Sequence record: OP595146.1
Source: Escherichia phage vB_EcoM_DE17
Length of the DNA: 64,000 nucleotides
Direction: 5' to 3' (one strand)
The position numbers and the translations under genes are program-made. Below the pieces are notes generated by a model, which ran no database searches, was not told the origin of the DNA, and worked only from the letters and a program-made list of their open reading frames with translations. Shown one piece after another: positions 1-64,000 of this stretch. Numbering within the stretch: the first letter of the stretch is position 1; each line of letters opens with the position of its first letter.

Positions 1-987
1 TTCATAACGAGAGGAACGCATCTTCATATCGTTGTAATCAGTTGGAACAGATACAACATCTCGTGGATGGACACGAACCTTCAGGATGGTATCACCTGAG
101 AAGCAACGAACATAATCCCAAGCACCAACATGAAGACCTTGAGAGCAAGTTACGTTACGGTTGTTATCAACCATCCAACGTGGCATCTCTACAATGTTAC
201 CCAAATCATTAGGTACTTTGTAGGTGTGAGAGTCAACCAGCTTGCCTTCACGAGTAGAGACTTTCTTCCAACCAATGATGTAGCCTTCTTCATCAATTTC
301 AACATCAAGGTGAGATACAAATCCCCAAAGTTGTTCTACAGAATCTTTAGATGGGTTTTCCATCAGTTTTTCGAAGAACATTACAAGTCGTTCAAAACCT
401 TTATCACCAGTTTTCATCATGTGAAGAATACGGTCAACCAGAGTAGAACGCATCTCAACAGCACCGTAGAAGAGCTTGTCACCTTTGATTGTGATAGCGC
501 CCTGAGTGAAGTTTTCGATAGACTTACGAATGTTCATCAGTTCAAATGCTTTCTTGAACTCACCTTTCACAACATGAACTACAATCTCTTGATAGTTCGG
601 ATGAGTAGATTCAACAATTTCAGATTCTGAACCGTAAGTCATAATTACAGAGTCACCAGTAATCATGTACTCAATCTTGTCATCTTTCTGCATAGCTTCA
701 TGCAGTTTATTCACTGGAGCTTTCTGTACAGCGTCTTTAACGACCTTTTCAACTGGTTTGCCAGCTTTCTTCTTAAAGGTCTTAGCAACTTGCTTCAAAG
801 TCTTCGTAGCTGGTGTAGAAGCTGCCTTTTTCTTTCCTTTTAAGGTTGCTTCATGACGCTCTACAGCACGACCAACTGAACGGGTTGAAGTATTGAACTT
901 CTGTGCAATAGCTGTTTTAGTCAGCTTACCTTCTTTAACCAGTTCGTAAATTTCTGCGTCAATCTGTGCTTTAGTTTTAGTAGTCAT
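1..987 (-). CDS. rIIB: rIIB-like protein, 3' end cut by window edge
   Basis: Hand-translated minus ORF from ATG at 987 running off the window; C-terminal motifs LVDRIL and VHPRDVVSVPTDYNDMKMR resemble T4 rIIB as recalled; sits directly downstream of rIIA. Confidence 0.8.
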   Translation of the reverse strand, partial: MTTKTKAQIDAEIYELVKEGKLTKTAIAQKFNTSTRSVGRAVERHEATLKGKKKAASTPATKTLKQVAKTFKKKAGKPVEKVVKDAVQKAPVNKLHEAMQKDDKIEYMITGDSVIMTYGSESEIVESTHPNYQEIVVHVVKGEFKKAFELMNIRKSIENFTQGAITIKGDKLFYGAVEMRSTLVDRILHMMKTGDKGFERLVMFFEKLMENPSKDSVEQLWGFVSHLDVEIDEEGYIIGWKKVSTREGKLVDSHTYKVPNDLGNIVEMPRWMVDNNRNVTCSQGLHVGAWDYVRCFSGDTILKVRVHPRDVVSVPTDYNDMKMRSSRYE

Positions 988-1031
988 CTTATTACTCTCT
1001 CTTGTTAATTAATAAATCATTTTGTAAGGCT

Positions 1032-1062
1032 ATTCTAAGGGGCTTTGAAGCCCCTTGTCAAA
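1032..1062 (-). promoter_or_regulatory. sigma70-like promoter upstream of rIIB with palindrome in spacer
   Basis: Minus strand reads TTGACA-aggggcttcaaagcccctt-TAGAAT; spacer holds perfect hairpin GGGGCTTCAAAGCCCC (1039..1054). Confidence 0.5.
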
Positions 1063-1066
1063 CACT

Positions 1067-3433
1067 TTAATCGTAAATTGTAGTCCCTTCTGGAACACAC
1101 TTCACATCAAAGCCTAAGAACTTACTCACTTCGATGGGTGACACTTTATTCCAATCTAAATGAGAAAGCAAGAAGTTTTCTTGTTTTCTTTTTGAAAGGT
1201 AGTTTGTCACCTTGATGACCATACGGTCACCAGCTTTCTTAATTTTCTTGTACAGCTTTGTATCATTATCAAGACAGCTTTTTAAATCTTGCAACACACT
1301 AATAGTGTAAGTGTATGCAAAAGGTGCAGCAACGTATTGGATTTTACCAAACATTGCCTCTACAGCATCTTCATTACCTTCTAAGAAGATAGTTTTGTTT
1401 GTGTCTCGTGAATAGCAATAACCGCGAGAAATCTTCCTGTTATTGAACGTAAAGTTTCTGGCAATAATCCAACTGCTTGTAAGGTCTAGGACACCATTCA
1501 TATAGATACGTGTCATATACCTGTTATGATTAATCCAGTGAACATCAGTTAAGCTGTCGTTCAAGAGCTTCTCATCTACTTCAATCCAGTCTTCTGGTAT
1601 CTTTTTCCAATTTGCTTTTCGGAAAACATAGACTGTCTTTTCAATGACATTGGCAACTGACTTAGCTACATCTTCTGGAGATGAGCAAAAACATTCACCA
1701 TCAACTGTGTCGCCTACTGCCTTAATATAAAGCTGAGGCTCTTCAATCGTATCTAAGTCTTCTGACACCTCTTTGTATGAAGCTACGCCTTCTGCTGGAA
1801 CAGCTTTCCAAAGTTTTACAACACCTCTTACAGCTTCTTTACGCTGATAATGGTGTTCCTTATCAGACATCTTCACAATCTTTAACAAGCTTTTATCAAG
1901 TTTGTGAAGATTGATTAAATCATCTAGCTCTTCCTCATTAGAGAATACAAAGACGATACCATTGTATCTGTGAAACAGACTTGACTCACTGGCATAGTCT
2001 CGACATGCACCACGCAGAATCTGATTGCGTCCTACAGTCTTCTCAGTACCATTTTTATTGCGACGGTCATTTATAACAAACAAAAACTGTTCAATTTGAC
2101 TTTTACGCATTGCGCCAAAGATATTGAACATACTTGCCTCTTGAGTGTAGGAAAGCGCTGTTGCACGAATCTTACTTTCTAAAGAGTTGAACTTAACATA
2201 AGCAACTGGATTATAAAGATAATCTACTTTAGGGATATTGTTCCCGTTCCTATCAACCTTAATATTGCCTTTACCGTCACGTTCGTAAATGACTGAGCCG
2301 TCTTCTGCGTAGATAATTCCACGACGAATGTTTAGTAATTCTTCTTCCAGAGAATCAAGCTTAACACCACCCCACTCTAGCTTTGGACACACAGCATTAA
2401 ACATCTCTCGTGAGTTCAAGCGTAACTCAGCATAAGCCTGTGCAGCATCCATGAGTGTAGGTTGGCTATTAACTTTCTTGATAACATCCTTTGTAATTGC
2501 TTCAGTTATCTTTTTGGTAGCCTCAATGATAACATTTTTTGTCGTATCATTCATCTGCAATGCTTCACGAGAAGCTGCAATAGCAACTGAGCCAATAGGC
2601 ATGTAGATGTTTACAAGGTCTACGCTCCTGCGGAAAAATTCTGGCAATACTTTGAAGAAATCATCACCAAGTAATGCTTCCATATTAACAGGGTAGGCAA
2701 TGTTACCCATCACCACATTAAACTCTGTCCTGTTACCACTAGAACGCCAGCTTTGTTTGTGAATCATGGCATCATAAACACCTTCTTCACGGGCAATGAC
2801 ATTCATATCTGCTAATACATCGTCATACTCGATATTACTTTCTGGTTTTACAGCAAAGTATGAGTATACGTTACCAGCTTCTTCAAAGAACTTTGAGATG
2901 CGGTGGTCAGCAACTGCTACACGTACAGCTAAACCATTAGGCTCTTTTGTTGGGTTGGTGGTCAGTTTAGTTACTTGAGGAATGCCATTCTCAAGGTAAA
3001 CAGAGTACTTATTAACCACACCATCAACATAGCTAGACACTGTGAATGACTGAGCAATTGCAAATGGGGATTTTGAGCCGATACCCATTGCACCAATGTA
3101 GTCATTAGAGTCATTCTTCGTAGAAGCCCCGTAGTTTAGGTACAAACTCATAACTTTATCATGAGTCAATCCAGTTCCAAAATCACGGACTTCAAAGTAA
3201 GGCTCAAAACGAGTAGGTAAATGCACATGGAACGGGATATTCTCTTTTCCAGCTTCTTTCTGAGCATCTACTGCGTTACATGACAGTTCACGAATCACTG
3301 CCCTTTCTTTAAAGGTATATACACCAGAACTCAAAAGGCTGAACATTTCAGGTGTCATTGTAATCTGTGCTTGAGACGTCTCTAAAGAAGTTGAACTCTT
3401 AATCACTTCTGCGTGGTCATTTACCATGCGCAT
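1067..3433 (-). CDS. rIIA: rIIA-like protein with GHKL-type ATPase domain
   Basis: 788 aa; Bergerat-fold motifs NAVDA, DFGTGL, GAMGIGSKS; followed by rIIB as in T4. Confidence 0.8.
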   Translation of the reverse strand: MRMVNDHAEVIKSSTSLETSQAQITMTPEMFSLLSSGVYTFKERAVIRELSCNAVDAQKEAGKENIPFHVHLPTRFEPYFEVRDFGTGLTHDKVMSLYLNYGASTKNDSNDYIGAMGIGSKSPFAIAQSFTVSSYVDGVVNKYSVYLENGIPQVTKLTTNPTKEPNGLAVRVAVADHRISKFFEEAGNVYSYFAVKPESNIEYDDVLADMNVIAREEGVYDAMIHKQSWRSSGNRTEFNVVMGNIAYPVNMEALLGDDFFKVLPEFFRRSVDLVNIYMPIGSVAIAASREALQMNDTTKNVIIEATKKITEAITKDVIKKVNSQPTLMDAAQAYAELRLNSREMFNAVCPKLEWGGVKLDSLEEELLNIRRGIIYAEDGSVIYERDGKGNIKVDRNGNNIPKVDYLYNPVAYVKFNSLESKIRATALSYTQEASMFNIFGAMRKSQIEQFLFVINDRRNKNGTEKTVGRNQILRGACRDYASESSLFHRYNGIVFVFSNEEELDDLINLHKLDKSLLKIVKMSDKEHHYQRKEAVRGVVKLWKAVPAEGVASYKEVSEDLDTIEEPQLYIKAVGDTVDGECFCSSPEDVAKSVANVIEKTVYVFRKANWKKIPEDWIEVDEKLLNDSLTDVHWINHNRYMTRIYMNGVLDLTSSWIIARNFTFNNRKISRGYCYSRDTNKTIFLEGNEDAVEAMFGKIQYVAAPFAYTYTISVLQDLKSCLDNDTKLYKKIKKAGDRMVIKVTNYLSKRKQENFLLSHLDWNKVSPIEVSKFLGFDVKCVPEGTTIYD

Positions 3434-3461
3434 AATACTTTCCTCTTAGTTTACTGTTAAA

Positions 3462-3638
3462 TTACTTATTAAACATTTTACCAGAACCACCACACATAGG
3501 ACAGCAACCTGCTCTTGTATAGCCTTCTCCATTACAGTAGTCACATTTTTTGTGTTCTGCAAAGTACTTACAAAGAAGATAAACAAGGACTGCTACACCA
3601 CCAAGTGACAGTAAAATTTCTACCCAATATGCTTGCAT
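3462..3638 (-). CDS. small membrane-anchored protein with two CxxCxGxG zinc-finger repeats
   Basis: 58-aa ORF not in supplied track, hand-translated: N-terminal hydrophobic helix then CDYCNGEG and CPMCGGSG (DnaJ-type motif). Confidence 0.4.
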   Translation of the reverse strand: MQAYWVEILLSLGGVAVLVYLLCKYFAEHKKCDYCNGEGYTRAGCCPMCGGSGKMFNK

Positions 3639-3967
3639 GACTCACCTCTCATATTTTTGTAAAGGATAAAGCTTCTGTCATGGACGACACTTGTAGACAC
3701 TGCAAAGTTACTTTCAAGCATCTGTTTGTTTGGATTGTAGAAGCTCTCTTTAAACTCGTCAAGTGCAAATTGGTGATTGTCTGGAAGACCTTTTACACAC
3801 ACCTTTATTGTGATTGCTGCTGCAATCTTCCCAGTCAGTTCTTCTTTAGCTGCTACTAAGATTTTGTTGAGGAACTTATGACCATTTTCAGGCTTCTTGA
3901 TGTTCTCCCAACGCTCTTCTAAGACAATATTGATGTTCATCTCTTTGATTTTCATAATTTTCACCAA
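3620..3967 (-). CDS. hypothetical protein
   Basis: 115-aa ORF in tight co-directional gene array; no recognisable motif. Confidence 0.4.
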   Translation of the reverse strand: MVKIMKIKEMNINIVLEERWENIKKPENGHKFLNKILVAAKEELTGKIAAAITIKVCVKGLPDNHQFALDEFKESFYNPNKQMLESNFAVSTSVVHDRSFILYKNMRGESCKHIG

Positions 3968-4305
3968 GTCCAGTTAACGAGTATGCCATCGAAACCTTTT
4001 ACTAAAGGTACACCCTCATGTTCATAAAATTCAGGATTAACTTCGAATCCACGATTTTCAATATACTCTATCATGTATTTCATTACAAAGCTAATCTCTT
4101 CGTAGTCATCTGGGTCTCTGCCAAAGAACTGTTCTATGACAAACATACCCTCTTTTGTAGCAAATTGGCAGTGGTGATTGTAGATACCTTCACAAAACTT
4201 TTCAAACTTTTCTTTACCGAGAACTTCAAGGATGTCTGTATAGGCAACTTGTAAGTATTTCGGTTGTACAGGTTTCTTATTAAACCATATGGAAAGGTTG
4301 TCCAT
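3961..4305 (-). CDS. hypothetical protein
   Basis: 114-aa ORF, 4-nt overlap with downstream gene; no motif recognised. Confidence 0.45.
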   Translation of the reverse strand: MDNLSIWFNKKPVQPKYLQVAYTDILEVLGKEKFEKFCEGIYNHHCQFATKEGMFVIEQFFGRDPDDYEEISFVMKYMIEYIENRGFEVNPEFYEHEGVPLVKGFDGILVNWTW

Positions 4306-4325
4306 AGCATTCTCCAGAAATTAAA

Positions 4326-4343
4326 AAGGCTCCCGTAGGAGCC
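4326..4343 (-). terminator. intrinsic terminator after NAMPT-like gene
   Basis: Minus strand hairpin GGCTCC-TACG-GGAGCC followed by TTTTTAATTT. Confidence 0.6.
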
Positions 4344-4358
4344 TCTTATCATATACTT

Positions 4359-6140
4359 TTAAAGCTGCTTGTCAATATTATTTCGAATATCACCAAGAGT
4401 TGTGTAGCCGAACTGCTCAGAGTCGCTAAAGACTAAACGTAAAGCACAAGCTGGATGTTCAAGTGCATCTGCAAAGCTCTGGAATCCATAGCCATCTACA
4501 GCTTTCAGATTCTCACCATCCCACATAGGGGCTACACCACCAAAAGCAGACTTCTTAACACCACTATCTGTTTTAGGGTCTTTTGCAAGCATAATCTCTT
4601 TACCACCAATTCTTGCAAGAGTTGCTTTGACAGCAAATGCAAAGGTGTCACGAGTCATGTACTGGTAAGTGTAAGAACCTACACCAAACACTACGTTAGA
4701 GCTTGCAAAACCCATTTCATACAAACGCTTAAGGATTTCGTTTGCGCGTTCCAACGTGATAGAGTCACCATAAATAAGTCCGATATGCTCATCCAGTACT
4801 TTAAAACCTTTAGAGTTGATAGTTCCTCCAAAGATGTTATACAGTGTCTTGATAGCTCCATCAATCTCCGCTACAGGACGTGTTACAACGTTTGCAGAAC
4901 CAACCATATAAGCATTTTTCAACAGCACTGTATCAGCAACTTCAAAGTCTTCTCTGTCAACAACCATTTCGTAACCTTCTGACAGTAGCCATCCAGCAAT
5001 ACCATAATTGATGTTTTCAAGCTTCATGTTCAGAACAGCATTCAGCATTGTGTCGCTGGCTTCCAGCTTACTTAGGTGTTCGTAATAAGCCTTTTTAGCA
5101 CACTCTAAATGGATTGCTTTGTATCCTGTGACAATATGTACAGGGTCTCCAGAATCAGGACGAATTACCAGTTTGCCATCACGTTCCATAATCTCTTTAC
5201 GGAGTTCTGGCAATATGACTGATACAGTTCTCCAGAAGTTATAAGTATCTGAAACAACACTTGCAATACCAGTTGGGTAAGTTTTTGTTAAGAAACGACG
5301 GAAGGTTTGTAACTCACCTTTAAAGCGTCTTTCTTCTTCAATCAACTCGTTACCACCTTCCCAAGCAATGTTTGCACACATTACAGAATGTTCAGTGGCT
5401 GGTACAGAGCTACCAATATCAGAGATTGGGTAGGACTGTCCATAGATGCGTTTAGCTGTATACACAGCAGGGAAGCTATCAGTCCCTTTAAAGCTGGTTA
5501 AGTGACCTACAGCGTTAAATGCGTCATCAGTAAAGCCAGACATACCACGCATAGCAAAGTCATGGCACTGGTAAGGTAAATGTAAGTCGTTGTCACAAGT
5601 AAGGTCAGCCCACTTCTTACAGATACGTTTGTAGTGCAATGCAATAGTTGCAATGGTACAAGCCTTCCAAATCTCAGCAGAGAAAGCATCTTCCAGATAC
5701 CCCGCTACCCAATGGAAACCTGAAACAGTGTTCTGGAAAACAATCATTGGTACACGCATAGGGACAACTGTACCTTCTTCTACAGCGTAGACTTCAACTG
5801 GTAAATAACCTAAGTCGTGGAGTGCTTCCCAATGTTCTCGACCAATAGCATCTTTACCCAGAACACCATTCATGACTTCTAAGATTTCGTCAATTGCTTC
5901 TTTTTTGTCACGTTCAAAGAACGTAGCATTCCAATGGTCTATCAGGTAATCTTTAACAAAACGTTGAATACCAAAAGCAACTACACCATCAATTGCTAAG
6001 GGGCTGTTAAACCATTTGTCACTACGTGGTGTCAGGTTGAACATCAAGTACTCTGTTGCGCTAGGATACTGGTAGATGTGACCAGATTTGTAAGCATCTG
6101 CGTTTAAACCTGCTGGTACTGCATAAAGTGATTTAGTCAT
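4359..6140 (-). CDS. nadV: nicotinamide phosphoribosyltransferase family protein (NAMPT/NadV-like; possibly Namat-type)
   Basis: 593 aa; sequence pattern typical of the NAMPT family throughout; adjacent to a Prs-like gene. Confidence 0.8.
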   Translation of the reverse strand: MTKSLYAVPAGLNADAYKSGHIYQYPSATEYLMFNLTPRSDKWFNSPLAIDGVVAFGIQRFVKDYLIDHWNATFFERDKKEAIDEILEVMNGVLGKDAIGREHWEALHDLGYLPVEVYAVEEGTVVPMRVPMIVFQNTVSGFHWVAGYLEDAFSAEIWKACTIATIALHYKRICKKWADLTCDNDLHLPYQCHDFAMRGMSGFTDDAFNAVGHLTSFKGTDSFPAVYTAKRIYGQSYPISDIGSSVPATEHSVMCANIAWEGGNELIEEERRFKGELQTFRRFLTKTYPTGIASVVSDTYNFWRTVSVILPELRKEIMERDGKLVIRPDSGDPVHIVTGYKAIHLECAKKAYYEHLSKLEASDTMLNAVLNMKLENINYGIAGWLLSEGYEMVVDREDFEVADTVLLKNAYMVGSANVVTRPVAEIDGAIKTLYNIFGGTINSKGFKVLDEHIGLIYGDSITLERANEILKRLYEMGFASSNVVFGVGSYTYQYMTRDTFAFAVKATLARIGGKEIMLAKDPKTDSGVKKSAFGGVAPMWDGENLKAVDGYGFQSFADALEHPACALRLVFSDSEQFGYTTLGDIRNNIDKQL

Positions 6141-6160
6141 CTTTTAATCTCTCTCAAAAT

Positions 6161-6176
6161 GGGGCTTTTAAGCCCC
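6161..6176 (-). terminator. hairpin after Prs-like gene
   Basis: GGGGCTTAAAAGCCCC then ATTTTGAG on minus strand. Confidence 0.45.
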
Positions 6177-6185
6177 TATAAACTT

Positions 6186-7067
6186 TCAATCAAGGTTTGC
6201 TACAGTAACTTGACTATAATGTGTTAAGCCACGGTCTTTAGCTTCGCCTAAAGAGTTTGTAGTGTAAATATGGTCGATACCATTGTCAAGAAGGTTTTCA
6301 ACATCTTTAGAGAAGATACCATGTGTTACATAAAGTTCCACACGTTTTGCACCTGCTTCACGAAGATGTTTCGCTGCTTCTATGAAGGTTCGACCACCAT
6401 CACAGATATCATCCAGAATCATAACGGTTTTATCTGTCAAATCAACATCATCAAGGATTCGCATACCAGTAATTTCACCAGTCTTAAGGTTACGCACTTT
6501 AGACATTGTGATGTATGGTTTATCCACCTCTTTAGCAGTCTCTGCAATCTTCTTAGCAGCACCTGCATCTGGGGCTACTAAGTAATCAATCAGTGGGTCA
6601 TTTGCATAGTGGACTGCAATTTCCTTTTGAGGAATACTCTGGAAGCAGTTAAACAGGTTATCTGGTACATAGCTGTGAGGGTCAACTGCACAGACTGCAC
6701 CAAATCCCATTGCATTTACCTGTTTAGCAAAAACCTTTAAAGCTGCTGCGTCACCTTTAAACATGTGACGGTCATAGCGTGCATTTGGTAAGTAGTAAAA
6801 GATGACAGTCTTTAAAGCATAATCATGAGGAATTAAATCATCAATTGCTTCTTTAGCAAGTGCCACAGCAAACAATGTATCCTTATCATAACCTTTTACA
6901 ATCATAATCACATTGTTGATGGATGATGCTGCATAAGCAGTGAAATCAACAAACTCTGGCGAAAAGTGTCCACCAATCTCACCAGAAGGAAATTGGATGA
7001 TGTTAAACTCTTCTTCATGAGTTCCTTTAGTTGGTGAATGAACTGTAACACGGATAGATGTTTTCAT
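6186..7067 (-). CDS. ribose-phosphate pyrophosphokinase family protein (Prs-like; possibly ADPR-PP synthetase type)
   Basis: PRPP-synthetase-like motifs VDPHS and MILDDICDGGRTF; start moved to the ATG at 7067 with upstream GAGAGAGA; track start at 7082 appears non-ATG. Confidence 0.75.
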   Translation of the reverse strand: MKTSIRVTVHSPTKGTHEEEFNIIQFPSGEIGGHFSPEFVDFTAYAASSINNVIMIVKGYDKDTLFAVALAKEAIDDLIPHDYALKTVIFYYLPNARYDRHMFKGDAAALKVFAKQVNAMGFGAVCAVDPHSYVPDNLFNCFQSIPQKEIAVHYANDPLIDYLVAPDAGAAKKIAETAKEVDKPYITMSKVRNLKTGEITGMRILDDVDLTDKTVMILDDICDGGRTFIEAAKHLREAGAKRVELYVTHGIFSKDVENLLDNGIDHIYTTNSLGEAKDRGLTHYSQVTVANLD

Positions 7068-7078
7068 AGTTTTCTCTC

Positions 7079-7357
7079 TCAATCAAAAGTTACGTTTGTT
7101 ACTGCCATTGCAGATTTGCATTTTGCAGGGTCTACAACGTGATAAAGTACACTACAGTTACCTGTGCTGTCTGGTACAGGTTTAACCCATTGTTGCTTGA
7201 CAGTTGGTTCGCCTAAGTCTTTGTAAGAACCATCTGTAAAGTTGTTTACCATCTCAAGTGCAATTGGCTCTGGAACATGACCACGTATCATGTACATTTC
7301 ACAGCCATTACCACCTTCACTGACTAATGGTAAAATCTCCCACTTTTCTTTAGCCAT
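7079..7357 (-). CDS. hypothetical protein
   Basis: 92-aa ORF in operon context. Confidence 0.45.
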   Translation of the reverse strand: MAKEKWEILPLVSEGGNGCEMYMIRGHVPEPIALEMVNNFTDGSYKDLGEPTVKQQWVKPVPDSTGNCSVLYHVVDPAKCKSAMAVTNVTFD

Positions 7358-7865
7358 TGTAAGTTGCCCTATAAACTATCTCGAACTTCAACAGGAGAGA
7401 TATTGCCAAATCTGTATAGTTGTTGTCAAGCACATCTGGCATATTATTTTTGATATATCTCTCTTGCTCTTCATAGGTCATCTTAGGGGTACTTAAAAGA
7501 CTATCTCCTTGCTTCTGGTTATCAGCTTTAGTCTGAATAAACCAGTTTGCACAGTGATGTTCGCCACCTTTTGTAACAGGTTTGTGGTGGCCTAATGTGA
7601 AGGATTGACTGCCTGTGTATCTGCAAAGTTTATTGAGTACTGTAATGGTGTTCTTCACAACAAAGCATTCATATAGGTTGTCTATGGTGTAGTGTGGGTA
7701 ATATCGAAATAATGCTCTTTCACGAGTACTCTCACGATTCCAGAGAATCATGTGGTTGGAGTTGGAAGGGTCGTATTGGTGGGAGTCAATGAACTCTTGA
7801 CGTTCCTCAAAACTGAGTCTTAACACTGACATTGCAGCAGAACGTTTCAGATTTGACAGATACAT
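7350..7865 (-). CDS. putative HNH-type nuclease
   Basis: 171 aa; GHHKPVTKGGEHHCANW resembles the HNH core (HH..P...GG.....N); second half of motif not clear. Confidence 0.4.
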   Translation of the reverse strand: MYLSNLKRSAAMSVLRLSFEERQEFIDSHQYDPSNSNHMILWNRESTRERALFRYYPHYTIDNLYECFVVKNTITVLNKLCRYTGSQSFTLGHHKPVTKGGEHHCANWFIQTKADNQKQGDSLLSTPKMTYEEQERYIKNNMPDVLDNNYTDLAISLLLKFEIVYRATYNG

Positions 7866-7916
7866 ATTATCTCCAAAATAAAAAGGGAACCTTTACAGTT
7901 CCCTTATAGTATCTGC

Positions 7917-8237
7917 TTACTGAGCTACTTTCAAGATTCTTGTGAATGGAATTTCACTTTCTTCCATTAACTCTTTAGTTTCTTTGGTAACTTTCACAAA
8001 GTTATCTAGGCAGATAATCTTCTTATCTTTCTTACTATAGGTTAATTTAACCTTTTCAATATCTTTCTCAGAGCTTTTCTCTTCATTGAAGAGTTTTACA
8101 GCCTCTTTGAATGGGAGATATGAGCCATCATTATCACTAATGAATCCTGTACCACAATAGTAGGAGTTATGTTCTCTAGCCATAAACTGGCACAGTAAGA
8201 AAATCTGTAATTTACGAGTGTTATAAACTTTGCTCAT
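7917..8237 (-). CDS. hypothetical protein
   Basis: 106-aa ORF. Confidence 0.45.
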   Translation of the reverse strand: MSKVYNTRKLQIFLLCQFMAREHNSYYCGTGFISDNDGSYLPFKEAVKLFNEEKSSEKDIEKVKLTYSKKDKKIICLDNFVKVTKETKELMEESEIPFTRILKVAQ

Positions 8238-8239
8238 GA

Positions 8240-8524
8240 TTATTTAGCCTTCTTATTACGTTTACGGTTACGAGCTTTCTTAGCTGCTCGTTTAATAGCT
8301 GCTGCACCAGACGGACGGTGGGCTTGTTTCTTACCACCTTTGCCACGGCCTACATAGATGTAAGGTTGCTGTTCAATTTGGCTTGTAAGAACCTGTGCAA
8401 CCGCTGAAGCATCTACACCGACCTGCTTTCCAGTCATAGAAACAATGGCTGCTGCTTTTGCCAGTGCCTTCAAGAATCCAGCTTTCATATTACCTAAAAT
8501 TCCCATTTTTAGTCTCTCTCTCAT
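8240..8524 (-). CDS. hypothetical protein with Lys/Arg-rich C-terminal tail
   Basis: 94 aa; C-terminus AAIKRAAKKARNRKRNKKAK suggests nucleic-acid binding. Confidence 0.45.
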   Translation of the reverse strand: MRERLKMGILGNMKAGFLKALAKAAAIVSMTGKQVGVDASAVAQVLTSQIEQQPYIYVGRGKGGKKQAHRPSGAAAIKRAAKKARNRKRNKKAK

Positions 8525-8604
8525 TAAAGTTTAATACAGAACTTATGAAGTTCTTCTTCAGTGATACCAATTGGAGTTATACCTTAGTCCATTTGCCAGA
8601 ATAA

Positions 8605-9090
8605 TCACTCTGCTCTCCACTGACAATCACCTTGCCACCCATACTCTTTTCTCCAGAGGTTTTGATTATCAGAACCACGATACGGTTTAACTGTTGGTTT
8701 AGATGAATCATACTTACCATCAATCACCACGTCAACATATTTCATCACATCTAGGTGAATTTTTTCGTGTAACTGAAAACCTGTCCAGAGCCAGATAGAC
8801 TTCTCTGGATAAACAGTTTTAATACGTTTGCATATGTTGGTAACCTCTTGAATATTTCTATCATCCAGAGGTTCTCCACCAAGTATTGACAACCCACTGA
8901 TGGCCTCATCACCCATTAAATTAATAATGCCGTAAAGGTTTGCATAAGTAAACTCTTTACCAGCATTAAACTTCCAAGACTCCCTGTTAAAGCAGCCTTC
9001 ACAGTGATGTTTACAGCCAGCTACGAAGAGGCTTACCCGAACCCCTTCACCATTAGCTGTGTCAAATGGTCGAATCTCCATGTAATTCAT
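8605..9090 (-). CDS. nrdG: anaerobic ribonucleotide reductase activating protein (radical SAM)
   Basis: CKHHCEGC radical-SAM cysteine cluster near N-terminus; size and position next to nrdD. Confidence 0.8.
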   Translation of the reverse strand: MNYMEIRPFDTANGEGVRVSLFVAGCKHHCEGCFNRESWKFNAGKEFTYANLYGIINLMGDEAISGLSILGGEPLDDRNIQEVTNICKRIKTVYPEKSIWLWTGFQLHEKIHLDVMKYVDVVIDGKYDSSKPTVKPYRGSDNQNLWRKEYGWQGDCQWRAE

Positions 9091-9099
9091 CTAGTTACC

Positions 9100-9399
9100 T
9101 CACCAATACATATAAGTGTTCTTAGCGGCTTTCTTTGGAGACTTGCTATCAATATCAAAATCTTCATCTAAGAAGGATGTCTTAGAAAGCTGCCTTATTT
9201 GTGTTCTTGTAAGACGTTTAGTGGCCTTCTTAATCTCTCTACAAGGCTGACTTGTAAAGTCATAAGAGCCACCTTTTCTGGACATCATATCAGAATGGAA
9301 GTAGACATCTAAAGCATTTTCTCTGTTACGTACCTCATTTCTCCACTCATAAAGTCCATGAACGTTCTTTAAACCTTTTCTTCGAATTGTTTTACTCAT
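9100..9399 (-). CDS. hypothetical protein
   Basis: 99-aa basic ORF. Confidence 0.45.
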   Translation of the reverse strand: MSKTIRRKGLKNVHGLYEWRNEVRNRENALDVYFHSDMMSRKGGSYDFTSQPCREIKKATKRLTRTQIRQLSKTSFLDEDFDIDSKSPKKAAKNTYMYW

Positions 9400-9791
9400 T
9401 CAAACACCACCTGACAAGGAACCTGTTTAGTAATAAATTCTTCACAGTGCTCTTTAATGAAGTTTTGTAATGGTACACAATCTTGTGCGCAAGTCATTAG
9501 CATAATGTACTCTGGATTCATGATGTTTTCAAGACTGTAGAAGACAACATCATCAGATAGTTCGTGACCATCTTCTTCAGACCAAGTTCCAGTGACTACA
9601 GCTAATTTGTCAAGCAATTCATTAGGCAATGCTACACTATCTTCTACAGAATCACTTAGAACATTGTCGCCGATATACAATGTGAAGACCGTGTGGAATG
9701 TTGAGTATCTTACGTGATTCTTTTCACAAGAGCCACACTCTGAGGCATAATCTTTAATCCACTCTAACTGTTTTTGGCTCAACTTAATCAT
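9396..9791 (-). CDS. hypothetical protein
   Basis: 131-aa acidic, Cys-containing ORF; 4-nt overlaps on both sides. Confidence 0.45.
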   Translation of the reverse strand: MIKLSQKQLEWIKDYASECGSCEKNHVRYSTFHTVFTLYIGDNVLSDSVEDSVALPNELLDKLAVVTGTWSEEDGHELSDDVVFYSLENIMNPEYIMLMTCAQDCVPLQNFIKEHCEEFITKQVPCQVVFE

Positions 9792-9988
9792 AATTTCACC
9801 TTAGTCGGTAATGCACTGAATGCTATAGATAACCCTAAAAATGGTTTGAAGCATGACCATAAATCCATCTGACCATGATATGAGAAACCCCATTGTGGGT
9901 CTGAAAAACCCCATACCATAACACTAACCCCAAAGAAGAAGACTAGAATATGGAGTATGTATATCAACGCTTTTGATATCTTAAACAT
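9788..9988 (-). CDS. small hydrophobic protein
   Basis: 66 aa with a predicted transmembrane stretch (ILHILVFFFGVSVMVWGF). Confidence 0.35.
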   Translation of the reverse strand: MFKISKALIYILHILVFFFGVSVMVWGFSDPQWGFSYHGQMDLWSCFKPFLGLSIAFSALPTKVKL

Positions 9989-10141
9989 TTTAACTTACCT
10001 TTCAATTCACAATAAGAGAGTCCTAAAAAGAACCCTAGTAAGACAGAACCTATGAACAACCCAATAATACTCTCTGCCATATCTAACATCCAATAAAAAG
10101 GTGATGTAAGCCTACCAAGACCCACATCACCTTGTCAAGTT

Positions 10142-12286
10142 TTACATAGAGACTCTATCACGAATCTCAGCGATTTTTGCATCGTTCATTCGGGATTCAC
10201 CTTTAATCTTAGTCCATCCAAGATACCCACACACCCTGTTAATCACAGAGATATCATGTGAATGGCAAACCTCACATTCTTCAACATCAGCCTTTGGTCT
10301 GTTACCACAATGTTCACAGATTGCTAAGTCAAAGTTAAGCCCCTGATAGAAACCTTTCAACATCCCTCTGGTAATACAACTTTTAAGTGCTGTTAAGTTT
10401 TCTGGATTAGCTACCCTTACATACTGGATTCTGCCACCTCTACAGATATGGAAGAATGGCTCTTCTAAGTCCTGCTTCTCAAATGGTGAGATGTCTGCTG
10501 CAACATTCATATGAAAACTATTTGTGAAGTATTCCTTGTCAGAAACACCTTTAATAACGCCAAACATATCTCTGAACTGTTTTAACTGAGTTCCGCAAAG
10601 TGATTCTGCTGGAGTACCATAGACGGCATATAAGAAGCCATCTTCATTTTTAAACTCTTCAGTTTTCATGTTGATGTATGCCAGAACATCGTATGCAAAA
10701 CTACAGCTTCCAACTTCATGAAGTCGTTTACCTTCAGCAAGAACAGATAGCTCATCAAGCGCGGTAACCCCAAAAGAAGCTGTGAAGGACTTCACGATAT
10801 CCCAGCCAACCTTGTCAGTAGGTTTCTTATTCCCTTTGTACAGACCACCTTGTGTGAATGCAAGAGGGTTAGAACTTGCTGGCATATTAGCAATCATTTC
10901 GTAACGTTTCTTGTGGAAGCTGCGAATCATCTCTAGGTACTTATCAAGCTCTTTCCAGAAATCTAAGCCATTCTCTTTAGAATACTGGTAAATCATTGGT
11001 AAGTTCAAAGATACAGCACCAATGTTAGCACGACCAACATAGAACTCTTCCCCATTCTCATTAAAATATGGAGATAAGAAGGCTCTGCAACCCATCGGTG
11101 AAATTACCTTGCCAGAACGCTCAAAAGCTTCTGCTACAGCACCATGACCAGATACGCTTAAGAAATCTGGATACATCGCTTTAGAGCAACACTCAATAGC
11201 TTTACTGTACAGGTGTCCTTGACAGATATTTTCATCATGTCTCTTCTGGTCATAGATATAAACCAGCTTAGGAAATACAACAGGTTTTTTACTCTTACCT
11301 TGTCCATTCATACGAACATCTAGGAGAGTACTTGCAATCATGTATTGTAGTCGGTTGTCTTCATTAGACATGTCTGAGTCAAGCAAACCAAATGTTAAAG
11401 TTGTGAATGCAAAATCACCACGGCTGCAAGGTACAGTATTTAGTTTCATCTCTAGTGACTGGAAGCCTTGAGTTAATTCAATCTGTAGCTGCTCCATGAC
11501 ATAGTTATGGTAATGTTCTTTAGGAATACCGTAAGATGCTGCTTTCTCAGCATGATAGCGTAGAGACTTCTTAGCATACGGTACAAGTGCCTTATCAATC
11601 TCTGCTAAAGTAAATCCACCAAATTGCTGTGCAGTTGCTGAAAGAACTACATCACCGATAACTTGTAAGGCTGACAGTACAGACTTCGGTTCACAGTATT
11701 CGATGCCAGACATTTCAAAGCCACCTTTCAGTACTTTACCAATGTCGAACAGGCAACAGTTAATCCCACCAAAAATTAGGTCTCTTAAGTCATGGATGTA
11801 GATAAACCCTTTTTCAATGGCTTCGAGTTCCTCTGGTGTTAAATGGTACTGTTTAAAGATTTCTTTAGTCAGATAACCACGAATAATTGAACCTTTTGTA
11901 GAAATTAAACTACTGTCAAAGTTAGCATTTTCACGGTCACCTAAGAAGAGTGTGTCTCTGGTCTTTTGGTAAAGCTCATCCCAATTTTGAGCAACCTCTT
12001 TACGGTAATTTCTGTATGTTGAGTAAGACTCATAAATCTCGTGATTGACTTCTGCCAAAGCACCCTCAACAATGCTGTGGATATCATTTACCGAGATAAG
12101 CAAATTACCCTGCTTAGTGGACTTTACCAGAATCCTCATAAATGCTGACTCAAGAGCTTGGGTAACATCTGGTGGCAGTTCTTTATATCCAACCCTGTTA
12201 GCTGACTTTGTCACTGCCGCTAAAACTTTTTTGATATCAGGTTCTTCAAGTGAGCCATTCTTTTTAATAATCTGTACTTTGTTCAT
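10142..12286 (-). CDS. nrdD: anaerobic ribonucleoside-triphosphate reductase
   Basis: 714 aa; N-terminal ATP-cone; C-terminal Cys cluster and glycyl-radical motif RVCGYLG. Confidence 0.9.
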   Translation of the reverse strand: MNKVQIIKKNGSLEEPDIKKVLAAVTKSANRVGYKELPPDVTQALESAFMRILVKSTKQGNLLISVNDIHSIVEGALAEVNHEIYESYSTYRNYRKEVAQNWDELYQKTRDTLFLGDRENANFDSSLISTKGSIIRGYLTKEIFKQYHLTPEELEAIEKGFIYIHDLRDLIFGGINCCLFDIGKVLKGGFEMSGIEYCEPKSVLSALQVIGDVVLSATAQQFGGFTLAEIDKALVPYAKKSLRYHAEKAASYGIPKEHYHNYVMEQLQIELTQGFQSLEMKLNTVPCSRGDFAFTTLTFGLLDSDMSNEDNRLQYMIASTLLDVRMNGQGKSKKPVVFPKLVYIYDQKRHDENICQGHLYSKAIECCSKAMYPDFLSVSGHGAVAEAFERSGKVISPMGCRAFLSPYFNENGEEFYVGRANIGAVSLNLPMIYQYSKENGLDFWKELDKYLEMIRSFHKKRYEMIANMPASSNPLAFTQGGLYKGNKKPTDKVGWDIVKSFTASFGVTALDELSVLAEGKRLHEVGSCSFAYDVLAYINMKTEEFKNEDGFLYAVYGTPAESLCGTQLKQFRDMFGVIKGVSDKEYFTNSFHMNVAADISPFEKQDLEEPFFHICRGGRIQYVRVANPENLTALKSCITRGMLKGFYQGLNFDLAICEHCGNRPKADVEECEVCHSHDISVINRVCGYLGWTKIKGESRMNDAKIAEIRDRVSM

Positions 12287-12310
12287 TATTGCCCCTTTAC
12301 ATGCTAAAAA

Positions 12311-12326
12311 GGTCTCCGAAGAGACC
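12311..12326 (-). terminator. intrinsic terminator upstream of nrdD
   Basis: Minus strand GGTCTC-TTCG-GAGACC followed by TTTTTAG. Confidence 0.6.
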
Positions 12327-12334
12327 CTTTCATT

Positions 12335-12541
12335 TTAAATCTTTTTAGAAAACTTCGAAACGAGTTTTCTTAGTTTTTCAGTGATACCTAGCTGTATCTC
12401 TAATATTTCAAAGATAACCCATAGTAACATGGCTCCAAACAATGAACCTTGTTCAAAATCAGTAAATAGGTTAACAACAAGCATACCAATCACAATGGCT
12501 GGTGCATCAACAACCAAGCCTTCCCAAAGGCGTTTAAGCAT
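12335..12541 (-). CDS. small membrane protein
   Basis: 68 aa, two hydrophobic segments. Confidence 0.4.
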   Translation of the reverse strand: MLKRLWEGLVVDAPAIVIGMLVVNLFTDFEQGSLFGAMLLWVIFEILEIQLGITEKLRKLVSKFSKKI

Positions 12542-12776
12542 TATTCACCTCTGCCATAAAATTCTGTAGCGTTCCAACAGGTTTTAGGTTTTGTCCATCA
12601 GTTTTCATGATGAATGGCATCTGACGAACTGGCATCTGTGCAATATCCATCAGGTCTGACAGTTCATAATCCTGCCCTAACATTCTCACAACATGGTCAA
12701 TACCACGAGCTTTTGCAAAATTCTTTGCAGTCTCACACTGAGGGCATCCAGTTTTGGAGTAAATTACATAAGTCAT
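12534..12776 (-). CDS. glutaredoxin/NrdH-like redoxin
   Basis: 80 aa with CPQC active-site motif near N-terminus; lies between nrdB and nrdD. Confidence 0.65.
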   Translation of the reverse strand: MTYVIYSKTGCPQCETAKNFAKARGIDHVVRMLGQDYELSDLMDIAQMPVRQMPFIMKTDGQNLKPVGTLQNFMAEVNNA

Positions 12777-13849
12777 TAAGGAACCTCTAAAAATCCACTA
12801 TTCAAATCATCTACAACAGTATTCAACAGGTACGCACCATTCTGTTGCTCCTGATTAGCATTCTGCTCTTTATCAATTTCCATCTTCTTAATCATATACT
12901 TCAAAGGTGGTTCTTTAGGAGCTATAAAATCTCTGGGAATGCCAAACATATCATACAGTGGGGCAGCATTATAGTAAACCCACTCATGAAGAAGCTTTGT
13001 ATTTAAGCCAACTACAGCACGTCCTTCGGAGAAGATATAATACGACCATTTCTCTTCACTTTCAACTACTTCATCTAAGATTACTTTAATCTCTGGAAGG
13101 ATTTGTTGAAAAGCTTTCTGCCACTCATCATCTCTTAAAGTTTCTTTTAAAACTTCAATATCAATTTTAGTGTGAAGGATTTCGTCAAGCATAATTTTCT
13201 GGACAGCTTGAGCAATACCTTGAAATTTATCTTGGGCATCAAGTGCAAAAGTACATGCAAAAGATGCCATAAAAGAAATACCTTCAAGTGCAGTCACTGC
13301 AAATAGACCTTTTAGAATCACTTTATGGAAGTGTAAAGGGTCTTTGTCCAGAAGTGAGTCACGCACATAACTCAGACGATAGTTTATACCTTCATCCAGT
13401 AATTCTTCAAGGACACGATTCACAGTTTTTAATCGGTCTTGTACAGCAACATTCTGGTTAATCTCATCTAAGATTGTTTCAGGGTTTTTAATACATTGTC
13501 TTACAATCTCTGAGTAAGTAAGAGCGTGTAGGTTTTCAATCTCAGACTGCTTCATAATTGCAGTTGCATAGATGTCATCAGAGATGAAGGGTGCAAAGGC
13601 AAATGCCAAGCTCTTAGCAACTTGAGTGTCTGCCTCCCACTGCCACTTAAGAATCTCAAGCATTACACCTGACATTGATGCTGGGACACTCTCAAAATCA
13701 AGACGTGATTGTTCAAAAGGGAACTCATCTTCTGACCAGTCTTGTGCTTTTTGTTGTTTATAAAGTTCGAAGATTTTTGGGTAGTGCTTATTAAGTGAGT
13801 CAAAAGTTTTTCTCTCACCACCTAAAAAGATTGGGTGCTGGTTAATCAT
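12776..13849 (-). CDS. nrdB: ribonucleotide reductase class Ia small subunit
   Basis: Ferritin-like di-iron protein pattern; start set to ATG at 13849 (MINQHPIF) overlapping upstream stop as ATGA; next to nrdA. Confidence 0.85.
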   Translation of the reverse strand: MINQHPIFLGGERKTFDSLNKHYPKIFELYKQQKAQDWSEDEFPFEQSRLDFESVPASMSGVMLEILKWQWEADTQVAKSLAFAFAPFISDDIYATAIMKQSEIENLHALTYSEIVRQCIKNPETILDEINQNVAVQDRLKTVNRVLEELLDEGINYRLSYVRDSLLDKDPLHFHKVILKGLFAVTALEGISFMASFACTFALDAQDKFQGIAQAVQKIMLDEILHTKIDIEVLKETLRDDEWQKAFQQILPEIKVILDEVVESEEKWSYYIFSEGRAVVGLNTKLLHEWVYYNAAPLYDMFGIPRDFIAPKEPPLKYMIKKMEIDKEQNANQEQQNGAYLLNTVVDDLNSGFLEVP

Positions 13850-14103
13850 AGCGTGATTTCTCCTTTCTTTATCATTTCTAAGGCTTGTTTTCTGTCTAAA
13901 ACTTCCCAATTCTCTTTGTTAAACATCTCATAAGGTCTTGCGTAGATTTTACCATCTGCTGTAGAGATGTAAGAGGCTCCAGTGACCCATAAGTCATCAT
14001 TCTGCTTTATCATGATACCTGTGCTGCTCACATAGTACAATGTTTTGCGGGGTTTGTAGAGCAAGTATATTGGTCGCTCATGTTTTTCTATTAAATCTTT
14101 CAT
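13846..14103 (-). CDS. hypothetical protein
   Basis: About 85 aa from internal ATG at 14103; sits between nrdA and nrdB. Confidence 0.4.
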   Translation of the reverse strand: MKDLIEKHERPIYLLYKPRKTLYYVSSTGIMIKQNDDLWVTGASYISTADGKIYARPYEMFNKENWEVLDRKQALEMIKKGEITL

Positions 14104-14158
14104 GGTCTCTCCAAAGTTATTTTTAGAGGGTCTTTTACGACCCTCATAGTTATTAAAA

Positions 14159-16393
14159 CTAAACACCACAACCCTCGCAATAAGCATCTTGCAGTGCAGA
14201 TTTACCTACACCAATGCGACTGTTAAGGTAGTACATGGTTTTCATACCTACCGAGTTGGCATAAATCATGTACTTCAAAGCTTGAGCCAATGATACCTTC
14301 TTAGCTTTTGCGTAGTCAACATAGAAATCTGAAGAGATAGCTTGACCAGTGAACTTTTGAACAATTGCATAACAATCAATCAGGTCAAAGGTGTCAATAC
14401 CCCAAGCAATTTCATATACATACTTCAACTCTTCATAATCTGGAACAATAAACAGTACGTTACCAGTTGCAGACTTTTTGGTTAAAATAAAGTCACGAAT
14501 TGGGTACAAGCCGTTAGTTGTATTAGTCGCCAGAGAAGAACTCTCGTTAGGCATGTAAGCCTCTAATACAGAGTTACGGATTCCACCATTTTCTTTGATA
14601 CGCTGTGCTAAGTCATCCCAATCATATCGTAGTTTTGCATCATGCTTTTCATCAATCTTCTTGTTGGCTGTCTTTGGAGGAACCCAACCTTCAGGATACT
14701 TAGTGAACTTCATGTACTCTGGAACGCCACGCTCTTTAGCAAGTCTCAGAGAGGCTTCATGCAGATAGTAAGAGTGCATCTCTGCAAGTTCATGAAGCTT
14801 CGTCTTACCTGCTCTTGAAGAATAGTTCACGTAGTTTTTCGCAAGGTAATGAGCCACATTTGTAAGGCCAATCCCAACAGAGCGACGCTTCTGAACATGG
14901 TTGCGCATCGACGGATACGGATAATCCATAAGGTCAATAACGGAGTCAACCATTGCAAGAGCATAATAAGCAACGTCAGCGTATTCATCTTCTGAAATTC
15001 TCCCTGCAACCAAACTAGCTAGGAAGCAAAGAGCTACCTCACCATCCTCTTTCACAGCATCGTCTCTGTAAAGGTCTGTCTCTTTCTCAAAACCATACAC
15101 TGGCAATACAATTTCCATGCAAAGATTTGACATCTTCAATGGCTCTTTAAATGGTGTATGTGTGTTTGCATTATTTGTGAAGAATGGGTACACACGACCT
15201 GTTGCGTAACGCTGCTGGATAAACAGTTTAGCAATTTCACGAGCCTTTACTCGTCTGTGTTTAACACCAGAATGTACTGCGTGACCAACTGCCATAGCAA
15301 ACTCATCAGCGGATGCTGTGTAGAACATGTCATAGAGTTTTGGTGCATCTTTGTAAGAGAATAGCAACCAATCTGTATCATACTGGACACACTGCCAGAA
15401 ATAATCGTTTGTGCCGAATGAGTAGTCCATCTCATTAATACGTTTAGAAGGAACCGTTGTAGGGTGCTTCAAACGCAGTAAGTCTTCAATCTGTGGGTCT
15501 AGAGCGGTGTAGAAGTTGTTAGCTGAACCACCACGGCTCTTCTGTTTGTTTGCCTCTACAGATGAACGTACAAGTTTGTAATAAGGTAGCTTACCCATGT
15601 GCTCAATAGTATTTTGACGGATACCATCACCAATAGTGCGAGTCTCCATCAGCATACCGATACCAGCTTGCTTTGTAGTCATATCATAAGCAACCTTTGC
15701 AGCAATGCCAAGAGATTCAGCAGTATCGTTTGCCTTAATCAAACAGCATGACGCATAACCTGACTTAGTAGCACGTAAACCATTCAGATAAGGCGTAGGA
15801 GCGTTAATCTTCAGGTCAGATAGGTAAGTGTACAGCTTAATCACATCTTGCAGTCTACGGTGTTTTGGTTGCTTCTCAAAAGCTTTCATAGCCATACCCA
15901 TAAACATAAATTGTGGTGACTCAAAAAGTCTTCCAGTTTTAATATCACGGATACCATATTTGTCTCTGAACTGTTTCAACACTGCATAGCCGTAAGAGAT
16001 ATCTTTTGAGTGCACAATATACCCTTGCAGATATTCAAGCTCTTCCTGAGAATAGTCCATCTTCTCCCAAAGTCCTGCTCTCTCCATATTTTTAACGAAG
16101 GTAACCAGCGTAGGAACCTTAGTAAAGCCTCCAAAGGCTTCTTTGTAGATAATCCCCAGAAGTAGCCGTCCAGCCATATCTGAGTACTCTTGAGTTTGCT
16201 TATCAACACAAACATCAATCATGGCTTGGTGCATCTCTTTTGTAGTGCAACCCTCATAGACACGCTTCATGGCTTCCATAGTGACTTCTGACCAGATAAT
16301 TCCACGCTTATCTGCCCATGATGCCCACTTATTCAGTCTTTCTGGGTCAAAGCTGACTACTGTACCGTTTGATTTTTTAATTGTCTTAATCAT
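14159..16393 (-). CDS. nrdA: ribonucleotide reductase class Ia large subunit
   Basis: 744 aa; N-terminal ATP-cone; C-terminal CEGC pair. Confidence 0.9.
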   Translation of the reverse strand: MIKTIKKSNGTVVSFDPERLNKWASWADKRGIIWSEVTMEAMKRVYEGCTTKEMHQAMIDVCVDKQTQEYSDMAGRLLLGIIYKEAFGGFTKVPTLVTFVKNMERAGLWEKMDYSQEELEYLQGYIVHSKDISYGYAVLKQFRDKYGIRDIKTGRLFESPQFMFMGMAMKAFEKQPKHRRLQDVIKLYTYLSDLKINAPTPYLNGLRATKSGYASCCLIKANDTAESLGIAAKVAYDMTTKQAGIGMLMETRTIGDGIRQNTIEHMGKLPYYKLVRSSVEANKQKSRGGSANNFYTALDPQIEDLLRLKHPTTVPSKRINEMDYSFGTNDYFWQCVQYDTDWLLFSYKDAPKLYDMFYTASADEFAMAVGHAVHSGVKHRRVKAREIAKLFIQQRYATGRVYPFFTNNANTHTPFKEPLKMSNLCMEIVLPVYGFEKETDLYRDDAVKEDGEVALCFLASLVAGRISEDEYADVAYYALAMVDSVIDLMDYPYPSMRNHVQKRRSVGIGLTNVAHYLAKNYVNYSSRAGKTKLHELAEMHSYYLHEASLRLAKERGVPEYMKFTKYPEGWVPPKTANKKIDEKHDAKLRYDWDDLAQRIKENGGIRNSVLEAYMPNESSSLATNTTNGLYPIRDFILTKKSATGNVLFIVPDYEELKYVYEIAWGIDTFDLIDCYAIVQKFTGQAISSDFYVDYAKAKKVSLAQALKYMIYANSVGMKTMYYLNSRIGVGKSALQDAYCEGCGV

Positions 16394-16415
16394 TTTTGAA
16401 TCCTACAGATGAGAA

Positions 16416-16433
16416 GAGCCTCCGAAGAGGCTC
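16416..16433 (-). terminator. hairpin between hypothetical gene and nrdA
   Basis: GAGCCTC-TTCG-GAGGCTC UUCG-type tetraloop hairpin; weak U-tract. Confidence 0.45.
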
Positions 16434-16439
16434 CCTAGT

Positions 16440-16772
16440 TTAAATCTTGAAAATTTGCTCATTCTGCCACATATCGTAAAACTTATCACTTACCTTTGTG
16501 ACTGACGAAGTGTGCATACAATTGACGAACCATGATATATTACTATTCATAATTATTTCAAGCTGTTTTGTGACATCCACATTCATGTCTTCAACAACGT
16601 AATTACCTCGCATCTTGCAAACAACTCTTCCAAACAAGATTGCACTTCTGCCTCTTCGGTCGTCACAGTACATAACTGTGTCTCCGTGCTTAACATCTTG
16701 TCCGATACTATCAACACCTAATTTAGCACCTGAGATAATGTCATCATAAGATAACTTTTTTGCTTTAGACAC
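16440..16772 (-). CDS. hypothetical protein
   Basis: 110-aa ORF. Confidence 0.45.
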   Translation of the reverse strand: MSKAKKLSYDDIISGAKLGVDSIGQDVKHGDTVMYCDDRRGRSAILFGRVVCKMRGNYVVEDMNVDVTKQLEIIMNSNISWFVNCMHTSSVTKVSDKFYDMWQNEQIFKI

Positions 16773-17097
16773 GGTATTTCTCCAAGTTTCTTTTTAGATA
16801 TAACCAACCATAGTCAGTTCTTTCTACACCCATGAAGAGTGGAGCCATTACAACTTTACCAAAAGTATTCCTGTGTTGACAGATTTCAAAAGAATACTCT
16901 TTCTCAATATCAATCCCGTATTTGTACAGAACTGCTTTTAAAACTTGTTCATTATCCAGAAGTGTATCTGGAGTCTCACCATACTTCTCAAGTAACGGGT
17001 CATTCATAAACACCGTCATAGAGATATTGTAGTTTGAGAAGTGGCTCTTCTGAGCCACACCTTCTTTATTAATGTTCTGTGAATCCATTATAACCAA
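16765..17097 (-). CDS. hypothetical protein
   Basis: 110-aa ORF. Confidence 0.45.
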   Translation of the reverse strand: MVIMDSQNINKEGVAQKSHFSNYNISMTVFMNDPLLEKYGETPDTLLDNEQVLKAVLYKYGIDIEKEYSFEICQHRNTFGKVVMAPLFMGVERTDYGWLYLKRNLEKYRV

Positions 17098-17824
17098 CCC
17101 CTTTTAACCAGCACTTCAGGTTATTAGCATCATAATTCAGTTTCGGGTATGAGGTTACATGGAACTGCTCACCATCATAGTAGACAATATCTGCAATCCA
17201 TAGTCCATTCTCTTTACAGAAATCTTTATCTGCTTTAGAGGTAATTGGATTAACTTCTACAAAACCATCTACACCCAAATCCTTTAAGCTACATACAATA
17301 CCTTTGCAGATAACGCATGTGTCAGATACTACCACAAAAAGTTCTTGGCTTTCAAGTTCTACAATGTATTCACCAAGCTGAACTTTAGGGAGATTAGATT
17401 GCTTCATAATCTTCCCATCGGCTGCACGAACAATTGCATACCATTCTTTACCATCAACTACTGACATTCTGATGATACACTCTTGACCAGTACGCTTCTC
17501 AATATCTGCAAGACGCTTTAAAGCTTCTTCATAGTCGTCTGTGTACTTCAGGTCATTATTATGGCAAACAGCTTTCATAGCACCGTTATGGTCATGTTGT
17601 GATAGATAAATCAGACCGTCAAGAACATATTGCAAATCTGCCTGAGCATCCAGTGTCTCAATGGGGTCTTTCTCTTCAATTGCTTTTACAAGCTCTTTTG
17701 CTTCTTCAAGCATACATAGAGATTGAGATTTCAAAGACTCCCAATACTCATCACTGTAAGGTTGCTTTTGAGTGTTTCCACAACGAAGATTCCAGTTTTT
17801 TACTGATTCTCTTGAGTTAAACAT
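17069..17824 (-). CDS. hypothetical protein (possible MazG-like N-terminal helical domain)
   Basis: 251 aa; N-terminal helical region with acidic pattern loosely like MazG-type NTP pyrophosphatases; C-terminal CxxC. Confidence 0.45.
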   Translation of the reverse strand: MFNSRESVKNWNLRCGNTQKQPYSDEYWESLKSQSLCMLEEAKELVKAIEEKDPIETLDAQADLQYVLDGLIYLSQHDHNGAMKAVCHNNDLKYTDDYEEALKRLADIEKRTGQECIIRMSVVDGKEWYAIVRAADGKIMKQSNLPKVQLGEYIVELESQELFVVVSDTCVICKGIVCSLKDLGVDGFVEVNPITSKADKDFCKENGLWIADIVYYDGEQFHVTSYPKLNYDANNLKCWLKGVGYNGFTEH

Positions 17825-18063
17825 TTGGACTCCTTAAAATATCTGTTAACCTTTAGCTCTCGTGTTTCAATATATTCCAGATGCTCACGTAGCTCTTGAC
17901 GTTTAAGCATTAGGTGCTGCATTTGAGATTCAACAGCTTCAACCTCTTTAATTATTGACTCTCTGGCATTTGCAAGAATGCGCTCAAGTTCTTCAATCTT
18001 GCTGTCAACTTTTGCTACATGACTCACAGCTTTACTTTTGTTAAACATTTTATTCTCTCTCAA
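17800..18063 (-). CDS. hypothetical coiled-coil protein
   Basis: 87 aa, heptad-like charged pattern. Confidence 0.4.
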   Translation of the reverse strand: MRENKMFNKSKAVSHVAKVDSKIEELERILANARESIIKEVEAVESQMQHLMLKRQELREHLEYIETRELKVNRYFKESKCLTQENQ

Positions 18064-18069
18064 TAGTTA

Positions 18070-18567
18070 TCAAGCACAGTTTGCTTTCATTACCTTATGG
18101 ATTCTTTTTTCAGCATCTTCATAAGTTTCTTTAGTAATAAACTTAATTGCTGCAATATTGGCATTGTAGAAGAGTCTGAGCTTAGAGTCAATCCTTTTTG
18201 TCATTACATCGAATTTATGTTGAAGGTTTGCTTCACCATAAACTAGACCACCTTTTGTGTAGTAGGTTTGAATAATGTAAAAGTCAAAAAATTCTTTTCC
18301 AAAGCTCTCAATATCTTTTTTGATATACTCAGAAGAAGTCTCATAAGTCATCCAATCACTTTCCTTAGTGACTACCTTCTTCCGAGTCTTGCCAGCAACT
18401 TTTCTTTTGGTCACACTATTAAGCTGTTTCTTTCCGATATAGTATTGTCCGGTTTTCTTACAGTATACTAAATAGACAAAGCCAAAATGTTTAGTGGGGT
18501 CAACTTCCCCACACAAAGATACCCAATGACCGTAGGTAGGACAATTGCCAAATCCTTTAATCTTCAT
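18070..18567 (-). CDS. GIY-YIG domain protein (putative endonuclease)
   Basis: GFVYLVY...YYIGKK matches the GIY-(x10)-YIG spacing. Confidence 0.5.
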   Translation of the reverse strand: MKIKGFGNCPTYGHWVSLCGEVDPTKHFGFVYLVYCKKTGQYYIGKKQLNSVTKRKVAGKTRKKVVTKESDWMTYETSSEYIKKDIESFGKEFFDFYIIQTYYTKGGLVYGEANLQHKFDVMTKRIDSKLRLFYNANIAAIKFITKETYEDAEKRIHKVMKANCA

Positions 18568-19597
18568 TCATACACGGCTCCCAATTATATTTCTTAAAAG
18601 AGAAATTATCTTTTGGATTTCTCTCTTGATATGCTATCCAGAAATGTTGCTCCATTAACTCTAATGGTGTTTTGGTAACAGTCTGTCCATCCCATGACAC
18701 ATAGGTGTAAGACTCTTTTTTAGCATAGAGTTCATAGATAGCGTCAAGGCACTCTTTATAGGTCTCTTTACCATCTAAAGCATTCATCACAGCTACTTTG
18801 CCAGCACCTTTAAGGCCGAAGTAGTTGTCTGCATTATCTCCAGCAACAGCCTGATAACACAAAAATTTAAAACCTACACCAACTGTTTTTGCAGCTTTTG
18901 GTTTTGATTTGATAGGACAATCCCAGATATCACCAACATTATTGTCAGCAATAAAAATTAGTGGTGACTTTTCATAGGTCATATCAATACAATAAGTCCC
19001 TTCAGCTTGTCGAAGGTCTTTGTCAATACTCATAAGAGCAGCCTTCTTACCCATCTTTTCAGCTTTAGCAATTACGATTGAGTCTGCTTCGAAGCCACCC
19101 TTTAAGAGTTTAAACTCTGGTCTTGATAAAAGATATTCACGACAAGCAACTAAGTGTGTTGGTGTGACAGCTTCTTTACGGTTACCTTGATATTGGTGCT
19201 CAAGCCCTTTAATGTCTTTATGTTTATGTACACCCTTCTCTGTTAGATAACCTACCCAAGTTCTTTCTTTACCAACAACCTTAAGCCATTCCTGAAGAAC
19301 CTGCTGAGTAGCCATGATAGCTTCTTTTTCACTCTTAGCTTCTTTCCAAGTCTGTCTTTCCCATTCATCTTCATCAAATGTCAGACCAAGTTCTTCCACA
19401 AGGATTCTCTGGTCTGCTAACCATCTTGCAGCGTCTTTTGCATTATCAAATGGTTCAGATTCTTCTGCTGTGAGTTTATTGACATATTTATATTTTGCTT
19501 TCTCAACTACACAAGCACCTTTATAGGCAATACTATCAGAGTCAATAAAGACATGTGTAACTGAATCTGGAAGTTTTGTTAGCGTATACTGCTCCAT
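18557..19597 (-). CDS. 5'-3' exonuclease / flap endonuclease
   Basis: N-terminal VFIDSDSIAYK and H3TH-like AGDNADNYFGLKGAGKVAV match FEN-family motifs. Confidence 0.65.
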   Translation of the reverse strand: MEQYTLTKLPDSVTHVFIDSDSIAYKGACVVEKAKYKYVNKLTAEESEPFDNAKDAARWLADQRILVEELGLTFDEDEWERQTWKEAKSEKEAIMATQQVLQEWLKVVGKERTWVGYLTEKGVHKHKDIKGLEHQYQGNRKEAVTPTHLVACREYLLSRPEFKLLKGGFEADSIVIAKAEKMGKKAALMSIDKDLRQAEGTYCIDMTYEKSPLIFIADNNVGDIWDCPIKSKPKAAKTVGVGFKFLCYQAVAGDNADNYFGLKGAGKVAVMNALDGKETYKECLDAIYELYAKKESYTYVSWDGQTVTKTPLELMEQHFWIAYQERNPKDNFSFKKYNWEPCMNED

Positions 19598-19659
19598 TAT
19601 GAATCTCCATATGAAAAAGCCCCATACTAAGTACAGGGCTTTAAAGTAACTTTTAGAGA

Positions 19660-20517
19660 TTAGTCTTCTGTATCGAAGTCTTCATCTTCTTCGTCATCTG
19701 GGTCTGGCAAGTCTTCATCGTCACCATCATCAGAATCATTTGAAGGTTTGTGGTCTTTTGCGTCTTCTTCAGTGATTTCACCGTTATCTTCAACACCATC
19801 AAGACCAAGCATAGCCAGTTCGTCTTCATCCAGTTCAGGCTCACCGTTAGCACCGTTACCACCAGTGTAAGGTACAAGAGTATCAATGATAAACTGTTCC
19901 TGAATAGGTTTTGTCAGAACATTGTTCTCAAAAGTGTAGAAGTGAGTAGAAAGAATCACACTACCAAAAGAACCATTACCAACTGCAATATCTGGATGAA
20001 TTACATCATAGTTCTTGTCATCTTCATGTTTGTCAGATGCTTGAGCTTTGATTTTCTTCATCGGCTGTTTAACAGCTACACGCTTACCGTTTACTTCTTC
20101 AATCAGCATTACAGGGAATGACTGTTTAGCTGTCCACACAGCACCATCTTTATAAGCTGCTGCACGACTTACTTTCAAGATGTAGTAAGTGTCTGCTTCA
20201 AATGGTGGTTTGCAACCAAACTTCTCTTCGAAGTCATCTGCATCAACTGCTTCAGTAGTAACTTTATCCCAACCTTCTGGGTTTTTCTTAGACTTAGTAA
20301 ACTCTTTAAAGAGCTTGTTACCATCTTCTGCCAGAATTGAAACACTGTAGTTACAGTCTTTTCCTGGGAATTTCTTATCAATTGATTTACCTTTTCCCGG
20401 ACGTGGTGAAGTGTTCAGGTAATAAAACCAGACATCTTTCAGAAGGTAACGCAGAGTTTGACGTTCAGTACCATTGTACTTCTCTACCGGAGCTTTCATT
20501 TTAACAACTTTAGACAT
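19660..20517 (-). CDS. putative single-stranded DNA-binding protein with acidic C-terminal tail
   Basis: 285 aa; last ~60 residues strongly acidic ending DEDFDTED, as in T7 gp2.5 and T4 gp32. Confidence 0.5.
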   Translation of the reverse strand: MSKVVKMKAPVEKYNGTERQTLRYLLKDVWFYYLNTSPRPGKGKSIDKKFPGKDCNYSVSILAEDGNKLFKEFTKSKKNPEGWDKVTTEAVDADDFEEKFGCKPPFEADTYYILKVSRAAAYKDGAVWTAKQSFPVMLIEEVNGKRVAVKQPMKKIKAQASDKHEDDKNYDVIHPDIAVGNGSFGSVILSTHFYTFENNVLTKPIQEQFIIDTLVPYTGGNGANGEPELDEDELAMLGLDGVEDNGEITEEDAKDHKPSNDSDDGDDEDLPDPDDEEDEDFDTED

Positions 20518-20553
20518 TATTTAAACCTCTATCTCAATTTATGAAGAGTACCA

Positions 20554-20582
20554 ATTCTAATTTGTTGATACTCTATTGTCAA
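20554..20582 (-). promoter_or_regulatory. sigma70-like promoter upstream of SSB-like gene
   Basis: Minus strand TTGACA-N17-TAGAAT, about 30 nt upstream of the start at 20517. Confidence 0.5.
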
Positions 20583-20589
20583 ACATTAA

Positions 20590-20739
20590 TTACTGGAAGT
20601 TGTGCTTATCTTTAGAAGCTGCTTTACGTGCAGTTTTTCCAGTTCTTACACGCTTCTCTTCATAGTATTTTGCTGGTTTACCAGCAGTGGCTTTTAAGGA
20701 ATCCCCAAAAACTTTTTCAAATGCTTTAGAGTGTTTCAT
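20590..20739 (-). CDS. small basic protein
   Basis: 49-aa ORF not in supplied track (MKHSKAFEKVFGDSLKATAGKPAKYYEEKRVRTGKTARKAASKDKHNFQ); downstream of a promoter-like TTGACA-N18-TAGAAT. Confidence 0.35.
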   Translation of the reverse strand: MKHSKAFEKVFGDSLKATAGKPAKYYEEKRVRTGKTARKAASKDKHNFQ

Positions 20740-21029
20740 GATATTCTCCGATATACTTGATATTCAAACACATTTTCTTTTATTACAAACAGCCAACCAA
20801 TATTATGTTTAGGTATAGTAATAATGACTGTGATTATGCTGTGATGGAACTTTTCTTCTACCTCAACGCCTCCATCACATTTCATGGAGAGCATTCTATA
20901 GAACCTATCAACCTTTGTCAAACACTCTTCCTGAAATTCATTTAAACTTTTTTCTTCAAAGAAGGGTATAAACCCCTCTCTTTTATAACTATCACTCAGT
21001 TTCGAATGGGCAGTCATCTGCATCCTCAC
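20736..21029 (-). CDS. hypothetical protein (doubtful)
   Basis: 97-aa ORF overlapping the primase-helicase 3' end and containing a promoter-like motif; may be shorter or non-coding. Confidence 0.3.
   Translation of the reverse strand: MRMQMTAHSKLSDSYKREGFIPFFEEKSLNEFQEECLTKVDRFYRMLSMKCDGGVEVEEKFHHSIITVIITIPKHNIGWLFVIKENVFEYQVYRRIS
20893..20922 (-). promoter_or_regulatory. sigma70-like promoter (TTGACA-N18-TAGAAT)
   Basis: Same motif pair as 20554..20582; lies upstream of the small basic ORF and inside doubtful ORF 20736..21029. Confidence 0.45.
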
Positions 21030-22983
21030 TTAATACAGGTGGAATCGTTGAGCTTTGACGCTGTTCTTCAGTATAGACTTCACCAGTCTCACGGTCAAAC
21101 ACTTCATCCTCATAATGAGGTAAAGAGTCGTCATAATGGTCTTCAGCTTCACCAATACCAAACTGTTGACGAATATTTTCTGCTGCGCCATCAATGTCAA
21201 CACCACACCCAGAAGCTTTGATAAGACGTCCTGTGTCTGGATTGTACCAAGTATGACCAGCAATACCTGTTGACTTACCATGACGACGACACTTAGTTAA
21301 CTTGATTTTTGTCAAGTTTTTCTTAACAGGGTCTGGGTCAACCTTGTTACGCATTAACAGAATGTTGTTCATAGAAATCTGGAAATACGCACCAGAACCT
21401 TTAATGTCCTCTTCAGAGATATCTCCACCTTCAGAGTTAGCTTTCTGACCACCTGCACTCTTACGAACGTGACAGACGTTTACCTGTGCATACTGGTAGC
21501 GTTTGCAACGACGCAATAGCTCAGACAAAACTTCCTCTTCATCCGTATCTGAACGTGACAGAGCCAACGTAATAGGGTCAAGAATAATAATCTTACAGTC
21601 TAAACTGTTAACAAGATAGTCAACAAATTCCAGCAGGTTATCTTGGTCAATTGCCCCTTGATGGTCTACGATGTGGATGCGACGACCTTTAGATAGTTCT
21701 GCGTGTGCTTCCTTTAATTCATCCCAATCACGTTCGTCATAAGGAATCTCAGAAATCTGTTTGCTCAGGTGAATTGCACAGAGCATCTCCATCAACTCTT
21801 CATAGGTATCTTCTACCGGAATTACACCAATATTGTAATCGGTTTCCTTCCAAGCTGAATAAATCATCTCACGAGTGTAAGCTGATTTACCTACTGAAGA
21901 TGGTGCTGCCAGAGTTGTAATCTCTCCTAAACCATAACCACCGTAAGTTAGTCTGTTCAAATCCCCGAAAGATTCTGGGAAAGGAATCAATGGAATCTGA
22001 CCACGATTCTTCATTGCCTCAAAACCATCTGCAAAGTTCTTGATACCAGCAGGGCAATAACGAGGTGCATTGTAGATACGCTGCTTAAATCCTTCCAGAA
22101 CTGTGTCTTTCTCTTTATAGAACTTTGTCCACCATTCATTAAGGTCTTTTACACCTTCTGGATACTGGAATAAACGCACCTTCTCAATAGGTAGGATACC
22201 AGCAGCCTCTTTGGTGGCTTTAGCACCTGCTTCATCGTTATCAAAGCACAAGTAAATTTCATCAAATGATGTAATGTACTGATAGTTATCTTTGATAGAC
22301 TTGATGTTTGCACCTGACGGAACAGATACATGACAGTAATTCTTACGACGAGACTTATCCTTAATCGCCAAAGAAGTCATGTAGATTGCTGTGGCGCATT
22401 CCATCTCACCTTCCCAGATGAACAGACGATTCCCACCTTCTGGGGCAATCCATGAACCGAACATTGCCAGTTCACCTTTAATGTCTCCAACACCACCTGA
22501 AAAGTCTTTTAGCTTACCACGTAGGTGTTCTTTTGGATGGTCTTCTGGGTAACGGTGACGAACACGGTAGCCAACATGTTCTAGCTTACCATCTTCATTA
22601 CGTTTGTAAGTTGGATAGAAATGTGCATCAATTTCACCATCACTGTCAATGTCAACCTTGATACCTAAGCGTTCAAGAACTTTTGCAGGAATCTTCCTGT
22701 CTTTCAAGTCCATAGCTTCAAGGTTTTCTTTTACATCATCTAAATCCATTCCACGGAAAGTACGGTTTTTATTATCTGAACCAGTAGAATAAGTGCTCAC
22801 AATTTGTCCTTTATCAAAATCCCACTCTGGAAAACCTTTGTTACAGCTAAAGCAAGTCATTGAATAGGAATCATCGTCATGGTGGTAGATTGAACCAGCA
22901 TCTGATGAACCACAACGTGGACATGCACAATGACCAATAAACTGACCAGCCTCTTTCAATTTGCGACCTTTAGACATTAGCAC
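20992..22983 (-). CDS. DNA primase-helicase (T7 gp4-like)
   Basis: N-terminal Cys4 zinc ribbon, TOPRIM-like CFDNDEAG, Walker A GLGEITTLAAPSSVGKS. Confidence 0.85.
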   Translation of the reverse strand: MLMSKGRKLKEAGQFIGHCACPRCGSSDAGSIYHHDDDSYSMTCFSCNKGFPEWDFDKGQIVSTYSTGSDNKNRTFRGMDLDDVKENLEAMDLKDRKIPAKVLERLGIKVDIDSDGEIDAHFYPTYKRNEDGKLEHVGYRVRHRYPEDHPKEHLRGKLKDFSGGVGDIKGELAMFGSWIAPEGGNRLFIWEGEMECATAIYMTSLAIKDKSRRKNYCHVSVPSGANIKSIKDNYQYITSFDEIYLCFDNDEAGAKATKEAAGILPIEKVRLFQYPEGVKDLNEWWTKFYKEKDTVLEGFKQRIYNAPRYCPAGIKNFADGFEAMKNRGQIPLIPFPESFGDLNRLTYGGYGLGEITTLAAPSSVGKSAYTREMIYSAWKETDYNIGVIPVEDTYEELMEMLCAIHLSKQISEIPYDERDWDELKEAHAELSKGRRIHIVDHQGAIDQDNLLEFVDYLVNSLDCKIIILDPITLALSRSDTDEEEVLSELLRRCKRYQYAQVNVCHVRKSAGGQKANSEGGDISEEDIKGSGAYFQISMNNILLMRNKVDPDPVKKNLTKIKLTKCRRHGKSTGIAGHTWYNPDTGRLIKASGCGVDIDGAAENIRQQFGIGEAEDHYDDSLPHYEDEVFDRETGEVYTEEQRQSSTIPPVLSEDADDCPFETE

Positions 22984-23170
22984 CTCTTCGTTGTAGTTCT
23001 GCCTTCAATCCATTTTCAATCTTGTCAAGTTCATGAATCTCATCTGCAATCTCTTTCCTTCGTGATTCAACTCTCTTAAGACGTTCAATCATTACCTCAT
23101 TGGAAAGAGATGAGAGTTCCACTAAACGATGGTCAATAACCTTAAAATTATCTTTTACTCTCATCTTCAT
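22970..23170 (-). CDS. hypothetical coiled-coil protein
   Basis: 66-aa ORF. Confidence 0.4.
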   Translation of the reverse strand: MKMRVKDNFKVIDHRLVELSSLSNEVMIERLKRVESRRKEIADEIHELDKIENGLKAELQRRGANV

Positions 23171-23178
23171 TCTCTCTT

Positions 23179-23922
23179 TTAAATTTTCAGGATAGCTCTT
23201 AGCTTACTTTCAAGGTCTGCAAGAGTACCATTATTATGGATAATGTCACGCGCATATTTGGTAGAAATTCCATTTTCTGAAACATGTGATGAAACCTTGT
23301 CCACATTGTCTCTTTTTACTTCAATAATCTGGTGTGCAAATCTACTCAGCCACTCAGCTTCAGAGTCAAACCTTAAGTCACTGATTAAAACAACACCCTC
23401 TTGATTCATAAGTGAACAAGATTCAAAGAAGCGAGCCATTCGTTTTTCAAGGTCTTTAGCCCAGAATTTGTCACCCATAACTTTACGGATTACTTCAGTG
23501 CCCCAAATCTGTTGAATTTGTCTTGATGAGAATTTATACTTCTTGCTAAATCCCAGACGTGTCAATAGAGTTGGCTTAGCAACCTTCTTAAGTTCCATGA
23601 TTAATCGTCCGGTTAACTCCGACATAAGCTTAAAGTCCATATGATAACGTTCATCTCTGAAGGTGAACTCCATAGCTTCCGTAACTTTTAACATAAGTTC
23701 AGAGTATGATAAATCAAAAACCTGTGGAGTCTCTTTAGTTTCACCGTACAGGTCATTCCATGTCAAGTCAAATATCTTTGACGCAGATAGCTTAAGATTG
23801 TCTGCATAGGCCATTACTGCAACATTGTAGCCATACTCATCCTCTAAGATGTTCTTCACAATAGAACATGAGGTATCTTTTCCAGAACGTGCCTTTCCAG
23901 TAAATGCGATAATATTGCTCAT
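23179..23922 (-). CDS. deoxynucleoside monophosphate kinase-like P-loop protein
   Basis: N-terminal P-loop IIAFTGKARSGKDT, resembling T4 gp1. Confidence 0.6.
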   Translation of the reverse strand: MSNIIAFTGKARSGKDTSCSIVKNILEDEYGYNVAVMAYADNLKLSASKIFDLTWNDLYGETKETPQVFDLSYSELMLKVTEAMEFTFRDERYHMDFKLMSELTGRLIMELKKVAKPTLLTRLGFSKKYKFSSRQIQQIWGTEVIRKVMGDKFWAKDLEKRMARFFESCSLMNQEGVVLISDLRFDSEAEWLSRFAHQIIEVKRDNVDKVSSHVSENGISTKYARDIIHNNGTLADLESKLRAILKI

Positions 23923-23983
23923 TCTATCTCCCTTAATTACTAAAAAGCCCCCAGCTAAGGAGGCTTGTAAGTTTTATAAAGAC

Positions 23984-24796
23984 TTAGTGCAGTTGGGCAG
24001 TATTAATCTGTGAGTGTTCTTTTTCAGCCATAGCTGAGATTTGCTTAACAAAATCATCACCGAAGTTAATGCGAAGCTTCTCTTCAATGATTGAAGCACC
24101 GATGCTTACCAAAACATCATTGATTGCTTGCATACTCACACCGCCAGTCATTTCCTCAACGAACTCAATGGTTACTCCCAACATCTGAGAAAGTTGGATT
24201 AGTGCAACAATATTCATCATTGTAGAAATAGCTGGAATCATCAGAGCAACCTTCACCTGTAGTGGTTCTACATCAGCTACAGAATCATCTTTCACAGCTT
24301 CTTCTAAAGAATCTTTAGTTTGCTGGATAATCTCTTTGATTCGTGGATTTAACTCTTCTACACCCCAATCAAGTTTTTCATATCGTGACAGCTTCTCTTC
24401 CATGCGCTTCTCAAGAGCAGCCATAACAGCACTCGTTGACGAAATTAACAGGTCAACTAGCTCATTATTATCTAAGAGCAGTAGTAATTCTTTTTCTTCA
24501 GAGGTCATGGCAATATAGTCATTTTTCTGCATCTCATAAAAAATGAACTCTGCAAGAGCATCAACACCTACAACAATAGATGCTAAAGCAAGTGTTTTGT
24601 CACACAACATCATATTAACCTGTTCTGCAAAAGCACCGTTATCAGACTTGTCTTTAGGCAGGTTATAGCTTGCAGGTATAAACTGCTCTGTGTAGTTGTT
24701 TCCACGAAGAATCATAGCCATGCTTTCTACGGCATTGATTAAGAAAGCTTCGTCAATACCTTTTTCTTCAAGCATCTGGTCTACAGTAGTATTCAT
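23984..24796 (-). CDS. hypothetical protein
   Basis: 270-aa ORF. Confidence 0.5.
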   Translation of the reverse strand: MNTTVDQMLEEKGIDEAFLINAVESMAMILRGNNYTEQFIPASYNLPKDKSDNGAFAEQVNMMLCDKTLALASIVVGVDALAEFIFYEMQKNDYIAMTSEEKELLLLLDNNELVDLLISSTSAVMAALEKRMEEKLSRYEKLDWGVEELNPRIKEIIQQTKDSLEEAVKDDSVADVEPLQVKVALMIPAISTMMNIVALIQLSQMLGVTIEFVEEMTGGVSMQAINDVLVSIGASIIEEKLRINFGDDFVKQISAMAEKEHSQINTAQLH

Positions 24797-24797
24797 A

Positions 24798-25220
24798 TTA
24801 TTTCTCTCTCAGTTGGTTAAGTTTCTTTCTAGAACATTTTAAGTTTTCGGATGAAGAAAAGTCAAGTGTCTTTTCAGAACGTGGATAGTAATGTCTATCC
24901 CAAGAAGTTTCAACATCATTAATCAGTGACGCTAGATTACACAGGTCTGTACCACTTTGCAACCTCTTTTTAAGAGAATCTAGTAAAGCAACTGTGTCTT
25001 TAGCTTTACGTCTAGCTGTAGCAACATCTTTCATATGCTCAAATACAGAGCATTTTAAGTCATCTTCATAGTTTTCAGACAACTCTATTTCATGTTGTAT
25101 ATCAACCATTCTCCTGTGATGGTGAGCATATTCCCGTTGAGCAGCAATGTCAAGTTCTTCCAACTTCTGCAAAGCTCTAACAAAGTCAGCTATGTCTGGG
25201 TGAACAAACATTTTCTGCAT
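24798..25220 (-). CDS. hypothetical protein
   Basis: 140-aa ORF; first gene of the leftward unit next to the divergent AT-rich region. Confidence 0.5.
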   Translation of the reverse strand: MQKMFVHPDIADFVRALQKLEELDIAAQREYAHHHRRMVDIQHEIELSENYEDDLKCSVFEHMKDVATARRKAKDTVALLDSLKKRLQSGTDLCNLASLINDVETSWDRHYYPRSEKTLDFSSSENLKCSRKKLNQLREK

Positions 25221-25477
25221 GTAAGCCTCTTTTAAGTAACTATTAAGTTTTAATCTTTTATCTTAACGTATTCTATACGTTATACTTTAAAGCTTTTTAA
25301 AAGCTATTAAATAATCTTTTAAGAGTTTTAAAGTATCTGTATAGTTAAACTGTTAAGTAACCTTTTAAGTAAAAACCCACTTCGCAAAGATTAACACCTT
25401 GTCAAGTACATTGTCAACTTGCTTTTTATAATTTTTTGCAGTAATGTATGAGGTTAATGATTTTAGAGGGAGTAAAA
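25221..25477. promoter_or_regulatory. AT-rich divergent intergenic region between leftward early unit and rightward DNA polymerase unit
   Basis: About 255 bp non-coding; tandem cttgtcaa/attgtcaa boxes at 25399..25418; TATAAT at about 25424. Confidence 0.45.
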
Positions 25478-28177
25478 ATGGAAAACGTAGATTTTAAAAA
25501 CTTACATTTAGTTGGTGATACAGAAACTGATGGTTTACTCCTTGAGTTCACTAAAGTGCACGTAATGGCTTTCGCAGACTATAAATCTGACGATGAAGAG
25601 CCACCTGTATGGGTCTTTACAGATGAGCCTATCCTCGGTCACAAATACACCAAGTACATCAAGGGTGGTTTGCGTGAAGGTATTGAGTTTGCGTTAAAGG
25701 CAAAACGACTTTGCATCCATAATGGTCTGGGTTATGACTGGTGGGTATTCAATCACATTGCACCTGATTTGTGGAACTTTGATAATCCAAAGTGTAAACC
25801 GTGGAGTAATTTCTTTCAGGATTCTCTTATCCAATCTCGTGTTCAGTGGATGGATAGGCCAACTCCAAAAGGCTATAAAGGTGCTCATGGCTTGGCGGCA
25901 TGGGGTGCTCGTGTTGGTGTCCGTAAACCAGAGATTGAACATTGGGGTGTGTGGAATGCAGAAATCTTCACTCGTGTTGTAGAAGATATCCGTATTAACG
26001 CCAAAACTAAACGTGCACTGGATAATGAATACCTGAAGTTAAAGAAGTGTGGTATAGACACTTATGAAACCTATATGCGAGCTAAAGAAACATCTTTCTG
26101 GATGAGTCAACAAGCTATCAATGGTTGGAAAGCCGATAAAGAGCTTATGGAGTTCCATGTAAAGGAACTTGACAAGTTGACTAATGAGCTTGCTTCGGAA
26201 GTTGAACCACATCTTCCTCCAACTATTAAGACCAAAGGTAAAGTTACTGGGGAAGAGTTTGCAAAAGCTTGGAATGAGTATGTTGAAGCATTCGGTCATG
26301 CAGATGGACTGAAGAGAATTACCAAGTACCCTAAGACAAAGTATCGTCAACAGGTACGTAACGGTGAGATGCAGACATACGAAATCAAGCCATTTGGTAA
26401 GCCAACTACAAAGATTTTTAACATTGAAAAGAGAAATTGCTATACACCAACCAACTCTGTAACTGGTGAAGAGTACAAGGAAGGTTTTGTAGCAATGAAG
26501 GATGCTCGTGCAATTTGCAACGAGTTGAATGCAAAGATTGGTAAGAAATGCAAAGACTGGAAGCCAGTAAAAACAGTTAAAACTGTGAAGTACTATAACA
26601 GTCATGTTGTTAATCACTTTGAACTAGAGTCAAGTCGCTACACAGGATTGATTGATGCACCATATACACCAATTGAGTTTGAAGTTTCTCGTATGACTCA
26701 GGTAGCAGTTGTTAAAGACTACTTAAAATCAGTTGGTTGGATTCCAGATGACTGGAACTACAAGAAAGACTCAGATGGTCGCCCTGTCAAAGTTTGTCGT
26801 TTCAAAGACAACAAAAAGATGATTACAAAGCATCCTAAGTGGCAGGAGATGGTGGAACGGTGTGGGTTGAGCTATGTTGAACACGAAGGTGTCCAGTACA
26901 TTGAGCATAACTGGTCTGTGAAGAAATACACAGATTTACTTGAGCCTTGCTTAATCCGCACTTCACCAAAACTTACTGAATCTTCTTATGATACGATTGA
27001 AGGTGAGCTTGGACAGAAGATTGCTAAGTACTATACTTTGATGCACCGACGCAGAACCATTGAGAACTCAAAGGATGATGAAAAAGGTTGGCTAAACCAG
27101 ATTCGTCCTGATGGTCGCCTTAGTGCTGGTGCAATGGTATTTGGTACTTCAACTGGACGTATGACACAATATGGTATTGTAAACGTACCGTCTGGTGCTG
27201 CTGTCTATGGGGAACCAATGAGGGCAGTGTGGATTTGTGAAGAGGGTACTAACGTTGTCTCTGTAGACATGAACTCAGCCCAGCTAGTTCTCCTTTGTAA
27301 CTTTATGGGTGATAAAGACTTCACCAAAGCGGTAACGCAAGGTAAAGAAGAGATTGAGTTTATTCGTCAAGAAGATGGACGCTATTACTGCAAACACTTT
27401 GATGAGTACCTCAACCCAGAGATTGATAAGTACCTTCGCTATGACTCTGAGAATGACCTGTACGTTGTCTATTCAGGGACTGATGCACACACACTGAACA
27501 GTATTTACTTTAGCTTGAATGATGAGCAGGATATCTTGACTTGTCGAGCCACTCAGGATGAGAATCTTCTCCATGAGATTAGTAAGGGTCGTAAAAAAGC
27601 TAAGAATGGTATCTATGCACTACTGTTCGGTGCAGGTGATGAGAAGTTTGCTAAGACGATTAAAGCTGCAACTACTCAGGAAGGTGCACTGACTAAACAG
27701 ACTTACTTTATTCGTTTGCCTAAAATTAAGAAGCTGCTAGATGACTTGGAAGCTGACTACAAAGCGACTAAAAAGGCACTTGAAGAGGTGTTTGGTAAGA
27801 CTGCTGCAATCTCTAAAGGAGGATTTGTAAAGGTTGCTGGGGCTTGGTTGTGGTGTAAATCTCCACACAAACTGTTGAACTATCTTTTGATGGGTTCAGA
27901 GGCTCAGATTCAAAATGAGGCAATTAACCTTGCTTGTCGTCGTATGATTGACGAAGGTTTGATGAAGTTGAATGGTCGTCAACCAGCTATTGGTGCTCGT
28001 TTGCTCTGCGCATATCACGATGAAACAAGCTGGGAATGTCCAGAAAGTATGACGGCAGAAGTGAAAGCAGTTACTGACTGGTATTATGGACAAGCTTCTA
28101 AGAACTTAGGTCTTAAGAAAGAAACACTTGTAACAGGTACTGGTAAGGTTGGTAAAAGCTGGCTTGAAGTGCACTAA
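25478..28177 (+). CDS. family A DNA polymerase
   Basis: Exo motif VGDTETDGL, O-helix-like RKKAKNGIYALLFGAG, motif C YHDE; start set to ATG at 25478 after GAGGGAG. Confidence 0.85.
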   Translation: MENVDFKNLHLVGDTETDGLLLEFTKVHVMAFADYKSDDEEPPVWVFTDEPILGHKYTKYIKGGLREGIEFALKAKRLCIHNGLGYDWWVFNHIAPDLWNFDNPKCKPWSNFFQDSLIQSRVQWMDRPTPKGYKGAHGLAAWGARVGVRKPEIEHWGVWNAEIFTRVVEDIRINAKTKRALDNEYLKLKKCGIDTYETYMRAKETSFWMSQQAINGWKADKELMEFHVKELDKLTNELASEVEPHLPPTIKTKGKVTGEEFAKAWNEYVEAFGHADGLKRITKYPKTKYRQQVRNGEMQTYEIKPFGKPTTKIFNIEKRNCYTPTNSVTGEEYKEGFVAMKDARAICNELNAKIGKKCKDWKPVKTVKTVKYYNSHVVNHFELESSRYTGLIDAPYTPIEFEVSRMTQVAVVKDYLKSVGWIPDDWNYKKDSDGRPVKVCRFKDNKKMITKHPKWQEMVERCGLSYVEHEGVQYIEHNWSVKKYTDLLEPCLIRTSPKLTESSYDTIEGELGQKIAKYYTLMHRRRTIENSKDDEKGWLNQIRPDGRLSAGAMVFGTSTGRMTQYGIVNVPSGAAVYGEPMRAVWICEEGTNVVSVDMNSAQLVLLCNFMGDKDFTKAVTQGKEEIEFIRQEDGRYYCKHFDEYLNPEIDKYLRYDSENDLYVVYSGTDAHTLNSIYFSLNDEQDILTCRATQDENLLHEISKGRKKAKNGIYALLFGAGDEKFAKTIKAATTQEGALTKQTYFIRLPKIKKLLDDLEADYKATKKALEEVFGKTAAISKGGFVKVAGAWLWCKSPHKLLNYLLMGSEAQIQNEAINLACRRMIDEGLMKLNGRQPAIGARLLCAYHDETSWECPESMTAEVKAVTDWYYGQASKNLGLKKETLVTGTGKVGKSWLEVH

Positions 28178-28238
28178 TTAGTATTGACAAGGTGCTCACG
28201 GAAGAGTACCTTATACTGTATCTTGTATAGGAGGTCAT

Positions 28239-28457
28239 ATGACACTTTCAGAGATTGAAGTTCAGTTGCAATGTGCTGGTTACTCTCAAAAAGAGATTGA
28301 AGGGATGTTTATCGTTCTTTGCAGTAGCTGTAGGAATTTGAAGGTAAACCCTGAAGTTCTACGTAGAGTCGATATCTTTATTGCTGGAGGCAAAATCGCA
28401 AAAGACAAGACAGGCTACTTAAAAGGTGAGCGTGTAAACATTGAGAGCTTATTATGA
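28239..28457 (+). CDS. hypothetical protein (paralogue of 28660..28872)
   Basis: 72 aa; C-terminus IFIAGGKIAKDKTGYLKGERVNIESL is near-identical to the neighbouring paralogue. Confidence 0.5.
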   Translation: MTLSEIEVQLQCAGYSQKEIEGMFIVLCSSCRNLKVNPEVLRRVDIFIAGGKIAKDKTGYLKGERVNIESLL

Positions 28458-28663
28458 GCCACCGTGGAAGAACCCATGCAGCGATGATGAAAGGTGCTTC
28501 AAAGGAGACTATCAAGAATCGTAAGCAGAAGTTGTTTGAGAGAATGAACAGGTTAATTGACAATTCATCTCTTTCAGGTTCTGAGAAAGTTTTCTTGAAA
28601 GGTAATCTGAAAAGCATTGCACAAGAACTTATTGACATTGAATATTGGAGACACCAAAAATGA
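28454..28663 (+). CDS. hypothetical basic protein
   Basis: 69-aa ORF between the two paralogues. Confidence 0.45.
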   Translation: MSHRGRTHAAMMKGASKETIKNRKQKLFERMNRLIDNSSLSGSEKVFLKGNLKSIAQELIDIEYWRHQK

Positions 28664-28872
28664 CACTTGCAGATGTTATCCAGCAACTTCACGACAATTG
28701 CTATACTCCAGAGTTGATTCAGGAAATGCTTATTGTAGTGATGCCTAGCAAGTTCGTAAAAGGTTTTAATCGTGACTCCTTAATGTCTGCGCATATCATT
28801 ATCGTTGACGGTAAGATTGCAAGGGACCGTACAGGAGTCCTTAAGGGTGAACGTATTAGTATTGACCTCTGA
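28660..28872 (+). CDS. hypothetical protein (paralogue of 28239..28457)
   Basis: C-terminus IIIVDGKIARDRTGVLKGERISIDL; start at ATG 28660 after GGAGA. Confidence 0.5.
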   Translation: MTLADVIQQLHDNCYTPELIQEMLIVVMPSKFVKGFNRDSLMSAHIIIVDGKIARDRTGVLKGERISIDL

Positions 28873-28891
28873 GTATTGGGGGGACATCAAA

Positions 28892-29047
28892 ATGAAACGC
28901 AAAGTAAAATTATTTAGTTTATATGGAAGAGTCGGTAAAGGTTTTGATTGGCAACTGCTACGTTCAGATGTTAAAAGCAATGAATTAGCACAGCTTATTA
29001 TAAACTATCGACGAACGTACAGAGAGGTAGAACATCGTGAACAGTAG
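28892..29047 (+). CDS. hypothetical small protein
   Basis: 51 aa from ATG 28892 (MKRKVKLFSLYGRVGKGFDWQ) with G-rich RBS. Confidence 0.35.
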   Translation: MKRKVKLFSLYGRVGKGFDWQLLRSDVKSNELAQLIINYRRTYREVEHREQ

Positions 29048-29060
29048 TAGGAGAAGTATT

Positions 29061-29297
29061 ATGTGGAAAGCAGTAATTGTGTTTGGTGTTATCTTTCTGT
29101 CTGGCTGTAACCCATCTTACGAGGACAAAAACGCTTCTTATAGCCTCCCACCAGAGATGCAAGATTGCAAAGTCTATAAGTTAAATGGGGATGCAATAAG
29201 CACAGATATTGTTGTTGTCAGATGTCCAAACTCTCAAACGACAACATCTTATAGATATGGTAAAAATAGCCAATCACACACTACGGTTATTGAGTGA
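29061..29297 (+). CDS. small lipoprotein
   Basis: MWKAVIVFGVIFLSGC: hydrophobic signal plus lipobox LSGC; AGGAGA RBS upstream. Confidence 0.5.
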   Translation: MWKAVIVFGVIFLSGCNPSYEDKNASYSLPPEMQDCKVYKLNGDAISTDIVVVRCPNSQTTTSYRYGKNSQSHTTVIE

Positions 29298-29307
29298 GGT
29301 TTTTACG

Positions 29308-29514
29308 ATGCAGGTCTTAATAAACTATATCTACTGTTATGATGTTGTTCACTCCACTACAACGGTAGCTCAACGTAACCCAATCGTCCCACGAGAGGGT
29401 GAGTTGGTTAGAATCGAGGGTTGGACTTACACTGTGGAAAGCATCATTCATAAGTTTGATGTTGCTGGTGATGTTCAAGTTATTGACGTAGAGATTGGTG
29501 GTAAGAGAAAATGA
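29308..29514 (+). CDS. hypothetical protein
   Basis: 68 aa from ATG 29308. Confidence 0.4.
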   Translation: MQVLINYIYCYDVVHSTTTVAQRNPIVPREGELVRIEGWTYTVESIIHKFDVAGDVQVIDVEIGGKRK

Positions 29515-29714
29515 CTGTAGAAGATAAATTTAAGAACGCAGTTCTTACAGAAGATGGTGAGCTTGAAACATTCATTCTTCGTGTTGATGGTAAGCTATTC
29601 CGGTGTCGTTGTGGGTCAAACTGTTTTCACAAACCTGATAACACAAAGTTAGACATATACGAGTGTAATAACTGTGGGGTAAGGTTCTTAGGTAAGATTA
29701 AGGATATGCAATGA
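29511..29714 (+). CDS. zinc-ribbon protein (paralogue of 30039..30230)
   Basis: FRCRCGSNCFHKPD...YECNNCG Cys4 pattern shared with paralogue. Confidence 0.5.
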   Translation: MTVEDKFKNAVLTEDGELETFILRVDGKLFRCRCGSNCFHKPDNTKLDIYECNNCGVRFLGKIKDMQ

Positions 29715-29977
29715 AGATAACTCAAGAAATGAAGGGATTGTATGAGAAAAGTCTGGTAATCCCTCCAAAGACTAATACTAAGAAATTACTATTTGACTCT
29801 TGGTTAGATAGCTCTACATATGGGAAGTACTACCTAAAGGTTATTTCATTTGGTGAAAGACCAGAATCACCAGAATTTTATGAGAGCTACATAAATGAGC
29901 AAGATAAAAAATGTTTATGTTTCTACGAAAAACACATGGAATTAGTAAATTCAATTAATCACGAAAGAGAGCTTTGA
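29711..29977 (+). CDS. hypothetical protein
   Basis: 88-aa ORF. Confidence 0.45.
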   Translation: MKITQEMKGLYEKSLVIPPKTNTKKLLFDSWLDSSTYGKYYLKVISFGERPESPEFYESYINEQDKKCLCFYEKHMELVNSINHEREL

Positions 29978-30038
29978 TGGTTGTGCTTGGCACTACTTCT
30001 ACTCAAAAGGTTGCATAGCTTGTGAGGCAAGAGATAAA

Positions 30039-30230
30039 ATGAACAAAGAAGATAAACATAAAAATGCTGTACGAACTCCTGATGGAAAGGTTCAATCCTT
30101 CATCCTTACAGTTGGTGGAAAGCCATTTCGTTGCCACTGCGGAGCAAACTGTTTTCATAAACCAGATAAAAATGACTTAGAGCTTTACGCATGTAATGCT
30201 TGCAATACTTGGTATCACTCAGAGGAATAA
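30039..30230 (+). CDS. zinc-ribbon protein (paralogue of 29511..29714)
   Basis: FRCHCGANCFHKPD...YACNACN; same N-terminal KHKNAV pattern. Confidence 0.5.
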   Translation: MNKEDKHKNAVRTPDGKVQSFILTVGGKPFRCHCGANCFHKPDKNDLELYACNACNTWYHSEE

Positions 30231-30231
30231 A

Positions 30232-31335
30232 ATGACAATTCTGTACAAACAAAATAAAGATAACTCTTTTAACGTCTGGTCATGCGTTGCTGTAGGTGAC
30301 AAAGTTATTACAACCTACGGTAAAGAAAATGGCAAGATGATGTTTGAAGAGTATACAGCAGAACCTAAAAACATCGGTAAAAAGAACGAGCGTAACGCTG
30401 AACAGCAAGCTCTCTTTGAAGTCGCTGCTAAGTATAAAAAGCAAGTTGACCGCAAAGGTTATGCTTACACAAAAGAATCTGCACAGAATACTGAGAAGGT
30501 AGGTGTGCAGCTTGCTCATGATGCTGCAAAGGTTAGTCATGCAAAGTATCTGAAGTTCCCTGCTGATGCTCAACCGAAACTTGATGGTGTCCGTTGTAGG
30601 ATTTCAAGGCACTTAAGTATTGGCAGTGTATTCACAGCATACTCTCGTGAAAATACTGTTTACAAAATCCCTACTGAACTAATACCTGATATTATGGCAA
30701 TGTTAAGGCTCCACAAAGATGTTGATGAATTTGATGGAGAGATTTATGCTCATGGGTGGGACTTAGAAGATATTGTCTCTATGATTAAAAATGAAGACAA
30801 TCCTGACCGTCATCTACTTAAGTTTTACTGGTATGATATCTGTGACAGTACTAAGACGTGGCCTGAGCGTAGAGATATTATTGAGACTTCACCATTGAAT
30901 GACTTTAGAGACGGCTGTAAAGTTGTTCCTGTTAAGTCTCGTCGTGTAAATTCTTGGGAAGAGTTTGATGAAGCTCATGATAAGTGGGTTGAAGCTAAGT
31001 TTGAAGGTGCAATGTACCGTTCAATCTCTGAAGACTCCTTCTATGAGTGCTGTCACCGTTCATACTTCTTGATTAAGCACAAGAAGATGCACACTGAAGA
31101 GTTTAAAGTGACTGGTGTAAAGACTGATAAGCGTGGTCATGGCAAGTTCGTTGTAGAGACTCTTCCTAACGTCTTTGTAGATGTCTCATGGAAGACTACT
31201 CATGAGAAGAAACAGTATCTTGCTGAGCATCCTGAAGAGTTTATTGGGAAGCCTTTAACGGTTCAGTTCCAGAAGATGACTCGTAAGGGTTCTTTACAGT
31301 TCCCTGTTGGGCTAGTTATCAGGGATTACGAATAA
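30232..31335 (+). CDS. ATP-dependent DNA ligase
   Basis: Adenylation motif I KLDGVR; size typical of small phage ligases; start at ATG 30232. Confidence 0.75.
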   Translation: MTILYKQNKDNSFNVWSCVAVGDKVITTYGKENGKMMFEEYTAEPKNIGKKNERNAEQQALFEVAAKYKKQVDRKGYAYTKESAQNTEKVGVQLAHDAAKVSHAKYLKFPADAQPKLDGVRCRISRHLSIGSVFTAYSRENTVYKIPTELIPDIMAMLRLHKDVDEFDGEIYAHGWDLEDIVSMIKNEDNPDRHLLKFYWYDICDSTKTWPERRDIIETSPLNDFRDGCKVVPVKSRRVNSWEEFDEAHDKWVEAKFEGAMYRSISEDSFYECCHRSYFLIKHKKMHTEEFKVTGVKTDKRGHGKFVVETLPNVFVDVSWKTTHEKKQYLAEHPEEFIGKPLTVQFQKMTRKGSLQFPVGLVIRDYE

Positions 31336-31341
31336 AAGTTG

Positions 31342-31369
31342 TTGACATAGAAAATTTGGTGAGTATACT
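31342..31369 (+). promoter_or_regulatory. strong sigma70-like promoter
   Basis: TTGACA-N16-TATACT on plus strand right after ligase stop; -10 overlaps inverted repeat ggtgagta...tactcacc. Confidence 0.55.
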
Positions 31370-31543
31370 GAGCAGCATAAACTAACAGGTACTCACCAGC
31401 ATCACTTAAGAGTCTTTTAAGAGGGTTTTAAGTAATGTATTGCACGGCAAGGCGATGTGAAGTCTGGTTTTGCATGGTGTGGTCTGGTATGGAAGGATGG
31501 CAGTAGCCTTATAAAAAATCTGCCAAATAAGCTATAAAATCTG

Positions 31544-31572
31544 TTGACAAGTCAGGTGTTATAGCTTATTTT
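31544..31572 (+). promoter_or_regulatory. sigma70-like promoter upstream of secreted-protein gene
   Basis: TTGACA-N17-TATTTT about 45 nt upstream of ATG 31617. Confidence 0.45.
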
Positions 31573-31616
31573 TATGCTCAATGTAATACAAAATTTAATA
31601 TAACTTTGAGGTCATT

Positions 31617-32000
31617 ATGAAAAAGATTTTATTAGCTGCTGCAATGGTTATGTCAATGAATTTACCAGTCAATGCAACAGAACTCCCAAATGTGGACTTA
31701 TCAGGTGTTCCAGAAGACACTTGTCAGATTGTTAAAGGTGTTGCTTTGACTAATGGTGAGTTACTTAAACCAATCTCTGAAGAGTCTTTAACAGAGATGA
31801 CTGATAAGGTAACTGACTATCAGTATCGTGTTCTTGCAGAGTATTTCCTGCAATCTGCAAATATTAAAGAGAAGCACCCTGATGATATTGATGTACAGGC
31901 TATGCTCAATCATCGTATTCAGTTTAAAGAAGATTTGATGCAAAAAGCTATGTATGGTGTTGAGTATTTCTTAGAAAACAGAAGCTGCACAGGTATTTGA
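31617..32000 (+). CDS. secreted/periplasmic protein with cleavable signal peptide
   Basis: MKKILLAAAMVMSMNLPVNA then TE: classic Sec signal; two Cys in mature part; preceded by strong promoters. Confidence 0.55.
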   Translation: MKKILLAAAMVMSMNLPVNATELPNVDLSGVPEDTCQIVKGVALTNGELLKPISEESLTEMTDKVTDYQYRVLAEYFLQSANIKEKHPDDIDVQAMLNHRIQFKEDLMQKAMYGVEYFLENRSCTGI

Positions 32001-32001
32001 T

Positions 32002-32214
32002 ATGGCTCTTAAAAAGTTACATCCTAGAAGTGGTTATGGTAAGATAATTGATGATACAGACGGCTTTACAGTCTTTACAGTTATCTGTCAAGATGATTCA
32101 CAGATTGAAAAGGCTCTTGATGATTATCTTAACGATGAACGTGAAAAGGTTAGGGCTACAAACATAGATTCATTGATTGACACTTCACGCAAACGGAAGA
32201 AGAAAGATGAATGA
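32002..32214 (+). CDS. hypothetical protein
   Basis: 70 aa, basic C-terminus. Confidence 0.45.
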   Translation: MALKKLHPRSGYGKIIDDTDGFTVFTVICQDDSQIEKALDDYLNDEREKVRATNIDSLIDTSRKRKKKDE

Positions 32215-32506
32215 GACTTTTGACCCTTATGCTCCACAAGATGATTGGGAGGCTGACAGAGAGGTTGAAATGGAGAGTTATATTTGTCCAATGGATGTAG
32301 ACGAAATGAGAGATTTCGTTGCACATCGTTTTAAGAGAGAGATTAAATCCAGAGGTCTTTCTCAAGAGCAAGTTGCTAAAATTTGTGGTATCTCTCAGGC
32401 TCGCGTATCCAACATAATCCACCTCACTGGTAATGTCTCCCTTGAGTATATGTTGGAAGTATGCGAAAAATTTGGTGTTAATTTTAATTTAAGGCTGGCA
32501 GATTAA
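32207..32506 (+). CDS. helix-turn-helix DNA-binding protein (XRE-like)
   Basis: LSQEQVAKICGISQARVSNI is a classic HTH; start at ATG 32207 overlapping upstream gene. Confidence 0.55.
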   Translation: MNETFDPYAPQDDWEADREVEMESYICPMDVDEMRDFVAHRFKREIKSRGLSQEQVAKICGISQARVSNIIHLTGNVSLEYMLEVCEKFGVNFNLRLAD

Positions 32507-32507
32507 T

Positions 32508-32867
32508 ATGAAACGTGAAAATATTATCCACTCTGAAAACTTCGCATTAGGCTTTTATGGTGTACCTACTCACCTTGAAAAGTATTATGGTGTGAAGATT
32601 CTTTCCAATCTCATTATTGCTTATAAAGATGGTAAGATTAAGCATACTGAGAAGAAACGTGTCATGGGTTATATGGCTGTAGGTTCAGCAATCTCAAACA
32701 TTAAGCTGGAAACAACTAGTAGCCAGATTGTAAAAGACCACTTCATCAAAGAGCTTTACCACAATCTTGATGGTGTAGCTGTTCAGGCTGTTTGGCTGGA
32801 TGTTGATGGTCACAATTACACAAGCTTCGTTTTCAAAAATGATGACATTAAGTGTCTGTTCCCATAA
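32508..32867 (+). CDS. hypothetical protein
   Basis: 119-aa ORF. Confidence 0.5.
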   Translation: MKRENIIHSENFALGFYGVPTHLEKYYGVKILSNLIIAYKDGKIKHTEKKRVMGYMAVGSAISNIKLETTSSQIVKDHFIKELYHNLDGVAVQAVWLDVDGHNYTSFVFKNDDIKCLFP

Positions 32868-32880
32868 TAGGTGATTAACT

Positions 32881-33396
32881 ATGATTGATGTCTACTTACA
32901 AGATGCTCATGCAGATTTCCTTAAAGTGATGCTTAAAAAGTTTATGGCTTCACAGTGTGAGAATGAAGCATCTTTTAAAATAGTTACATGTGGCGATGAA
33001 GCTGGTTTTGTTGAGATTGAACATGAAGGTACTGGAAAGATTGTTTGTAAGTTACCTGATAGTATGTTCTCTAACACATTCTTAACAAAGACTAGTATAA
33101 ATGTTAAGCTTGTACCTCAGATTGAAACATACTCTGGTACAGATTACCCTAAAGGTTTTAAGTCACTGATGAAGTACTTCTTAGATGACTTTGTGAGTAA
33201 TCTTCTGAGAGAGGTAAAAGAAAGTCGTACAGTGTTGACTGTAGAGAACATGGGAGGAACTATCAGGGTTACTTCTGACTGTTTTGTTATGAGCCTCTTC
33301 GACTTCGTTCCTAAGAACTTTGATGGTATTCTGGATGAAGAAGATGACTGTGTAGATTTTATATTGGTTCTTGAACCAGTTTTTGAGGTTAAATAA
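32881..33396 (+). CDS. hypothetical protein
   Basis: 171-aa ORF. Confidence 0.5.
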   Translation: MIDVYLQDAHADFLKVMLKKFMASQCENEASFKIVTCGDEAGFVEIEHEGTGKIVCKLPDSMFSNTFLTKTSINVKLVPQIETYSGTDYPKGFKSLMKYFLDDFVSNLLREVKESRTVLTVENMGGTIRVTSDCFVMSLFDFVPKNFDGILDEEDDCVDFILVLEPVFEVK

Positions 33397-33657
33397 ATGA
33401 AAATTGAACACTGCTATGAGTCTGACGGAGCACCTATCCGTTGTCCACATTGTGGATGCACAGACTTACAAGGTGAGGTAAGTGAAATAGTCAACGGTCA
33501 TATTGCTGAAGAGAGTACAAGGTGTACAGGGTGTAGTGAAGTTATTGCTTTCTGGGCTTATGGTTCATACCAGCCTACGCCACACTTAATCTACCATAGC
33601 AATAAAGCTGTGAAGAATGTTATCAACTGGTTCATTAAGAAAGGGTTTACAAAATGA
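33397..33657 (+). CDS. zinc-ribbon protein
   Basis: CPHCGC ... CTGC Cys4 pattern. Confidence 0.5.
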   Translation: MKIEHCYESDGAPIRCPHCGCTDLQGEVSEIVNGHIAEESTRCTGCSEVIAFWAYGSYQPTPHLIYHSNKAVKNVINWFIKKGFTK

Positions 33658-34199
33658 TTAAATTAATCTTTGCAAGTGGTGAAAATGGTGAGTTTGGTAC
33701 TCCAACTGGTATGCCGTGGCCTCGACATAAACAGGACATGCAAGAGTTTAAGAGACTCACTAAAAACAACTTAGTAGTGATGGGTAATGAGACTTTCAAG
33801 ACTCTGGGGAGTAAACCTTTACCAGAACGTGCAAACCTAATCTTAACAAATTCTGTACCATACTTAGGCATAGACTTTGGCAAAGATGAGGTAATGTATG
33901 CTAAGGCCAGCAAAGAATCCTTTGGAGCATTTTTGAACTATCTTGATAGCTCTATTGATGAAGATGTCTTTGTAATTGGTGGTGCAGGTGTCCTTGTCAA
34001 TGCTTTACCATATGCTGGTGTAGTTTTCCATACAGTTTTCCATAAAGTTACTGAAGAGGCCACTGTGTATTTACCTTTTGAAAACTTTTTTGAGAAGTTG
34101 TATGATAACCGTGTATTTACAAAGGTACAGTCAAAACCATCAGAGGATGGTAAAGCAACCTTTGAAATTTATGTTCCACAAGTAAAAGGGCACTTTTGA
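33654..34199 (+). CDS. folA: dihydrofolate reductase
   Basis: N-terminal IFASGENGEFG...MPWP and overall DHFR pattern; immediately upstream of thymidylate synthase. Confidence 0.8.
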   Translation: MIKLIFASGENGEFGTPTGMPWPRHKQDMQEFKRLTKNNLVVMGNETFKTLGSKPLPERANLILTNSVPYLGIDFGKDEVMYAKASKESFGAFLNYLDSSIDEDVFVIGGAGVLVNALPYAGVVFHTVFHKVTEEATVYLPFENFFEKLYDNRVFTKVQSKPSEDGKATFEIYVPQVKGHF

Positions 34200-34200
34200 T

Positions 34201-35100
34201 ATGTCACAAGCAGATACAAGTTACAAAAATATCCTGAACCATGTTTTATCAGTTGGTGAACTGCGTACTACACGAACTGGAGATGTTATCTCTGCTTTTG
34301 CTCCACCTCAGTTTCGATTTGATATGCGAACTGGTTTCCCGCTCTTAACATCTAAACAGGTGTTTACACGGCAAGTTATCGGGGAAGCTTTATGGTTCCT
34401 GAATGGTGAGAATAAGCTGGGTGAACTCCGTTACCGCACTTGGGGTGAAAATGATGGGGAACGCTGGACTATCTGGTCAGATGATTTTAAACGCTGGTTA
34501 AGCTCTAATTATTCTTCTGAACAAGATTGGTTAGAGGATGCAGGTGGAAGAATCTATGGGGTGCAGTGGAGAAACTTTGAAGGTCATAACGGTTGTGTTG
34601 TAGACCAGTTAGAGACCTTAGTAACGAAGATGAAGGGTGATATCACAGACCGTTACATGCTTGTTAATGCTTGGAATGCAGCAGATATTGCAGCAAACTC
34701 AATGGCTTTAGCACCTTGTCATGTTCTGTTTCAGATTTATATCACTAATGAGGGTGAAGTTGACTTACAATGGTATCAGCGTTCAGTGGACACCTTCTTA
34801 GGACTTCCGTTTAATATTGCATCTTACGGTTTTATTCTGGAAGTTCTTTGTAAGATGACTGGATACACTCCACGGTACTTGATAGGTGTCTTTGGAGATA
34901 CTCAGATTTATCAGAACCATATGAAGCAGGTTTATGAACTGATGAACAATGAAGAGTTCCATGCACCAACTTTTGAGATTGGTATCCCACTTAACACTTT
35001 AAGTGACTTAAAACATCTTACAGCAAGTGATTTTATTGGTGGGATTAATAACTACCAACATGCAGGTAAGATTGAAGCACCTCTGTCAGTAGGCAAGTAA
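34201..35100 (+). CDS. thyA: thymidylate synthase
   Basis: ThyA signatures including catalytic-Cys region ALAPCHVLFQ; uninterrupted, no intron. Confidence 0.9.
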   Translation: MSQADTSYKNILNHVLSVGELRTTRTGDVISAFAPPQFRFDMRTGFPLLTSKQVFTRQVIGEALWFLNGENKLGELRYRTWGENDGERWTIWSDDFKRWLSSNYSSEQDWLEDAGGRIYGVQWRNFEGHNGCVVDQLETLVTKMKGDITDRYMLVNAWNAADIAANSMALAPCHVLFQIYITNEGEVDLQWYQRSVDTFLGLPFNIASYGFILEVLCKMTGYTPRYLIGVFGDTQIYQNHMKQVYELMNNEEFHAPTFEIGIPLNTLSDLKHLTASDFIGGINNYQHAGKIEAPLSVGK

Positions 35101-35109
35101 AACAAAAAA

Positions 35110-35129
35110 GGCTCCCGTAAAAAGGAGCC
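35110..35129. terminator. bidirectional intrinsic terminator at convergent gene junction
   Basis: GGCTCC-cgtaaaaa-GGAGCC flanked by an A-run on one side and a T-run on the other, so U-tracts on both strands; between thyA (+) and the membrane coiled-coil gene (-). Confidence 0.65.
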
Positions 35130-35136
35130 TTAAATT

Positions 35137-35508
35137 TTATTTTTCAGTATTCTTTGTGTTCTTTTCAGTAATAGCTTGCAAGGCTGATACTGATTGAGCC
35201 AGATTGTTCACACTGTCAGAGAATTTATCAAGAGTCTTAGTAAGTTTTGCATTCTCACCCTTAACATTCTCTAACTGAACTTTCTGGTTCTCCATCCCTA
35301 GCTGAATCAGTCTCATGTCAGACTGTAAATCACGAATAGCTGAGTAATTACTTTTGGAATAATTATCTAACTGCTGTAACTTTGTTGTGACAGAAACTTC
35401 TTGTTTACCACTTGAAACTTGCATGGTGGTATACATCCCAATAACACTAAAAATACCAACTACAATTGCACCAATATTATTTTTAAAAGCTTCCTCTAGC
35501 CACTTCAT
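35137..35508 (-). CDS. membrane-anchored coiled-coil protein (i-spanin-like architecture)
   Basis: N-terminal TM helix then about 90 aa of coiled-coil-like sequence. Confidence 0.5.
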   Translation of the reverse strand: MKWLEEAFKNNIGAIVVGIFSVIGMYTTMQVSSGKQEVSVTTKLQQLDNYSKSNYSAIRDLQSDMRLIQLGMENQKVQLENVKGENAKLTKTLDKFSDSVNNLAQSVSALQAITEKNTKNTEK

Positions 35509-35702
35509 TTATTCTCCCCCTTAAAAGCTTTTTCTAAGTTATCTACGAACTCATCATCAATAGGTGTGTCTGTTTTACTCGCAAGATATCTTGCAAGCTT
35601 AAAGAACACTTTCTCAATCATGTATTCACTTAGAAGGGATAAAATGAGTTTCCAGAAGAAGCTACCTAGATTTTTTAGAAGAATTGCTAGGATTGTAGGC
35701 AT
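35505..35702 (-). CDS. small membrane protein
   Basis: 65 aa with N-terminal hydrophobic helix. Confidence 0.45.
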   Translation of the reverse strand: MPTILAILLKNLGSFFWKLILSLLSEYMIEKVFFKLARYLASKTDTPIDDEFVDNLEKAFKGENK

Positions 35703-35781
35703 TTAATCACCTCATCAGCCAAGATGGTGAGAATACCCATAAAGAATATTAACACCATCTTAACAATCAGTCAACAAGTGA

Positions 35782-38139
35782 TTAAGCAGTTCTTACCCAA
35801 GCCATTAACTTGTAGAACTGGTTTGTAACACTAAATGCTGAACCAGAACCAGTACCACCTGTGTTACCGCTAACTGTGTGGCTGTGAGCACCAATACCAA
35901 CAGTGTGGCTGTGGTTACCTGTTGTATTCGTTACACCAGACCAAGTTCTTGACGCATTAAAGTTAGCAGGGATACCATAAGTGAAGTTAGAGCCAGTAAA
36001 ACCCTTAGAAGCAGTTGAGCTACCAAGTGTAAATGCACCACTTGCTGTGTAGAAGCTGCTAGAGTCACTTCTAAAGTAACCTACTGTACCAGTAATCTCC
36101 ATAGTACCTCTGTTATGGTTATGGTTACCAGTTGTGCTAGAAGTCTTAGTGCCATAATCAAATGATGAAGTGGTAGCAGAGAAGCTATGCGTGTGTGAAG
36201 GTAAGTTGCCAACAGATAACGTTACAGAGTCTGAACCACCAGTTGTAGCAACATCTGAGCCATTTGCTGCTGCAATTCGGATAGTTCTACCAACACCATT
36301 GTTCAGGTACGTCCAAGTTAGACCAGGAAGTGCTGTATTAGGGTTAACATTGCTGTTAAACCATGTCACAATACCCACTGGGTAGATTTTATTCAGGTCT
36401 GTAGAGTCACTTACTGCTTCTGCAATTCTCTGGTCAGTTTCAGCTTTAGTATATGCACCAATTTCTGAAGGGGTTGGTTTCTGAGCTTCAGTGTAAACCT
36501 TAGACCATTCAGCCTCAAAACCAGACCTATCTCTGGCTGTTCTATACCACATCCCACCATTTCTATAATCAAACCTTAATTGCGCAGTTGGTGTTGATGC
36601 TAACATATTAGCGAATAGGTGTAAGACTAAACGGCTTGAACCACCACCCTTGATAGTCTCTACATAAATTCCTGAAGGTTGGTTCCAAGCCACACCACCA
36701 TCAGACTCCTCCACCAAAGCTCTGGCTGATGACCATAAGTACTTTGCATCGGTTGCAGATTTAACGTAGTATCTAGCATCTAAGTTAGAGAAATCCGAAG
36801 GTTGAACTTGACCCGTGATTGCTAAAGTTGCATTCATTTCAAATACTGAACCAATGCTAAGCCCTTTACCTGTCTTGTAGTTAAACACATTTAAGATATC
36901 ACTGGCATCACCATTACCAATATACCACTTGCTGGTTCCATCAACAGCCTTTCCCCTAATGAATAAGGACGTTGCAGTTTTTGCTCGTAACGCGAGAGCT
37001 TCTCCATCAGAGTTGATAACCTGTTGTGCAGAGAATGTATTAGCAGCATTAGTTCTTGCAATCGTACTTAATGTTGCTGCCGGAATATATCTAGAGTCAA
37101 TATTAGCCCAATCTGAAGGTTGGACTTGTCCAGTGATTTGCACAGTCTTATTGATACCAATAGTAGTACCTAGTGAAATCTGTGAACCTGTAAGGTAGTT
37201 ATAAATGTTTAGACGTGTCTCGTCAGAATCTGTACCAACATACCATTTATTTGTTCCATCAGACTTCTTACCGAGAATGTAAAGTGCTGTACTTGCATCA
37301 GTATTCTGTAAAGTAATAGCATTAGCATTCTTCTTAGCAACAAGGTTAGTGAAAGTGTTAGCACCTGTAAAAGTATTATTGCCAGCTAACTGTGCAAATC
37401 TCTGATTAGCAACTGTCTGAGTAAAGTATCTGGCATCTAAGTTAGAGAAATCTGAAGGTTGAACTTGACCAGTGATTCTAAGTGACTTGTTAAATGCTGC
37501 TGTTGCATCAAGGGTTAACATTGCACCAGTAGCATGATTGTACAAATAAACATTAGTACTATTTGCATTTCCCTGTCCAACATACCAAGTTTGCTGGTTA
37601 TTAGCATCTCTACCTTGAATATATGAAGCACCTGCATTGGTTGCCTTCTTAAGAGTTAACTGCTCACCATCAGTTACAATTGCTTGCCTGATACTGAAGT
37701 TATTTGTAACAGCAATCCTTGCATATCTTGCATCATTCTCTTCATTAGTTCTCATACCAAGCTCATTAGGGCTTGGTTTATTCAAAGTATGATAAACAGT
37801 TGCCGACCTTGTGGCATCTGCAATAGTGAGTTTAAGCCCATTTGAGTTAATTTTAAAAGTCTTTAAAATATCCCCAATAGTAATCTCAGAAGAGCCTGTT
37901 GGGTCAAATACTGCCTTACCACCGTAAAGTAACTTGACAATACCTAAATCCCCAACCATAGTACTCCCAGCAATCTGAACAAACCTTTCTAGTTTGAAGG
38001 AAGCTAAGAAGTCTTGATAGGTCATTCTACGGTCTTCGTCACCCAACATTTCAGGTCTTTTCTTAACTCTGATGTGCAATAGGTCTTCTGAACGAATTGT
38101 GTCGATTGAGTTTAATTGACTCAATTTGTAATCTGCCAT
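35782..38139 (-). CDS. tail fibre protein with His-x-His-rich C-terminal tip
   Basis: 785 aa; three internal repeats each ending ITGQVQPSD(F/W)xN(L/I)D(A/S)RY; C-terminus with HTHS, NHNHN, GNHSHTVGIGAHSHTV. Confidence 0.8.
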   Translation of the reverse strand: MADYKLSQLNSIDTIRSEDLLHIRVKKRPEMLGDEDRRMTYQDFLASFKLERFVQIAGSTMVGDLGIVKLLYGGKAVFDPTGSSEITIGDILKTFKINSNGLKLTIADATRSATVYHTLNKPSPNELGMRTNEENDARYARIAVTNNFSIRQAIVTDGEQLTLKKATNAGASYIQGRDANNQQTWYVGQGNANSTNVYLYNHATGAMLTLDATAAFNKSLRITGQVQPSDFSNLDARYFTQTVANQRFAQLAGNNTFTGANTFTNLVAKKNANAITLQNTDASTALYILGKKSDGTNKWYVGTDSDETRLNIYNYLTGSQISLGTTIGINKTVQITGQVQPSDWANIDSRYIPAATLSTIARTNAANTFSAQQVINSDGEALALRAKTATSLFIRGKAVDGTSKWYIGNGDASDILNVFNYKTGKGLSIGSVFEMNATLAITGQVQPSDFSNLDARYYVKSATDAKYLWSSARALVEESDGGVAWNQPSGIYVETIKGGGSSRLVLHLFANMLASTPTAQLRFDYRNGGMWYRTARDRSGFEAEWSKVYTEAQKPTPSEIGAYTKAETDQRIAEAVSDSTDLNKIYPVGIVTWFNSNVNPNTALPGLTWTYLNNGVGRTIRIAAANGSDVATTGGSDSVTLSVGNLPSHTHSFSATTSSFDYGTKTSSTTGNHNHNRGTMEITGTVGYFRSDSSSFYTASGAFTLGSSTASKGFTGSNFTYGIPANFNASRTWSGVTNTTGNHSHTVGIGAHSHTVSGNTGGTGSGSAFSVTNQFYKLMAWVRTA
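36771..37490 (-). repeat. three tandem about-340-bp repeat units inside the long tail-fibre gene
   Basis: Near-identical DNA segments at about 36771, 37091 and 37431 (tct.gcatctaagttagagaaatc.gaaggttgaacttgacc.gtgatt), each encoding ITGQVQPSDxxNxDxRY. Confidence 0.6.
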
Positions 38140-38159
38140 TATAAATTTTCCTCTTAAAA

Positions 38160-38175
38160 GGGGCTACAAAGCCCC
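38160..38175 (-). terminator. hairpin between the two tail-fibre genes
   Basis: GGGGC-tttgta-GCCCC followed on minus strand by TTTTAAGAGG then the RBS of the downstream fibre gene. Confidence 0.45.
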
Positions 38176-38185
38176 TGTAAAGAAA

Positions 38186-39361
38186 TTAAGCTGTTCTCTG
38201 CCACACATATACTACAAAAGATGGCTGCTCAACACTGAAAGCTTGACCACCACCAACAGAACCAGATGTCCCTGAGTGTGTATGCTCAGAGCTAGAAACA
38301 GTAACAGTGCCCGTATGACTGTGTGAACCAATATTGACAGTGTGGCTGTGAGCACCAATTGCAACAGTATGACTATGAGCACCAGATGATGCAGTTGTAC
38401 CTGAGAAGCTATGGGTGTGAGCACCAGCTAAGTCAGTATATGAAGCATTACCAACCCCAGCATCAGCAGATGCGGTAATAGCATTTGACCCACTTCTATC
38501 ATTACCCCTCAGAGGTACTCTATGGTTGTGGTTACCAGCATTACTTGTCGTTCCACTAAATGTGTGGGTGTGAGCACCAGCACTGTTAGTTGCCTTCGTA
38601 CCGTAGTCAAAAGTTGATGTACTCTTTGAACCATAATCAAAACTAGAGATAGATACACTTGCAGAGTGTGTATGACCACCCCCTGTTAGATAGATAGAGT
38701 GAGTATGTGCTGGTAAATTGTTATTTGTCAATACTACAGTCTGAGAACCAAAAGTTGAACCAACAGGTCTAGAATCTGTATCATAACCAACCAGTGCTCT
38801 ACCTTTAGAAACTAACTCCCAAGTACCTCCACAAAGCAAGTAAGTGGATGGGTTGGCAGAGTTAACAGATAGGTGAATAGTCCCTACTGGATATGATGCT
38901 TGAATAGCTTTGTATAAATTATTCACTGCTCTCGCGGTAGCGTACTTATCAGCATCTTCATTGTACAGATTAGATGTTGTCCAGTTCTGAACATTACTTA
39001 AACCTACCTGTGCTTTCGTTGTATTGTGTGGGTTACTTTTGTCGTCAATATGTTGCTGAATTGAGTTATTCACTTCTTCTGACGACATAATTTGTAGATT
39101 TGCTCTTGCCTCAGCAACATTCACAATGTCTGACAAGTTATTGGCTGCAACTAATTGGAGAGAGTTAATAACATTATCAAGACCCACTTGTGATTTAGTT
39201 ACACCATGAGGATTATTCCTCAGAGATGCGTGAGGTGCTAACAACTGTTCAAGCGTACATCTTTTATCCTCAACACCTTGCTTAAGGTGGAAGATATCAC
39301 TTAAATCAACTGGTAAGGCCGCTTGTGGCAAGGCACTAATTTGAATTTCACCTACTGCCAT
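38186..39361 (-). CDS. tail fibre protein 2 with His-x-His-rich C-terminal tip
   Basis: 391 aa; repeated AHTHS/GAHSHTV/GSHSHTG motifs; C-terminal ~20 aa resemble those of 35782..38139. Confidence 0.8.
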   Translation of the reverse strand: MAVGEIQISALPQAALPVDLSDIFHLKQGVEDKRCTLEQLLAPHASLRNNPHGVTKSQVGLDNVINSLQLVAANNLSDIVNVAEARANLQIMSSEEVNNSIQQHIDDKSNPHNTTKAQVGLSNVQNWTTSNLYNEDADKYATARAVNNLYKAIQASYPVGTIHLSVNSANPSTYLLCGGTWELVSKGRALVGYDTDSRPVGSTFGSQTVVLTNNNLPAHTHSIYLTGGGHTHSASVSISSFDYGSKSTSTFDYGTKATNSAGAHTHTFSGTTSNAGNHNHRVPLRGNDRSGSNAITASADAGVGNASYTDLAGAHTHSFSGTTASSGAHSHTVAIGAHSHTVNIGSHSHTGTVTVSSSEHTHSGTSGSVGGGQAFSVEQPSFVVYVWQRTA

Positions 39362-39363
39362 TA

Positions 39364-39666
39364 TTAAGCTCCTACATATTCATATGTGTAAAGGTTTCCT
39401 GTACTTGTTGATGCAGTCCCTGTCTCAGATTTAATCAGATTCCAGCCATTAGCCACTAAATCTGGTTGCTCAGTTGCATATGAGCGAACTTCACCAACAG
39501 TGCCGTTTACTTTATTAAGCAGGTAGTTGATAATATAGTTGAACCACTGCCTACCCATAGGTTCACCCTTTAAAAGACCTGTCTCTTGAACTTCCGGTGG
39601 TGGTAAAACTTTTAACTGGTTACCATCAGTATCTACTTCATTTGTAGACCAATTTAAAACTGCCAT
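39364..39666 (-). CDS. hypothetical tail-associated protein
   Basis: 100 aa between baseplate and fibre genes. Confidence 0.45.
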
Positions 39667-40520
39667 TAAGAATTTCCTTCTTGTTGTGATTTATCTTTTC
39701 TGCCTTTGACAATTTGTGCAACCTCAGCCATGATTCCATATGCACCACCTGCAATAGCTTCTTTACCAACGATGAAATAGCCACTATTATTGGACCTATC
39801 TACAGTCATATAATCATCACTCTGTGAGTTTGCTGTTCTGTCAACCCTAAAGTAACCATCAATAACACCAGCATCTGCAAGACTACCTACTAAGTTGGAT
39901 TCCAGAGAGCCACCAGTGTTATTTGTGACAAGACCTCTGTTAGCATCAGTTACAAACCAGTTCTCTTTATCATCAACAATAGCAAGTGATGAATCAGCAA
40001 CCTCTACAGGAGTCCAAGCAGTTCCATTTAAAGTAACATCTCTTAAGATGACAGCGGAGCCAGTAGTTGTTGCAGAAATCTTTGACAATGTATATGCAGC
40101 ATCTAGAACGCTTTTTCTAGTGTTGATACGGATAACGATACCACCAGTCTTAGGAGTAATATGCTCAAAAATCTGAGAGAAAGTTGCACCATATAGCGTC
40201 ATAATTGCTTTTTGCAAGAATGTTGGGGTGGTGTCAGAGCGTCTTAGGAAGATTTGGATATAAAGCATAGCCCTATATGTTTCATCATCTGCACCTAAAG
40301 GTCTAGGAACTTTAATCAGTGAGCCAATGTTATCAAGTTGTTGGCCTACTGACGTCCTGATATTTCTCTCTGTGTGCATCTGCCAGCAAACATCCTCTAG
40401 AGTTTGTAATTCATCAGTGATTGCTTTCAAGATACTTGTATAGATAAATTTATCTTTAAACTGTGTTACAGTCCTTTCATCAAGTGTTTTGTAATAAACA
40501 CTATCAATCTTTTCAAACAT
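39666..40520 (-). CDS. putative baseplate/tail-fibre attachment protein
   Basis: Position between J-like baseplate gene and fibres; no motif confirmed. Confidence 0.45.
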
Positions 40521-40522
40521 TA

Positions 40523-41991
40523 TTACTCCTTAGTGATGGTATACTGGCTGCTTTCCCAAACAGTATATTGGTCACCGTCAACAGTAATTCTTGCTGTAGT
40601 ATACTGCCCGTCACTAGGTGGGACTGATTGACTGTTTGATAAGGCTACTTTAACCTCATTAATCTCAATACCTTTAATTACGTCATAGATATATCCATAG
40701 ATTCTGTTAGGGATAACATCATTACCAACCTTAAGAGTTCTCCCATAAGCATTAATACCTTGTACAATGCTGTCTCTGATATCCTCTTCAGGGATTGTCA
40801 AGCTTTCTTCATCATATAAAGAGTAAGAGACTTTAACAAATGCGTATTTTGGTGTTGGTCTGCTAAAATAAATATTATGTGCCAAACCACCTAAATCATG
40901 GGCTGTACCAAAAATTGAGCCATAAGCCCTAATACCAGCAGGTTTTGTATCCCAGATTGCTTGAGCAACATTATCATTTTGACCACCAACTACAACAATC
41001 TTAAAAGATTTTGGTGGAAGACCTTCTGAGCTTGTCTCTTCAGTATCATTCTCAACACCTGAAGCATCTGAGACACCTTGAACTCTTTTAACAGCAGCTA
41101 CAATTGCATCCAAAGTCCCTACACCAGTAACTGCTAAAGATTCTAAATATCTCTGTCTAAGTTCTGTGTCAGTTTCTTCGTTTCTACCAGTTGTTAAGTC
41201 ATACCTGTTATAAATACTGTCAAGACCATCAACAGTTGTCTCAATCTCAATAAGCGTACCAGCCAAAGCAGGGGTAGCACCAACCTCTTCAGCTACTACA
41301 TCTGAAATAGTTGTAATTTTTGTAAAGGTCAGAAATGTTGTTGCAGTGACAACCATAGGGTTTGTTCTTGCAATGATATCACCCTCTTCTTTATAGACTC
41401 TTAGTGAGGCTCCATCATTAATGACTTCTGCTTTTGCTACAATACCACCATTAATAGCTTCTGCTAATTTTGTTAGAAGCGTGGTGATTGTGTCTGATGA
41501 GGTTGGTTTATATGAGAAAATGACGTTATCAATAATAATAACATAATCTGCATCAGTTCGTAAAGAGTTAACTTCAAGGATAGCTTCAACACAATATGAT
41601 GGAGTAAGGGTAATATTATTAACTGGATAAAAGATGTTTCCGGCAGTACTTCTTAATCTTGTTGTTGAAGGAATGGTAGCACCAGTCGTTCCAGTAAACT
41701 CAACTTGACCTCTTGTTGCCTGAGCAACATATCTGTATACCGCATTTAAAGCTGTAATATCATCAAGGTTAAAGCCTTCAGCCTTATCAATTGTACCCCC
41801 ATCGTAGATTTCTGATAGAATCTCATGAGTATCTGCTAAAGACCTTGCAATTGAAGCTAGGAAGAGTCCTAATTGGCTATCTTCAGAAACGTCAAGGTTG
41901 GGTGAAATATCTCTAAGAAGTCTTGATTTGATATTATCAAAAATCTCCTGATATCTTAGAGTTTGTAATCCTGTTGTAGTTAATCCTGCCA

Positions 41992-41992
<1 letters not shown>
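40523..41992 (-). CDS. putative baseplate J-like protein
   Basis: 489 aa; size and position in baseplate block; assignment by synteny. Confidence 0.5.
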
Positions 41993-47376
<5,384 letters not shown>

Positions 47377-47377
<1 letters not shown>

Positions 47378-47616
47378 TACATTTTTCCTGCTCTTCTAAG
47401 TTCGTTGTAAGCAATTTCCTCTTTATACGACCTCTGAATCTCAAGAAATTGTCTCAATGATAATAAATCAGAGAATGTCATAGCAAAGAGTTGGTCAAGT
47501 GTTTCTTTACACCCTTCCATACCATAAATAGCAAGCACAAATTTCATCTCGTCTGCTTCTTCATAGGTTGCCTCTACAGCAGCATCAGTCAGTGGTGTCT
47601 GTAGAGTGTTACCCAT
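47377..47616 (-). CDS. putative tail assembly chaperone
   Basis: 79-aa acidic protein just upstream of tape measure. Confidence 0.4.
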
Positions 47617-47618
47617 GT

Positions 47619-48017
47619 TTACTGAGAAGTTAGGCTTTTGAAAATGCTTGCTTCGAAAAAACTTCCGAAGTTTGCCTCCAGCGCAAATGCTAAGTAATCA
47701 ATAAATTCACCATAGTTTGCTTGGAAGTATGTATCAATATTAAGTGGGAAGTCATCAACAGTTGCCCCTTGAAATAACAGGGTAGCCATTTCTTCAAGGT
47801 TAATTTCTTCAATTCTGTCAAAACAAGCTTCAACAAGTTCTTTAAATGGAACCATTGGAGCTTCTTTCTTATCTTTATCAGTCAGGCTTGACAGCATCTG
47901 TGCAAATGTTGGAACAACAATTTTACCCAACTTCATAGACATCTTAATACCATCTCTTGCCCCAAGCAGAACGATATTTACTTTCTTACCATTAATTACT
48001 CTAGATTCTGTTTTCAT
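47619..48017 (-). CDS. putative tail assembly chaperone
   Basis: 132 aa between tube and tape measure. Confidence 0.45.
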   Translation of the reverse strand: MKTESRVINGKKVNIVLLGARDGIKMSMKLGKIVVPTFAQMLSSLTDKDKKEAPMVPFKELVEACFDRIEEINLEEMATLLFQGATVDDFPLNIDTYFQANYGEFIDYLAFALEANFGSFFEASIFKSLTSQ

Positions 48018-48052
48018 TGTGATTCCTTAATACTTTTAAAAGAAACAAAAAA

Positions 48053-48077
48053 GGGGAAGACCTTTTAAAGTCTCCCC
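48053..48077 (-). terminator. strong intrinsic terminator after tail tube gene
   Basis: Minus strand GGGGAGAC-TTTAAAAG-GTCTTCCCC followed by TTTTTTGTTTCTTTT. Confidence 0.65.
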
Positions 48078-48090
48078 CTTATAGGATTTA

Positions 48091-48537
48091 TTAAACACTT
48101 GACGCTGGAATTGTAGAAGTGTAGTCTAGCTTCTCACAACCAAAAATCCAAGTTTTAGAGTTCTGGTCACGACCAAGTTCAATCTGTGGTAATTCCTGCA
48201 ACCAAGCATTAATACCAGTTGCCAGAACAGAGCCTGATGGGTCGTAGATTACGAAGTTAGAAGAGATATCTTCTTCAAGTTCCATATTGTCTTGTTTAGC
48301 TTGAATTGCAGAAAGCATCTGATTAGAGAGAGAAGTCTGCATTAGCTCAATCTCAATAGTACCTGTCTTGTCTGCATTTCTTGTCAGAGCAACCTGACCA
48401 CCTGCACCTACAACTGGTGTCACAAGTGGTGATGTTCTCTGTAGACGTAAGAATGAGTCTGGGGCAAAGCCTTCAATGGCAATACCATTCCAGCTACACA
48501 CAACGTCTTTAGGGGAATATTGCTGATACATAGCCAT
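48091..48537 (-). CDS. tail tube protein
   Basis: 148 aa directly downstream of sheath; followed by a strong terminator. Confidence 0.6.
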   Translation of the reverse strand: MAMYQQYSPKDVVCSWNGIAIEGFAPDSFLRLQRTSPLVTPVVGAGGQVALTRNADKTGTIEIELMQTSLSNQMLSAIQAKQDNMELEEDISSNFVIYDPSGSVLATGINAWLQELPQIELGRDQNSKTWIFGCEKLDYTSTIPASSV

Positions 48538-48552
48538 TCCAATTTACCTCTA

Positions 48553-49905
48553 TTATTCGTAAGCCACTGTACCTTTCAAGTCAACATCCAAGATAGCCCC
48601 TGCCAAGATACCTGCGAAGGTAACATCTTTCAGGATACGAGCTTTCTTGTCTGCCAAAGCAACTTGAGAGGCTTTAGGAACATTAACTGTGTAAGATGAC
48701 AGGAAGTTTCTGTTGACTGCTCTTTGCAGAGAGGTTTCAATGACTTGACGAATACGGGTAATACCAGTATCATCATAAGTAATCTTACCACCCTTCTGGT
48801 TAATTAGCAAGTCTCTCAGAGAAGTTTTCAGGTCTGATTCTAACCAGTCAACACCACGGATGATATCAATCCATTCCCCACCAGAAGTAATCCCTCTACG
48901 AACCACTGGAACACCACCATCAAGGTCAATAAAGTTACAGTGACGTGCATCTAAAGCTGACTTCTGAATACTTGTCAGAGGTCTCTGATTAGATGGCTGT
49001 AGAGAAGCAGCTACACCAGTTAACTGTGCGTTACCCCAAGCAATTGAACCTGCATCATACGGAGCACCATAAGCAATATAAGCCATTTCTGGATAGTCTT
49101 CTGCTGCTGTGTGATGCCACAAGCAAACTGTACGAGTGTACTGATTCTTAGCAAGCTGTGCTGGAACATCATTTGCACTCGCTAATTCTGTACCTTGCAG
49201 TGCTGCTACATCGGAGTTAGCTGTAAAGAAAATCTTCTTACGAGCTTGAATCTCAGAAGCCATTGCTAAGACAAACTGTTGAGTTCTGTCTTCTGCTGCA
49301 ATGAAATACCAGTCAGTTGAATACGCTTCAATAGCTGCCAGAGCAGTCGATGCTGTGTCAGCAGTTGTGCTTGCAATTGACACTGTTTGTGCTGTAGTAG
49401 TAACCTTCACGAAGTCGTTGACACCAGCTTTGGTGATTACCATTGTTGCTGAACCGCCAGCACCAGTTACATTGACAGTAACAAGGTCTTTTACAGAAGG
49501 TTCTGCTTCAATCTGAGTTTTAAGCTGCTGTAGCACCTTCTCAGCAGTATCTTCTGACTGTGAAGTGTACTGGAATGGCTGAGAAACTCCACCGCTCACA
49601 GCTACAGTTAAAGAATAGTCGGTGCTCTCAGTAACCTCATCAGGAATTGATACAGTGTACTGCATAGCACGTCTACCAATATAAAGCTGAGTTACTTTAG
49701 GAGTCTGACTCCAAAGTTGTTTAGCAGCCTTATATGCAGCAGAATTTTCATCGAAATCTTCAGCAACTTCAGTTAAGGAAGTGTAACCACGGACTCTTTC
49801 TTCAAAGTTATCTGTTGAAGCTAAAAATAGTGGCAGCCCAAAACCTTCTCTTGTAGTTCCTGCGGTGTTCAATGTAATATCTACATTAACAATTGGATTC
49901 CACAT
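48553..49905 (-). CDS. tail sheath protein
   Basis: 450 aa; position upstream of tube. Confidence 0.7.
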   Translation of the reverse strand: MWNPIVNVDITLNTAGTTREGFGLPLFLASTDNFEERVRGYTSLTEVAEDFDENSAAYKAAKQLWSQTPKVTQLYIGRRAMQYTVSIPDEVTESTDYSLTVAVSGGVSQPFQYTSQSEDTAEKVLQQLKTQIEAEPSVKDLVTVNVTGAGGSATMVITKAGVNDFVKVTTTAQTVSIASTTADTASTALAAIEAYSTDWYFIAAEDRTQQFVLAMASEIQARKKIFFTANSDVAALQGTELASANDVPAQLAKNQYTRTVCLWHHTAAEDYPEMAYIAYGAPYDAGSIAWGNAQLTGVAASLQPSNQRPLTSIQKSALDARHCNFIDLDGGVPVVRRGITSGGEWIDIIRGVDWLESDLKTSLRDLLINQKGGKITYDDTGITRIRQVIETSLQRAVNRNFLSSYTVNVPKASQVALADKKARILKDVTFAGILAGAILDVDLKGTVAYE

Positions 49906-50505
49906 TTATTTTACCCCTTTGGAGTCTACATCTAGATGGATAGTATATTCTGGTGGCTCTTGTCCTTCTTCGTAAACTAATTCACCATCAACAATGACAC
50001 GCTCAATAATACTTCCACGTTCATCTTTCAGGACTGAATTTTTTACAAGAGTTACAACAAGAGGTGCAGAATTTTCGAAATCTGTATTAAGATAAGTGTA
50101 GTCATTTGGGATAGCTCCAGTGTCTAAAACTGTAGCTCCTGTCTCTTCAAGAATTAAATCTCTGACTGAACTCATCTCTAATCGTTGTTTAAGCTCAAGC
50201 ATAATACTGTGAGCACCTTTACCATTTACCGTAATTAATACTGGAATCTGAAAAGCAATTCTGTAGCAAACTACATCATCCTCAACAAACTTATCAAGAA
50301 CCCAACCATAAGGTGTTGCAGCATCTTGACAATATACGGTAATAAATGGCTGGTCAGGTTTTAAACCTTTGTCATTTGAGTTATCAGAAGGGTAAGCTCT
50401 AATTACATTTGGTCTATTATTTTTATCACGAGCTAGTCTGTGACCAATAACATCCACTAAGGTTCTAACTAGACCTTTTTCAAGTTCTGCTGTTTCTAAC
50501 TGCAT
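49906..50505 (-). CDS. hypothetical head-tail joining / tail completion protein
   Basis: 199 aa between capsid module and sheath. Confidence 0.4.
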   Translation of the reverse strand: MQLETAELEKGLVRTLVDVIGHRLARDKNNRPNVIRAYPSDNSNDKGLKPDQPFITVYCQDAATPYGWVLDKFVEDDVVCYRIAFQIPVLITVNGKGAHSIMLELKQRLEMSSVRDLILEETGATVLDTGAIPNDYTYLNTDFENSAPLVVTLVKNSVLKDERGSIIERVIVDGELVYEEGQEPPEYTIHLDVDSKGVK

Positions 50506-50881
50506 TCATTTTATCCCTTCTAATAATGATATATTCATAATGGGATGTATGGGCTAATTGCTGTGACCAATCCATAGTCATAAATACTTCATACTCATGA
50601 CCATCAATCATAACAATGTCAGACTCATTCCACTCTACATCATCTGAAGTTCTAAGTTTATATGTGGTATACAGGATTCTTGTATCGGTAAGTCTGATAC
50701 CTTCCGGTAAAGCAATCTGTGTACCATTCTTTACAGAACCTTTGATATATGGCTGGATATTACCTTTACAGTTAACCTCTACAATATCTTGTGAAGCTAC
50801 CCAATCACCATCATCATTGTAATAACCATCTTCAGAGGCTTTGCGCTTTACTACAAAGCTGTGTCTGTTTAAGAGTCTCAT
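50480..50881 (-). CDS. hypothetical neck protein
   Basis: 133 aa. Confidence 0.4.
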   Translation of the reverse strand: MRLLNRHSFVVKRKASEDGYYNDDGDWVASQDIVEVNCKGNIQPYIKGSVKNGTQIALPEGIRLTDTRILYTTYKLRTSDDVEWNESDIVMIDGHEYEVFMTMDWSQQLAHTSHYEYIIIRRDKMNAVRNSRT

Positions 50882-51360
50882 TTTTTAATACCCTTCTTAG
50901 TAGAAATTTTATAAGCAAGGTTATCCCTTAAGTCACCTGTCTCAACAAGAGGTGCATTAAAGCCTTTTTTCTTGACTGTGGAAGGTGCGTTAGGAGGGAG
51001 GATAGCAGAATTACCAAAACCTCTTTTAATTGCCTTTTGAGCATTCTTTGCAAATGCTTCTAAGGTATTTGAAGGGTCTGTGTTGAGACTGCTAAGTTGC
51101 TTATATAGATTCTTCTTAGTCTGCTCTAACAAGGTCTGTTTGTTTAGCATCATAGTGATTTCAAACAACCTACGATATACTTTACCAGAAGCTGAGGGAA
51201 CCCCAATAACTTCTTGCAAATACATTAAAGCAGGATAAGAAAAACCAGAGCTATGTTGACCTTGTTCTTGAAAATACCCAACTTGAGCATTAGCCGTTTG
51301 CAAGTTCTTCATAGCCCCGACTAATTTTGCTCTAGCGGGGTGAATAACCCTTTTAACCAT
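50878..51360 (-). CDS. hypothetical neck/head completion protein
   Basis: 160 aa. Confidence 0.4.
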   Translation of the reverse strand: MVKRVIHPARAKLVGAMKNLQTANAQVGYFQEQGQHSSGFSYPALMYLQEVIGVPSASGKVYRRLFEITMMLNKQTLLEQTKKNLYKQLSSLNTDPSNTLEAFAKNAQKAIKRGFGNSAILPPNAPSTVKKKGFNAPLVETGDLRDNLAYKISTKKGIKK

Positions 51361-51809
51361 TATTCATCTCGCTCGATAATAAATACGCCATTAACACGGT
51401 TGCAGTAATCTCTGCCTTCGTATCTGGCAGCATCACCATATTCTGTGTATTTCTTGACAGAGCAAGGATTCTGACGACGCATATCAATATCGCACTGGTT
51501 AATACCACCTGCATAGGGTAGTCCTGAAACAGAGCTTTTAACAAGGTCATCATAAACAGCTTTCAGAGATTTGAATCTGGAAGAGTTACGTAAATAAACA
51601 CCACCAACCTTCTCATCTCCCATCTTGGCTACTTGAAAGAGTAAATATTTAAGAGCTTTGATGGCTGCTTTCTTTTCATCCTTTCCAGATTCTAGATAGA
51701 ACCACTCTAGCACAGACTGTTCAATAAGAATTTCATCATTATTGGTGTCTGTGCAGAGGATTCTTACTCTATCAAGAGGGTTATTGGCTGGGTCGCCTGT
51801 ATAACACAT
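51360..51809 (-). CDS. hypothetical head-tail connector protein
   Basis: 149 aa directly downstream of capsid gene. Confidence 0.4.
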   Translation of the reverse strand: MCYTGDPANNPLDRVRILCTDTNNDEILIEQSVLEWFYLESGKDEKKAAIKALKYLLFQVAKMGDEKVGGVYLRNSSRFKSLKAVYDDLVKSSVSGLPYAGGINQCDIDMRRQNPCSVKKYTEYGDAARYEGRDYCNRVNGVFIIERDE

Positions 51810-51830
51810 TCATAACCCTCCTTAAGAATA

Positions 51831-52937
51831 TTATTCGTCTTTAGCGTCAGAACGAACGTCTACCAGCAACTGAGGACGAGTACAGTATGGCAGCATGTAA
51901 GAGTGAGCTTCAAAGTCAATACCTTCGTCACGGTCTTTTTCGTATTCGAATACGTACAGTTCCTGACCAAGTGTATTTGCGTAACCCATCTTAGGACATG
52001 GGCCATAAGCCACTTCGAAGATGTTGTTTGCTTCACCAAGCATAGAAACGTTAGGGAAAGCGTGTCCTACACCAACCTCTGCACCAGCACCATCAATGCT
52101 CACCAGAGTATGAACCTTACCACGCTTGTCTTTGAACTTACCGTTGTACTGGACAAACTTAACACCACCGTAGTAGAAGGTGTTCATGTGAGCCTGAACG
52201 CCGTCAGTACCACCAGTTCTCAGAGAACCAGTAATCTGTTGCCAAGCCAGTGGGGTCTGCTGTGCAAGATAGGCATCACGAATCTTAGGGTGTTTAGTCA
52301 GCTTGCTGAAGAATACACGGTCAACAACTACGTGAATTTCTTCACCGTTGATTACAGTGCCAGTCTTAGCTTCGTCTTCCATGTGCATACGCAGTTCTTC
52401 AATAGAAGCGTCGATGTCAGCATTAGGGTTGTCAAGGTCGAAATAAACAGTCTTCTTCTCAACGTCGAACTGCTTGTACAGGTCAGCATACAGAGTACCA
52501 CGAGCATCAACAACTTTACCCTTCAGAGCTTGCATAAACAGGAACTCACGAGTAATATCGAACTTGGTACGAATCTTCATCAGCTTCTTAGCACGTACTA
52601 CAGCTTCAGTAGTCAGTTCGTTTGCAGTGCCTGGCTGACGTACACCCTGAATTTCATCAGGAGTAATGCTTTCAACTTCTTTGAAGTACATCATTGGGAA
52701 GCTGATTTGACGAACACGCTCAGGTGCGCTAGTCTCTGCTTTACGGCTATCACGGTCTACCGCATCAAGCAAGCTAACATCCCAATCAGTCAAGTCCATA
52801 AGGAAAGTAGTTTGGGTGATTGGTGCTGAACGGAACAGACCTAAGTTGGAAATATACCCATAAGTATTTGGGATAGACTGGACTTCACCAGTCAGGTCAG
52901 CAAGGAAAAATCTGCTTTTTTCAGAATTAGTCAACAT
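51831..52937 (-). CDS. major capsid protein
   Basis: 368 aa; position after protease-scaffold and decoration genes; HK97-like size. Confidence 0.8.
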   Translation of the reverse strand: MLTNSEKSRFFLADLTGEVQSIPNTYGYISNLGLFRSAPITQTTFLMDLTDWDVSLLDAVDRDSRKAETSAPERVRQISFPMMYFKEVESITPDEIQGVRQPGTANELTTEAVVRAKKLMKIRTKFDITREFLFMQALKGKVVDARGTLYADLYKQFDVEKKTVYFDLDNPNADIDASIEELRMHMEDEAKTGTVINGEEIHVVVDRVFFSKLTKHPKIRDAYLAQQTPLAWQQITGSLRTGGTDGVQAHMNTFYYGGVKFVQYNGKFKDKRGKVHTLVSIDGAGAEVGVGHAFPNVSMLGEANNIFEVAYGPCPKMGYANTLGQELYVFEYEKDRDEGIDFEAHSYMLPYCTRPQLLVDVRSDAKDE

Positions 52938-52970
52938 TGTAAAATTCTCCAGAATGTCTTATTATTGTTA

Positions 52971-53348
52971 TTACAGGCCAGTTGGTACGAAATCGATACC
53001 TTTAGCAGCCAGAGCTGTCTTGACGCTCTCGGCATTAACACCAGACTCAAGAGTCAGCATGTCTTTCAGTTCTGCGTCACGGTAAATACCAACAACTTTC
53101 AACTGACCGTGGTAAGACAGTTGCAGGTCTGCATAAAAGTTAACGATACATACAGAATCAGCCTGAGCTTCTTCCCCTGCTGCAACTTTAGTACCATCTG
53201 CTTTCAGAACTTCACCTACACGATATTCTGTAGATGCCTGTGGGGTGTACTCTTTACGAGAGTGGCCTGTTGGGGTAACCTGTTCCCAAAGAATGATATC
53301 ATTCAGAGGTTCTCTTTTACCTAACTTAGTAAAACCTTGATATGCCAT
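52971..53348 (-). CDS. putative head decoration protein
   Basis: 125 aa between protease-scaffold and capsid, as lambda gpD sits. Confidence 0.5.
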   Translation of the reverse strand: MAYQGFTKLGKREPLNDIILWEQVTPTGHSRKEYTPQASTEYRVGEVLKADGTKVAAGEEAQADSVCIVNFYADLQLSYHGQLKVVGIYRDAELKDMLTLESGVNAESVKTALAAKGIDFVPTGL

Positions 53349-53359
53349 TATTGTGTTCC

Positions 53360-54706
53360 TTATTTGATAAGAGATTTTAGAGCATTCTGGAGAGCCAGTT
53401 TGCGTTGTTCAGCGGTGTCTTCGGAAGCATTCTTAGCTGGTTCTTTTTCTTCTTCAACTAAATCAGCTTCGCCGTCATTACCCACTTCTTCCATAGCGTT
53501 GGAATGTTCAAGAACAGCACCAGCAGTTTCTTTCAGCTTGGTAATTTCTGATTCTTTTTCTTCCATTGCAGAAGCATGGGACGCGATAGTTTCATTAAGT
53601 TTCTGGTTAGCACCTTCCATAGCATTCATAAACAGAACACTCAGAGGGTTATCAAGACCAGCACCTAAAATAGTCGTTGCAGCTTCTTTTGCATCAAATC
53701 CAAAAGCTTCAGCAGAAGCAGAAATCTTATTAGTCAAATCTGACAAAGCAGCTTCCTGTTCTTTAGCTTTCATTTGAGCAACCTGAAGACGCAAAGCTTC
53801 TAGTTCTTGCTTTTCTTGTTCAGTCATTTCTTCACCTGAATTGTTAACGTTTAAACTTACAGGAGCCTCTTCAGAACCTTGTAAGTAATTTAAGAAATCA
53901 TCTTGAGACATGATTGAGTTAATTAAACCAAGTTCAAGAGCTTCCTGAGCAGAATAAACATTCGCCTCAGTATTCTTTACAGCTTCTTCAGAGATATTAC
54001 GTGATTCAGCTACAAAACCTGTGAAGGTTGCGTAGGTATCATTAATTCTCTTTTGAAGTCTTTCTTTGCTTTCTTCTGAAAGTGCTTGGAATGGTGAACC
54101 CATACCTTTAAACTCACCAGCTTTGATGACGTTAATTGTTACGCCATTCTTTTCAAATGCCTTAGTTAATTCCTGATGAACCATGATTACACCGATAGAA
54201 CCAACATCTGCATCTGGTGATGCAATAATTTCTTCAGCAGAAGATGCAAGAGCATATGCAGCGGAACAAGCGAACTCATCTACATAAGCAATAATTTTCT
54301 TTTGGCCTCTTGAAGCCATAATGTGACGTGCTAATTCAAAGCAACCTGAAGCTTCACCACCACCAGAATCAATGTGCAGAACAATAGTCTTAATTGACTC
54401 ATCTGCTAAAGCTTCGTCAAAGCCTCTGCGTAAACCTTCATAAGAACTTAAACCACCTGTGCACATTGCATCAATGAATGTCATACGATGGGTTAAGCCA
54501 CCCATAATAGGGATAATAGCAATATCATCTTTTACTTTTAAAAGACTTCTTGCATCACCTTTTGGGTTATCAAAGTTTACTGCTGCTTGGACATCACCCA
54601 GCAATCTGTTATTCACATAAGTTGCTGCTGAGTGAGCTAATGATTCAGTGGCTAGTAAAGGTTGGTTGAATAATCTATCAGCAAGTCTGAAGATATTCGA
54701 ACTCAT
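53360..54706 (-). CDS. prohead protease (S49/ClpP-like) fused to scaffold-like C-terminal domain
   Basis: N-terminal half has ClpP/SppA-like pattern (HIDSGGGEASG, serine region); C-terminal ~200 aa Ala/Glu/Lys-rich coiled coil. Confidence 0.75.
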   Translation of the reverse strand: MSSNIFRLADRLFNQPLLATESLAHSAATYVNNRLLGDVQAAVNFDNPKGDARSLLKVKDDIAIIPIMGGLTHRMTFIDAMCTGGLSSYEGLRRGFDEALADESIKTIVLHIDSGGGEASGCFELARHIMASRGQKKIIAYVDEFACSAAYALASSAEEIIASPDADVGSIGVIMVHQELTKAFEKNGVTINVIKAGEFKGMGSPFQALSEESKERLQKRINDTYATFTGFVAESRNISEEAVKNTEANVYSAQEALELGLINSIMSQDDFLNYLQGSEEAPVSLNVNNSGEEMTEQEKQELEALRLQVAQMKAKEQEAALSDLTNKISASAEAFGFDAKEAATTILGAGLDNPLSVLFMNAMEGANQKLNETIASHASAMEEKESEITKLKETAGAVLEHSNAMEEVGNDGEADLVEEEKEPAKNASEDTAEQRKLALQNALKSLIK

Positions 54707-54717
54707 TTTTACTCACC

Positions 54718-55050
54718 CTATTTGTTTAAATCTACAGAGACTGAAGAGATAACATAGATACCTTCTTCAGCAAAGAATTGAGGTTTGCTAAGAGCACCAG
54801 TTGCCACGCATTTATCGTTAGCATCCCACAAGCTATAGTGTGAGACCGTTGCAGAAGCTGGAACAGTAATATTAACTGTGTCTTCTGAGGCAATTAAGCC
54901 ATTATCCGGTTCAGAAAAATAAATAGCCACTGGCTGAGTAACCTTATTTGCTGTAGGGTCTGCCGTTGGGTCTACATTGTGTAAAATAATAGTCGTTGGG
55001 GTTAGCGTGGCGAGGATTTTATTCTTACCATCAATAGTTAATGTTCCCAT
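54718..55050 (-). CDS. hypothetical head protein
   Basis: 110 aa. Confidence 0.4.
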   Translation of the reverse strand: MGTLTIDGKNKILATLTPTTIILHNVDPTADPTANKVTQPVAIYFSEPDNGLIASEDTVNITVPASATVSHYSLWDANDKCVATGALSKPQFFAEEGIYVISSVSVDLNK

Positions 55051-55550
55051 TAATTAAACCTTACTTTTTGTTTAAGGACTGTTGAATGGTTACCAGATTC
55101 ATCTACCACATTTACAATCATATCATATACTTTACCTTTGACAAGTACTTTGTAATCATTTTGTGAAAAAATGTATTCAAGTCTGTTTGTTTCTTTGTTA
55201 ACTGTCATTGGGGATTGAAATGCAGTATCGAGGGTAATGAAAGCGGCTTCAATGCTATTAACATTGATACGTTTATTCTCGCAGTTATATAACTTTACAC
55301 CCAAAAGGCATGAACTGTCAAATGGAATTTTAACAATTTCACTACAATTTCCTGAAATAAACGGTTTACCACTCATTGGTGCATCAAGTAACCTGCAAAT
55401 AGTGAAAACGTCAGAGACTCCACCATCACTAACATAACCTGAAAGGCTGACCCTTGAGCCAGCCTCTACAGATAGCTTATCAGTAATGATAAGGACACCC
55501 CTATACGAATGCACTCGTGTAGCATTTGAAATAGAGATAACTTCAGCCAT
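55050..55550 (-). CDS. hypothetical head protein
   Basis: 166 aa. Confidence 0.4.
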   Translation of the reverse strand: MAEVISISNATRVHSYRGVLIITDKLSVEAGSRVSLSGYVSDGGVSDVFTICRLLDAPMSGKPFISGNCSEIVKIPFDSSCLLGVKLYNCENKRINVNSIEAAFITLDTAFQSPMTVNKETNRLEYIFSQNDYKVLVKGKVYDMIVNVVDESGNHSTVLKQKVRFN

Positions 55551-57025
55551 TATTTATTTGCCTTATTTGCTGTGCTTGGGTCTTTCGCTGAAGGTGTCTT
55601 TGCAGTACCTTCTCCAGCGGTCTTATAACCATCTCCTGAACGGCTTTGGCTATTTGGAGAAAGTTTTTCAGATACTGGCTGAGACTCATCAGCAGGAGGA
55701 AGACCAATATGCTCTCTAAGTTTGTTAGATAGCTCTTTGTCAACTTCCAAAGCACCTACTGCAACAGTCTTCTGAATATAAGAACCAATTACTTCAAGGT
55801 CTGGAGTTTCGATATCATCATATGTGATTTGTACATGTTCTTCATCATCCCACATATTAAGAGCATAAGTTTGTGCAACTAAATCACGGTTAATTACGTT
55901 CTTAATTTGCTTCAGCAGAATATCTACTGACATTGCTAATAGGCTTGTCTTAGAATCTGCAAGAGAGAATGAACCATATTTTGACTGACCCATAGCAAGA
56001 ACATCTGACATAAATGCCATCATAATTTGCTTGGAATATCTGTCAATGATAGAACCTGTATCGTATGCTTTAGCACCCTGTCTAGAAACTAATGAGAACT
56101 CGAAGATATCCTCTTTAGTATCTGGGTCGATATATCTAGGCCAGATTAAACCTGCTCTGTCATTAGCAATCATATCGTTAACAACAGTTTTGCAGTATTG
56201 TACGAAAGCTTTCTTTTCAGGCTCTGCATTTTCATCCAGATAGTCTGGTGGTAAACCAATCTTTGGCATACCTACTAAGTCTCTTGAAACACCAACAGCT
56301 TCATACTCTTCAATCTGTACTTTATATTTCCACGGTACATAAGCATTAAGTAATGGTGAACGACCTTCTGGGTTACCATACTCATCATCATACTTAAACA
56401 GCATGAATTTAGCTCGTGGGAGTTTTCTTGTTAGTGGTCTTTCTCCAAGATTAATTGCTCCAGCAATATGTGAAACATTTCTCAGATTCTGTCTAACACC
56501 AGTAACTTTTCTAAAGTCTTCGTCAAAATACCACTTATCAAGTGTTGACTGGTTTCTGATTGGTAATTTAGCCCATCCAATTAGACCATCATCAAATTTT
56601 GACTGGTACTTTCCTTTTTTACCCTGACGTTTCTTATAAACCTTTTCGTTAACACAGAACCCATAAGTGCAGAATGACATTACAGAGTTAATAAAATCTG
56701 CCCAATCATGCTCCATGTCATCCATTAAAGAATTAAAGAAGTCTGCTCTTTCAAGCATTTTAGGGTCTTGCTCTTTCCCCTTTGGAGGTACGAATCTCCA
56801 GTTGACTTTTCTGACAAACATCTTAATAATATTTACAGATGCTGCTACAGCAGGGTCACGCATCATTAATTGGAAAGTTTTAATACTTTCAGGGAACCTT
56901 AGTGCCTGACGAGGTTCTTCATAGATTCTTCCATTCTTAACCTTCAGACCCAAAGAACCTACTTCACCCATTCTAAATGGTGGTAAGCTTTCTTGTGTTT
57001 CTGTAATATCTGCCATTCTTCTCAC
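55550..57025 (-). CDS. portal protein
   Basis: 491 aa directly downstream of large terminase and upstream of protease. Confidence 0.75.
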   Translation of the reverse strand: MRRMADITETQESLPPFRMGEVGSLGLKVKNGRIYEEPRQALRFPESIKTFQLMMRDPAVAASVNIIKMFVRKVNWRFVPPKGKEQDPKMLERADFFNSLMDDMEHDWADFINSVMSFCTYGFCVNEKVYKKRQGKKGKYQSKFDDGLIGWAKLPIRNQSTLDKWYFDEDFRKVTGVRQNLRNVSHIAGAINLGERPLTRKLPRAKFMLFKYDDEYGNPEGRSPLLNAYVPWKYKVQIEEYEAVGVSRDLVGMPKIGLPPDYLDENAEPEKKAFVQYCKTVVNDMIANDRAGLIWPRYIDPDTKEDIFEFSLVSRQGAKAYDTGSIIDRYSKQIMMAFMSDVLAMGQSKYGSFSLADSKTSLLAMSVDILLKQIKNVINRDLVAQTYALNMWDDEEHVQITYDDIETPDLEVIGSYIQKTVAVGALEVDKELSNKLREHIGLPPADESQPVSEKLSPNSQSRSGDGYKTAGEGTAKTPSAKDPSTANKANK

Positions 57026-57032
57026 CTAGCTA

Positions 57033-58649
57033 TCAACGTCTAAGCCCCTCATATGGGTTTCCTCTCACTAAGTCTGTGTGAGCACCCATTGATGGTGGCT
57101 TGAATAATTTAACTTCGTTAAGACTGTTGAAAGCATCACTGGTAGCATCCACTTGGTCATCTTTAGTTTTACCATCACCACAAAAACCTTCAAGTTCTTG
57201 GAAGTAAGCTTCGTTCCAACTACCTCTCAAGACTTTTACAAGTCCAGCTTCAGAAGCAGCAGAAAACCCCGCAAATCGGGTAACTTTGTCTTTATTTGTT
57301 GGTTTAGCTCTTGCTCGATAACCTTTCTCGGCAAGTTTCCTGATGAGGGATGTTGCGTAGGATTTACCAGCAGCGCCTGGGTCTTGAGGGATAAAAATAC
57401 CAGTTCGCTTACCGTCACTTTCAGCAGTCAAATTAATTTGTGTTTCGACTCCAGAGGGTCTATCTCTAAATCTTACTACATCAATGATATAATAGCAACC
57501 GTCTTTTTTAGATTTACCCATCTTAACACCTGCTGTCCAGTCTGGATTAGGGTTAATCTCAGATGGTAAAGTTGCTGCTAAGTCCCATGCTCTGACATCG
57601 AATACATCTTCTGGGAGTGAATCAACAATTTCACACCATTGTCTTTGCCAATAGTTTGAACCTTCTGCACGAGCCTTCCAGTTACCGAAACGAAGCCTTG
57701 CAACGTTTACAGGGGTGTTGTTTTCCAACTTACCACGATATTTAGGTTCTAAGAAGTCAAGAATTGGGTTATCATCAATCGTACCAGAGATGAATGTATA
57801 TGTTTGAGGAATCTCAAGAGGAAACATTTCAAGAATCTTGTCTCTCTCCCAATCAGAAACCATAACACCATCATTCATTACATACCAACGAATACGACCA
57901 CACTTTTCAGGGTCTGGGTAACCTTCTTCATCTAAGAATGGTTCTACCCAATCGTAAATAAAGTGGTCTCTGTCTGGGTTCATAGAAATCTTCATGTATG
58001 AATCACCTTCAGCCCCAGAACGTAGACGAGTCTGTAGGTATGAAATCTGTGAAGCAGAGAAGTGTGTACCTTCGTCAAAGTAAATAGCTGAATACTCAAT
58101 ACCCTGATGACCTTCAGCGTGCTTTTCAAGTTCTAGATAGGTAAACTTGATAGTTGCCCCAGAAGGGAATGTGATAGTCATCTTCTGCTCGTGAGGAACC
58201 CCACCAAACTTACCAAATAGTTTCTTTGCAGCAGGCCACAAACCACCTTGTAACTGTGTTGTGTTTCGACGGAAATATACAGCATTATAATTAGGGTCTT
58301 CAATAAATCTTAAAGAGTCCATTAACAATGCAGCAGTCTTACCAGCACCCGCAGCACCACCATAGAGAACCAAGTCAGCATTAGTATTTAAAAAGACCTC
58401 TTGAGAACCCGGCTGAGGGGCTACATAGTTCTTATCCGTCATCAATTTGAAGATAAGTCTAACTTGGTCTGGTGTGTATCTTAATAAAGTCAGAATTTGA
58501 GTTGGAAGGAATTTAGAGGGGTCTTTACCGAATGATTTGATAATTTCTTTTACTTCATCAGAAAGCCCCAACTCTCCAGCTAGGACTTTCCTAACATCTT
58601 CCACTCGCTTCTGCTTAACAGCATTTAAGTCCATTAAGCACCTCCGCAA
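57033..58649 (-). CDS. terminase large subunit
   Basis: Walker A VLYGGAAGAGKT; C-terminal nuclease-like acidic residues; 538 aa. Confidence 0.9.
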   Translation of the reverse strand: MRRCLMDLNAVKQKRVEDVRKVLAGELGLSDEVKEIIKSFGKDPSKFLPTQILTLLRYTPDQVRLIFKLMTDKNYVAPQPGSQEVFLNTNADLVLYGGAAGAGKTAALLMDSLRFIEDPNYNAVYFRRNTTQLQGGLWPAAKKLFGKFGGVPHEQKMTITFPSGATIKFTYLELEKHAEGHQGIEYSAIYFDEGTHFSASQISYLQTRLRSGAEGDSYMKISMNPDRDHFIYDWVEPFLDEEGYPDPEKCGRIRWYVMNDGVMVSDWERDKILEMFPLEIPQTYTFISGTIDDNPILDFLEPKYRGKLENNTPVNVARLRFGNWKARAEGSNYWQRQWCEIVDSLPEDVFDVRAWDLAATLPSEINPNPDWTAGVKMGKSKKDGCYYIIDVVRFRDRPSGVETQINLTAESDGKRTGIFIPQDPGAAGKSYATSLIRKLAEKGYRARAKPTNKDKVTRFAGFSAASEAGLVKVLRGSWNEAYFQELEGFCGDGKTKDDQVDATSDAFNSLNEVKLFKPPSMGAHTDLVRGNPYEGLRR

Positions 58650-58655
58650 ATAGAA

Positions 58656-58856
58656 TTATTCAGAGTCTGTAGCAGTCTCTTCTTTCTTAACTTCGAACTT
58701 TGCATCAACAGCATCAAGAAGTGCATCCATAGATGCTTCTTTAATATCAATACCTGTTGCTACAGATAATCTGTCTGCAATTGCCATGATAGTATTCTGC
58801 ATAAATTCTAGCTTCTTATTAGCTTCATAAAGTTCTTTATAAACGGTCTCGCTCAT
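58656..58856 (-). CDS. hypothetical small protein upstream of terminase
   Basis: 66 aa, acidic; too small to call small terminase confidently. Confidence 0.4.
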   Translation of the reverse strand: MSETVYKELYEANKKLEFMQNTIMAIADRLSVATGIDIKEASMDALLDAVDAKFEVKKEETATDSE

Positions 58857-58898
58857 TATGTTTTCTCCAAATAGTTAATCATGTTTCCCCTTAAAAAA

Positions 58899-58916
58899 GA
58901 CGGTACAGAGACCGTC
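58899..58916 (-). terminator. intrinsic terminator at downstream end of tRNA cluster
   Basis: Minus strand GACGGT-CTCTGT-ACCGTC followed by TTTTTTAAGG, between tRNA-Cys and the gene at 58656..58856. Confidence 0.6.
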
Positions 58917-59078
58917 AAGGAGAAACCACAATGTACGTCAGAGACATACTGTATAAGGCTTCTTATAAAGTATAACTCTGTAAAAAAGCCCTGTCTAAAA
59001 ATACTCTTCGGTAGCGAAAGGAAGAATACTTATAGCAGGGCATTATTATTATTTTAATTGAGAGAGAGTAAAATAACT

Positions 59079-59153
59079 TGGAGAATCCGAAGGGACTCGA
59101 ACCCTTATAAACCTGTTTTGCAGACAGGCACATATCCATTTCTGTCACGGATT
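59079..59153 (-). tRNA. tRNA-Cys (anticodon GCA)
   Basis: Hand-folded: acceptor gaatccg/cggattc, T-arm AAGGG-TTCGAGT-CCCTT, loop CTGCAAA, CCA encoded. Confidence 0.7.
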
Positions 59154-59157
59154 CAAA

Positions 59158-59250
59158 TTGGAGGAAGATACCAGACTTGAACTGGTACACCGATTTCTCA
59201 GCTACTGGCAGTTTAGCAAACTGCTCCCTTACCTTTTAGGGTTAATCTTC
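59158..59250 (-). tRNA. tRNA-Ser (anticodon GCT), class II
   Basis: 93 nt; anticodon stem GCAGT/ACTGC, loop TTGCTAA, long variable arm, T-arm ACCAG-TTCAAGT-CTGGT. Confidence 0.65.
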
Positions 59251-59252
59251 CA

Positions 59253-59987
59253 TTATTTCTGTAATGCGTTCTTCATTTCTGGTGTTGCAATAGTGTCAAT
59301 TACACCAGTTTTACAAGCATCATCAAACCAGTCTGGTAAGATACCTGCTAAGAACCCATTGATATTCGTTTTAAGGTACTCTGCAATAAGGGCAGCTTCT
59401 TCTTCAATCATCTGCACAACTTCATCTGCATAAGCTGTAATCTTTGAGATACCTTCATTAATCTTACTAACAGCTTGGTTAGCTAAATCAGAAATAGTAT
59501 CAAGACCTTTATCAATAGCATCCTGTAAGTCACTTAATACATCATTAACACCGTCTAGTGCACTGTTAATCGTATCCATAGCTTTTTGACCATACTCTGT
59601 AGCAACACCCATAATACCACTAAATGGTGTACAGCCAACTTGTTCACCTGCTGCACCCATAACATTAGAATAGCCTTTTGCTACCTGCATACGTGAGGAA
59701 AACTCATCAATGGACTTTTGACCATAATCTGTCAGTGTCTTAGTAGTTGATGTAGTGCTTGTCAGACTCGTTGTAAAGCTGTTAAGCAGAACTGTTGTAA
59801 GTCCAGCAGCAACAAGTTTATCTTTTATTGTAGGGTCTGTTACAGAGCTAATAGAGCTTACAAGTGATGTAGAGGCAGCTACGGTTCCACCGAGAACTGC
59901 TGCACCAGTAATAAGGGGATTAGAAAACCCTCTACCGGTTTTTAAGAGATTAAAAATCTCCTTACCTTGTTCTGTCATCTCTTTCAT
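59253..59987 (-). CDS. hypothetical Ser/Thr-rich protein embedded in tRNA cluster
   Basis: About 244 aa; start set to ATG at 59987 (MKEMTEQ) so it does not overlap the tRNA at 60004..60080; ends 3 nt before tRNA-Ser. Confidence 0.45.
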   Translation of the reverse strand: MKEMTEQGKEIFNLLKTGRGFSNPLITGAAVLGGTVAASTSLVSSISSVTDPTIKDKLVAAGLTTVLLNSFTTSLTSTTSTTKTLTDYGQKSIDEFSSRMQVAKGYSNVMGAAGEQVGCTPFSGIMGVATEYGQKAMDTINSALDGVNDVLSDLQDAIDKGLDTISDLANQAVSKINEGISKITAYADEVVQMIEEEAALIAEYLKTNINGFLAGILPDWFDDACKTGVIDTIATPEMKNALQK

Positions 59988-60003
59988 TAAGCACCTTTGG
60001 AAT

Positions 60004-60080
60004 TGGTAGTCCAGTGGGATTTGAACCCTCTTCTCATGTTTTTCAGACACGCGCTTTAACCATATAAGCTACTTGGACTA
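60004..60080 (-). tRNA. tRNA-Phe (anticodon GAA)
   Basis: T-loop TTCAAAT, anticodon loop CTGAAAA; one T-stem mismatch in hand fold. Confidence 0.6.
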
Positions 60081-60085
60081 TAAAT

Positions 60086-60161
60086 TGGGGTGACCTACGG
60101 GATTTGAACCCGTATAGACCATGTTCACAGCATGGGTCATTACCATTTATGATAAGGCCAC
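60086..60161 (-). tRNA. tRNA-His (anticodon GTG)
   Basis: Anticodon stem CCATG/CATGG, loop CTGTGAA; T-arm ACGGG-TTCAAAT-CCCGT. Confidence 0.65.
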
Positions 60162-60192
60162 ATTTAAGGACTCTCGTAAGAACCCTTAGAAG

Positions 60193-60268
60193 TGGCAGCG
60201 GCATAAGGATTTGAACCTTAATAAGACAGCTTCAGAGACTGCTGCATTGCCAGTTATGCTATACCGCT
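60193..60268 (-). tRNA. tRNA, probably Gln (anticodon CTG)
   Basis: T-arm TAAGG-TTCAAAT-CCTTA; anticodon loop CTCTGAA on a stem with two G-U pairs. Confidence 0.5.
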
Positions 60269-60273
60269 AAATT

Positions 60274-60352
60274 TGGTACTCCATATCGGATTCGAACCGA
60301 TACATAACACAGATTTTAAGTCTGGCCTCTCTGCCAATTGGAGTAATGGAGC
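60274..60352 (-). tRNA. tRNA, isotype uncertain (loop suggests anticodon TAA)
   Basis: T-arm ATCGG-TTCGAAT-CCGAT, CCA encoded; loop CTTAAAA; short variable arm is atypical for Leu. Confidence 0.5.
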
Positions 60353-60354
60353 AT

Positions 60355-60429
60355 TGGCGGGGGATGTTGGAATTGAACCAACTTCTTCGATTTCAAAGAC
60401 CGAGGTTTTAACCTTGTAAACTAATCCCC
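60355..60429 (-). tRNA. tRNA-Gln (anticodon TTG)
   Basis: T-arm GTTGG-TTCAATT-CCAAC, loop CTTTGAA; 1-72 mismatch in hand fold. Confidence 0.55.
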
Positions 60430-60438
60430 TTTAAATCT

Positions 60439-60996
60439 TTACTTTCTCAGTGGATGAATAAAGAATGCCAACATAACTCTTTCCCTTGAGAATGCTCTTT
60501 CTTCTGGGACAACACTTTTTAGCTTCCATCCAACATAAATTCTCCAGTAGAATTGTTTACCAAAGACTTTAATTGATGGGATAAAAGCGAATAATCCCCA
60601 AGCATTACTGTTCCACATTAGGAGATAACCTGTCTGATTATCTTCAGGGTTAGAACTTACGTTGATATTACCTTTCCACTTAGTAACATCTTTTACATCT
60701 CTTCCTAATACATGGTAAGAGAAGTTATAAGCTTTGTTTCTCCAGAGCCAACCAACTCTCTGCATATAGACACCAAGCTTGCCAATCTTTCTAATCTTAG
60801 CCCATCGTTCGACATGCCCTTTATCACCATCAATTGGGTTGTCATATGTCTCCATCCATCTGAAGCCGAAAGGTAAGTGTCCTTTCTTCTCACTGTAAAA
60901 TGGAACTACAAAAGGTGCTAAGATAACTGCTAAGATTGCTGCAAATGGTTCTAACAAAGCTAAGAAAATCCATGAAGCATACTTCAAATATCTCAT
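60439..60996 (-). CDS. membrane protein embedded in tRNA cluster
   Basis: 185 aa; N-terminal hydrophobic helix ASWIFLALLEPFAAILAVILAPFVV; flanked by tRNAs. Confidence 0.5.
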   Translation of the reverse strand: MRYLKYASWIFLALLEPFAAILAVILAPFVVPFYSEKKGHLPFGFRWMETYDNPIDGDKGHVERWAKIRKIGKLGVYMQRVGWLWRNKAYNFSYHVLGRDVKDVTKWKGNINVSSNPEDNQTGYLLMWNSNAWGLFAFIPSIKVFGKQFYWRIYVGWKLKSVVPEERAFSRERVMLAFFIHPLRK

Positions 60997-61015
60997 CTAA
61001 ATAGCCTCTTTAAAT

Positions 61016-61091
61016 TGGCGCAGGATAAGGGATTCGAACCCCTATTAACAGCTTCGTAGACTGTTGCTCTATCCATTTGAACTAATCCTGC
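61016..61091 (-). tRNA. tRNA-Arg (anticodon ACG)
   Basis: Acceptor gcaggat/atcctgc, T-arm GGGG-TTCGAAT-CCCTT, loop CTACGAA. Confidence 0.7.
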
Positions 61092-61204
61092 TTACCTACA
61101 AGAACACCATACAGTTTTTCACAAGAGTTGTTTTTACGCCTGTTTTTGAATGACGCTATAAACTTTTTTGCAATTGACTTATTACTCATAGTGTTCTCCT
61201 AAAA

Positions 61205-61283
61205 TTGGTGTTCCAAGACGGATTCGAACCGTCACTAGTACAAGGTTTGAGCTTGCATCCTCTGCCAATTGGGATACTGGAAC
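61205..61283 (-). tRNA. tRNA, isotype uncertain (loop suggests anticodon CAA)
   Basis: T-arm GACGG-TTCGAAT-CCGTC; D-stem ATCC/GGAT; loop CTCAAAC; short variable arm. Confidence 0.5.
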
Positions 61284-61284
61284 A

Positions 61285-61359
61285 TGGTACTCACTAAAGG
61301 ACTTGAACCTTTTTCTTCATCTTGTAAGGGTGATGTTTTACCATATAAACTAAGCGAGT
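61285..61359 (-). tRNA. tRNA, possibly Val (anticodon TAC)
   Basis: T-arm AAAGG-TTCAAGT-CCTTT; loop CTTACAA with one stem mismatch. Confidence 0.5.
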
Positions 61360-61455
61360 ATGAAAGAGGTCTGAAGTTGTGCCGCTAACTCAACTCCGTG
61401 GGATTTGTTACGGTCTTCAGTTGACTCAAAGCGGTCTTTCACTTGACCTCTAAAT

Positions 61456-61531
61456 TGGTGCTCCCACAAGGATTCGAACCCTGATAAGTTGCTTACAAGG
61501 CAACCGTAATAGCCAATTATACGATAGGAGC
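61456..61531 (-). tRNA. tRNA-Thr (anticodon TGT)
   Basis: Perfect anticodon stem GTTGC/GCAAC, loop CTTGTAA. Confidence 0.7.
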
Positions 61532-61538
61532 ATTAATT

Positions 61539-61613
61539 TGGAGCATCCAGAGGGAATCGAACCCTCAACATCAGTTTGGAAGACTGTAATTTTCCCGTTT
61601 AAACTATGGATGC
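61539..61613 (-). tRNA. tRNA-Gly (anticodon TCC)
   Basis: T-arm GAGGG-TTCGATT-CCCTC, loop CTTCCAA. Confidence 0.65.
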
Positions 61614-61619
61614 ACTAAT

Positions 61620-61695
61620 TGGTGGAGTCACTGAGAATTGAACTCAGTTCCCAAGTTTGCAAAACTCGAATTTTAACCATATAAACTATGACCCC
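61620..61695 (-). tRNA. tRNA-Ala (anticodon TGC)
   Basis: Acceptor GGGGTCA with G3-U70 pair typical of tRNA-Ala; loop TTTGCAA. Confidence 0.7.
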
Positions 61696-61701
61696 ATTGT
61701 T

Positions 61702-61777
61702 TGGTACAGGTGGAGGGAATTGAACCCATCGTCTTACTGATTAAGAGTCAGCCGCATAACCATTTTGCTACACCTGC
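61702..61777 (-). tRNA. tRNA-Lys (anticodon CTT)
   Basis: Loop CTCTTAA on stem GCTGA/TCAGT; T-loop TTCAATT. Confidence 0.6.
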
Positions 61778-61784
61778 ATTAATT

Positions 61785-61862
61785 TGGTAGGAGACAAGGG
61801 ATTCGAACCCTCAAACACCAACTTCTAAGGATGGTAGGTTTACCAATTACCGTCAATCTCCC
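61785..61862 (-). tRNA. tRNA, isotype uncertain (loop suggests anticodon TAG)
   Basis: T-arm GAGGG-TTCGAAT-CCCTT, CCA encoded; loop CTTAGAA; D-arm fold ambiguous. Confidence 0.5.
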
Positions 61863-62116
61863 ATTAAATCTTTTTAGAGAACTTCTAAGAACCTAAGCAA
61901 CAAGGTTCCACAACAAGCTGTAATAACCTTAGAAGCCCTCTAAAAAGACCTAAATTGGTCTTTGCATAGTCTTGTTTAATCCGGTGACTAGAACCTTTGG
62001 AGAGCTTGATATTATCTCTTCTCCGTGACACCTACTAGGTGCTTTATCAGTGTGTACGACAATACACGAGGGATACCAAAGCAACATCCGAATGAAGCTT
62101 GGCTTTAAATCTTATT

Positions 62117-62207
62117 AGGCGGTAAGTAAAGGAGTCGAACCCTCACCGTATCTCTACAGTGGCAACTGTTTTCAAGACAGTTTGGCTACCATTAGCCGCT
62201 ACCTACC
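62117..62207 (-). tRNA. tRNA-Ser (anticodon TGA), class II
   Basis: 91 nt; perfect anticodon stem ACTGT/ACAGT, loop CTTGAAA, long variable arm; 3' CCA not encoded. Confidence 0.7.
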
Positions 62208-62220
62208 CCTAATAAGACTT

Positions 62221-62303
62221 TGGCATGGGACGGAGGAGTTGAACCCCTTTGAAACGGTTTTGGAGGCCGTTGCTCATGCCTTAGAGTCTTAACATCGTCC
62301 CAC
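62221..62303 (-). tRNA. tRNA-like gene, isotype uncertain (possibly Trp, anticodon CCA)
   Basis: T-loop TTCAACT and paired acceptor ends; 83 nt; internal fold ambiguous; candidate loop CTCCAAA. Confidence 0.45.
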
Positions 62304-62445
62304 ACTATAATTCGAAGCTTACCGTATTTTCGCAACACTGTAAAGCCCCTTCTCAGATTATTTACATGTTCTGGAAAACATGAGATACAGACCACCTCCT
62401 TACACGGAGACCCGATAAGGTCGTCTAAGCAATCTGCTAACTATT

Positions 62446-62522
62446 TGGCACACCCTACAGGATTCGAACCTGTAACTAACGATTTAGAAGACCGTTGCTC
62501 TATCCAATTGAACTAAGGGTGC
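62446..62522 (-). tRNA. tRNA-Arg (anticodon TCT)
   Basis: T-arm ACAGG-TTCGAAT-CCTGT, loop CTTCTAA; D-arm near-identical to tRNA-Arg(ACG). Confidence 0.7.
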
Positions 62523-62814
62523 ATTAATCTTTAAAGACTCTCTTAGAAAGCCCTTAAAGATGCCCACCTTATTAATCATACCGTGGGCGAGTACGCCAAA
62601 TTCTTTGATGAGGGATTGGAAGACCTCACTGGTGTTTAGCCTATCAAGCTACTGCCAGAAAAACATTGTCGTTTGCATTTATTTTAAGTTTGCAAAATAG
62701 ACGCTACGCAACGAAAACTATTCAGAATATGTACAACAAATTTCCCCACATTGTGTTACGTCTAACACTCATGTATTGGTGTTTGAATTATACATATTAT
62801 GAAGTATTTTAGTT

Positions 62815-62843
62815 ACTATAAAGTGGTCACACCTCAATGTCAA
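62815..62843 (-). promoter_or_regulatory. sigma70-like promoter inside tRNA cluster
   Basis: Minus strand TTGACA-N17-TATAGT in an AT-rich spacer between tRNA-Ile and the tRNA-free region 62523..62810. Confidence 0.45.
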
Positions 62844-62858
62844 CAACTTTATTGAAAT

Positions 62859-62934
62859 TGGTACTGGTAGGTGGAATCGAACCACCGATGTTCCCTTATC
62901 AGGGGAGTGTTATAACCTTCTTAACTATACCAGC
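62859..62934 (-). tRNA. tRNA-Ile (anticodon GAT)
   Basis: T-arm GGTGG-TTCGATT-CCACC, loop CTGATAA. Confidence 0.65.
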
Positions 62935-62935
62935 T

Positions 62936-63012
62936 TGGAGGTTCAGATGGGAATCGAACCCACATTCATAGGGCTTATGAAACCCCTGCATTACCTTATC
63001 TGCGACTGAACC
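62936..63012 (-). tRNA. tRNA-Met (anticodon CAT)
   Basis: Loop TTCATAA on stem GGGGT/GCCCT; T-arm GTGGG-TTCGATT-CCCAT. Confidence 0.65.
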
Positions 63013-63016
63013 ATAT

Positions 63017-63092
63017 TGGTAGAAGTGGAGGGATTCGAACCCATCGCCTGTCAGATTAAAAGTCTGCCGCATCACCATTCTGCTACACTTCC
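63017..63092 (-). tRNA. tRNA-Lys (anticodon TTT)
   Basis: Loop CTTTTAA; acceptor and T-arm similar to the tRNA-Lys(CTT) copy. Confidence 0.65.
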
Positions 63093-63236
63093 ATTAAATC
63101 ATCTTTGTAGATAAGCTACCCAGACTTGCTTAAGGTCTGTAGCGATGTGCATTGTTGGGTTTAAATCTAGAATTTACCCTTTCACCCTTTGTGGTCGCAT
63201 ACTCACAGGTAAGCTTAATAGCTCACCTACAAAGAT

Positions 63237-63380
63237 AATTACCAGACCGTTGTTTATCATCTTAAGTGCTACCATTACACCAACTCGACATCTGCCGAGT
63301 GAAGGAATCGAACCTTCGCCTTTTCTTTACCGGAGAAATAGATTGTTTAAGTTTTGCTGTAAACGGTCTTCTGTAAATTT
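63237..63380. repeat. repeat copy 1 (attaccagaccgt ... ttttgctgtaaacggtcttctgtaaattt) carrying a tRNA-like T-arm insert
   Basis: Terminal motifs shared with copy 2; the two ends can pair (agaccgt / acggtct); about 95 nt between them includes gccgagt-GAAGG-aatcgaa-CCTTC with no matching 5' acceptor. Confidence 0.5.
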
Positions 63381-63546
63381 GTTGAGCCAGACCAAGTTTA
63401 AATTTTTCAAAATTAAATTGGCTTGAAATTTTAAGTAACTTGCTGAATTTGGTCTTCTGCTCCTTTAAAGAATACTCGTAAGAACTCTTTAAGGGAGGGG
63501 CTAAATAGCCCTCTCAAAACATCATCTTGAAATACTTATTATAATT

Positions 63547-63624
63547 TGGCGGTTACGAAGGGATTTGAACCCTCATCATCTCCCGTGACAGGGGAGTATT
63601 TTAACCAGATTAAACTACATAACC
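63547..63624 (-). tRNA. tRNA-Asp (anticodon GTC)
   Basis: Perfect anticodon stem CTCCC/GGGAG, loop CTGTCAC; T-arm GAGGG-TTCAAAT-CCCTT. Confidence 0.75.
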
Positions 63625-63630
63625 TTTATT

Positions 63631-63718
63631 TGGTGTGCCGTGTAGGAGTCGAACCTACCGAGTCTCAATGACAAGGGATTTACAGTCCCCACCGCTACCA
63701 TCTACGGGATAACGACAC
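63631..63718 (-). tRNA. tRNA-Tyr (anticodon GTA), class II
   Basis: 88 nt; loop CTGTAAA; long variable arm; T-arm GTAGG-TTCGACT-CCTAC. Confidence 0.7.
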
Positions 63719-63788
63719 ATTTATTATTCTATTCAGGCTAAGGACTTGCACCTTACAAATCGGTGAGCAATCGCTTCTCTCCTAAATT

Positions 63789-63865
63789 TGGCGGTTAGTC
63801 AGGGATTCGAACCCTGTGCCATTCGCTTAACAGGCGACCGCACATACCTTATGTGCTTCCTAACC
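63789..63865 (-). tRNA. tRNA-Asn (anticodon GTT)
   Basis: D-stem GCAC/GTGC, loop CTGTTAA, T-arm CAGGG-TTCGAAT-CCCTG. Confidence 0.65.
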
Positions 63866-63872
63866 ATGTTTA

Positions 63873-63951
63873 GTATTACCAGACCGTATCTTTTCAATTT
63901 TTCCGCTAAAAATTTCATTAAATTTTGCTGTAAACGGTCTTCTGTAAATTT
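63873..63951. repeat. repeat copy 2 (attaccagaccgt ... ttttgctgtaaacggtcttctgtaaattt)
   Basis: Same terminal motifs as copy 1 but only about 36 nt between them; abuts the 3' end of the partial tRNA-Met. Confidence 0.5.
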
Positions 63952-64000
63952 GGAGGCGGGTGCAGGAGTCGAACCTGCCGATACCATGCTAATGAGACAT
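63951..64000 (-). tRNA. tRNA-Met/fMet (anticodon CAT), 5' part beyond window
   Basis: 3' half only: CCA, acceptor ACCCGCC, T-arm GCAGG-TTCGACT-CCTGC, loop CTCATTA. Confidence 0.5.

Follow-up and report, generated by a model that had tools for sequence, protein, structure and literature searches.

The rIIA–rIIB junction

The DNA analysed here (the window) is a stretch of 64,000 nucleotides from Escherichia phage vB_EcoM_DE17 (OP595146.1), a Felixounavirus similar to Felix O1. Two adjacent genes are located at its beginning, both on the minus strand. The upstream one, rIIA (1067..3433 in the list of open reading frames; 788 aa), is preceded by the Shine–Dalgarno (SD) sequence AAGAGGAAAG upstream of its ATG at 3433. 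The downstream one, rIIB, starts from the ATG at 987, and its first 329 codons (1..987) are present; the frame runs past the window start, and the final ~40 codons are outside the window, the full-length proteins of Felix O1 and wV8 having 369 aa. The first-pass annotation had mentioned neither the minus-strand location nor the truncation of rIIB by the window edge.

Gene families were assigned with PHROGs. Residues 1–770 of the rIIA product aligned with phrog_612 ('RIIA lysis inhibitor', E = 2e-189), and rIIB matched phrog_609 ('RIIB lysis inhibitor', E = 9e-88); the same names are carried by the annotation of relatives with 96–97% DNA identity. In Pfam, rIIA had no match, and rIIB had only sub-threshold matches to helix-turn-helix (HTH) domains: six HTH families, the best being HTH_Tnp_ISL3 (E = 4e-5), aligned with residues 10–45. 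A sequence search of rIIB against PDB gave no meaningful match. Thus, the genes form an adjacent, co-oriented pair with family matches for both, and the first-pass annotation was right to place them in the T4 order. In T4, the rII genes are known for their role in overcoming prophage exclusion. The gene order, the orientation and the HTH-like N-terminus of rIIB are the same at the T4 junction, but the gap between the genes differs: in a Tequatrovirus it comprises 11 nt (TAATAAGGAAAATTATG), leaving no space for a promoter or a hairpin, whereas here it is 79 nt long and carries both.

On the minus strand the gap reads TAA-agtgt-TTGACA-A-GGGGCTTCAAAGCCCC-T-TAGAAT, followed by 44 nt and the ATG. 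The rIIA stop codon (1069-1067) is 5 nt ahead of the -35 hexamer TTGACA (1056..1061), which lies within the extended motif TGTTTGACAA (1064-1055). The 18-nt spacer (1055-1038), that is, A, GGGGCTTCAAAGCCCC and T, is followed by the -10 hexamer TAGAAT (1032..1037). Transcription would likely start at 1023..1027, 5–9 nt past the -10 hexamer, given the standard sigma-70 geometry. The SD-like sequence AAGAGAGAG (995..1003) is situated 7 nt ahead of the rIIB start. Hence the boxes do flank a perfect 16-nt palindrome, as had been proposed, albeit on the minus strand and with a spacer of 18 nt. The possibility of an antisense promoter or a plus-strand terminator was rejected, as the plus strand has neither the boxes nor a T-run.

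The promoter (TTGACA-18-TAGAAT) scores 11/12. Promoters with at least 11 matches are enriched in the window (7 observed, 1.8 expected from first-order Markov shuffles of the window), and six of the seven lie between genes, in the orientation of the gene that follows. The 10-mer TGTTTGACAA occurs also ahead of TAGAAT promoters at 20585 and 20924, three sites in total. Similar intergenic promoters form a family in this phage, to which the putative rIIB promoter belongs. Of the 20 nt upstream of the -35 hexamer 15 are A or T, though here the coding sequence of rIIA comes to its end.

The palindrome can form the hairpin AAGGGGCT-TCAA-AGCCCCTT (1037..1056, minus strand) with an 8-bp stem and a 4-nt loop, the 16-nt core palindrome being at 1054-1039. 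It occupies the whole promoter spacer and one base of each hexamer, thus overlapping the core promoter as a repressor operator would. The free energy of the RNA hairpin is -12.5 kcal/mol, the same stability as that of the T-tailed terminator hairpins in the window. GC-rich and located directly after a stop codon, it resembles an intrinsic terminator, but differs from one in that there is no U-rich tract immediately 3' of the stem: the tail is TAGAATAG / AGAATAGC, with 1–3 T in 8 nt. Because of this the terminator scan fails to report it; nor is it marked in the wV8 record or among the TransTerm predictions of the Felix O1 paper. An Rfam scan of positions 1–4500 (E ≤ 1) yielded three chance-level matches, none of them at the junction.

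Our literature search retrieved no experimental 5' or 3' transcript ends at the rIIA–rIIB junction for any Felixounavirus. The Felix O1 genome paper gives neither a promoter nor a terminator between the two genes, and the accessible part of the wV8 paper contains no mention of promoters or terminators.

Conservation of the junction in relatives

Comparison of the junction in related phages had been suggested as a check, and the palindrome turned out to be conserved. None of the 29 related IMG/VR loci lacks the combination of promoter and hairpin (the cassette); in the Mooglevirus-like loci among them, whose flanks have diverged, the spacer has 17 nt. Changes in the hexamers are limited to TTGACT or TAAAAT, the latter in three relatives. 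The stem is intact in 27 loci, and in the other two a G>A substitution weakens it (-8.0 kcal/mol). In contrast, the loop varies (TCAA, TTGA, GAAA or GCAA), as do the 5'UTR and other intergenic bases, while the (A)AGAGAGA SD sequence is kept in all loci. This pattern points to purifying selection on the -35 hexamer, the stem and the -10 hexamer, with the loop and the 5'UTR free to vary. We observed no covariation in the stem within Felixounavirus and Mooglevirus; hence, in these genera, conservation of an RNA structure looks the same as conservation of a site recognized in DNA.

In the more distant relatives, Erwinia phage phiEa21-4 and Pectobacterium phage Wc4, an equally stable hairpin of another sequence occupies the same place, directly after the rIIA stop codon: GGGCTG-GAAA-CAGCCC in Kolesnikvirus (-12.6 kcal/mol) and TGGTGGC-N7-GCCACCA in Wc4 (-13.0 kcal/mol). 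Inspection by eye of the sequence around these hairpins revealed no sigma-70 boxes with an acceptable spacer. GGGGCT/AGCCCC and GGGCTG/CAGCCC may differ by three compensatory pairs or by a shift of one pair, and the shortness of the Kolesnikvirus and Wc4 hairpins precludes an unambiguous alignment; hence we claim conservation of structure and stability only. A U-tract is absent from the junction hairpin in every relative examined, the Kolesnikvirus and Wc4 tails also being T-poor. The hairpins of Kolesnikvirus and Wc4 indicate that this element is important independently of the promoter boxes.

Related cassettes in the window and in T4-like phages

The window contains further elements of a similar kind, all on the minus strand. 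In two sister composite cassettes the promoter adjoins a hairpin with a T-run. In the first (4324..4375) TTGACA-16-TATGAT is followed after 3 nt by AGGCTCC-TACG-GGAGCCT and a T-run, and in the second (7883..7934) the hairpin AAGGGAAC-TGTAAAG-GTTCCCTT with a T-run comes directly after TTGAAA-17-TACTAT. Since in both a promoter is set directly on a terminator, the predicted start falls within the 5' hairpin arm. Directly downstream of the 4375-4324 cassette there is a variable 114-aa ORF, present or absent among close relatives; this indel is bounded by start codons, not by another cassette. The junction stem itself is reused twice, in ordinary terminator-like hairpins with T-tails just ahead of the SD sequence of the next gene: GGGGCT-TAAA-AGCCCC (6161..6176), followed by ATTTTG, and AGGGGCT-TTGT-AGCCCCT (38159..38176), followed by TTTAAGAGG. 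Altogether there are about four composite cassettes in 64 kb, and the nested type, with the hairpin between the boxes, is represented by a single copy.

Composite cassettes of promoters and stem-loops have been described in the T4-like phages RB49 and phi1 as promoter-early stem-loops, or PeSLs (PMC2839356; Comeau et al. [quoted passage not shown] The junction cassette corresponds to this subclass: an 8-bp stem with GGGGCT/AGCCCC lies in the spacer of a near-consensus sigma-70-like promoter, the early promoters of PeSLs being of this type with spacers of 16–18 nt, and the whole is intergenic, framed by the stop codon of the preceding gene and by the SD sequence and start of the following one. 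Applied to the first 50 kb of phi1, the same script yielded 17 cassettes, three of them of the 'between' type and likewise with T-poor tails. Direct comparison with a phi1 example, TTGACA-ggggatcacgtatcccc-TATACT, demonstrates the common features: a near-consensus sigma-70 promoter, a stem-loop of a G-run and a C-run filling the 17–18-nt spacer, a stop codon upstream, an SD sequence and ATG downstream, and a T-poor tail. The AAAGTnnTTGACA context upstream of the promoter is also shared with the phi1 PeSL promoters; an AT-rich tract ahead of the -35 box is typical of PeSLs, though at the rIIA–rIIB junction this position coincides with the end of the rIIA coding sequence. Moreover, unrelated viral contigs have the identical nested layout in intergenic positions (L036, L038, L043, where it occurs twice, L050 and L060).

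There are also differences. The phage is an Ounavirinae myovirus and not a T4-like one, and it has about four composite cassettes in 64 kb compared to 17 in 50 kb of phi1. While PeSLs occur in many copies by ORFans in hyperplastic regions, where close relatives differ by indels, the rIIA–rIIB copy is situated between conserved genes, and no indel or shuffling has affected it in any relative examined. By analogy, we consider the cassette a probable further member of the PeSL-type design, bearing in mind that the stem-loop tested in the published reporter assays may be of a type other than the nested, T-poor one. As this design has already been described in T4-like phages, the element is in itself fairly ordinary.

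Possible modes of rIIB regulation

We consider it most plausible, with a probability of about 0.6, that the junction carries a PeSL-type cassette in which transcription is initiated anew for rIIB at a sigma-70 promoter and the hairpin acts only in the RNA read through from rIIA. Host RNA polymerase would initiate approximately 7 nt past TAGAAT, producing a separate rIIB transcript; as this start is downstream of the hairpin, the promoter-initiated RNA would be devoid of it. The hairpin would form only in RNA initiated further upstream and extended across rIIA (the cassette at 4375 is the closest candidate promoter), and there it could serve as a pause site or partial terminator (attenuator) and/or as a 3'-end structure of the rIIA mRNA. 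Termination is probably incomplete, and may be negligible, as the U-tract is absent. Then rIIB would be expressed both by read-through and from its own promoter, the two inputs being partly insulated. Because a promoter cannot terminate its own transcripts, nesting the hairpin within it would be the most compact way to combine a 'stop' and a 'start' in a 30-bp unit. A read-through hairpin with a re-initiating promoter is the published logic of PeSLs (PMC2839356). The suggestion of the first-pass annotation that the structure couples rIIA read-through to rIIB initiation comes close to this best-supported reading, with the amendment that the hairpin would be restricted to rIIA-derived transcripts, whereas the promoter would re-initiate.

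Alternatively, the hairpin alone could be functional, as a mark or stabilizer of the rIIA mRNA 3' end or as a site of processing, with the boxes unused and rIIB expressed by read-through only. Three observations agree with this: across the subfamily the hairpin is kept when the boxes are not (Kolesnikvirus, Wc4), no promoter is given at the junction in the Felix O1 paper, and a GC-rich spacer of 18 nt is suboptimal for sigma-70. On the other hand, none of the 29 loci has lost either hexamer, and the changes tolerated there (TTGACT, TAAAAT, a spacer of 17 or 18 nt) preserve the promoter quality; besides, TGTTTGACAA with TAGAAT recurs at two further intergenic sites, and the 11/12 matches are enriched and nearly all intergenic and co-oriented. 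We thus regard unused boxes as unlikely.

Another possibility is that the palindrome is an operator, as the first-pass annotation had also suggested. The most attractive binder would be rIIB itself, exerting negative autoregulation, since a perfect palindrome in the core promoter directly ahead of a gene for an HTH protein is the classic autoregulatory layout. The sub-threshold matches of rIIB residues 10–45 to six HTH families fit this suggestion, as does the classification of rIIB as a specific transcription factor by Iyer et al. (PMC7824862), and invariant stem bases around a variable loop could equally be two half-sites. However, in autoregulated promoters with palindromic operators the site would be accompanied by its cognate protein, and here the palindrome and the HTH do not occur together consistently from phage to phage. 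The T4-type rIIB has an HTH-like N-terminus, yet follows an 11-nt gap with no palindrome, and the same N-terminus without the palindrome is seen in the Slopekvirus-like loci L099 and L100. Conversely, the Kolesnikvirus and Wc4 hairpins lack promoter boxes and differ in both the stem sequence and the arm spacing (4-nt and 7-nt loops), even though Kolesnikvirus has almost the same HTH helix. The stem copies at 6161 and 38159 are T-tailed and terminator-like, and the stem sequence is different in each copy of the nested phi1 PeSLs. The operator reading has therefore gained no support and seems improbable; slightly less probable still is its specific form, in which rIIB binds GGGGCT-N4-AGCCCC in its own promoter, and perhaps at 6161 and 38159 too, and regulates itself. 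If this were true, DNA binding would be a concrete function for the long-enigmatic rIIB in phages like Felix O1.

The cassette could also be a short patch of conserved homology for gene shuffling rather than an element of rIIB regulation, PeSLs having been proposed as shuffling mediators (PMC2839356, PMC4122927). One sister cassette (4375-4324) does lie directly upstream of the ORF that only some of the close relatives have. In addition, the junction loop has changed into its reverse complement no fewer than seven times among 23 relatives, loop orientation being reported for only two hairpin cases, those with known flank orientation; these flips show that the palindrome is active in DNA. But the rIIA–rIIB synteny is intact in all 36 loci examined, from four genera; the nested type is single in 64 kb, hence there is no partner copy for recombination; and the indel by the sister cassette stops at start codons, with no second cassette. 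A shuffling role of the junction cassette is thus highly improbable. Finally, that a functionless palindrome fell between promoter-like hexamers by chance can be practically dismissed: while it occurs once in the window, with 0.05 promoters of at least 10/12 having a perfect spacer stem of at least 6 bp expected per 64 kb from Markov shuffles (rare yet possible), conservation in 29/29 loci amid varying intergenic bases already contradicts chance and argues against it more strongly than the Markov statistic, and the structure is conserved across genera and the design repeated in phi1 and unrelated contigs.

Phages of the Felixounavirus group are widely used for typing and therapy. For them, the practical value of the PeSL-type cassette is in annotation, as the rIIA–rIIB gap is devoid of marked regulatory signals in the Felix O1 and wV8 records and in the Felix O1 genome paper, the latter describing the transcription control of the group as unknown. 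A conserved promoter family (TGTTTGACAA...TAGAAT), together with cassettes of overlapping 'stop' and 'start' signals, provides testable boundaries of transcription units. What is known about the rII function is unchanged by the cassette. At the same time, the cassette adds a second lineage of myoviruses to the T4-like phages in which the PeSL design has been described, which suggests that compact genomes of lytic phages resort to this design generally and that it is no peculiarity of the T4 family.

The rIIA and rIIB genes and the junction between them

Judged from its sequence, the phage is a Felix O1-like myovirus. A nucleotide search with bases 1-3600 gave 97.5% identity to Escherichia phage KEP3 and matches to 275 phage records, Felixounavirus being in the majority. 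Both rII genes lie on the minus strand. rIIA (3433..1067) encodes 788 aa and matches phrog_612 ('RIIA lysis inhibitor', E=2e-189), and rIIB starts at ATG 987 and continues past the window start (329 aa present; phrog_609, E=9e-88). Since rIIB comprises 369 aa in Felix O1 and wV8, about 40 codons lie outside the window. Pfam contained no model for either protein.

The reference records of Felix O1 and wV8 annotate rIIA as 763 aa from record base 1, while the window ORF of 788 aa has a good Shine-Dalgarno sequence ahead of ATG 3433 (N-terminus, 3359-3433); the likely cause is that these genomes were opened within rIIA, leaving its annotation 25 codons short. The phrog_609 profile (RIIB label, length 1055) aligns with rIIB at positions 755-1039 and also with the N-terminal third of rIIA at positions 31-299, which suggests either a fused rIIA-N/rIIB protein in some phages or a cluster merging both. 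Residues 10-45 of rIIB (883-960) are HTH-like and are followed by a lysine-rich linker; this N-terminal motif is conserved in rIIB of Mooglevirus, Kolesnikvirus, Pectobacterium phage Wc4, Slopekvirus-like and T4-type phages.

The intergenic gap of 79 nt, read on the minus strand, comprises agtgt after the rIIA stop TAA (1069-1067), a -35 box TTGACA (1061-1056), the spacer A-GGGGCTTCAAAGCCCC-T (1055-1038), a -10 box TAGAAT (1037-1032), and 44 nt, including the Shine-Dalgarno sequence AAGAGAGAG, before the rIIB ATG, the full element being TTAAAGTGTTTGACA-aggggcttcaaagcccct-TAGAAT. The first-pass annotation had noted a palindrome in the rIIB promoter spacer, and on checking it proved exact, with all elements on the minus strand. 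When flanking bases are counted in, the hairpin has a stem of 8 bp and a 4-nt loop (RNA dG -12.5 kcal/mol), and the promoter matches 11 of the 12 consensus positions.

At this level (at least 11/12), the window contains seven promoters against 1.8 expected (sd 1.5; first-order Markov shuffles); six of them lie between genes and are directed at the next one. In three minus-strand promoters (1064, 20585 and 20924), TAGAAT is preceded by the extended motif TGTTTGACAA, hence the junction promoter belongs to a phage promoter family. The other two (20554-20585 and 20893-20924; TGTTTGACAA-N16-TAGAAT) are strong and intergenic, and lie on either side of a small ORF that follows a 663-aa gene; a separate T-tailed hairpin lies ahead of the upstream one.

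Conservation of the junction in related phages

The cassette was present in all 29 related loci retrieved from IMG/VR via the rIIB protein. Its sequence is TTGACA-A-GGGGCT-N4-AGCCCC-T-TA(G/A)AAT in Felixounavirus-like loci. In the seven Mooglevirus-like loci (rIIB 77-84% identical) the surrounding intergenic sequence has strongly diverged, and the cassette is TTGAC(A/T)-GGGGCT-G(A/C)AA-AGCCCC-T-TA(G/A)AAT with a 17-nt spacer. Among the 29, changes in the hexamers are limited to TTGACT (one locus) and TAAAAT (three loci), and the stem is unbroken in 27, a G>A change in the other two lowering its stability to -8.0 kcal/mol. The loop varies freely (TCAA, TTGA, GAAA or GCAA).

Among close relatives the loop (1045-1048) is TCAA or its exact reverse complement TTGA, with no intermediate, and switches at least seven times on a neighbour-joining tree (23 sequences, flanking 3.2 kb), a count that recombination among phages could inflate. 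The switching looks like recurrent hairpin-loop inversion, possibly through template switching within the palindrome. A second flip distinguishes the window hairpin 4344-4327 (AGGCTCC-TACG-GGAGCCT, loop 4334-4337) from AGGCTCC-CGTA-GGAGCCT in a related contig (L037, 5083-5098), with the same flank orientation; loop inversion may be general for terminator hairpins of these phages.

In Erwinia phage phiEa21-4 and two IMG/VR relatives, GGGCTG-GAAA-CAGCCC (-12.6 kcal/mol) directly follows the rIIA stop, and the junction hairpin of Wc4 is TGGTGGC-CTAACAA-GCCACCA (-13.0 kcal/mol); sigma-70 boxes with a usable spacer were not found around either type. A predicted hairpin of about -13 kcal/mol at the junction is conserved across the subfamily, and the putative promoter hexamers are restricted to the Felixounavirus and Mooglevirus branch. 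No junction version examined has a U-tract after the hairpin. Wc4 and Kolesnikvirus share (A)TC(C)TTAAAC 3' of the hairpin (hairpins at 203-223 in locus L031, 2459-2474 in L032 and ~1455-1470 in L096/L098), where Felixounavirus has CTTAGAAT; this may be a decayed -10 box or a precursor of one. By contrast with the 79-nt gap of the window, that of a Tequatrovirus is just 11 nt (TAATAAGGAAAATTATG), with neither hairpin nor promoter, and in Slopekvirus-like contigs rIIA and rIIB abut.

Similarity to promoter-early stem-loops

Promoter-early stem-loops (PeSLs) of the T4-like phages RB49 and phi1 combine a near-consensus sigma-70 promoter with a stem-loop, usually GGGG...CCCC; cloned cassettes were strong promoters in lacZ reporters, and one stem-loop cut read-through as much as rrnB T1 (Arbiol et al., PMC2839356). 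Comeau et al. widened the class to further T4-likes (PMC4122927). [quoted passage not shown] The junction element has the same build as these three, but differs in belonging to another phage lineage and in having two core genes rather than ORFans as neighbours. An exact-pattern scan of IMG/VR also yielded intergenic nested layouts in unrelated viral contigs of 33-48% GC (L036, L038, L043 twice, L050 and L060). In two further window cassettes, 4375-4324 and 7934-7883, the stem-loop is a T-tailed terminator placed just after the -10 box, and its 5' arm contains the predicted start.

Directly downstream of 4375-4324 lies a 114-aa ORF (3961-4305, minus; phrog_20372, function unknown), present in the relatives L058 and L062 and absent in L037, L041, L044, L054 and L056; its deletion fuses its ATG to that of the next ORF. 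As close relatives (L041, L058) also lack segments 8360-8605 and 9120-9385 or carry other sequence in their place, the early region behaves like a zone of variable genes. Upstream of the rII block, 4359-6140 (minus) is a phage NAD-salvage gene, encoding a 593-aa homologue of nicotinamide/nicotinate phosphoribosyltransferase (Pfam NAPRTase, E=3e-34, and NAMPT_N).

Alternative readings and proposed function

We favour a composite of promoter and hairpin (probability about 0.6), with more confidence in the promoter than in the hairpin's role. That the hairpin functions alone, the boxes being unused, is unlikely, as both hexamers are selectively conserved and the promoter family exists in the phage. 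Less probable still is an operator, a reading raised in the first-pass annotation. It is suggestive that the palindrome lies in the promoter of an HTH gene, rIIB residues 10-45 match six HTH Pfam families, all below threshold, and Iyer et al. (PMC7824862) consider rIIB a transcription factor. However, T4-type and Slopekvirus-like rIIB have the same HTH-like N-terminus and no upstream palindrome; in Kolesnikvirus the helix is nearly identical, yet the hairpin differs in arm spacing and no promoter was found; the window has the same stem in T-tailed hairpins at positions 6161 and 38159; and in phi1 the stem differs at each nested copy. A recombination cassette is rated very low because none of 36 loci is rearranged at the junction. 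Chance co-occurrence of palindrome and hexamers is hardly credible; 0.05 promoters (at least 10/12) containing a perfect stem of at least 6 bp in the spacer are expected per 64 kb (first-order Markov shuffles).

Nothing is marked at this junction in the Felix O1 genome paper or in the records of Felix O1 and wV8, and a full-text literature search for PeSLs yielded no paper on Felix O1-like phages. On the comparative evidence, we regard the junction element as a real, conserved and hitherto unannotated regulatory cassette fitting the published class. By promoter geometry the predicted start site is downstream of the hairpin, and both promoter and hairpin are conserved. Under the composite reading, polymerase coming from upstream would transcribe the hairpin and there be slowed or partly released, or the hairpin would serve as a protective 3' end after processing. 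Polymerase bound at the nested promoter would initiate about 7 nt past TAGAAT, producing an rIIB message without the hairpin, so that the promoter would be unable to terminate itself. As the U-tract is missing, termination would be leaky rather than complete, which fits a gene pair with jointly acting products.

Follow-up and report, generated by a model that had tools for sequence, protein, structure and literature searches.

The window, by which we mean the whole 64,000-nucleotide stretch of Escherichia phage vB_EcoM_DE17 (OP595146.1) analysed here, represents a Felixounavirus genome, and the 2.8-kb region under study was matched by 257 phage records, the best at 98%. The ORF list of the window places a Prs-like and a NAMPT-like ORF next to each other on the minus strand, separated by 45 nt. 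The first, adps (putative ADP-ribose pyrophosphate synthetase; 7067..6186, minus strand), encodes 293 aa, and the second, namat (putative nicotinamide ADP-ribose transferase; 6140..4359, minus strand), is an ATG-initiated ORF of 593 aa; below we discuss them as the first and second gene of a NARP1 operon. The adps ORF as listed (6186..7082) begins with TTG and has 298 aa. However, translation most likely starts at the ATG at 7067, for a product of 293 aa, since the Bas63 gene is annotated with a matching start and length. With this start, the span 4359-7067 of the original prediction runs exactly from the namat stop codon to the adps start codon. The pair itself, predicted as a NAMPT-like gene beside a Prs-like gene, was borne out by the two adjacent minus-strand ORFs and by their matches in PHROGs, Pfam and NCBIfam, which are far stronger than chance would give.

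Gene neighbourhood and transcription signals

The gene order nrdG-gp77-gp78-adps-namat-rIIA is common to the window and phage Bas63. The gp77 orthologue (171 aa; 7350..7865, minus strand) belongs to phrog_3500, has a weak HNH-like match (phrog_2214, E 1.3e-4) and is possibly the first gene of the transcription unit. The gp78 orthologue (92 aa; 7079..7357, minus strand; phrog_4726) ends 11 nt before the adps start and is possibly co-transcribed with adps. This 92-aa gene was considered as an accessory NARP1 component and rejected: it has no Pfam match, and its homologues are confined to Felix-O1-like phages, so that its linkage to adps carries no independent weight.

The operon is closed by a terminator-like hairpin at 4347..4324 (minus strand), with a 10-pair stem, a 4-nt loop and a TTTTTAATTT tail. 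Its folding energy of -16.6 kcal/mol (z = -3.4) was equalled or bettered by none of 200 shuffled sequences, in agreement with the clean terminator that had been predicted. A further hairpin lies in the adps-namat gap (GGGGCU-UAAA-AGCCCC followed by AUUUUG; 6161..6176, minus strand; -12.6 kcal/mol, z -2.97), again with 0/200 shuffles equal or better. Bas63 has the identical stem with one loop change. This intercistronic hairpin may serve to terminate transcription partially or to influence mRNA stability.

Matching to consensus revealed a sigma-70-like promoter sequence at 4348..4375 (minus strand; TTGACA-16-TATGAT, 11/12) that overlaps the final namat codons and abuts the terminator hairpin; it would drive expression of the gene that follows (4305..3961). 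A similar arrangement is found upstream, at 7883..7934 (minus strand), where a promoter-like site (TTGAAA-17-TACTAT, 9/12) is directly followed by a hairpin (-14.4 kcal/mol, z -2.9) and a T-run. In the whole window, 7934..7883 and 4375..4324 are the only places where a minus-strand hairpin abuts a promoter match of at least 9/12, and it is possible that these promoter and hairpin cassettes bracket a four-gene unit. As far as our limited checks went, such cassette-like operon boundaries are unpublished.

Namat resembles characterised Namat more closely than Nampt

General-purpose libraries name the two products Prs and nicotinate/nicotinamide phosphoribosyltransferase, in agreement with the GenBank annotations of related phages. 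PHROGs assigned the NAMPT-like product to nicotinamide phosphoribosyl transferase (E 1e-201) and the Prs-like product to ribose-phosphate pyrophosphokinase (E 5e-97). Pfam returned NAPRTase (3e-34) for the former and Pribosyltran plus Pribosyl_synth for the latter, and the namat product scored 468.7 bits against NCBIfam PRK09198, above the cut-off. These names and scores fit plain salvage, in which the Prs-like enzyme would convert ribose-5-phosphate to PRPP and the NAMPT-like one would form NMN, leaving the completion of NAD+ to host NadR or PncC routes. For the reasons that follow, we consider plain salvage highly improbable and the standard library names misleading.

Namat is 97% identical (578/593) to Bas63 gp80. 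Its best relatives of solved structure are the SpbetaL1 Namat entries 9W5W/9W5X, both in sequence (E 2e-127) and in fold (target-normalised TM 0.95; AF2 model pLDDT 93.4). The phmmer scores decreased from 429 bits for SpbetaL1 Namat to 353 for HdNadV, 179 for Xcc Nampt and ~144 for human NAMPT, and Foldseek gave the agreeing order SpbetaL1 Namat, HdNadV, human NAMPT, with Xcc Nampt not among the fold matches listed. In the profile and structure comparison that the original prediction had proposed, the window Namat therefore matches characterised Namat better than characterised Nampt.

Furthermore, Namat carries the selectivity-clamp helix motif (SCH), GSYTYQYMTRD, at aa 488-498 (4647..4679, minus strand), which fits the published consensus GS-X-phi-X-phi-X-phi-TRD of the adenine selectivity clamp of Namat (PMC12774641). 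The aromatic residues Y490 and Y494 occupy motif positions 3 and 7, and the third phi position is Met in the window and in Bas63, where Asn or Val is usual. The motif is kept in 36/36 aligned homologues; the equivalent stretch reads GSFTYQYNTRD in SpbetaL1 Namat, GAQTYQRNTRD in HdNadV and GGALLQKVDRD in Xcc Nampt. The presence of this motif, which separates Namat from Nampt, argues against plain salvage. The selectivity-clamp loop (SCL; aa 39-51, RSDKWFNSPLAID; 5988..6026, minus strand), located by alignment to SpbetaL1, is identical to that of Bas63 and contains K42-W43, which aligns to SpbetaL1 R40-V41. According to the published rule, an Arg at the third position of this loop stacks the adenine, and with Lys or Tyr there the next residue does so; Bas63 is the named example of the Lys case (PMC12774641).

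Namat retains the Nampt-like core, to which the catalytic His and the Arg corresponding to SpbetaL1 R306 belong. Mapped core residues are D15, Y17, F195, R198, D221, A248, H251, R327, D329, G458 and D459; all except A248 were checked and are invariant in 36 homologues. SpbetaL1 S190 aligns to A196, and A362 to S460. In addition, Namat contains a ~76-aa insertion (aa ~346-426; 4863..5105, minus strand) that is missing from SpbetaL1 Namat, HdNadV and human NAMPT and is present in Bas63. The insertion is folded and has no known fold relative, and as far as could be established in limited checks it is unpublished.

By analogy with SpbetaL1 Namat, the window Namat would choose ADPR-PP over PRPP as donor. 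In vitro, SpbetaL1 Namat does turn PRPP into NMN if no ADPR-PP is supplied, as plain salvage would have it, but given both donors it made NAD+ only.

Adps carries the ADP-ribose-binding signatures and lacks the PRPS C-terminal module

Adps is 78% identical to Bas63 gp79 (Adps) and 100% identical to the phage KhF2 protein KT184314_00077, which stands in census Table S1 as a Namat-associated Adps (Osterman et al., bioRxiv 10.1101/2024.02.11.579819). Phages wV8 and HY02 carry near-identical proteins. TIGR01251, a broad subfamily model, was the sole NCBIfam Prs model that the adps product passed (123.6 bits vs a cut-off of 113). Against every Prs equivalog the product scored far under the cut-off (e.g. 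103.6 vs 296 and 63.7 vs 438), which speaks against plain salvage.

Residues were mapped from ICP1 Adps, whose signatures are published (PMC13586617), in a 24-sequence L-INS-i alignment. The catalytic Lys is K190 (ICP1 K185, SpbetaL1 K162), in an invariant column. F26, R97, H131, D167, D219, D220 and D223 correspond to ICP1 F18, R87, H121, D161, D212, D213 and D216, and the columns of these seven ADPR-binding residues are likewise all invariant. F26 sits in QFPSGE and is the counterpart of E. coli Prs F35; an apparent loss of this adenine contact (ICP1 F18 vs T16) was an artefact of a 4-sequence MAFFT alignment. At the column of another ICP1 adenine contact, F92, the window Adps has M102 with F103 adjacent, as does Bas63, and most homologues have Met or Cys. 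The diphosphate (PP) loop, equivalent to ICP1 C215-S220, which is remodelled and conserved in Adps proteins, reads DDICDGGRTF, and its C222 is invariant across the aligned Adps-like sequences, whereas E. coli Prs has Ile.

The C-terminal alpha11-alpha12 module of PRPS is absent. Adps stops ~20 residues short of the E. coli Prs end, its alignment with human PRPS1 reaches no further than residue 290 of 318, and TIGR01251 is matched up to position 290 of its 309. Adps is thus without the PRPS regulatory and filament module, a further point against plain salvage. Judged by its equivalog scores and missing C-terminal module, the adps product does not appear to be a canonical class I Prs. The profile comparison for Adps thus agrees with the prediction, in that Prs equivalog cut-offs were missed and the structural signatures of Adps were present. 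By analogy with its characterised homologues, this Adps allele is predicted to pyrophosphorylate ADP-ribose.

The two genes as a probable NARP1 operon

The published NARP1 criterion is a Namat homologue within 10 genes of an Adps-clade Prs homologue (bioRxiv 10.1101/2024.02.11.579819); in the window, both are encoded on the minus strand with 45 nt between them. The window genes are orthologous to Bas63 79-80, an operon with an anti-defence phenotype, at 97% and 78% identity and in full synteny. Besides the presence and order of the genes and this orthology, the window preserves the published catalytic and specificity residues. The census labels Felixounavirus Namat proteins as 'Adps-associated' (bioRxiv 10.1101/2024.02.11.579819). 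The 64-kb window covers all but about a quarter (some 24 kb) of the phage genome. No Nmnat, NadR/PnuC, Macro or RyR domain turned up when 46 ORFs of small and medium size lying beyond the structural genes of the window were scanned, or when six neighbouring genes were searched with Pfam. The four genes flanking the operon gave no significant Pfam match, the sole one listed, DUF7167, being under the cut-off. With none of these partner domains found in the window, this is therefore a plain two-gene NARP1. Taken together, the two genes are very probably the two-gene NARP1 (Adps and Namat) of Felixounavirus, predicted from their sequences to rebuild NAD+ from ADP-ribose and nicotinamide. The locus is in this sense already known, as the copy of the published NARP1 operon in a Felix-O1-type phage.

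In the proposed mechanism, a SIR2-, TIR- or SEFIR-type defence of the host would split NAD+ into ADP-ribose and nicotinamide. Adps would then move the beta,gamma-pyrophosphate of ATP to the distal ribose of ADP-ribose, giving ADPR-PP, and Namat would swap the pyrophosphate of ADPR-PP for nicotinamide, yielding NAD+ directly. With NAD+ regenerated, the phage would replicate on despite SIR2-HerA, type I Thoeris, DSR1/DSR2 or SEFIR. The biochemistry of NARP1 comes from the SpbetaL1 and ICP1 homologues and its genetics from Bas63 and other phages; by analogy with these, DE17 NARP1 would have the same enzyme activities and anti-defence phenotype.

The genetics of Bas63 (JohannRWettstein, MZ501086.1) bear directly on plain salvage. 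NARP1 was first recognised by deleting the operon of its genes 79-80: without them the phage became sensitive to SIR2-HerA, and ADPR-PP was detected in infected cells (bioRxiv 10.1101/2024.02.11.579819). Protection was independent of host pncC and nadR, in that Bas63, with its 97% identical Namat, accumulated ADPR-PP and beat SIR2-HerA in a pncC nadR double-deletion host (bioRxiv 10.1101/2024.02.11.579819), although plain salvage would need these host routes. The original prediction supposed that NARP1 and plain salvage could not be told apart from sequence. This was too cautious, since the comparative evidence separates them, and the NAD+ reconstitution reading that it put forward for Adps and Namat is supported by Bas63 orthology and synteny, the published census and the signatures of both proteins.

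The locus lies among nucleotide-metabolism genes (nrdG, nrdD, nrdAB, thymidylate synthase and DHFR), a setting that would suit a general metabolic booster raising NAD+ for phage enzymes in every infection, with defence or without. According to Osterman et al., however, NAD+ did not rise to excess when NARP1 phages infected defence-free cells, because the substrate ADP-ribose arises only after NAD+ cleavage, and the deletion phenotype that they describe is on SIR2-HerA cells. We therefore give a general booster very little credence and retain the counter-defence reading of NARP1.

A divergent allele of the Adps N-terminal domain

The operon differs from that of Bas63 mainly in one block, aa 1-160 of Adps (6588..7067, minus strand), which covers the N-terminal domain. 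Nucleotide identity to Bas63 is 65-76% in the block and 87-98% in its flanks, and protein identity is 67% for aa 1-160 and 92% for the C-terminal half. Synonymous sites in the block are saturated (pS 0.755, pN 0.206), so that no finite dN/dS can be given; the C-terminal half has pS 0.32 and pN 0.036. Across phage records, Adps identity is bimodal (154 at >=90%, 7 at 80-90% and 91 at 60-80%), and the database protein clusters split in the same way. Positive selection was rejected as the cause, because non-synonymous divergence is only moderate next to saturated synonymous sites, and recombination with an old allele is preferred. These values indicate an old allele that has been kept under purifying selection and exchanged by recombination, and speak against a recent adaptive change. 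A sharply bounded, anciently diverged N-terminal allele of Adps is unpublished, as far as our limited checks reached.

This raises the question of whether the operon is NARP1 in kind but has an Adps whose properties differ from those of the Bas63 allele, for example in oligomerisation, regulation or sensitivity to an Adps-targeting host factor, in which case the range of countered defences would differ. The sharp boundaries of the block, its coincidence with the N-terminal domain, the saturated pS between flanks of 87-98% identity and the two allele classes in phage records and protein clusters would all fit such a difference, as would the hexamer core of ICP1 Adps, which is formed by the N-terminal domains (PMC13586617). 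On the other hand, the mapped substrate-contacting residues are identical in both alleles, the equivalent of the regulatory flexible loop differs at just two positions, and saturated pS with a pN of 0.206 suggests purifying selection on an old allele. We thus consider altered Adps properties unlikely. It is also conceivable, if quite doubtful, that the dimorphism is kept in Felix-O1-like phages since a host factor recognises or inhibits the hexamer core, and that the lineage-specific Namat insertion adds a non-catalytic function. If true, a host factor acting on the Adps hexamer core would add another level to the arms race over NAD+.

Comparison with known systems

Read as NARP1, the locus predicts that the phage plates on E. 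coli or Salmonella hosts with NAD+ depletion of the SIR2-HerA, Thoeris I, DSR or SEFIR type. aRES yields ADPR-1''-phosphate, and by published results a plain NARP1 as in the window should fail against it, so that the phage should stay sensitive to aRES-type cleavage. Such predictions are of use in the selection or engineering of Felix-O1-like phages for therapy. What is fresh here is limited to the Adps allele mosaic, the uncharacterised Namat insertion and the cassette-like operon boundaries, which are modest leads rather than discoveries.

Several related systems share part of this design. NARP2 (Nampt and Nmnat of Vibrio phage KVP40) and canonical Nampt (HdNadV, Xanthomonas and human) have the NAMPT fold and the nicotinamide/ribose-phosphate core residues in common with the window. 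However, canonical Nampt (HdNadV, Xanthomonas) has no aromatic clamp motif, and, unlike NARP2, the window contains Adps and no Nmnat, cytidylyltransferase-like or NadR family among the 46 ORFs scanned. The Adps/Namat core is also common to NARP1-AP, with its Macro-domain phosphatase Adpp (bioRxiv 10.64898/2026.01.28.702374), and to NARP1 with the RyR-domain glycosidase RyDEP (PMC13232231), and the counter-defence theme extends to NARP3, PnuC plus NadR (PMC13464706); no Macro, RyR, PnuC or NadR domain was found in the 46 ORFs or the operon flanks.

ICP1 Adps agrees with the window in the catalytic Lys, the acceptor Asp/His/Arg, the neighbouring-protomer Phe, the DDICDG loop and the truncated C-terminus (PMC13586617). 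It differs in overall sequence (~32-37% identity), in having CDGAAS where the window has CDGGRT (AA vs GR at positions 225-226), and in F92 and F223, which are M102 and E230 in the window. SpbetaL1 Namat, the best match in sequence and fold (9W5W/9W5X, PMC12774641), shares the catalytic core and the SCH clamp motif, but has 491 aa and lacks both the ~76-aa insertion and another of ~15 aa (window aa 258-272). Its clamp loop stacks directly with R40, whereas the window loop is 4 residues longer and has K42 followed by W43. Closest of all is the NARP1 of Bas63, from the same genus, with the same neighbours, gene order and gene lengths (293 and 593 aa) and with the Namat clamp loop, the ~76-aa insertion and the intercistronic hairpin stem in common; its N-terminal domain of Adps (aa 1-160) is the other allele.

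The gene pair, its coordinates and its names

The original prediction placed adjacent NAMPT-like and PRPP-synthetase-like genes at 4359-7067. Two neighbouring minus-strand ORFs with overwhelming profile matches bore this out: a Prs-like ORF at 6186..7082 (298 aa counted from TTG) and, adjoining it, a NAMPT-like ORF at 4359..6140 (593 aa), here adps and namat as in NARP1, the published two-gene NAD+ reconstitution pathway. PHROGs identified adps as ribose-phosphate pyrophosphokinase (E 5e-97) and namat as nicotinamide phosphoribosyl transferase (E 1e-201). Pfam matches for the pair were NAPRTase, NAMPT_N, Pribosyltran and Pribosyl_synth, and NCBIfam matches were PRK09198 and TIGR01251. The most likely start of adps is an ATG at 7067 (293 aa); it is preferred because the purine run GAGAGAGA precedes it and the orthologue in phage Bas63 is annotated with a matching start and length. 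With adps beginning there, the predicted coordinates are exact.

Namat exceeded the cut-off of the NCBIfam equivalog PRK09198 'nicotinate phosphoribosyltransferase' (468.7 vs 405 bits), and Adps fell far under every NCBIfam Prs equivalog cut-off, clearing only that of TIGR01251, a broad subfamily model. The names that automated annotation assigns to this family are outdated. GenBank records label the pair nadV/prs, and one labels the prs-like gene nadR.

Genomic neighbourhood and a putative four-gene transcription unit

The 2.8-kb region matched 257 phage records (best match, 98% identity), almost all from Felix-O1-type phages of Escherichia, Salmonella, Shigella or Citrobacter. Downstream of the pair is rIIA and upstream nrdG, small conserved genes lying in between, and the opposite end of the window carries a minus-strand cluster of 23 tRNA genes (59079-63865; two each for Gln, Lys, Arg and Ser, three for Leu). 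Taken together, the record matches, neighbouring genes and tRNA block fit a Felixounavirus genome. Directly upstream of adps lie two conserved, function-unassigned minus-strand genes with overlapping ends (7079-7357 and 7350-7865). The former (92 aa) is confined to Felix-O1-like phages, and the 171-aa product of the latter weakly resembles HNH endonucleases (phrog_2214, E 1.3e-4). A Pfam scan of 46 other non-structural ORFs (window 130-35100) returned thymidylate synthase, DHFR, dNMP kinase, glutaredoxin, a SegE-type GIY-YIG endonuclease, a PRA-PH (MazG-like) domain and several HTH proteins.

The clean terminator predicted to close the pair proved real: at 4347..4324, a 10-pair stem with a 4-nt loop precedes a T-run (-16.6 kcal/mol, z = -3.4), and 0 of 200 shuffles folded as well. 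Between adps and namat, a GC-rich minus-strand hairpin (6176..6161; GGGGCU UAAA AGCCCC, then AUUUUG) has a stem identical to that in Bas63, with one loop change. The terminator belongs to one of two composite minus-strand sites, 7934..7883 and 4375..4324, laid out as -35, -10, hairpin, T-run, GGAGA and ATG; among minus-strand hairpin/T-run sites in the window, only these two directly abut a sigma-70-like match of at least 9/12. Between them lie the two genes of 171 and 92 aa, then adps and namat, and because the two sites bracket this block, a four-gene transcription unit with composite terminator/promoter boundaries is suggested. The composite sites resemble cassettes of T4-type phages that combine a promoter with a stem-loop, and they may delimit a modular cassette; with n = 2, the pattern may also be due to chance.

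Residue signatures of Namat and Adps

[quoted passage not shown] In the window Namat, the loop carries K42-W43 at the position of SpbetaL1 R40, an arrangement described for Bas63 (PMC12774641). The helix motif was found as GSYTYQYMTRD (aa 488-498). The same stretch reads GAQTYQRNTRD in HdNadV, which we take from its PDB entry title to be Haemophilus ducreyi NadV, and GGALLQKVDRD in Xanthomonas Nampt. Eight core residues (D15, Y17, F195, R198, D221, H251, R327, D329) map one to one and are invariant across 36 homologues. The profile and structure comparison proposed in the original prediction also returned Namat structures as best matches: by sequence, two Namat entries (429 bits) ranked above HdNadV (353), Xcc Nampt (179) and human NAMPT (~144). 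Foldseek ordered SpbetaL1 Namat, HdNadV and human NAMPT likewise for an AlphaFold2 model (pLDDT 93.4, pTM 0.92), with a TM of 0.95 to SpbetaL1 Namat, normalised to the target.

ICP1 Adps has been solved in apo, substrate-bound and product-bound states, revealing catalytic Lys185, acceptor residues R87, H121, D161, D212, D213 and D216, adenine contacts by F92 and by F18 of the neighbouring protomer, a remodelled diphosphate loop (C215-S220), and loss of the PRPS alpha11-alpha12 tail, the authors' 'defining signature' (PMC13586617, September 2026). Sequences of ICP1 Adps, E. coli Prs and 120 homologues were retrieved; in a 24-sequence alignment, window Adps matched the catalytic lysine, acceptor residues and tail loss. 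K190, R97, H131, D167, D219, D220, C222 and D223 occupy invariant columns of this alignment, and the C-terminus stops ~20 residues short of the E. coli Prs end. F26 (motif QFPSGE) shares a column with ICP1 F18 and E. coli Prs F35; a 4-sequence alignment had placed F18 elsewhere, an artefact. The column of ICP1 F92 holds M102, with F103 adjacent, and likewise in Bas63.

Two Adps allele classes

Nucleotide identity to Bas63 drops to 65-76% over ~7080-6600, with 87-98% on both sides, delimiting a sharply bounded divergent block that corresponds to the Adps N-terminal domain (6588-7067, minus strand). Synonymous sites in this block are saturated (pS 0.755, pN 0.206), compared with pS 0.32 and pN 0.036 in the C-terminal half and pS 0.23 and pN 0.011 in Namat. 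Of the phage records, 154 fall at >=90% identity, 7 at 80-90% and 91 at 60-80%, and database protein clusters show the same domain-wise split. Felix-O1-like phages carry two main Adps allele classes. The simplest reading of these sequences is that the N-terminal block represents an old allele that recombination has exchanged and purifying selection has kept. Since the mapped active-site residues are all common to both alleles, we infer that they have the same function.

Relation to published NARP systems

Some extended NARP1 operons include the Macro-domain phosphatase Adpp and counter aRES (bioRxiv 10.64898/2026.01.28.702374), and others the RyR-domain glycosidase RyDEP (PMC13232231); NARP2 comprises Nampt and Nmnat, and NARP3 PnuC and NadR. 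The four genes flanking the operon gave no significant Pfam match, and Macro, RyR, Nmnat, NadR and PnuC families were absent from the 46 further non-structural window ORFs. The partner search covered these window ORFs; ~24 kb of the genome lies outside the window. Judged by gene content, the locus is, within the window, plain two-gene NARP1, and for this reason it should, going by published results, be unable to counter aRES.

NARP1 was defined from operon 79-80 of the BASEL phage Bas63 (JohannRWettstein), a Felixounavirus, whose deletion caused sensitivity to SIR2-HerA; cells infected by wild-type Bas63 showed partly restored NAD+ and contained ADPR-PP, and protection was independent of host pncC and nadR (bioRxiv 10.1101/2024.02.11.579819). 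Enzymology used the SpbetaL1 homologues: Adps converts ADP-ribose and ATP to ADPR-PP, which Namat joins to nicotinamide, preferring it over PRPP (bioRxiv 10.1101/2024.02.11.579819). Database hits outside the window (P0063-P0120, P0189-P0234) include Adps-like proteins of 284-286 aa and Namat-like proteins of 495-497 aa, encoded on contigs of megabase size from Cronobacter, Klebsiella, Kluyvera, Superficieibacter and Phytobacter, which fits the published remark that some bacteria carry NARP1.

Genes around the Bas63 operon (MZ501086.1) follow the order seen in the window, in opposite orientation; gp80 and Namat are identical at 578/593 positions (97%) and gp79 and Adps at 230/293 (78%), both without gaps. 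This orthology and the published residue signatures support the predicted NAD+ reconstitution role, and from them we infer the activities of the vB_EcoM_DE17 alleles. By tblastn, window Adps and its phage KhF2 counterpart share 100% identity. Table S1 lists this sequence among Namat-associated Adps homologues, and Table S2 tags Felixounavirus Namat proteins 'Adps-associated' (bioRxiv 10.1101/2024.02.11.579819); the published census thus already includes the locus. By sequence, it belongs to a known system, as an orthologue of the founding example of NARP1. The Adps N-terminal divergence, the hairpin between adps and namat and the composite boundary sites go beyond the published NARP1 description, and the reading with most room for novelty would concern the Adps domain dimorphism and the Namat insertion.

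What the first reader, a model, noticed from the sequence alone, without database searches (positions are those of the whole stretch)
7350..18567. Free-standing HNH-like and GIY-YIG-like nuclease genes within the nucleotide-metabolism region
ORF 7350..7865 carries an HNH-like core (HHKPVTKGGEHHCAN) and ORF 18070..18567 a GIY-(x10)-YIG motif. Such genes are often free-standing homing endonucleases that mobilise themselves between related phages. nrdA, nrdB, nrdD and thyA appear uninterrupted here, with no introns seen.
Basis: partly seen in the sequence, partly recalled or inferred. Interest (0 to 1): 0.4.

Follow-up and report, generated by a model that had tools for sequence, protein, structure and literature searches.

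The report
Resident phage nucleases, not homing endonucleases
The two flagged genes of this Felix O1-like phage do encode nuclease-type proteins, but they sit at the same place in essentially all relatives and evolve like ordinary phage genes, so they are resident enzymes; the mobile "homing" nuclease genes of this phage group are a different kind and are absent from this window.

Summary
The window is a Felixounavirus (Felix O1/wV8-like) genome segment. Both observations hold.

- **ORF 18070..18567(-):** a 165-aa stand-alone GIY-YIG catalytic domain (Pfam PF19835, E 2e-27).
- **ORF 7350..7865(-):** a 171-aa divergent HNH-type (beta-beta-alpha-metal) protein, PHROG 3500, labelled "hypothetical" in the records I inspected. 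Support is sub-threshold but consistent.

The homing-endonuclease reading is not supported.

- Each gene is single-copy and occupies a fixed slot in Felixounavirus, Mooglevirus, Kolesnikvirus and Hafnia phages.
- Distant homologues occur in other phage families.
- Catalytic residues are conserved and dN/dS is 0.02-0.15.
- Neither protein has a recognisable DNA-targeting domain.

The truly mobile genes of this phage group are HNH_3-AP2 genes at three junctions: nadV|prs, GIY|exonuclease and downstream of the DNA polymerase. All three are empty here. The GIY|exonuclease junction is occupied in 22 of 58 sampled relatives, with a 76-79% identity trough around it.

The likely roles are inferred, not shown. 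The GIY-YIG enzyme probably makes entry cuts for the adjacent 5'-3' exonuclease. The HNH-like gene heads a terminator-bracketed unit with the NARP1 NAD+-reconstitution genes and is dispensable. This is ordinary, of low to moderate interest.

The parts
18070..18567 (-). 165-aa stand-alone GIY-YIG nuclease domain protein (PF19835 / phrog_447; often mislabelled 'NAD synthetase' or 'GIY-YIG homing endonuclease' in GenBank)
18557..19597 (-). 5'-3' exonuclease (FEN / T7 gp6-like); its stop overlaps the GIY-YIG start by 11 bp
   Evidence: phrog_107 exonuclease E 2.8e-63. Coordinates. Adjacent to the GIY-YIG gene in all Ounavirinae loci examined unless an HNH-AP2 gene is inserted between them.
18557..18567 (.). 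Empty insertion site for the mobile HNH_3-AP2 homing endonuclease gene (GIY-YIG | exonuclease junction)
   Evidence: Occupied by a ~500-bp HNH-AP2 gene in Felix O1 ORF106, wV8 gene 113, fjerdesal 81 and Sf14 gp075. 22 of 58 sampled relatives are occupied. Identity to occupied genomes falls to 76-79% over about 18,300-19,000.
17800..18063 (-). 87-aa conserved small ORF (phrog_4442) directly downstream of the GIY-YIG gene
   Evidence: Syntenic in relatives.
17069..17824 (-). MazG-like nucleotide pyrophosphohydrolase
   Evidence: phrog_2144 E 5e-102; Pfam PRA-PH.
7350..7865 (-). 171-aa divergent HNH (beta-beta-alpha-metal) protein, phrog_3500; 'hypothetical protein' in the records I inspected
   Evidence: H93, G100, G101 and N107 invariant, H103 and N116 nearly invariant, across 17 members down to 22% identity. 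dN/dS 0.06-0.15.
7883..7905 (-). Terminator-like hairpin just upstream of the HNH-like gene start
   Evidence: Consensus scan only; not verified experimentally.
7079..7357 (-). 92-aa ORF (phrog_4726), overlapping the HNH-like stop by 8 bp and the adps start by 4 bp
   Evidence: Conserved in Felixounavirus relatives.
6186..7082 (-). [quoted passage not shown]
   Evidence: Pfam Pribosyltran/Pribosyl_synth. Bas63 (JohannRWettstein) covers the 14-kb query at 94% identity. Bas63 operon characterised in bioRxiv 10.1101/2024.02.11.579819. Bas63 identity confirmed.
4359..6140 (-). 'Nicotinamide phosphoribosyltransferase' homologue = Namat of NARP1; followed by a terminator-like hairpin at 4347..4324
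6141..6185 (.). Empty site where Felix O1 carries HNH endonuclease ORF128 (between nadV and prs)
   Evidence: Felix O1 locus compared with window ORFs. No HNH-AP2 homologue in the window.
7917..8237 (-). 106-aa DUF7390 protein; called 'putative HNH endonuclease' in some GenBank records, unsupported
   Evidence: Pfam DUF7390 E 2e-15, with no HNH hit. Annotations seen.

Best explanation
Both ORFs encode real nuclease-superfamily proteins that are resident, vertically inherited genes of Ounavirinae phages. They are not mobile homing endonuclease genes.

GIY-YIG gene. ORF 18070..18567 is a catalytic-domain-only GIY-YIG enzyme with its catalytic Tyr, Tyr, Glu and Asn conserved. It is wedged, with overlapping stop and start codons, between a 5'-3' exonuclease gene and a MazG gene in the nucleotide-metabolism and replication operon. 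Inferred mechanism: it nicks or cuts DNA with little sequence specificity (host chromosome, or replication/recombination intermediates). This would create entry points for the co-expressed exonuclease, in the way T7 gp3+gp6, or T4 EndoII plus exonucleases, feed host DNA into the nucleotide pool or process recombination intermediates.

HNH-like gene. ORF 7350..7865 is a divergent His-Asn-Asn beta-beta-alpha-metal protein. It is the first gene of a tightly packed, terminator-bracketed unit: HNH-like, orf92, adps, namat (NARP1). It is beneficial, because it is under purifying selection, but dispensable, because it is deleted or replaced in three relatives. Inferred: an accessory metal-dependent phosphodiesterase or nuclease serving nucleotide supply or counter-defence.

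Shown here: fold and family, conservation, fixed synteny, single copy, purifying selection, and absence of targeting domains. Inferred: substrates and physiological roles.

The genuine homing endonuclease genes of this phage group are HNH_3-AP2 genes. Their three known insertion sites are all empty in this window.
For: Identity of the phage: 261 phage records match 6000-20000, the best at 95-96% identity, all Felixounavirus-like.

Fold: for GIY-YIG; for HNH.

Near-universal presence:
- The HNH-like gene matches in 255 records (240 full-length) against 261 that match the region.
- The GIY-YIG gene matches in 297 records, including Erwinia and Hafnia phages.
- The junction query matches in 264 records.

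Single copy: 428 records / 428 places and 815 / 818.

Fixed synteny in Felixounavirus, Mooglevirus, Kolesnikvirus-type and Hafnia phages.

Broad family distribution:
- PF19835 occurs in about 400 T4-like cyanophage records, for example Syn9 gp202 at E 2.9e-53.
- phrog_3500 occurs in Stephanstirmvirinae and some T4-like phages.

Purifying selection: GIY-YIG dN/dS 0.02-0.06 and HNH-like 0.06-0.15, similar to nadV, nrdG and exo.

No extra domains: PF19835 covers residues 21-138 of 165, and there is no Pfam or NCBIfam hit for any DNA-binding module.

Contrast with true homing endonuclease genes:
- HNH_3+AP2 domains.
- 148 records / 172 places.
- 22 of 58 sampled relatives occupied at the GIY|exo junction.
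- Identity trough around the site only against occupied genomes.
- No homologue in the window.

Operon context: overlapping start and stop codons and terminator-like hairpins at 7905..7883 and 4347..4324.

Dispensability: a 711-bp deletion in BPS17L1, replacement by a DNA methylase in S19cd, and only a 36-bp remnant in GE_vB_7A.
Against: - No biochemical data exist for either protein, so substrate and role are inference from gene context and analogy.
- Bas63 is sensitive to several restriction-modification systems. This suggests unmodified DNA, so there is no obvious way for a non-specific nuclease to spare phage DNA.
- HNH membership rests on sub-threshold and profile-profile evidence. Both fold searches with the modest model (pLDDT 67) gave no HNH match.
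- The HNH-like gene shows a mosaic patch: 80-86% identity over about 7500-7800 against wV8 and Felix O1, with 98-100% identical flanks. Some lateral exchange of alleles therefore occurs.
- The census relies on BLAST summary counts and a 58-genome sample, not a full gene-by-gene tabulation.
Confidence: 0.6

Rival explanations
1. One reading: both are active free-standing homing endonuclease genes that spread between related phages by cutting gene-minus alleles.
For: Both have nuclease catalytic motifs. The GIY-YIG domain resembles Seg/Tev catalytic domains. Many GenBank records label the gene 'GIY-YIG homing endonuclease'. The phage group is known to carry homing endonuclease genes: six copies in Felix O1 according to PMC8300805.
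Against: Near-universal, single-copy, position-fixed distribution across genera. No DNA-binding or targeting domain. Purifying selection over deep divergence. No gene-minus 'empty site' allele was seen for the GIY-YIG gene. The three losses of the HNH-like gene are two deletions and one replacement with different end points, not clean empty sites.
Confidence: 0.07
2. They are former homing endonuclease genes that went to fixation and now persist as decaying relics without benefit to the phage.
For: A homing-endonuclease-like catalytic domain without a targeting domain could be a truncated remnant. EC6 shows a split GIY-YIG gene. Three relatives have lost the HNH-like gene.
Against: dN/dS is 0.02-0.15. 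Catalytic residues are invariant from coliphages to cyanophages, and across phrog_3500 down to 22% identity. ORFs are intact in hundreds of genomes.
Confidence: 0.05
3. The HNH-like protein (with orf92) is a functional accessory of phage NAD+-reconstitution or counter-defence loci, rather than a DNA-metabolism nuclease.
For: - In the window it is co-oriented and codon-overlapped with orf92 and adps, followed by namat, between two terminator-like hairpins.
- Homologues lie within about 2.5 kb of prs/Adps-Namat in several Ounavirinae-like contigs with differing gene orders (L007, L009, L013, L019, L020).
- Homologues also lie next to NARP2-type NAMPT in T4-like contigs. An NMNAT-Nudix gene is seen alongside in L012.
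- In S19cd the slot is taken by a DNA methylase, a typical counter-defence gene.
Against: - In Stephanstirmvirinae the gene sits next to a UvrD-type helicase and RNR genes, with no NAMPT annotated in the ~50-kb stretch examined (about 33 kb to one side, 16 kb to the other).
- NAMPT homologues occur in 2,024 phage records against 428 for this family, so most NARP phages lack it.
- NARP1 works as a two-gene operon.
- Adjacency may only reflect a shared early/nucleotide-metabolism module.
Confidence: 0.15
4. The GIY-YIG ORF is an NAD synthetase, as annotated in Felix O1 and many derived records and in PHROG 447.
For: Only the inherited product name.
Against: No Pfam or NCBIfam NAD-synthase hit. 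A strong GIY-YIG hit instead. At 165 aa it is too small for NadE.
Confidence: 0.01

Closest known systems
Pfam PF19835 'Putative endonuclease segE, GIY-YIG domain' (phrog_447): stand-alone GIY-YIG proteins of T4-like cyanophages (e.g. Syn9 gp202), roseophage CRP-7 gp22 and Ounavirinae
   Same: Same family by HMM (E 2e-27 for the window protein; Syn9 gp202 E 3e-53). Same size class (about 150-170 aa), single copy, catalytic residues shared.
   Different: Nothing substantive; the window protein is an ordinary member. I found no tested function for the family in the papers searched. The 'SegE' and 'NAD synthetase' names are annotation labels.
GIY-YIG homing endonucleases (I-TevI; T4 Seg proteins)
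   Same: Catalytic domain fold and motifs. I-TevI is the best structural match. phrog_7363 and phrog_314 'homing endonuclease' hits over the N-terminal ~115 residues.
   Different: No C-terminal DNA-binding domain. Not sporadic: fixed position in all relatives. Has a K/R-rich beta-hairpin insertion at residues ~50-69.
T4 endonuclease II (DenA)
   Same: A stand-alone GIY-YIG catalytic domain encoded among nucleotide-metabolism genes. EndoII degrades host DNA for nucleotide reuse (role as summarised in PMC1564403). In Syn9 the homologue lies about 1.8 kb downstream of nrdA-nrdB.
HNH / beta-beta-alpha-metal nucleases (Pfam HNH PF01844, HNH_5 PF14279)
   Same: The His...GG...Asn...Asn core aligns with the HNH core of a Pfam-positive family (hhalign 83.7%). 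Predicted strand-strand-helix topology.
   Different: Below Pfam thresholds. Has a large conserved N-terminal helical region (R22, D62, E66, N78 invariant) of unknown role. No Cys4 zinc site. The family is tiny: 18 clusters at 50% identity in 1.8 billion proteins.
HNH_3-AP2 free-standing homing endonuclease genes of Felix O1-like phages (Felix O1 ORF95, ORF106, ORF128)
   Same: Similar size (163-174 aa), small nuclease genes in the same genome region.
   Different: Different HNH subfamily plus an AP2 DNA-binding domain. Sporadic and multi-copy distribution. Flanking divergence signature. No homologue in the window.

Membership tests
GIY-YIG nuclease superfamily (PF19835 subfamily) | Significant match to the family HMM over the whole domain | tested here: met
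   E 2.3e-27, 96 bits against a cut-off of 25; residues 21-138 cover model positions 10-123 of 123.
GIY-YIG nuclease superfamily (PF19835 subfamily) | Catalytic residues: Tyr of 'GIY', Tyr of 'YIG', Arg/Lys, Tyr/His, Glu, Asn | tested here: met
   Y32, Y43, G45 and N135 invariant; Y75 and E112 nearly invariant across 12 family members aligned with the I-TevI catalytic domain. R62/K64 conserved within Ounavirinae. The exact Arg equivalent is uncertain because of an insertion.
GIY-YIG nuclease superfamily (PF19835 subfamily) | GIY-YIG alpha/beta fold | tested here: met
GIY-YIG homing endonuclease (Tev/Seg type) | Two-domain architecture: N-terminal catalytic domain plus C-terminal DNA-binding module | tested here: not met
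   Only 27 residues (one predicted helix) follow the catalytic domain. No further Pfam or NCBIfam domain.
GIY-YIG homing endonuclease (Tev/Seg type) | Sporadic presence/absence among close relatives, with gene-minus target alleles | tested here: not met
   Matches in 297 records, 260 of them full-length, against 261-264 records that carry the surrounding region. Same slot in four Ounavirinae lineages. No empty-site allele seen.
GIY-YIG homing endonuclease (Tev/Seg type) | Site-specific cleavage near its own insertion site, and gene conversion in crosses | not testable with these tools
   Requires enzyme assays and mixed infections.
HNH (beta-beta-alpha-metal) nuclease superfamily | Significant match to an HNH family model | tested here: inconclusive
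   - No Pfam hit for the window protein.
- phrog_2214 HNH at E 1.3e-4.
- Family members hit seven different HNH PHROGs plus the endonuclease VII PHROG; best E 4.9e-6.
- Two distant members give Pfam HNH hits at E ~0.03.
- The family profile hits HNH protein P0050 at E 8.7e-5.
- hhalign against an HNH/HNH_5-positive family gives 83.7%, E 8e-6.
HNH (beta-beta-alpha-metal) nuclease superfamily | Conserved His general base and Asn / His-or-Asn metal-site residues on a strand-strand-helix scaffold | tested here: met
   H93, G100, G101 and N107 invariant; H103 and N116 nearly invariant in 17 sequences down to 22% identity. Predicted strands at 89-93 and 108-112, helix at 113-121.
HNH (beta-beta-alpha-metal) nuclease superfamily | Structural similarity to solved HNH nucleases | tested here: inconclusive
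Free-standing HNH homing endonuclease | Sporadic, often multi-copy distribution; attached DNA-binding domain (e.g. AP2) | tested here: not met
   428 records / 428 places. Matches in 255 records against 261 for the region. No AP2 or other DNA-binding domain hit. The HNH_3-AP2 genes behave differently.
T4 EndoII (DenA)-like host-DNA nuclease | Specific sequence or structural relationship to EndoII, and phage DNA protected by modification | tested here: inconclusive
NARP1 operon (Adps + Namat) | Adjacent prs-like (PF14572) and NAMPT-like (PF04095/PF18127) genes of the phage Adps/Namat clades | tested here: met
   Window 6186..7082 and 4359..6140 carry these domains. Bas63 covers the 14-kb query at 94% nucleotide identity, and its operon was characterised. 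This applies to the neighbours, not to the two flagged genes. Whether the HNH-like gene belongs to the operon was not tested.

The most novel reading that the evidence does not exclude
phrog_3500, the HNH-like family, may be a previously unrecognised accessory component of phage NAD+-reconstitution or counter-defence loci, rather than a DNA nuclease. It would be co-transcribed with orf92, adps and namat here. It recurs next to NARP1-type genes in Ounavirinae and next to NARP2-type NAMPT (with an NMNAT-Nudix gene in one contig) in T4-like phages, despite different gene orders. Under this reading it would act on a nucleotide-derived substrate or on a defence component. A milder version: both nucleases are domesticated homing-endonuclease catalytic domains recruited to core phage functions.
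Probability: 0.15. Interest if true: 0.55.

Novelty: new member of a known kind. Interest (0 to 1): 0.25.

Why it matters
1. **Annotation.** In GenBank the GIY-YIG gene is variously called "NAD synthetase", "HNH homing endonuclease" and "GIY-YIG homing endonuclease". The HNH-like gene is "hypothetical", while its DUF7390 neighbour is wrongly called HNH. Clean assignments prevent overcounting homing endonuclease genes in Felix O1-like therapeutic and diagnostic phages.

2. **A rule of thumb.** A nuclease motif alone does not make a homing endonuclease. Distribution, copy number, targeting domains and flanking divergence separate resident nucleases from mobile ones. The window offers a side-by-side example, because it holds the uninvaded target allele at 18557..18567.

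3. **Possible biology.** If the linkage of the HNH-like family to NARP loci is functional, it would add a component to a recently discovered counter-defence pathway. That remains speculative.

Tried and rejected
- **PDB sequence searches** with either protein or their family profiles gave no nuclease hits. The only "significant" hits were staphylococcal protein A repeat constructs matching residues 12-57 of the HNH-like protein. Each repeat scores E>1 on its own, so I treat this as a short compositional or helical resemblance.
- **hhalign of the family against single HNH sequences** was weak: 20% for P0050 and 0.1% for a Hafnia HNH. Only a profile-profile comparison worked.
- **NCBIfam** has no model for either protein.
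- **"NAD synthetase"** is rejected: there is no supporting domain.
- **DUF7390 ORF as an HNH endonuclease**, as in older annotations, is rejected: no HNH hit.
- **Group I/II introns** in nrd or thyA genes are rejected: Rfam finds only tRNAs.
- **A specific EndoII relationship** was considered. The structural evidence is too weak to claim it.
- **Obligatory NARP linkage of the HNH-like family** was considered. It is weakened by the Stephanstirmvirinae context and by the 2,024 versus 428 record counts.

Full report
**What the window is.** A 14-kb query (6000-20000) matches 261 phage records, the best at 95-96% identity. Almost all are Felixounavirus or related Ounavirinae: Escherichia, Salmonella, Shigella and Citrobacter phages, including wV8, Felix O1-like phages and Bas63/JohannRWettstein. 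The region is a leftward-transcribed block. In transcription order it reads: primase/helicase ... exonuclease, GIY-YIG, orf87, MazG ... nrdA, nrdB, glutaredoxin, nrdD ... nrdG, orf94, DUF7390, HNH-like, orf92, 'prs', 'NAMPT'.

The HNH-like ORF (7350..7865, minus strand, 171 aa) has no Pfam hit of its own. It belongs to PHROG 3500, function unknown, at E 6e-91. The evidence for HNH homology is as follows.
- It hits phrog_2214 'HNH endonuclease' at E 1.3e-4.
- Seventeen family members collectively hit seven HNH PHROGs plus the endonuclease VII PHROG, with a best E of 4.9e-6.
- Two distant members give sub-threshold Pfam HNH/HNH_5 hits.
- A family profile searched against 1.8 billion representative proteins found only 18 clusters. 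One of them is a bona fide HNH protein, at E 8.7e-5.
- A profile-profile comparison with that protein's family gives probability 83.7%, E 8e-6. In that family, 7-8 of 11 members pass E<0.01 to Pfam HNH or HNH_5. The comparison aligns H93, G100-G101, N107 and N116 with the HNH core.
- H93, G100, G101 and N107 are invariant, and H103 and N116 nearly so, down to 22% identity.
- The AF2 model places them on a strand (89-93), strand (108-112), helix (113-121) unit.

Fold searches with this modest model (pLDDT 67) were uninformative.

The nrdA, nrdB, nrdD and nrdG genes are intact single ORFs. thyA is intact at 34201..35100 on the plus strand, outside the finding's range. Rfam reports only 22 tRNAs and no introns.

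It argues against mobility.
- *Presence at the nucleotide level.* The HNH-like gene matches in 255 records (240 full-length) and the GIY-YIG gene in 297 (260 full-length, including Erwinia and Hafnia phages). By comparison, 261-264 records carry the surrounding region.
- *Copy number by tblastn.* Both are strictly single-copy: 428 records / 428 places, and 815 / 818.
- *GIY-YIG synteny.* The order MazG, small ORF, GIY-YIG, exonuclease is kept in Felixounavirus, Mooglevirus Sf14, Erwinia phage Coenus and a Hafnia phage.
- *HNH-like synteny.* The gene always lies just upstream of prs. That is between nrdG and prs wherever nrdG is present in the locus (Felixounavirus, the Hafnia phage and contig L013). 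In Kolesnikvirus no nrdG appears in the stretch examined. Its order relative to DUF7390 is swapped in the Hafnia-type phages.
- *Selection.* Pairwise dN/dS is 0.02-0.06 for the GIY-YIG gene and 0.06-0.15 for the HNH-like gene. This is the same range as nadV, nrdG, prs and the exonuclease.
- *Targeting domains.* Neither protein has a recognisable DNA-binding module. The GIY-YIG protein has only about 27 residues beyond the catalytic domain.

**What the real mobile genes look like.** Relatives carry HNH_3+AP2 genes of 163-174 aa at three junctions: nadV|prs (Felix O1 ORF128), GIY-YIG|exonuclease (Felix O1 ORF106, wV8 gene 113, fjerdesal 81, Sf14 gp075) and downstream of the DNA polymerase (ORF95).
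- The fjerdesal allele matches 148 records at 172 places, and only 44 matches are full-length.
- In an evenly spaced sample of 58 Felixounavirus/Mooglevirus records, the GIY|exo junction is split by a ~490-bp insert in 22 and contiguous in 36.
- None of seven such HNH proteins has a homologue anywhere in the 64-kb window. All three sites are therefore empty here.
- Sliding-window identity shows a trough of 76-79% over about 18,300-19,000 against the occupied genomes Felix O1 and fjerdesal. Identity stays at 92-95% against an unoccupied genome, and is 95-99% outside the trough. That is the expected target-site and co-conversion signature of a homing endonuclease gene at 18557..18567.

The GIY-YIG gene is thus a neighbour and partial target region of a homing endonuclease gene, not one itself.

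**Wider families.** PF19835 proteins occur in about 400 T4-like cyanophage records as well as roseophage, Stenotrophomonas, Vibrio and Sinorhizobium phages. They are usually labelled 'NAD synthetase'. Syn9 gp202 matches the full Pfam model at E 3e-53 and lies about 1.8 kb downstream of nrdA-nrdB. There is no NAD-synthase domain, so that name is an inherited error.

phrog_3500 occurs in Ounavirinae, in Stephanstirmvirinae (phAPEC8-like, next to a UvrD-type helicase and RNR genes) and in some T4-like phages.

**Context of the HNH-like gene.** The neighbouring 'prs' and 'NAMPT' genes correspond to those of Bas63. [quoted passage not shown]
- In the window the HNH-like stop overlaps the orf92 start by 8 bp. 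The orf92 stop overlaps the adps start by 4 bp.
- Terminator-like hairpins lie at 7905..7883 and 4347..4324. This suggests, but does not prove, a four-gene transcription unit.
- Homologues lie within about 2.5 kb of prs/Namat in several Ounavirinae-like contigs with differing gene orders.
- Homologues also lie near NARP2-type NAMPT in T4-like contigs, with an NMNAT-Nudix gene alongside in L012.
- This is not so in Stephanstirmvirinae. NAMPT homologues are also far more widespread: 2,024 records.

The gene is dispensable.
- BPS17L1 has a 711-bp deletion, window 7114..7824.
- S19cd keeps codons 3-38 and carries an N6/N4 DNA methylase in its place.
- GE_vB_7A keeps only 36 bp.

These losses have different end points and are not clean empty sites.

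A mosaic patch covers about 7500-7800, at 80-86% identity to wV8 and Felix O1 with 98-100% identical flanks. It shows allele exchange by ordinary recombination.

**Mechanism (inferred).** The GIY-YIG protein is most economically read as a low-specificity or structure-specific endonuclease. It would work with the translationally coupled 5'-3' exonuclease in host-DNA breakdown or in processing replication and recombination intermediates. The analogies are T7 gp3/gp6 and T4 EndoII. There are three caveats.
- The phage DNA appears unmodified.
- The domain is closest to homing-endonuclease catalytic domains, so an origin by domestication is plausible.

The HNH-like protein is probably an accessory metal-dependent nuclease or phosphodiesterase. 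A link to counter-defence is possible but unproven.

**Verdict.** The motifs are real. The homing-endonuclease interpretation is not supported. The GIY-YIG gene is a known family member with confused annotation. The HNH-like assignment of phrog_3500 is a modest new annotation. Overall this is ordinary, with one speculative lead (NARP linkage).

Noticed in passing
window 4359..7082 (-): The genes annotated 'ribose-phosphate pyrophosphokinase' (6186..7082) and 'nicotinamide phosphoribosyltransferase' (4359..6140) correspond to the Bas63 operon, which was shown to be NARP1 (Adps+Namat). NARP1 is a counter-defence pathway that rebuilds NAD+ from ADP-ribose and nicotinamide.
   Followed up: partly
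window 7883..7905 and 4324..4347 (-): Terminator-like hairpins bracket HNH-like, orf92, adps and namat. The first three have overlapping start and stop codons, and a 45-bp gap precedes namat. This suggests a four-gene unit rather than the published two-gene operon. It is a consensus scan only.
   Followed up: partly
window ~18,300..19,000: Identity to relatives that carry the HNH-AP2 gene at the GIY|exo junction (Felix O1, fjerdesal) drops to 76-79%. It stays at 92-95% against a relative without the insert. This is a target-site or co-conversion divergence signature, and the window holds the uninvaded allele.
   Followed up: yes
L022 (Salmonella phage S19cd) 3501..4591; L004 (vB_CECAV_041) 1080..2806: The slot upstream of prs is a variable hot spot. 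S19cd replaces most of the HNH-like gene with an N6/N4 DNA methylase. CECAV_041 has a 1.7-kb insert of four hypothetical genes between orf92 and prs.
   Followed up: partly
window 7917..8237 (-): This DUF7390 ORF (106 aa) is annotated 'putative HNH endonuclease' or 'endonuclease' in wV8, BPS17L1, fjerdesal and a Hafnia phage record. No HNH model hits it. It always neighbours the HNH-like gene in Ounavirinae, with the order swapped in Hafnia-type phages.
   Followed up: partly
window 18070..18567 and phage records generally: PF19835 GIY-YIG proteins are labelled 'NAD synthetase' across many phage records, and PHROG 447 carries the same label. There is no NAD-synthase domain. This appears to be a propagated annotation error; Felix O1 ORF107 carries the same label.
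   Followed up: yes
window 7695..7832 (residues 12-57 of the HNH-like protein): The N-terminal segment LSFEERQEFIDSHQYDPSNS resembles the staphylococcal protein A Z-domain motif [20 protein letters not shown]. This gives summed E-values down to 1e-9 against multi-repeat SpA constructs. Each repeat alone scores E>1, so it is probably a helical-motif coincidence.
   Followed up: partly
window 7500..7800: There is a mosaic patch inside the HNH-like gene: 80-86% identity to wV8 and Felix O1, while the flanking genes orf92 and DUF7390 are 98-100% identical (dS 0.52 against 0-0.04). This implies allele exchange with breakpoints near the gene ends.
   Followed up: partly
window 8240..8524 (-): orf94 (phrog_4425) is hypervariable among close relatives: 56-67% nucleotide identity to wV8, only about 40% amino-acid identity in Felix O1 and BPS17L1, and indels near 8585 and 9096 in other relatives.
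   Followed up: no
window 59,082..63,865 (-): A cluster of 22 tRNA genes.
   Followed up: no
GU169904.1 'Staphylococcus phage SA1', MG065668.1 'Campylobacter phage A126' and similar records: Records named for unrelated hosts contain Felixounavirus sequence at about 94% identity over the whole 14-kb region. These are probably contaminated or misassigned assemblies.
   Followed up: no
NC_027369.1 Escherichia phage EC6, 58566..59061: The GIY-YIG gene is annotated as two CDSs and aligns in two tblastn pieces. This is either a frameshift or a sequencing error, and it was the only disrupted copy noticed.
   Followed up: no
P0050 (metagenomic protein, 363 aa): This protein has three tandem ~120-aa HNH modules. 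The catalytic His is kept only in the first (EHIKP, against DYITP and EYITP in the other two). It was found as the most distant hit of the phrog_3500 profile.
   Followed up: no

Follow-up and report, generated by a model that had tools for sequence, protein, structure and literature searches.

A small lipoprotein from the polymerase–ligase interval of Felix O1-like phages: a member of the phrog_902/DUF4884 family and a candidate receptor-independent factor of the periplasm

The window, by which we mean the whole 64-kb stretch of DNA analysed here, comes from a Felixounavirus. The 3 kb around the gene described below match 258 phage records at 80–99% identity, nearly all of them from Felix O1-like myoviruses that infect Escherichia, Salmonella, Shigella and Citrobacter. 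The gene (Table 1) is flanked by those for DNA polymerase (25448–28177) and DNA ligase (30196–31335) within one block of genes on the same strand, and its product has the same sequence as WAX24961.1 of Escherichia phage vB_EcoM_DE17, which is annotated as a hypothetical protein. A ribosome-binding site has been annotated in the same position as the Shine-Dalgarno sequence listed in Table 1 for the orthologue from Citrobacter phage Mijalis. A GTG located further upstream, at 29037, would add eight residues and leave the lipoprotein signal valid; the close orthologues begin at MWK and not at this upstream start.

Table 1. Position of the lipoprotein gene and of its predicted functional elements within the window
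Feature	Position	Strand	Basis and remarks
Lipoprotein gene	29061..29297	+	ORF list; ATG start, 78 aa, TGA stop
Shine-Dalgarno sequence AGGAG	29049..29053	+	Read from the sequence; 7 nt 5' of the ATG
Signal peptide, residues 1–15	29061..29105	+	n-region MWK, hydrophobic core AVIVFGVIF, lipobox L13-S14-G15
Cys16, predicted lipid-modified residue 1 of the mature protein	29106..29108	+	Column without variation across the 109 aligned sequences
63-aa mature domain with a putative small all-beta fold	29106..29294	+	AlphaFold2 on the mature-domain alignment; dN/dS 0.05–0.10
Cys36, invariant; putative disulfide partner of Cys55	29166..29168	+	Alignments A2 and A3
Signature V52-V-R-C55-P-N-S-Q-T-T-T62 with invariant Cys55-Pro56	29214..29246	+	Invariant or near-invariant V52, V53, R54, C55, P56, S58, T60
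Gly67-Lys68, near-invariant turn	29259..29264	+	Family alignment; extra flanking Cys pair (CGKxC) in some members

The original prediction had credited the 78-aa product with a textbook lipoprotein signal ending in the lipobox LSGC, and this part of it stands. The N-terminus, MWKAVIVFGVIFLSGC, parses as MWK-AVIVFGVIF-LSG-C16. We applied a PROSITE-type rule that asks for a lysine within the first seven residues, an uncharged core and a lipobox of the pattern [LVI][ASTVI][GAS]C with the cysteine at a permitted position (15–35), and all of these elements are present: a lysine in the n-region, an uncharged core, L-S-G-C and Cys16. When every start/ORF combination of at least 40 aa in the six frames of the whole window was put to the same rule, five out of 1,256 passed. 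Two of these are alternative starts of the ORF at 29061–29297, while the other three are implausible, with TTG or GTG starts and, in two cases, an antisense orientation. A relaxed scan of the 64-kb window for lipoprotein signals likewise returned no second credible lipoprotein gene. The lipobox is kept across the homologues, 115 out of 120 of which pass the strict rule; the five that fail it retain L-x-G-C, the cause being either a mis-called start or a cysteine within the hydrophobic core. By these sequence criteria, 29061–29297 is a genuine small lipoprotein gene, the signal peptide of which is predicted to be cleaved at LSG/C, and Cys16 of the product would carry the lipid.

The protein belongs to a family that is already catalogued, uncharacterised, large and represented in multiple lineages, and that is without a recognisable fold. 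The full-length sequence matches phrog_902 with an E value of 9e-16, the mature domain alone still does so with 1.7e-10, and the same profile is matched by all members of our family set (109/109). Precomputed tables give PF16225 (DUF4884) for nearly all homologues without marking the assignment as weak, whereas a local hmmscan against Pfam-A returned PF16225 for none of the 109 members. Neither phrog_902 nor PF16225 (DUF4884) has an assigned function, so that membership as such yields no mechanism, and no member with a characterised function came up in searches of the literature. When 1.84 billion representative proteins were searched with the family profile, 1,243 clusters were retrieved with the limit set to E ≤ 1e-3 and 692 with it tightened to 1e-10. 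Across all family matches listed, the length varies between 71 and 154 aa. A check of the longest members for domain fusions showed nothing beyond C-terminal extensions that are of low complexity or made up of short repeats or helical segments. Two matches to other families were discarded: that of a single homologue to the TrbK entry-exclusion lipoprotein (E 0.03) involves the N-terminus only and lies below the cut-off, and that to the InsA zinc ribbon is judged spurious, with 17.5 bits as compared to a cut-off of 26.1. NCBIfam gave no match.

Within the alignment of 109 sequences, Cys16, Cys36, Cys55 and Pro56 are invariant, and P30, D35, V52, V53, R54, S58, T60, G67 and K68 are conserved in at least 90% of the members. 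The resulting signature of phrog_902 reads Y-x-L-P-x-x-L-x-D-C ... V-V-R-C-P-N-S-x-T-T-T ... G-K. As two invariant cysteines other than the lipid-bearing one in an exported protein suggest a disulfide, Cys36 and Cys55 are probably linked to each other. A subset of the family, P0016, P0069 and P0092 among them, has an additional pair of cysteines around the Gly-Lys turn (CGKxC), suggesting a second disulfide in these proteins. Two types of C-terminal additions recur that are both absent from the window protein, namely a helical element of the pattern SAL-x-KLT-x-E-E-x-K-x-LG(L/I) and at least one copy of a short hairpin-like unit, (V/I)-(D/N)-G-x-x-Y; members carrying these two additions are P0042, P0079, P0105, P0123 and P0168, and P0069, P0043, P0120, P0179 and P0183.

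AlphaFold2 predicts the mature domain to be a small all-beta protein, with strands at mature residues 5–7, 22–26, 35–39, 45–51 and 54–60. The confidence (pLDDT) rises from 62 to 67 when the mature domain is modelled instead of the precursor; the first 40 residues reach 72–81 and the C-terminal hairpin is poor. A Foldseek search of the PDB with this model of moderate confidence returned nothing at E ≤ 0.001, and the same type of search against viral models returned family members only, several of which are labelled 'Lipoprotein'. With the family profile as query and a limit of E ≤ 10, the sequences of the PDB yielded a single match, which is due to chance. Given a moderate model that matches no known fold, no binding partner can be inferred from the structure.

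Orthologues occupy the same position between polymerase and ligase genes in Felix O1 (ORF91/Felix01p170), VSe11, Mijalis and Sf14, and this synteny spans Felixounavirus and Mooglevirus. Since the block around the lipoprotein gene is tightly packed, with all genes on the same strand, and scans for promoters and terminators at the gene gave signal counts at chance level, the earlier placement of the gene among early genes amounts to a positional inference only. The neighbours in the sampled loci are small genes without functional annotation. Two paralogous pairs of such small genes flank the lipoprotein gene in the window (28239–28457 and 28645–28872; 29511–29714 and 30039–30230; all on the + strand); identity within the phrog_4230 pair is 41%, and within the phrog_5768 pair, which shows a zinc-ribbon-like CxC...CxxC pattern, it is 58%. 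In the same-strand block, 2.3 kb downstream, a 127-aa ORF (31617–32000, + strand) starts with an ordinary, non-lipoprotein signal peptide, MKKILLAAAMVMSMNLPVNA, and matches phrog_4332 (E 6e-66); its product is predicted to be a second exported protein of the module. An array of 23 tRNA genes lies at 59079–63865 on the − strand. The polymerase of the window is encoded by one intact 909-aa ORF with small genes directly after it. Relatives have genes for HNH or other endonucleases inside or just 3' of the polymerase gene (e.g., Salmonella virus VSe11, locus L026, 1–3344; Felix O1, L001, 3862–4365; REP8, L037, 425–958), and in VSe11 the polymerase gene is split. The interval between polymerase and ligase is a mosaic hotspot.

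A homologue is present in 581 phage records and the mature domain is under strong purifying selection, both of which mark the gene as real. The dN/dS range given in Table 1 refers to pairwise comparisons among Ounavirinae, synonymous sites being saturated in more distant pairs. The signal peptide evolves faster than the mature part and keeps its hydrophobic character. At the same time, the gene is accessory, because some natural Felixounaviruses do without it at this locus: the polymerase–ligase interval of REP8 and DE7 contains neither the lipoprotein gene nor the 51-aa ORF upstream of it, and an HMM derived from the family alignment had no match in the REP8 and DE7 loci while it found the gene in Felix O1 and VSe11. 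Both ORFs have been removed by one clean natural deletion (L037, REP8, 1434–1444; L038, DE7). An orthologue with at least 60% identity is present in about 197 records, as compared to about 250 records that match the interval.

Its accessory status argues against a core role of the gene in lysis, be it as the outer-membrane subunit of a spanin or as a periplasmic regulator of lysis timing, and we consider such a function very improbable. What could be cited for it is that the protein is a small predicted outer-membrane lipoprotein, that weak N-terminal matches to Rz-like spanin profiles exist and that in Felix O1-like phages the genes for lysis lie dispersed over the genome (PMC4319497). The spanin-profile matches are, however, limited to the signal peptide and are gone when mature domains are used. 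Neither of the flanking products, of 51 and 68 aa, contains a hydrophobic stretch, and thus an adjacent or overlapping inner-membrane spanin partner is lacking. The Mijalis orthologue, CPT_Mijalis039, is annotated as hypothetical, whereas the announcement of that genome describes an overlapping two-component spanin pair, and phages REP8 and DE7, from which the gene is naturally deleted at this locus, are viable and propagated, which speaks indirectly against a need for it in the last step of lysis. T4-like phages, some of which contain phrog_902 members, have spanins of their own. For phage Moogle, separate genes for inner- and outer-membrane spanins have been announced (PMC4319497).

The family is by no means restricted to relatives of Felix O1. 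By tblastn it was detected in about 570–580 phage records, and the lineages concerned comprise Ounavirinae, Vequintavirinae, Stephanstirmvirinae, Obolenskvirus, Asteriusvirus and other jumbo phages, and furthermore Straboviridae of Aeromonas, Acinetobacter and Pseudomonas, a 104-kb Acinetobacter phage and many 114-kb siphophages of Vibrio. The hosts thus include Escherichia, Vibrio, Aeromonas, Acinetobacter and others, and all family-bearing records sampled belong to phage groups that we take to be lytic. When 185,579 species genomes of bacteria and archaea were scanned with the VVRCPNSST motif variant and a second family pattern (narrower alignment A5), one locus was recovered, in Hylemonella gracilis, a count that applies to the commonest motif variant only. 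This copy, in strain ATCC 19624 (L009, 5968–6246), encodes a 92-aa lipoprotein and is part of an island next to a comM-like gene that is truncated. Close by are a regulator of the XRE type and two further ORFs, one of them endonuclease/phosphatase-like and the other large and ATPase-like. DUF4884 has also been reported for protein BT_3183 of Bacteroides thetaiotaomicron, and with DUF4884 in Bacteroides proteins the family is not strictly viral.

When ORFs were called and clustered for 24 loci including the window, there was no conserved neighbour, and only the lipoprotein recurred across lineages. The lack of a conserved partner gene in 24 contexts suggests that the lipoprotein acts alone. Individual loci deserve mention: in Acinetobacter phage vB_Aba_QH4 (Obolenskvirus), a gene annotated as 'immunity protein (imm)' is located three small genes downstream of the family member (L003, 4654–4866), and the annotation of the T1-like phage Henu8 lists a DUF4884 protein alongside Cor. 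For pSf-1, a relative of Henu8, no family homologue was found in the first 34 kb, which were scanned, and we base no argument on a co-occurrence with Cor.

In Enterobacterales, an aspartate at position +2 after the lipid-modified cysteine is the classical Lol-avoidance signal, that is, a signal for retention in the inner membrane, and its strength depends on the residue at +3. The proteins of the Ounavirinae, including that of the window, have an asparagine at +2 and are without the Lol-avoidance aspartate. All sampled phages of Enterobacterales and Aeromonas outside the Ounavirinae, on the other hand, have Asp+2 (alignment A6; L005, L031–L035, L002), with the sequences CDQ, CDA and CDN in Vequintavirinae, CDA in a Stephanstirmvirinae phage and in Asteriusvirus-type jumbo phages, CDG in jumbo phages of Yersinia and CDS in a T4-like phage of Aeromonas. 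In the family as a whole, Asp+2 occurs in 19 of 115 sequences. This pattern suggests that one and the same domain is anchored differently depending on the lineage, in the outer membrane where Asn is present at +2 and in the inner membrane where Asp is present. If the Asp+2 rule holds, the domain would work from either membrane, and a target in the periplasm or spanning the envelope would then be more likely than the side of an outer-membrane barrel that faces the periplasm.

Beyond the lipoprotein signal, the original prediction had proposed a role like that of T5 Llp, and this analogy is not supported, such that the earlier interpretation is supported in part. In lytic conversion of the Llp/Cor type, the lipoprotein would attach from the periplasmic side to the outer-membrane receptor used by its own phage and inactivate it, which would block superinfection and spare the progeny from loss on debris. 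The protein described here is of the same physical class as Llp (PDB 7qjf, 8a60), which is likewise a small, beta-rich lipoprotein with about 61–63 mature residues and two further cysteines and is likewise encoded by a strictly lytic phage; moreover, Asn+2 predicts outer-membrane sorting in Ounavirinae. Despite this resemblance, no similarity in sequence or fold to Llp or Cor was found. Llp was not among the matches when the complete set of PDB sequences was searched with the family profile at E ≤ 10, even though that set contains it (8a60_B, 7qjf_A), and hhalign against Llp gave a probability of 0.5%; homology is rejected on these grounds. The Foldseek search of the PDB, run with a model of pLDDT 62–67, did not return Llp either.

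The situation is similar for Cor, the superinfection exclusion protein of phages phi80, T1 and N15, which is also a small lipoprotein. Its profile, phrog_1119, is weakly matched by 34 of the 109 full-length members. In the members examined, the matches begin at residue 1 and span roughly residues 1–20 to 1–50, and none of 57 mature domains matches the Cor profile at E ≤ 0.1, so that the similarity is an artefact of signal peptide and lipobox and not a sign of homology. A lipoprotein that pSf-1, a T1-like phage, encodes at its tail locus was tried as a possible relative as well and is unrelated (hhalign, 0.5%).

Location and receptor use also differ. Known genes of the Cor/Llp type are found at the locus for the receptor-binding protein (PMC11990801; likewise the table for Henu8): the Llp gene adjoins the receptor-binding gene and Cor-type genes lie at the tail-fibre locus, whereas the phrog_902-type gene is situated elsewhere. 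Llp is directed against a barrel protein of the FhuA type, whereas Felixounavirus adsorption requires the core oligosaccharide of LPS (PMC13196588), an abundant glycolipid, and the authors of the BASEL study consider the masking of an abundant surface glycan in the course of a lytic infection to be likely futile (PMC11990801). In addition, one conserved domain is common to phages with different hosts and unrelated receptors, which is hard to reconcile with receptor-specific masking, and most homologues from enterobacterial phages have Asp+2, i.e. the sorting residue is variable. Taken together, we regard an Llp-type block of the phage's own receptor as improbable.

The function that we favour is that of a receptor-independent periplasmic factor that would keep superinfecting phages out once they have adsorbed, or would shield the envelope; this role is speculative, and we hold it as a possibility rather than a probability. 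The lipoprotein would be expressed from the block of replication genes and act in the periplasm irrespective of the receptor. A disulfide between Cys36 and Cys55 would hold a conserved polar patch made up of D35, R54, N57, S58, T60 and K68 in place as a binding surface. The target could be a common component of the Gram-negative envelope or of incoming phages, for example at the step of periplasmic tail penetration or DNA entry or at the cell wall, and as an outcome, secondary infection would be excluded post-adsorption or the infected cell would be protected from lysis from without. The spread of the family across phages irrespective of host and receptor speaks for such a role, as does its near-absence from bacterial genomes as judged by the commonest motif, and an anchoring signal that is not conserved (Asn+2 versus Asp+2) fits a target that can be reached from either membrane. 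Going one step further, and with somewhat greater reserve, we put forward that phrog_902/DUF4884 may constitute a new class of exclusion or envelope-protection lipoproteins that is independent of host and receptor, nearly confined to lytic phages, unrelated to Llp, Cor, Spackle and Imm, and able to work from either membrane.

The main rival of this favoured role is nearly as likely: the lipoprotein may serve counter-defence or takeover of the envelope, in that it binds and neutralises a conserved periplasmic or envelope component of the host and so aids infection by its own phage instead of excluding competitors. Candidate targets are a nuclease, a protease, a cell-wall hydrolase, a stress sensor or an envelope-associated anti-phage sensor. 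An accessory and conserved periplasmic phage protein fits this function equally well; the gene has been lost in some Felixounaviruses and is strongly conserved where present, it is spread over phages of many hosts, and it sits among small genes without assigned function in the presumed early block. The one bacterial copy found, with nuclease- and ATPase-like ORFs in an island next to a truncated comM, points in the same direction. Against it, searches with PADLOC defence models gave no match, and no target can be named. We know of no periplasmic anti-defence protein that resembles the phrog_902 lipoprotein. Overall, we judge counter-defence to be a doubtful though serious contender.

Small lipoproteins provide one of the few known routes by which a lytic phage remodels the envelope of its host. 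Those characterised so far, Llp and Cor, are each tied to one receptor, whereas phrog_902 is not tied to a receptor-binding gene. If the favoured role as a block to secondary infection or as a means of envelope protection is true, the mechanism would be general and not limited to a single receptor, and it would be relevant to competition between phages and also to the design of cocktails, since Felixounaviruses and rV5-like phages are common candidates for therapy. If the gene turns out to be dispensable without a phenotype, it would merely be another accessory gene. Natural Felixounaviruses with and without the gene are ready-made comparators for direct tests; because it can be tested in this way and because it is large, occurs in multiple lineages and has no recognisable fold, we consider the family to be of moderate interest.

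Among known systems, Spackle (Sp) and Imm of phage T4 and Ltp of Streptococcus phage TP-J34 offer themselves for comparison with the role favoured here. Spackle is a soluble, helical protein of the periplasm with an ordinary signal peptide, Imm is a protein of the inner membrane, and Ltp is a helical repeat protein. The family profile did not match Spackle in the PDB search at E ≤ 10, the entries searched presumably including the solved Spackle structures. Ltp is reported to be a lipoprotein anchored at the outer face of a membrane, and it stops the injection of DNA, not adsorption (PMC3952083). It is a candidate functional analogue of those phrog_902 variants that have Asp+2 and would reside in the inner membrane, with the difference that it stems from a temperate phage of a Gram-positive host and is expressed from the prophage. 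Homologues of Sp are confined to T4-like phages of enterobacteria, and the T4-like phages that carry phrog_902 are those of other hosts, namely Aeromonas, Acinetobacter and Pseudomonas; this is a weak hint, phylogenetically confounded, that Spackle and phrog_902 complement each other in T4-like phages. Spackle and Imm are early, accessory factors located in the envelope, as is presumed for the phrog_902 lipoprotein, and sp and imm are likewise embedded among replication genes. They act post-adsorption and irrespective of the identity of the receptor, and in their logic they, like Ltp, come closer to the role that we favour for the lipoprotein than T5 Llp does.
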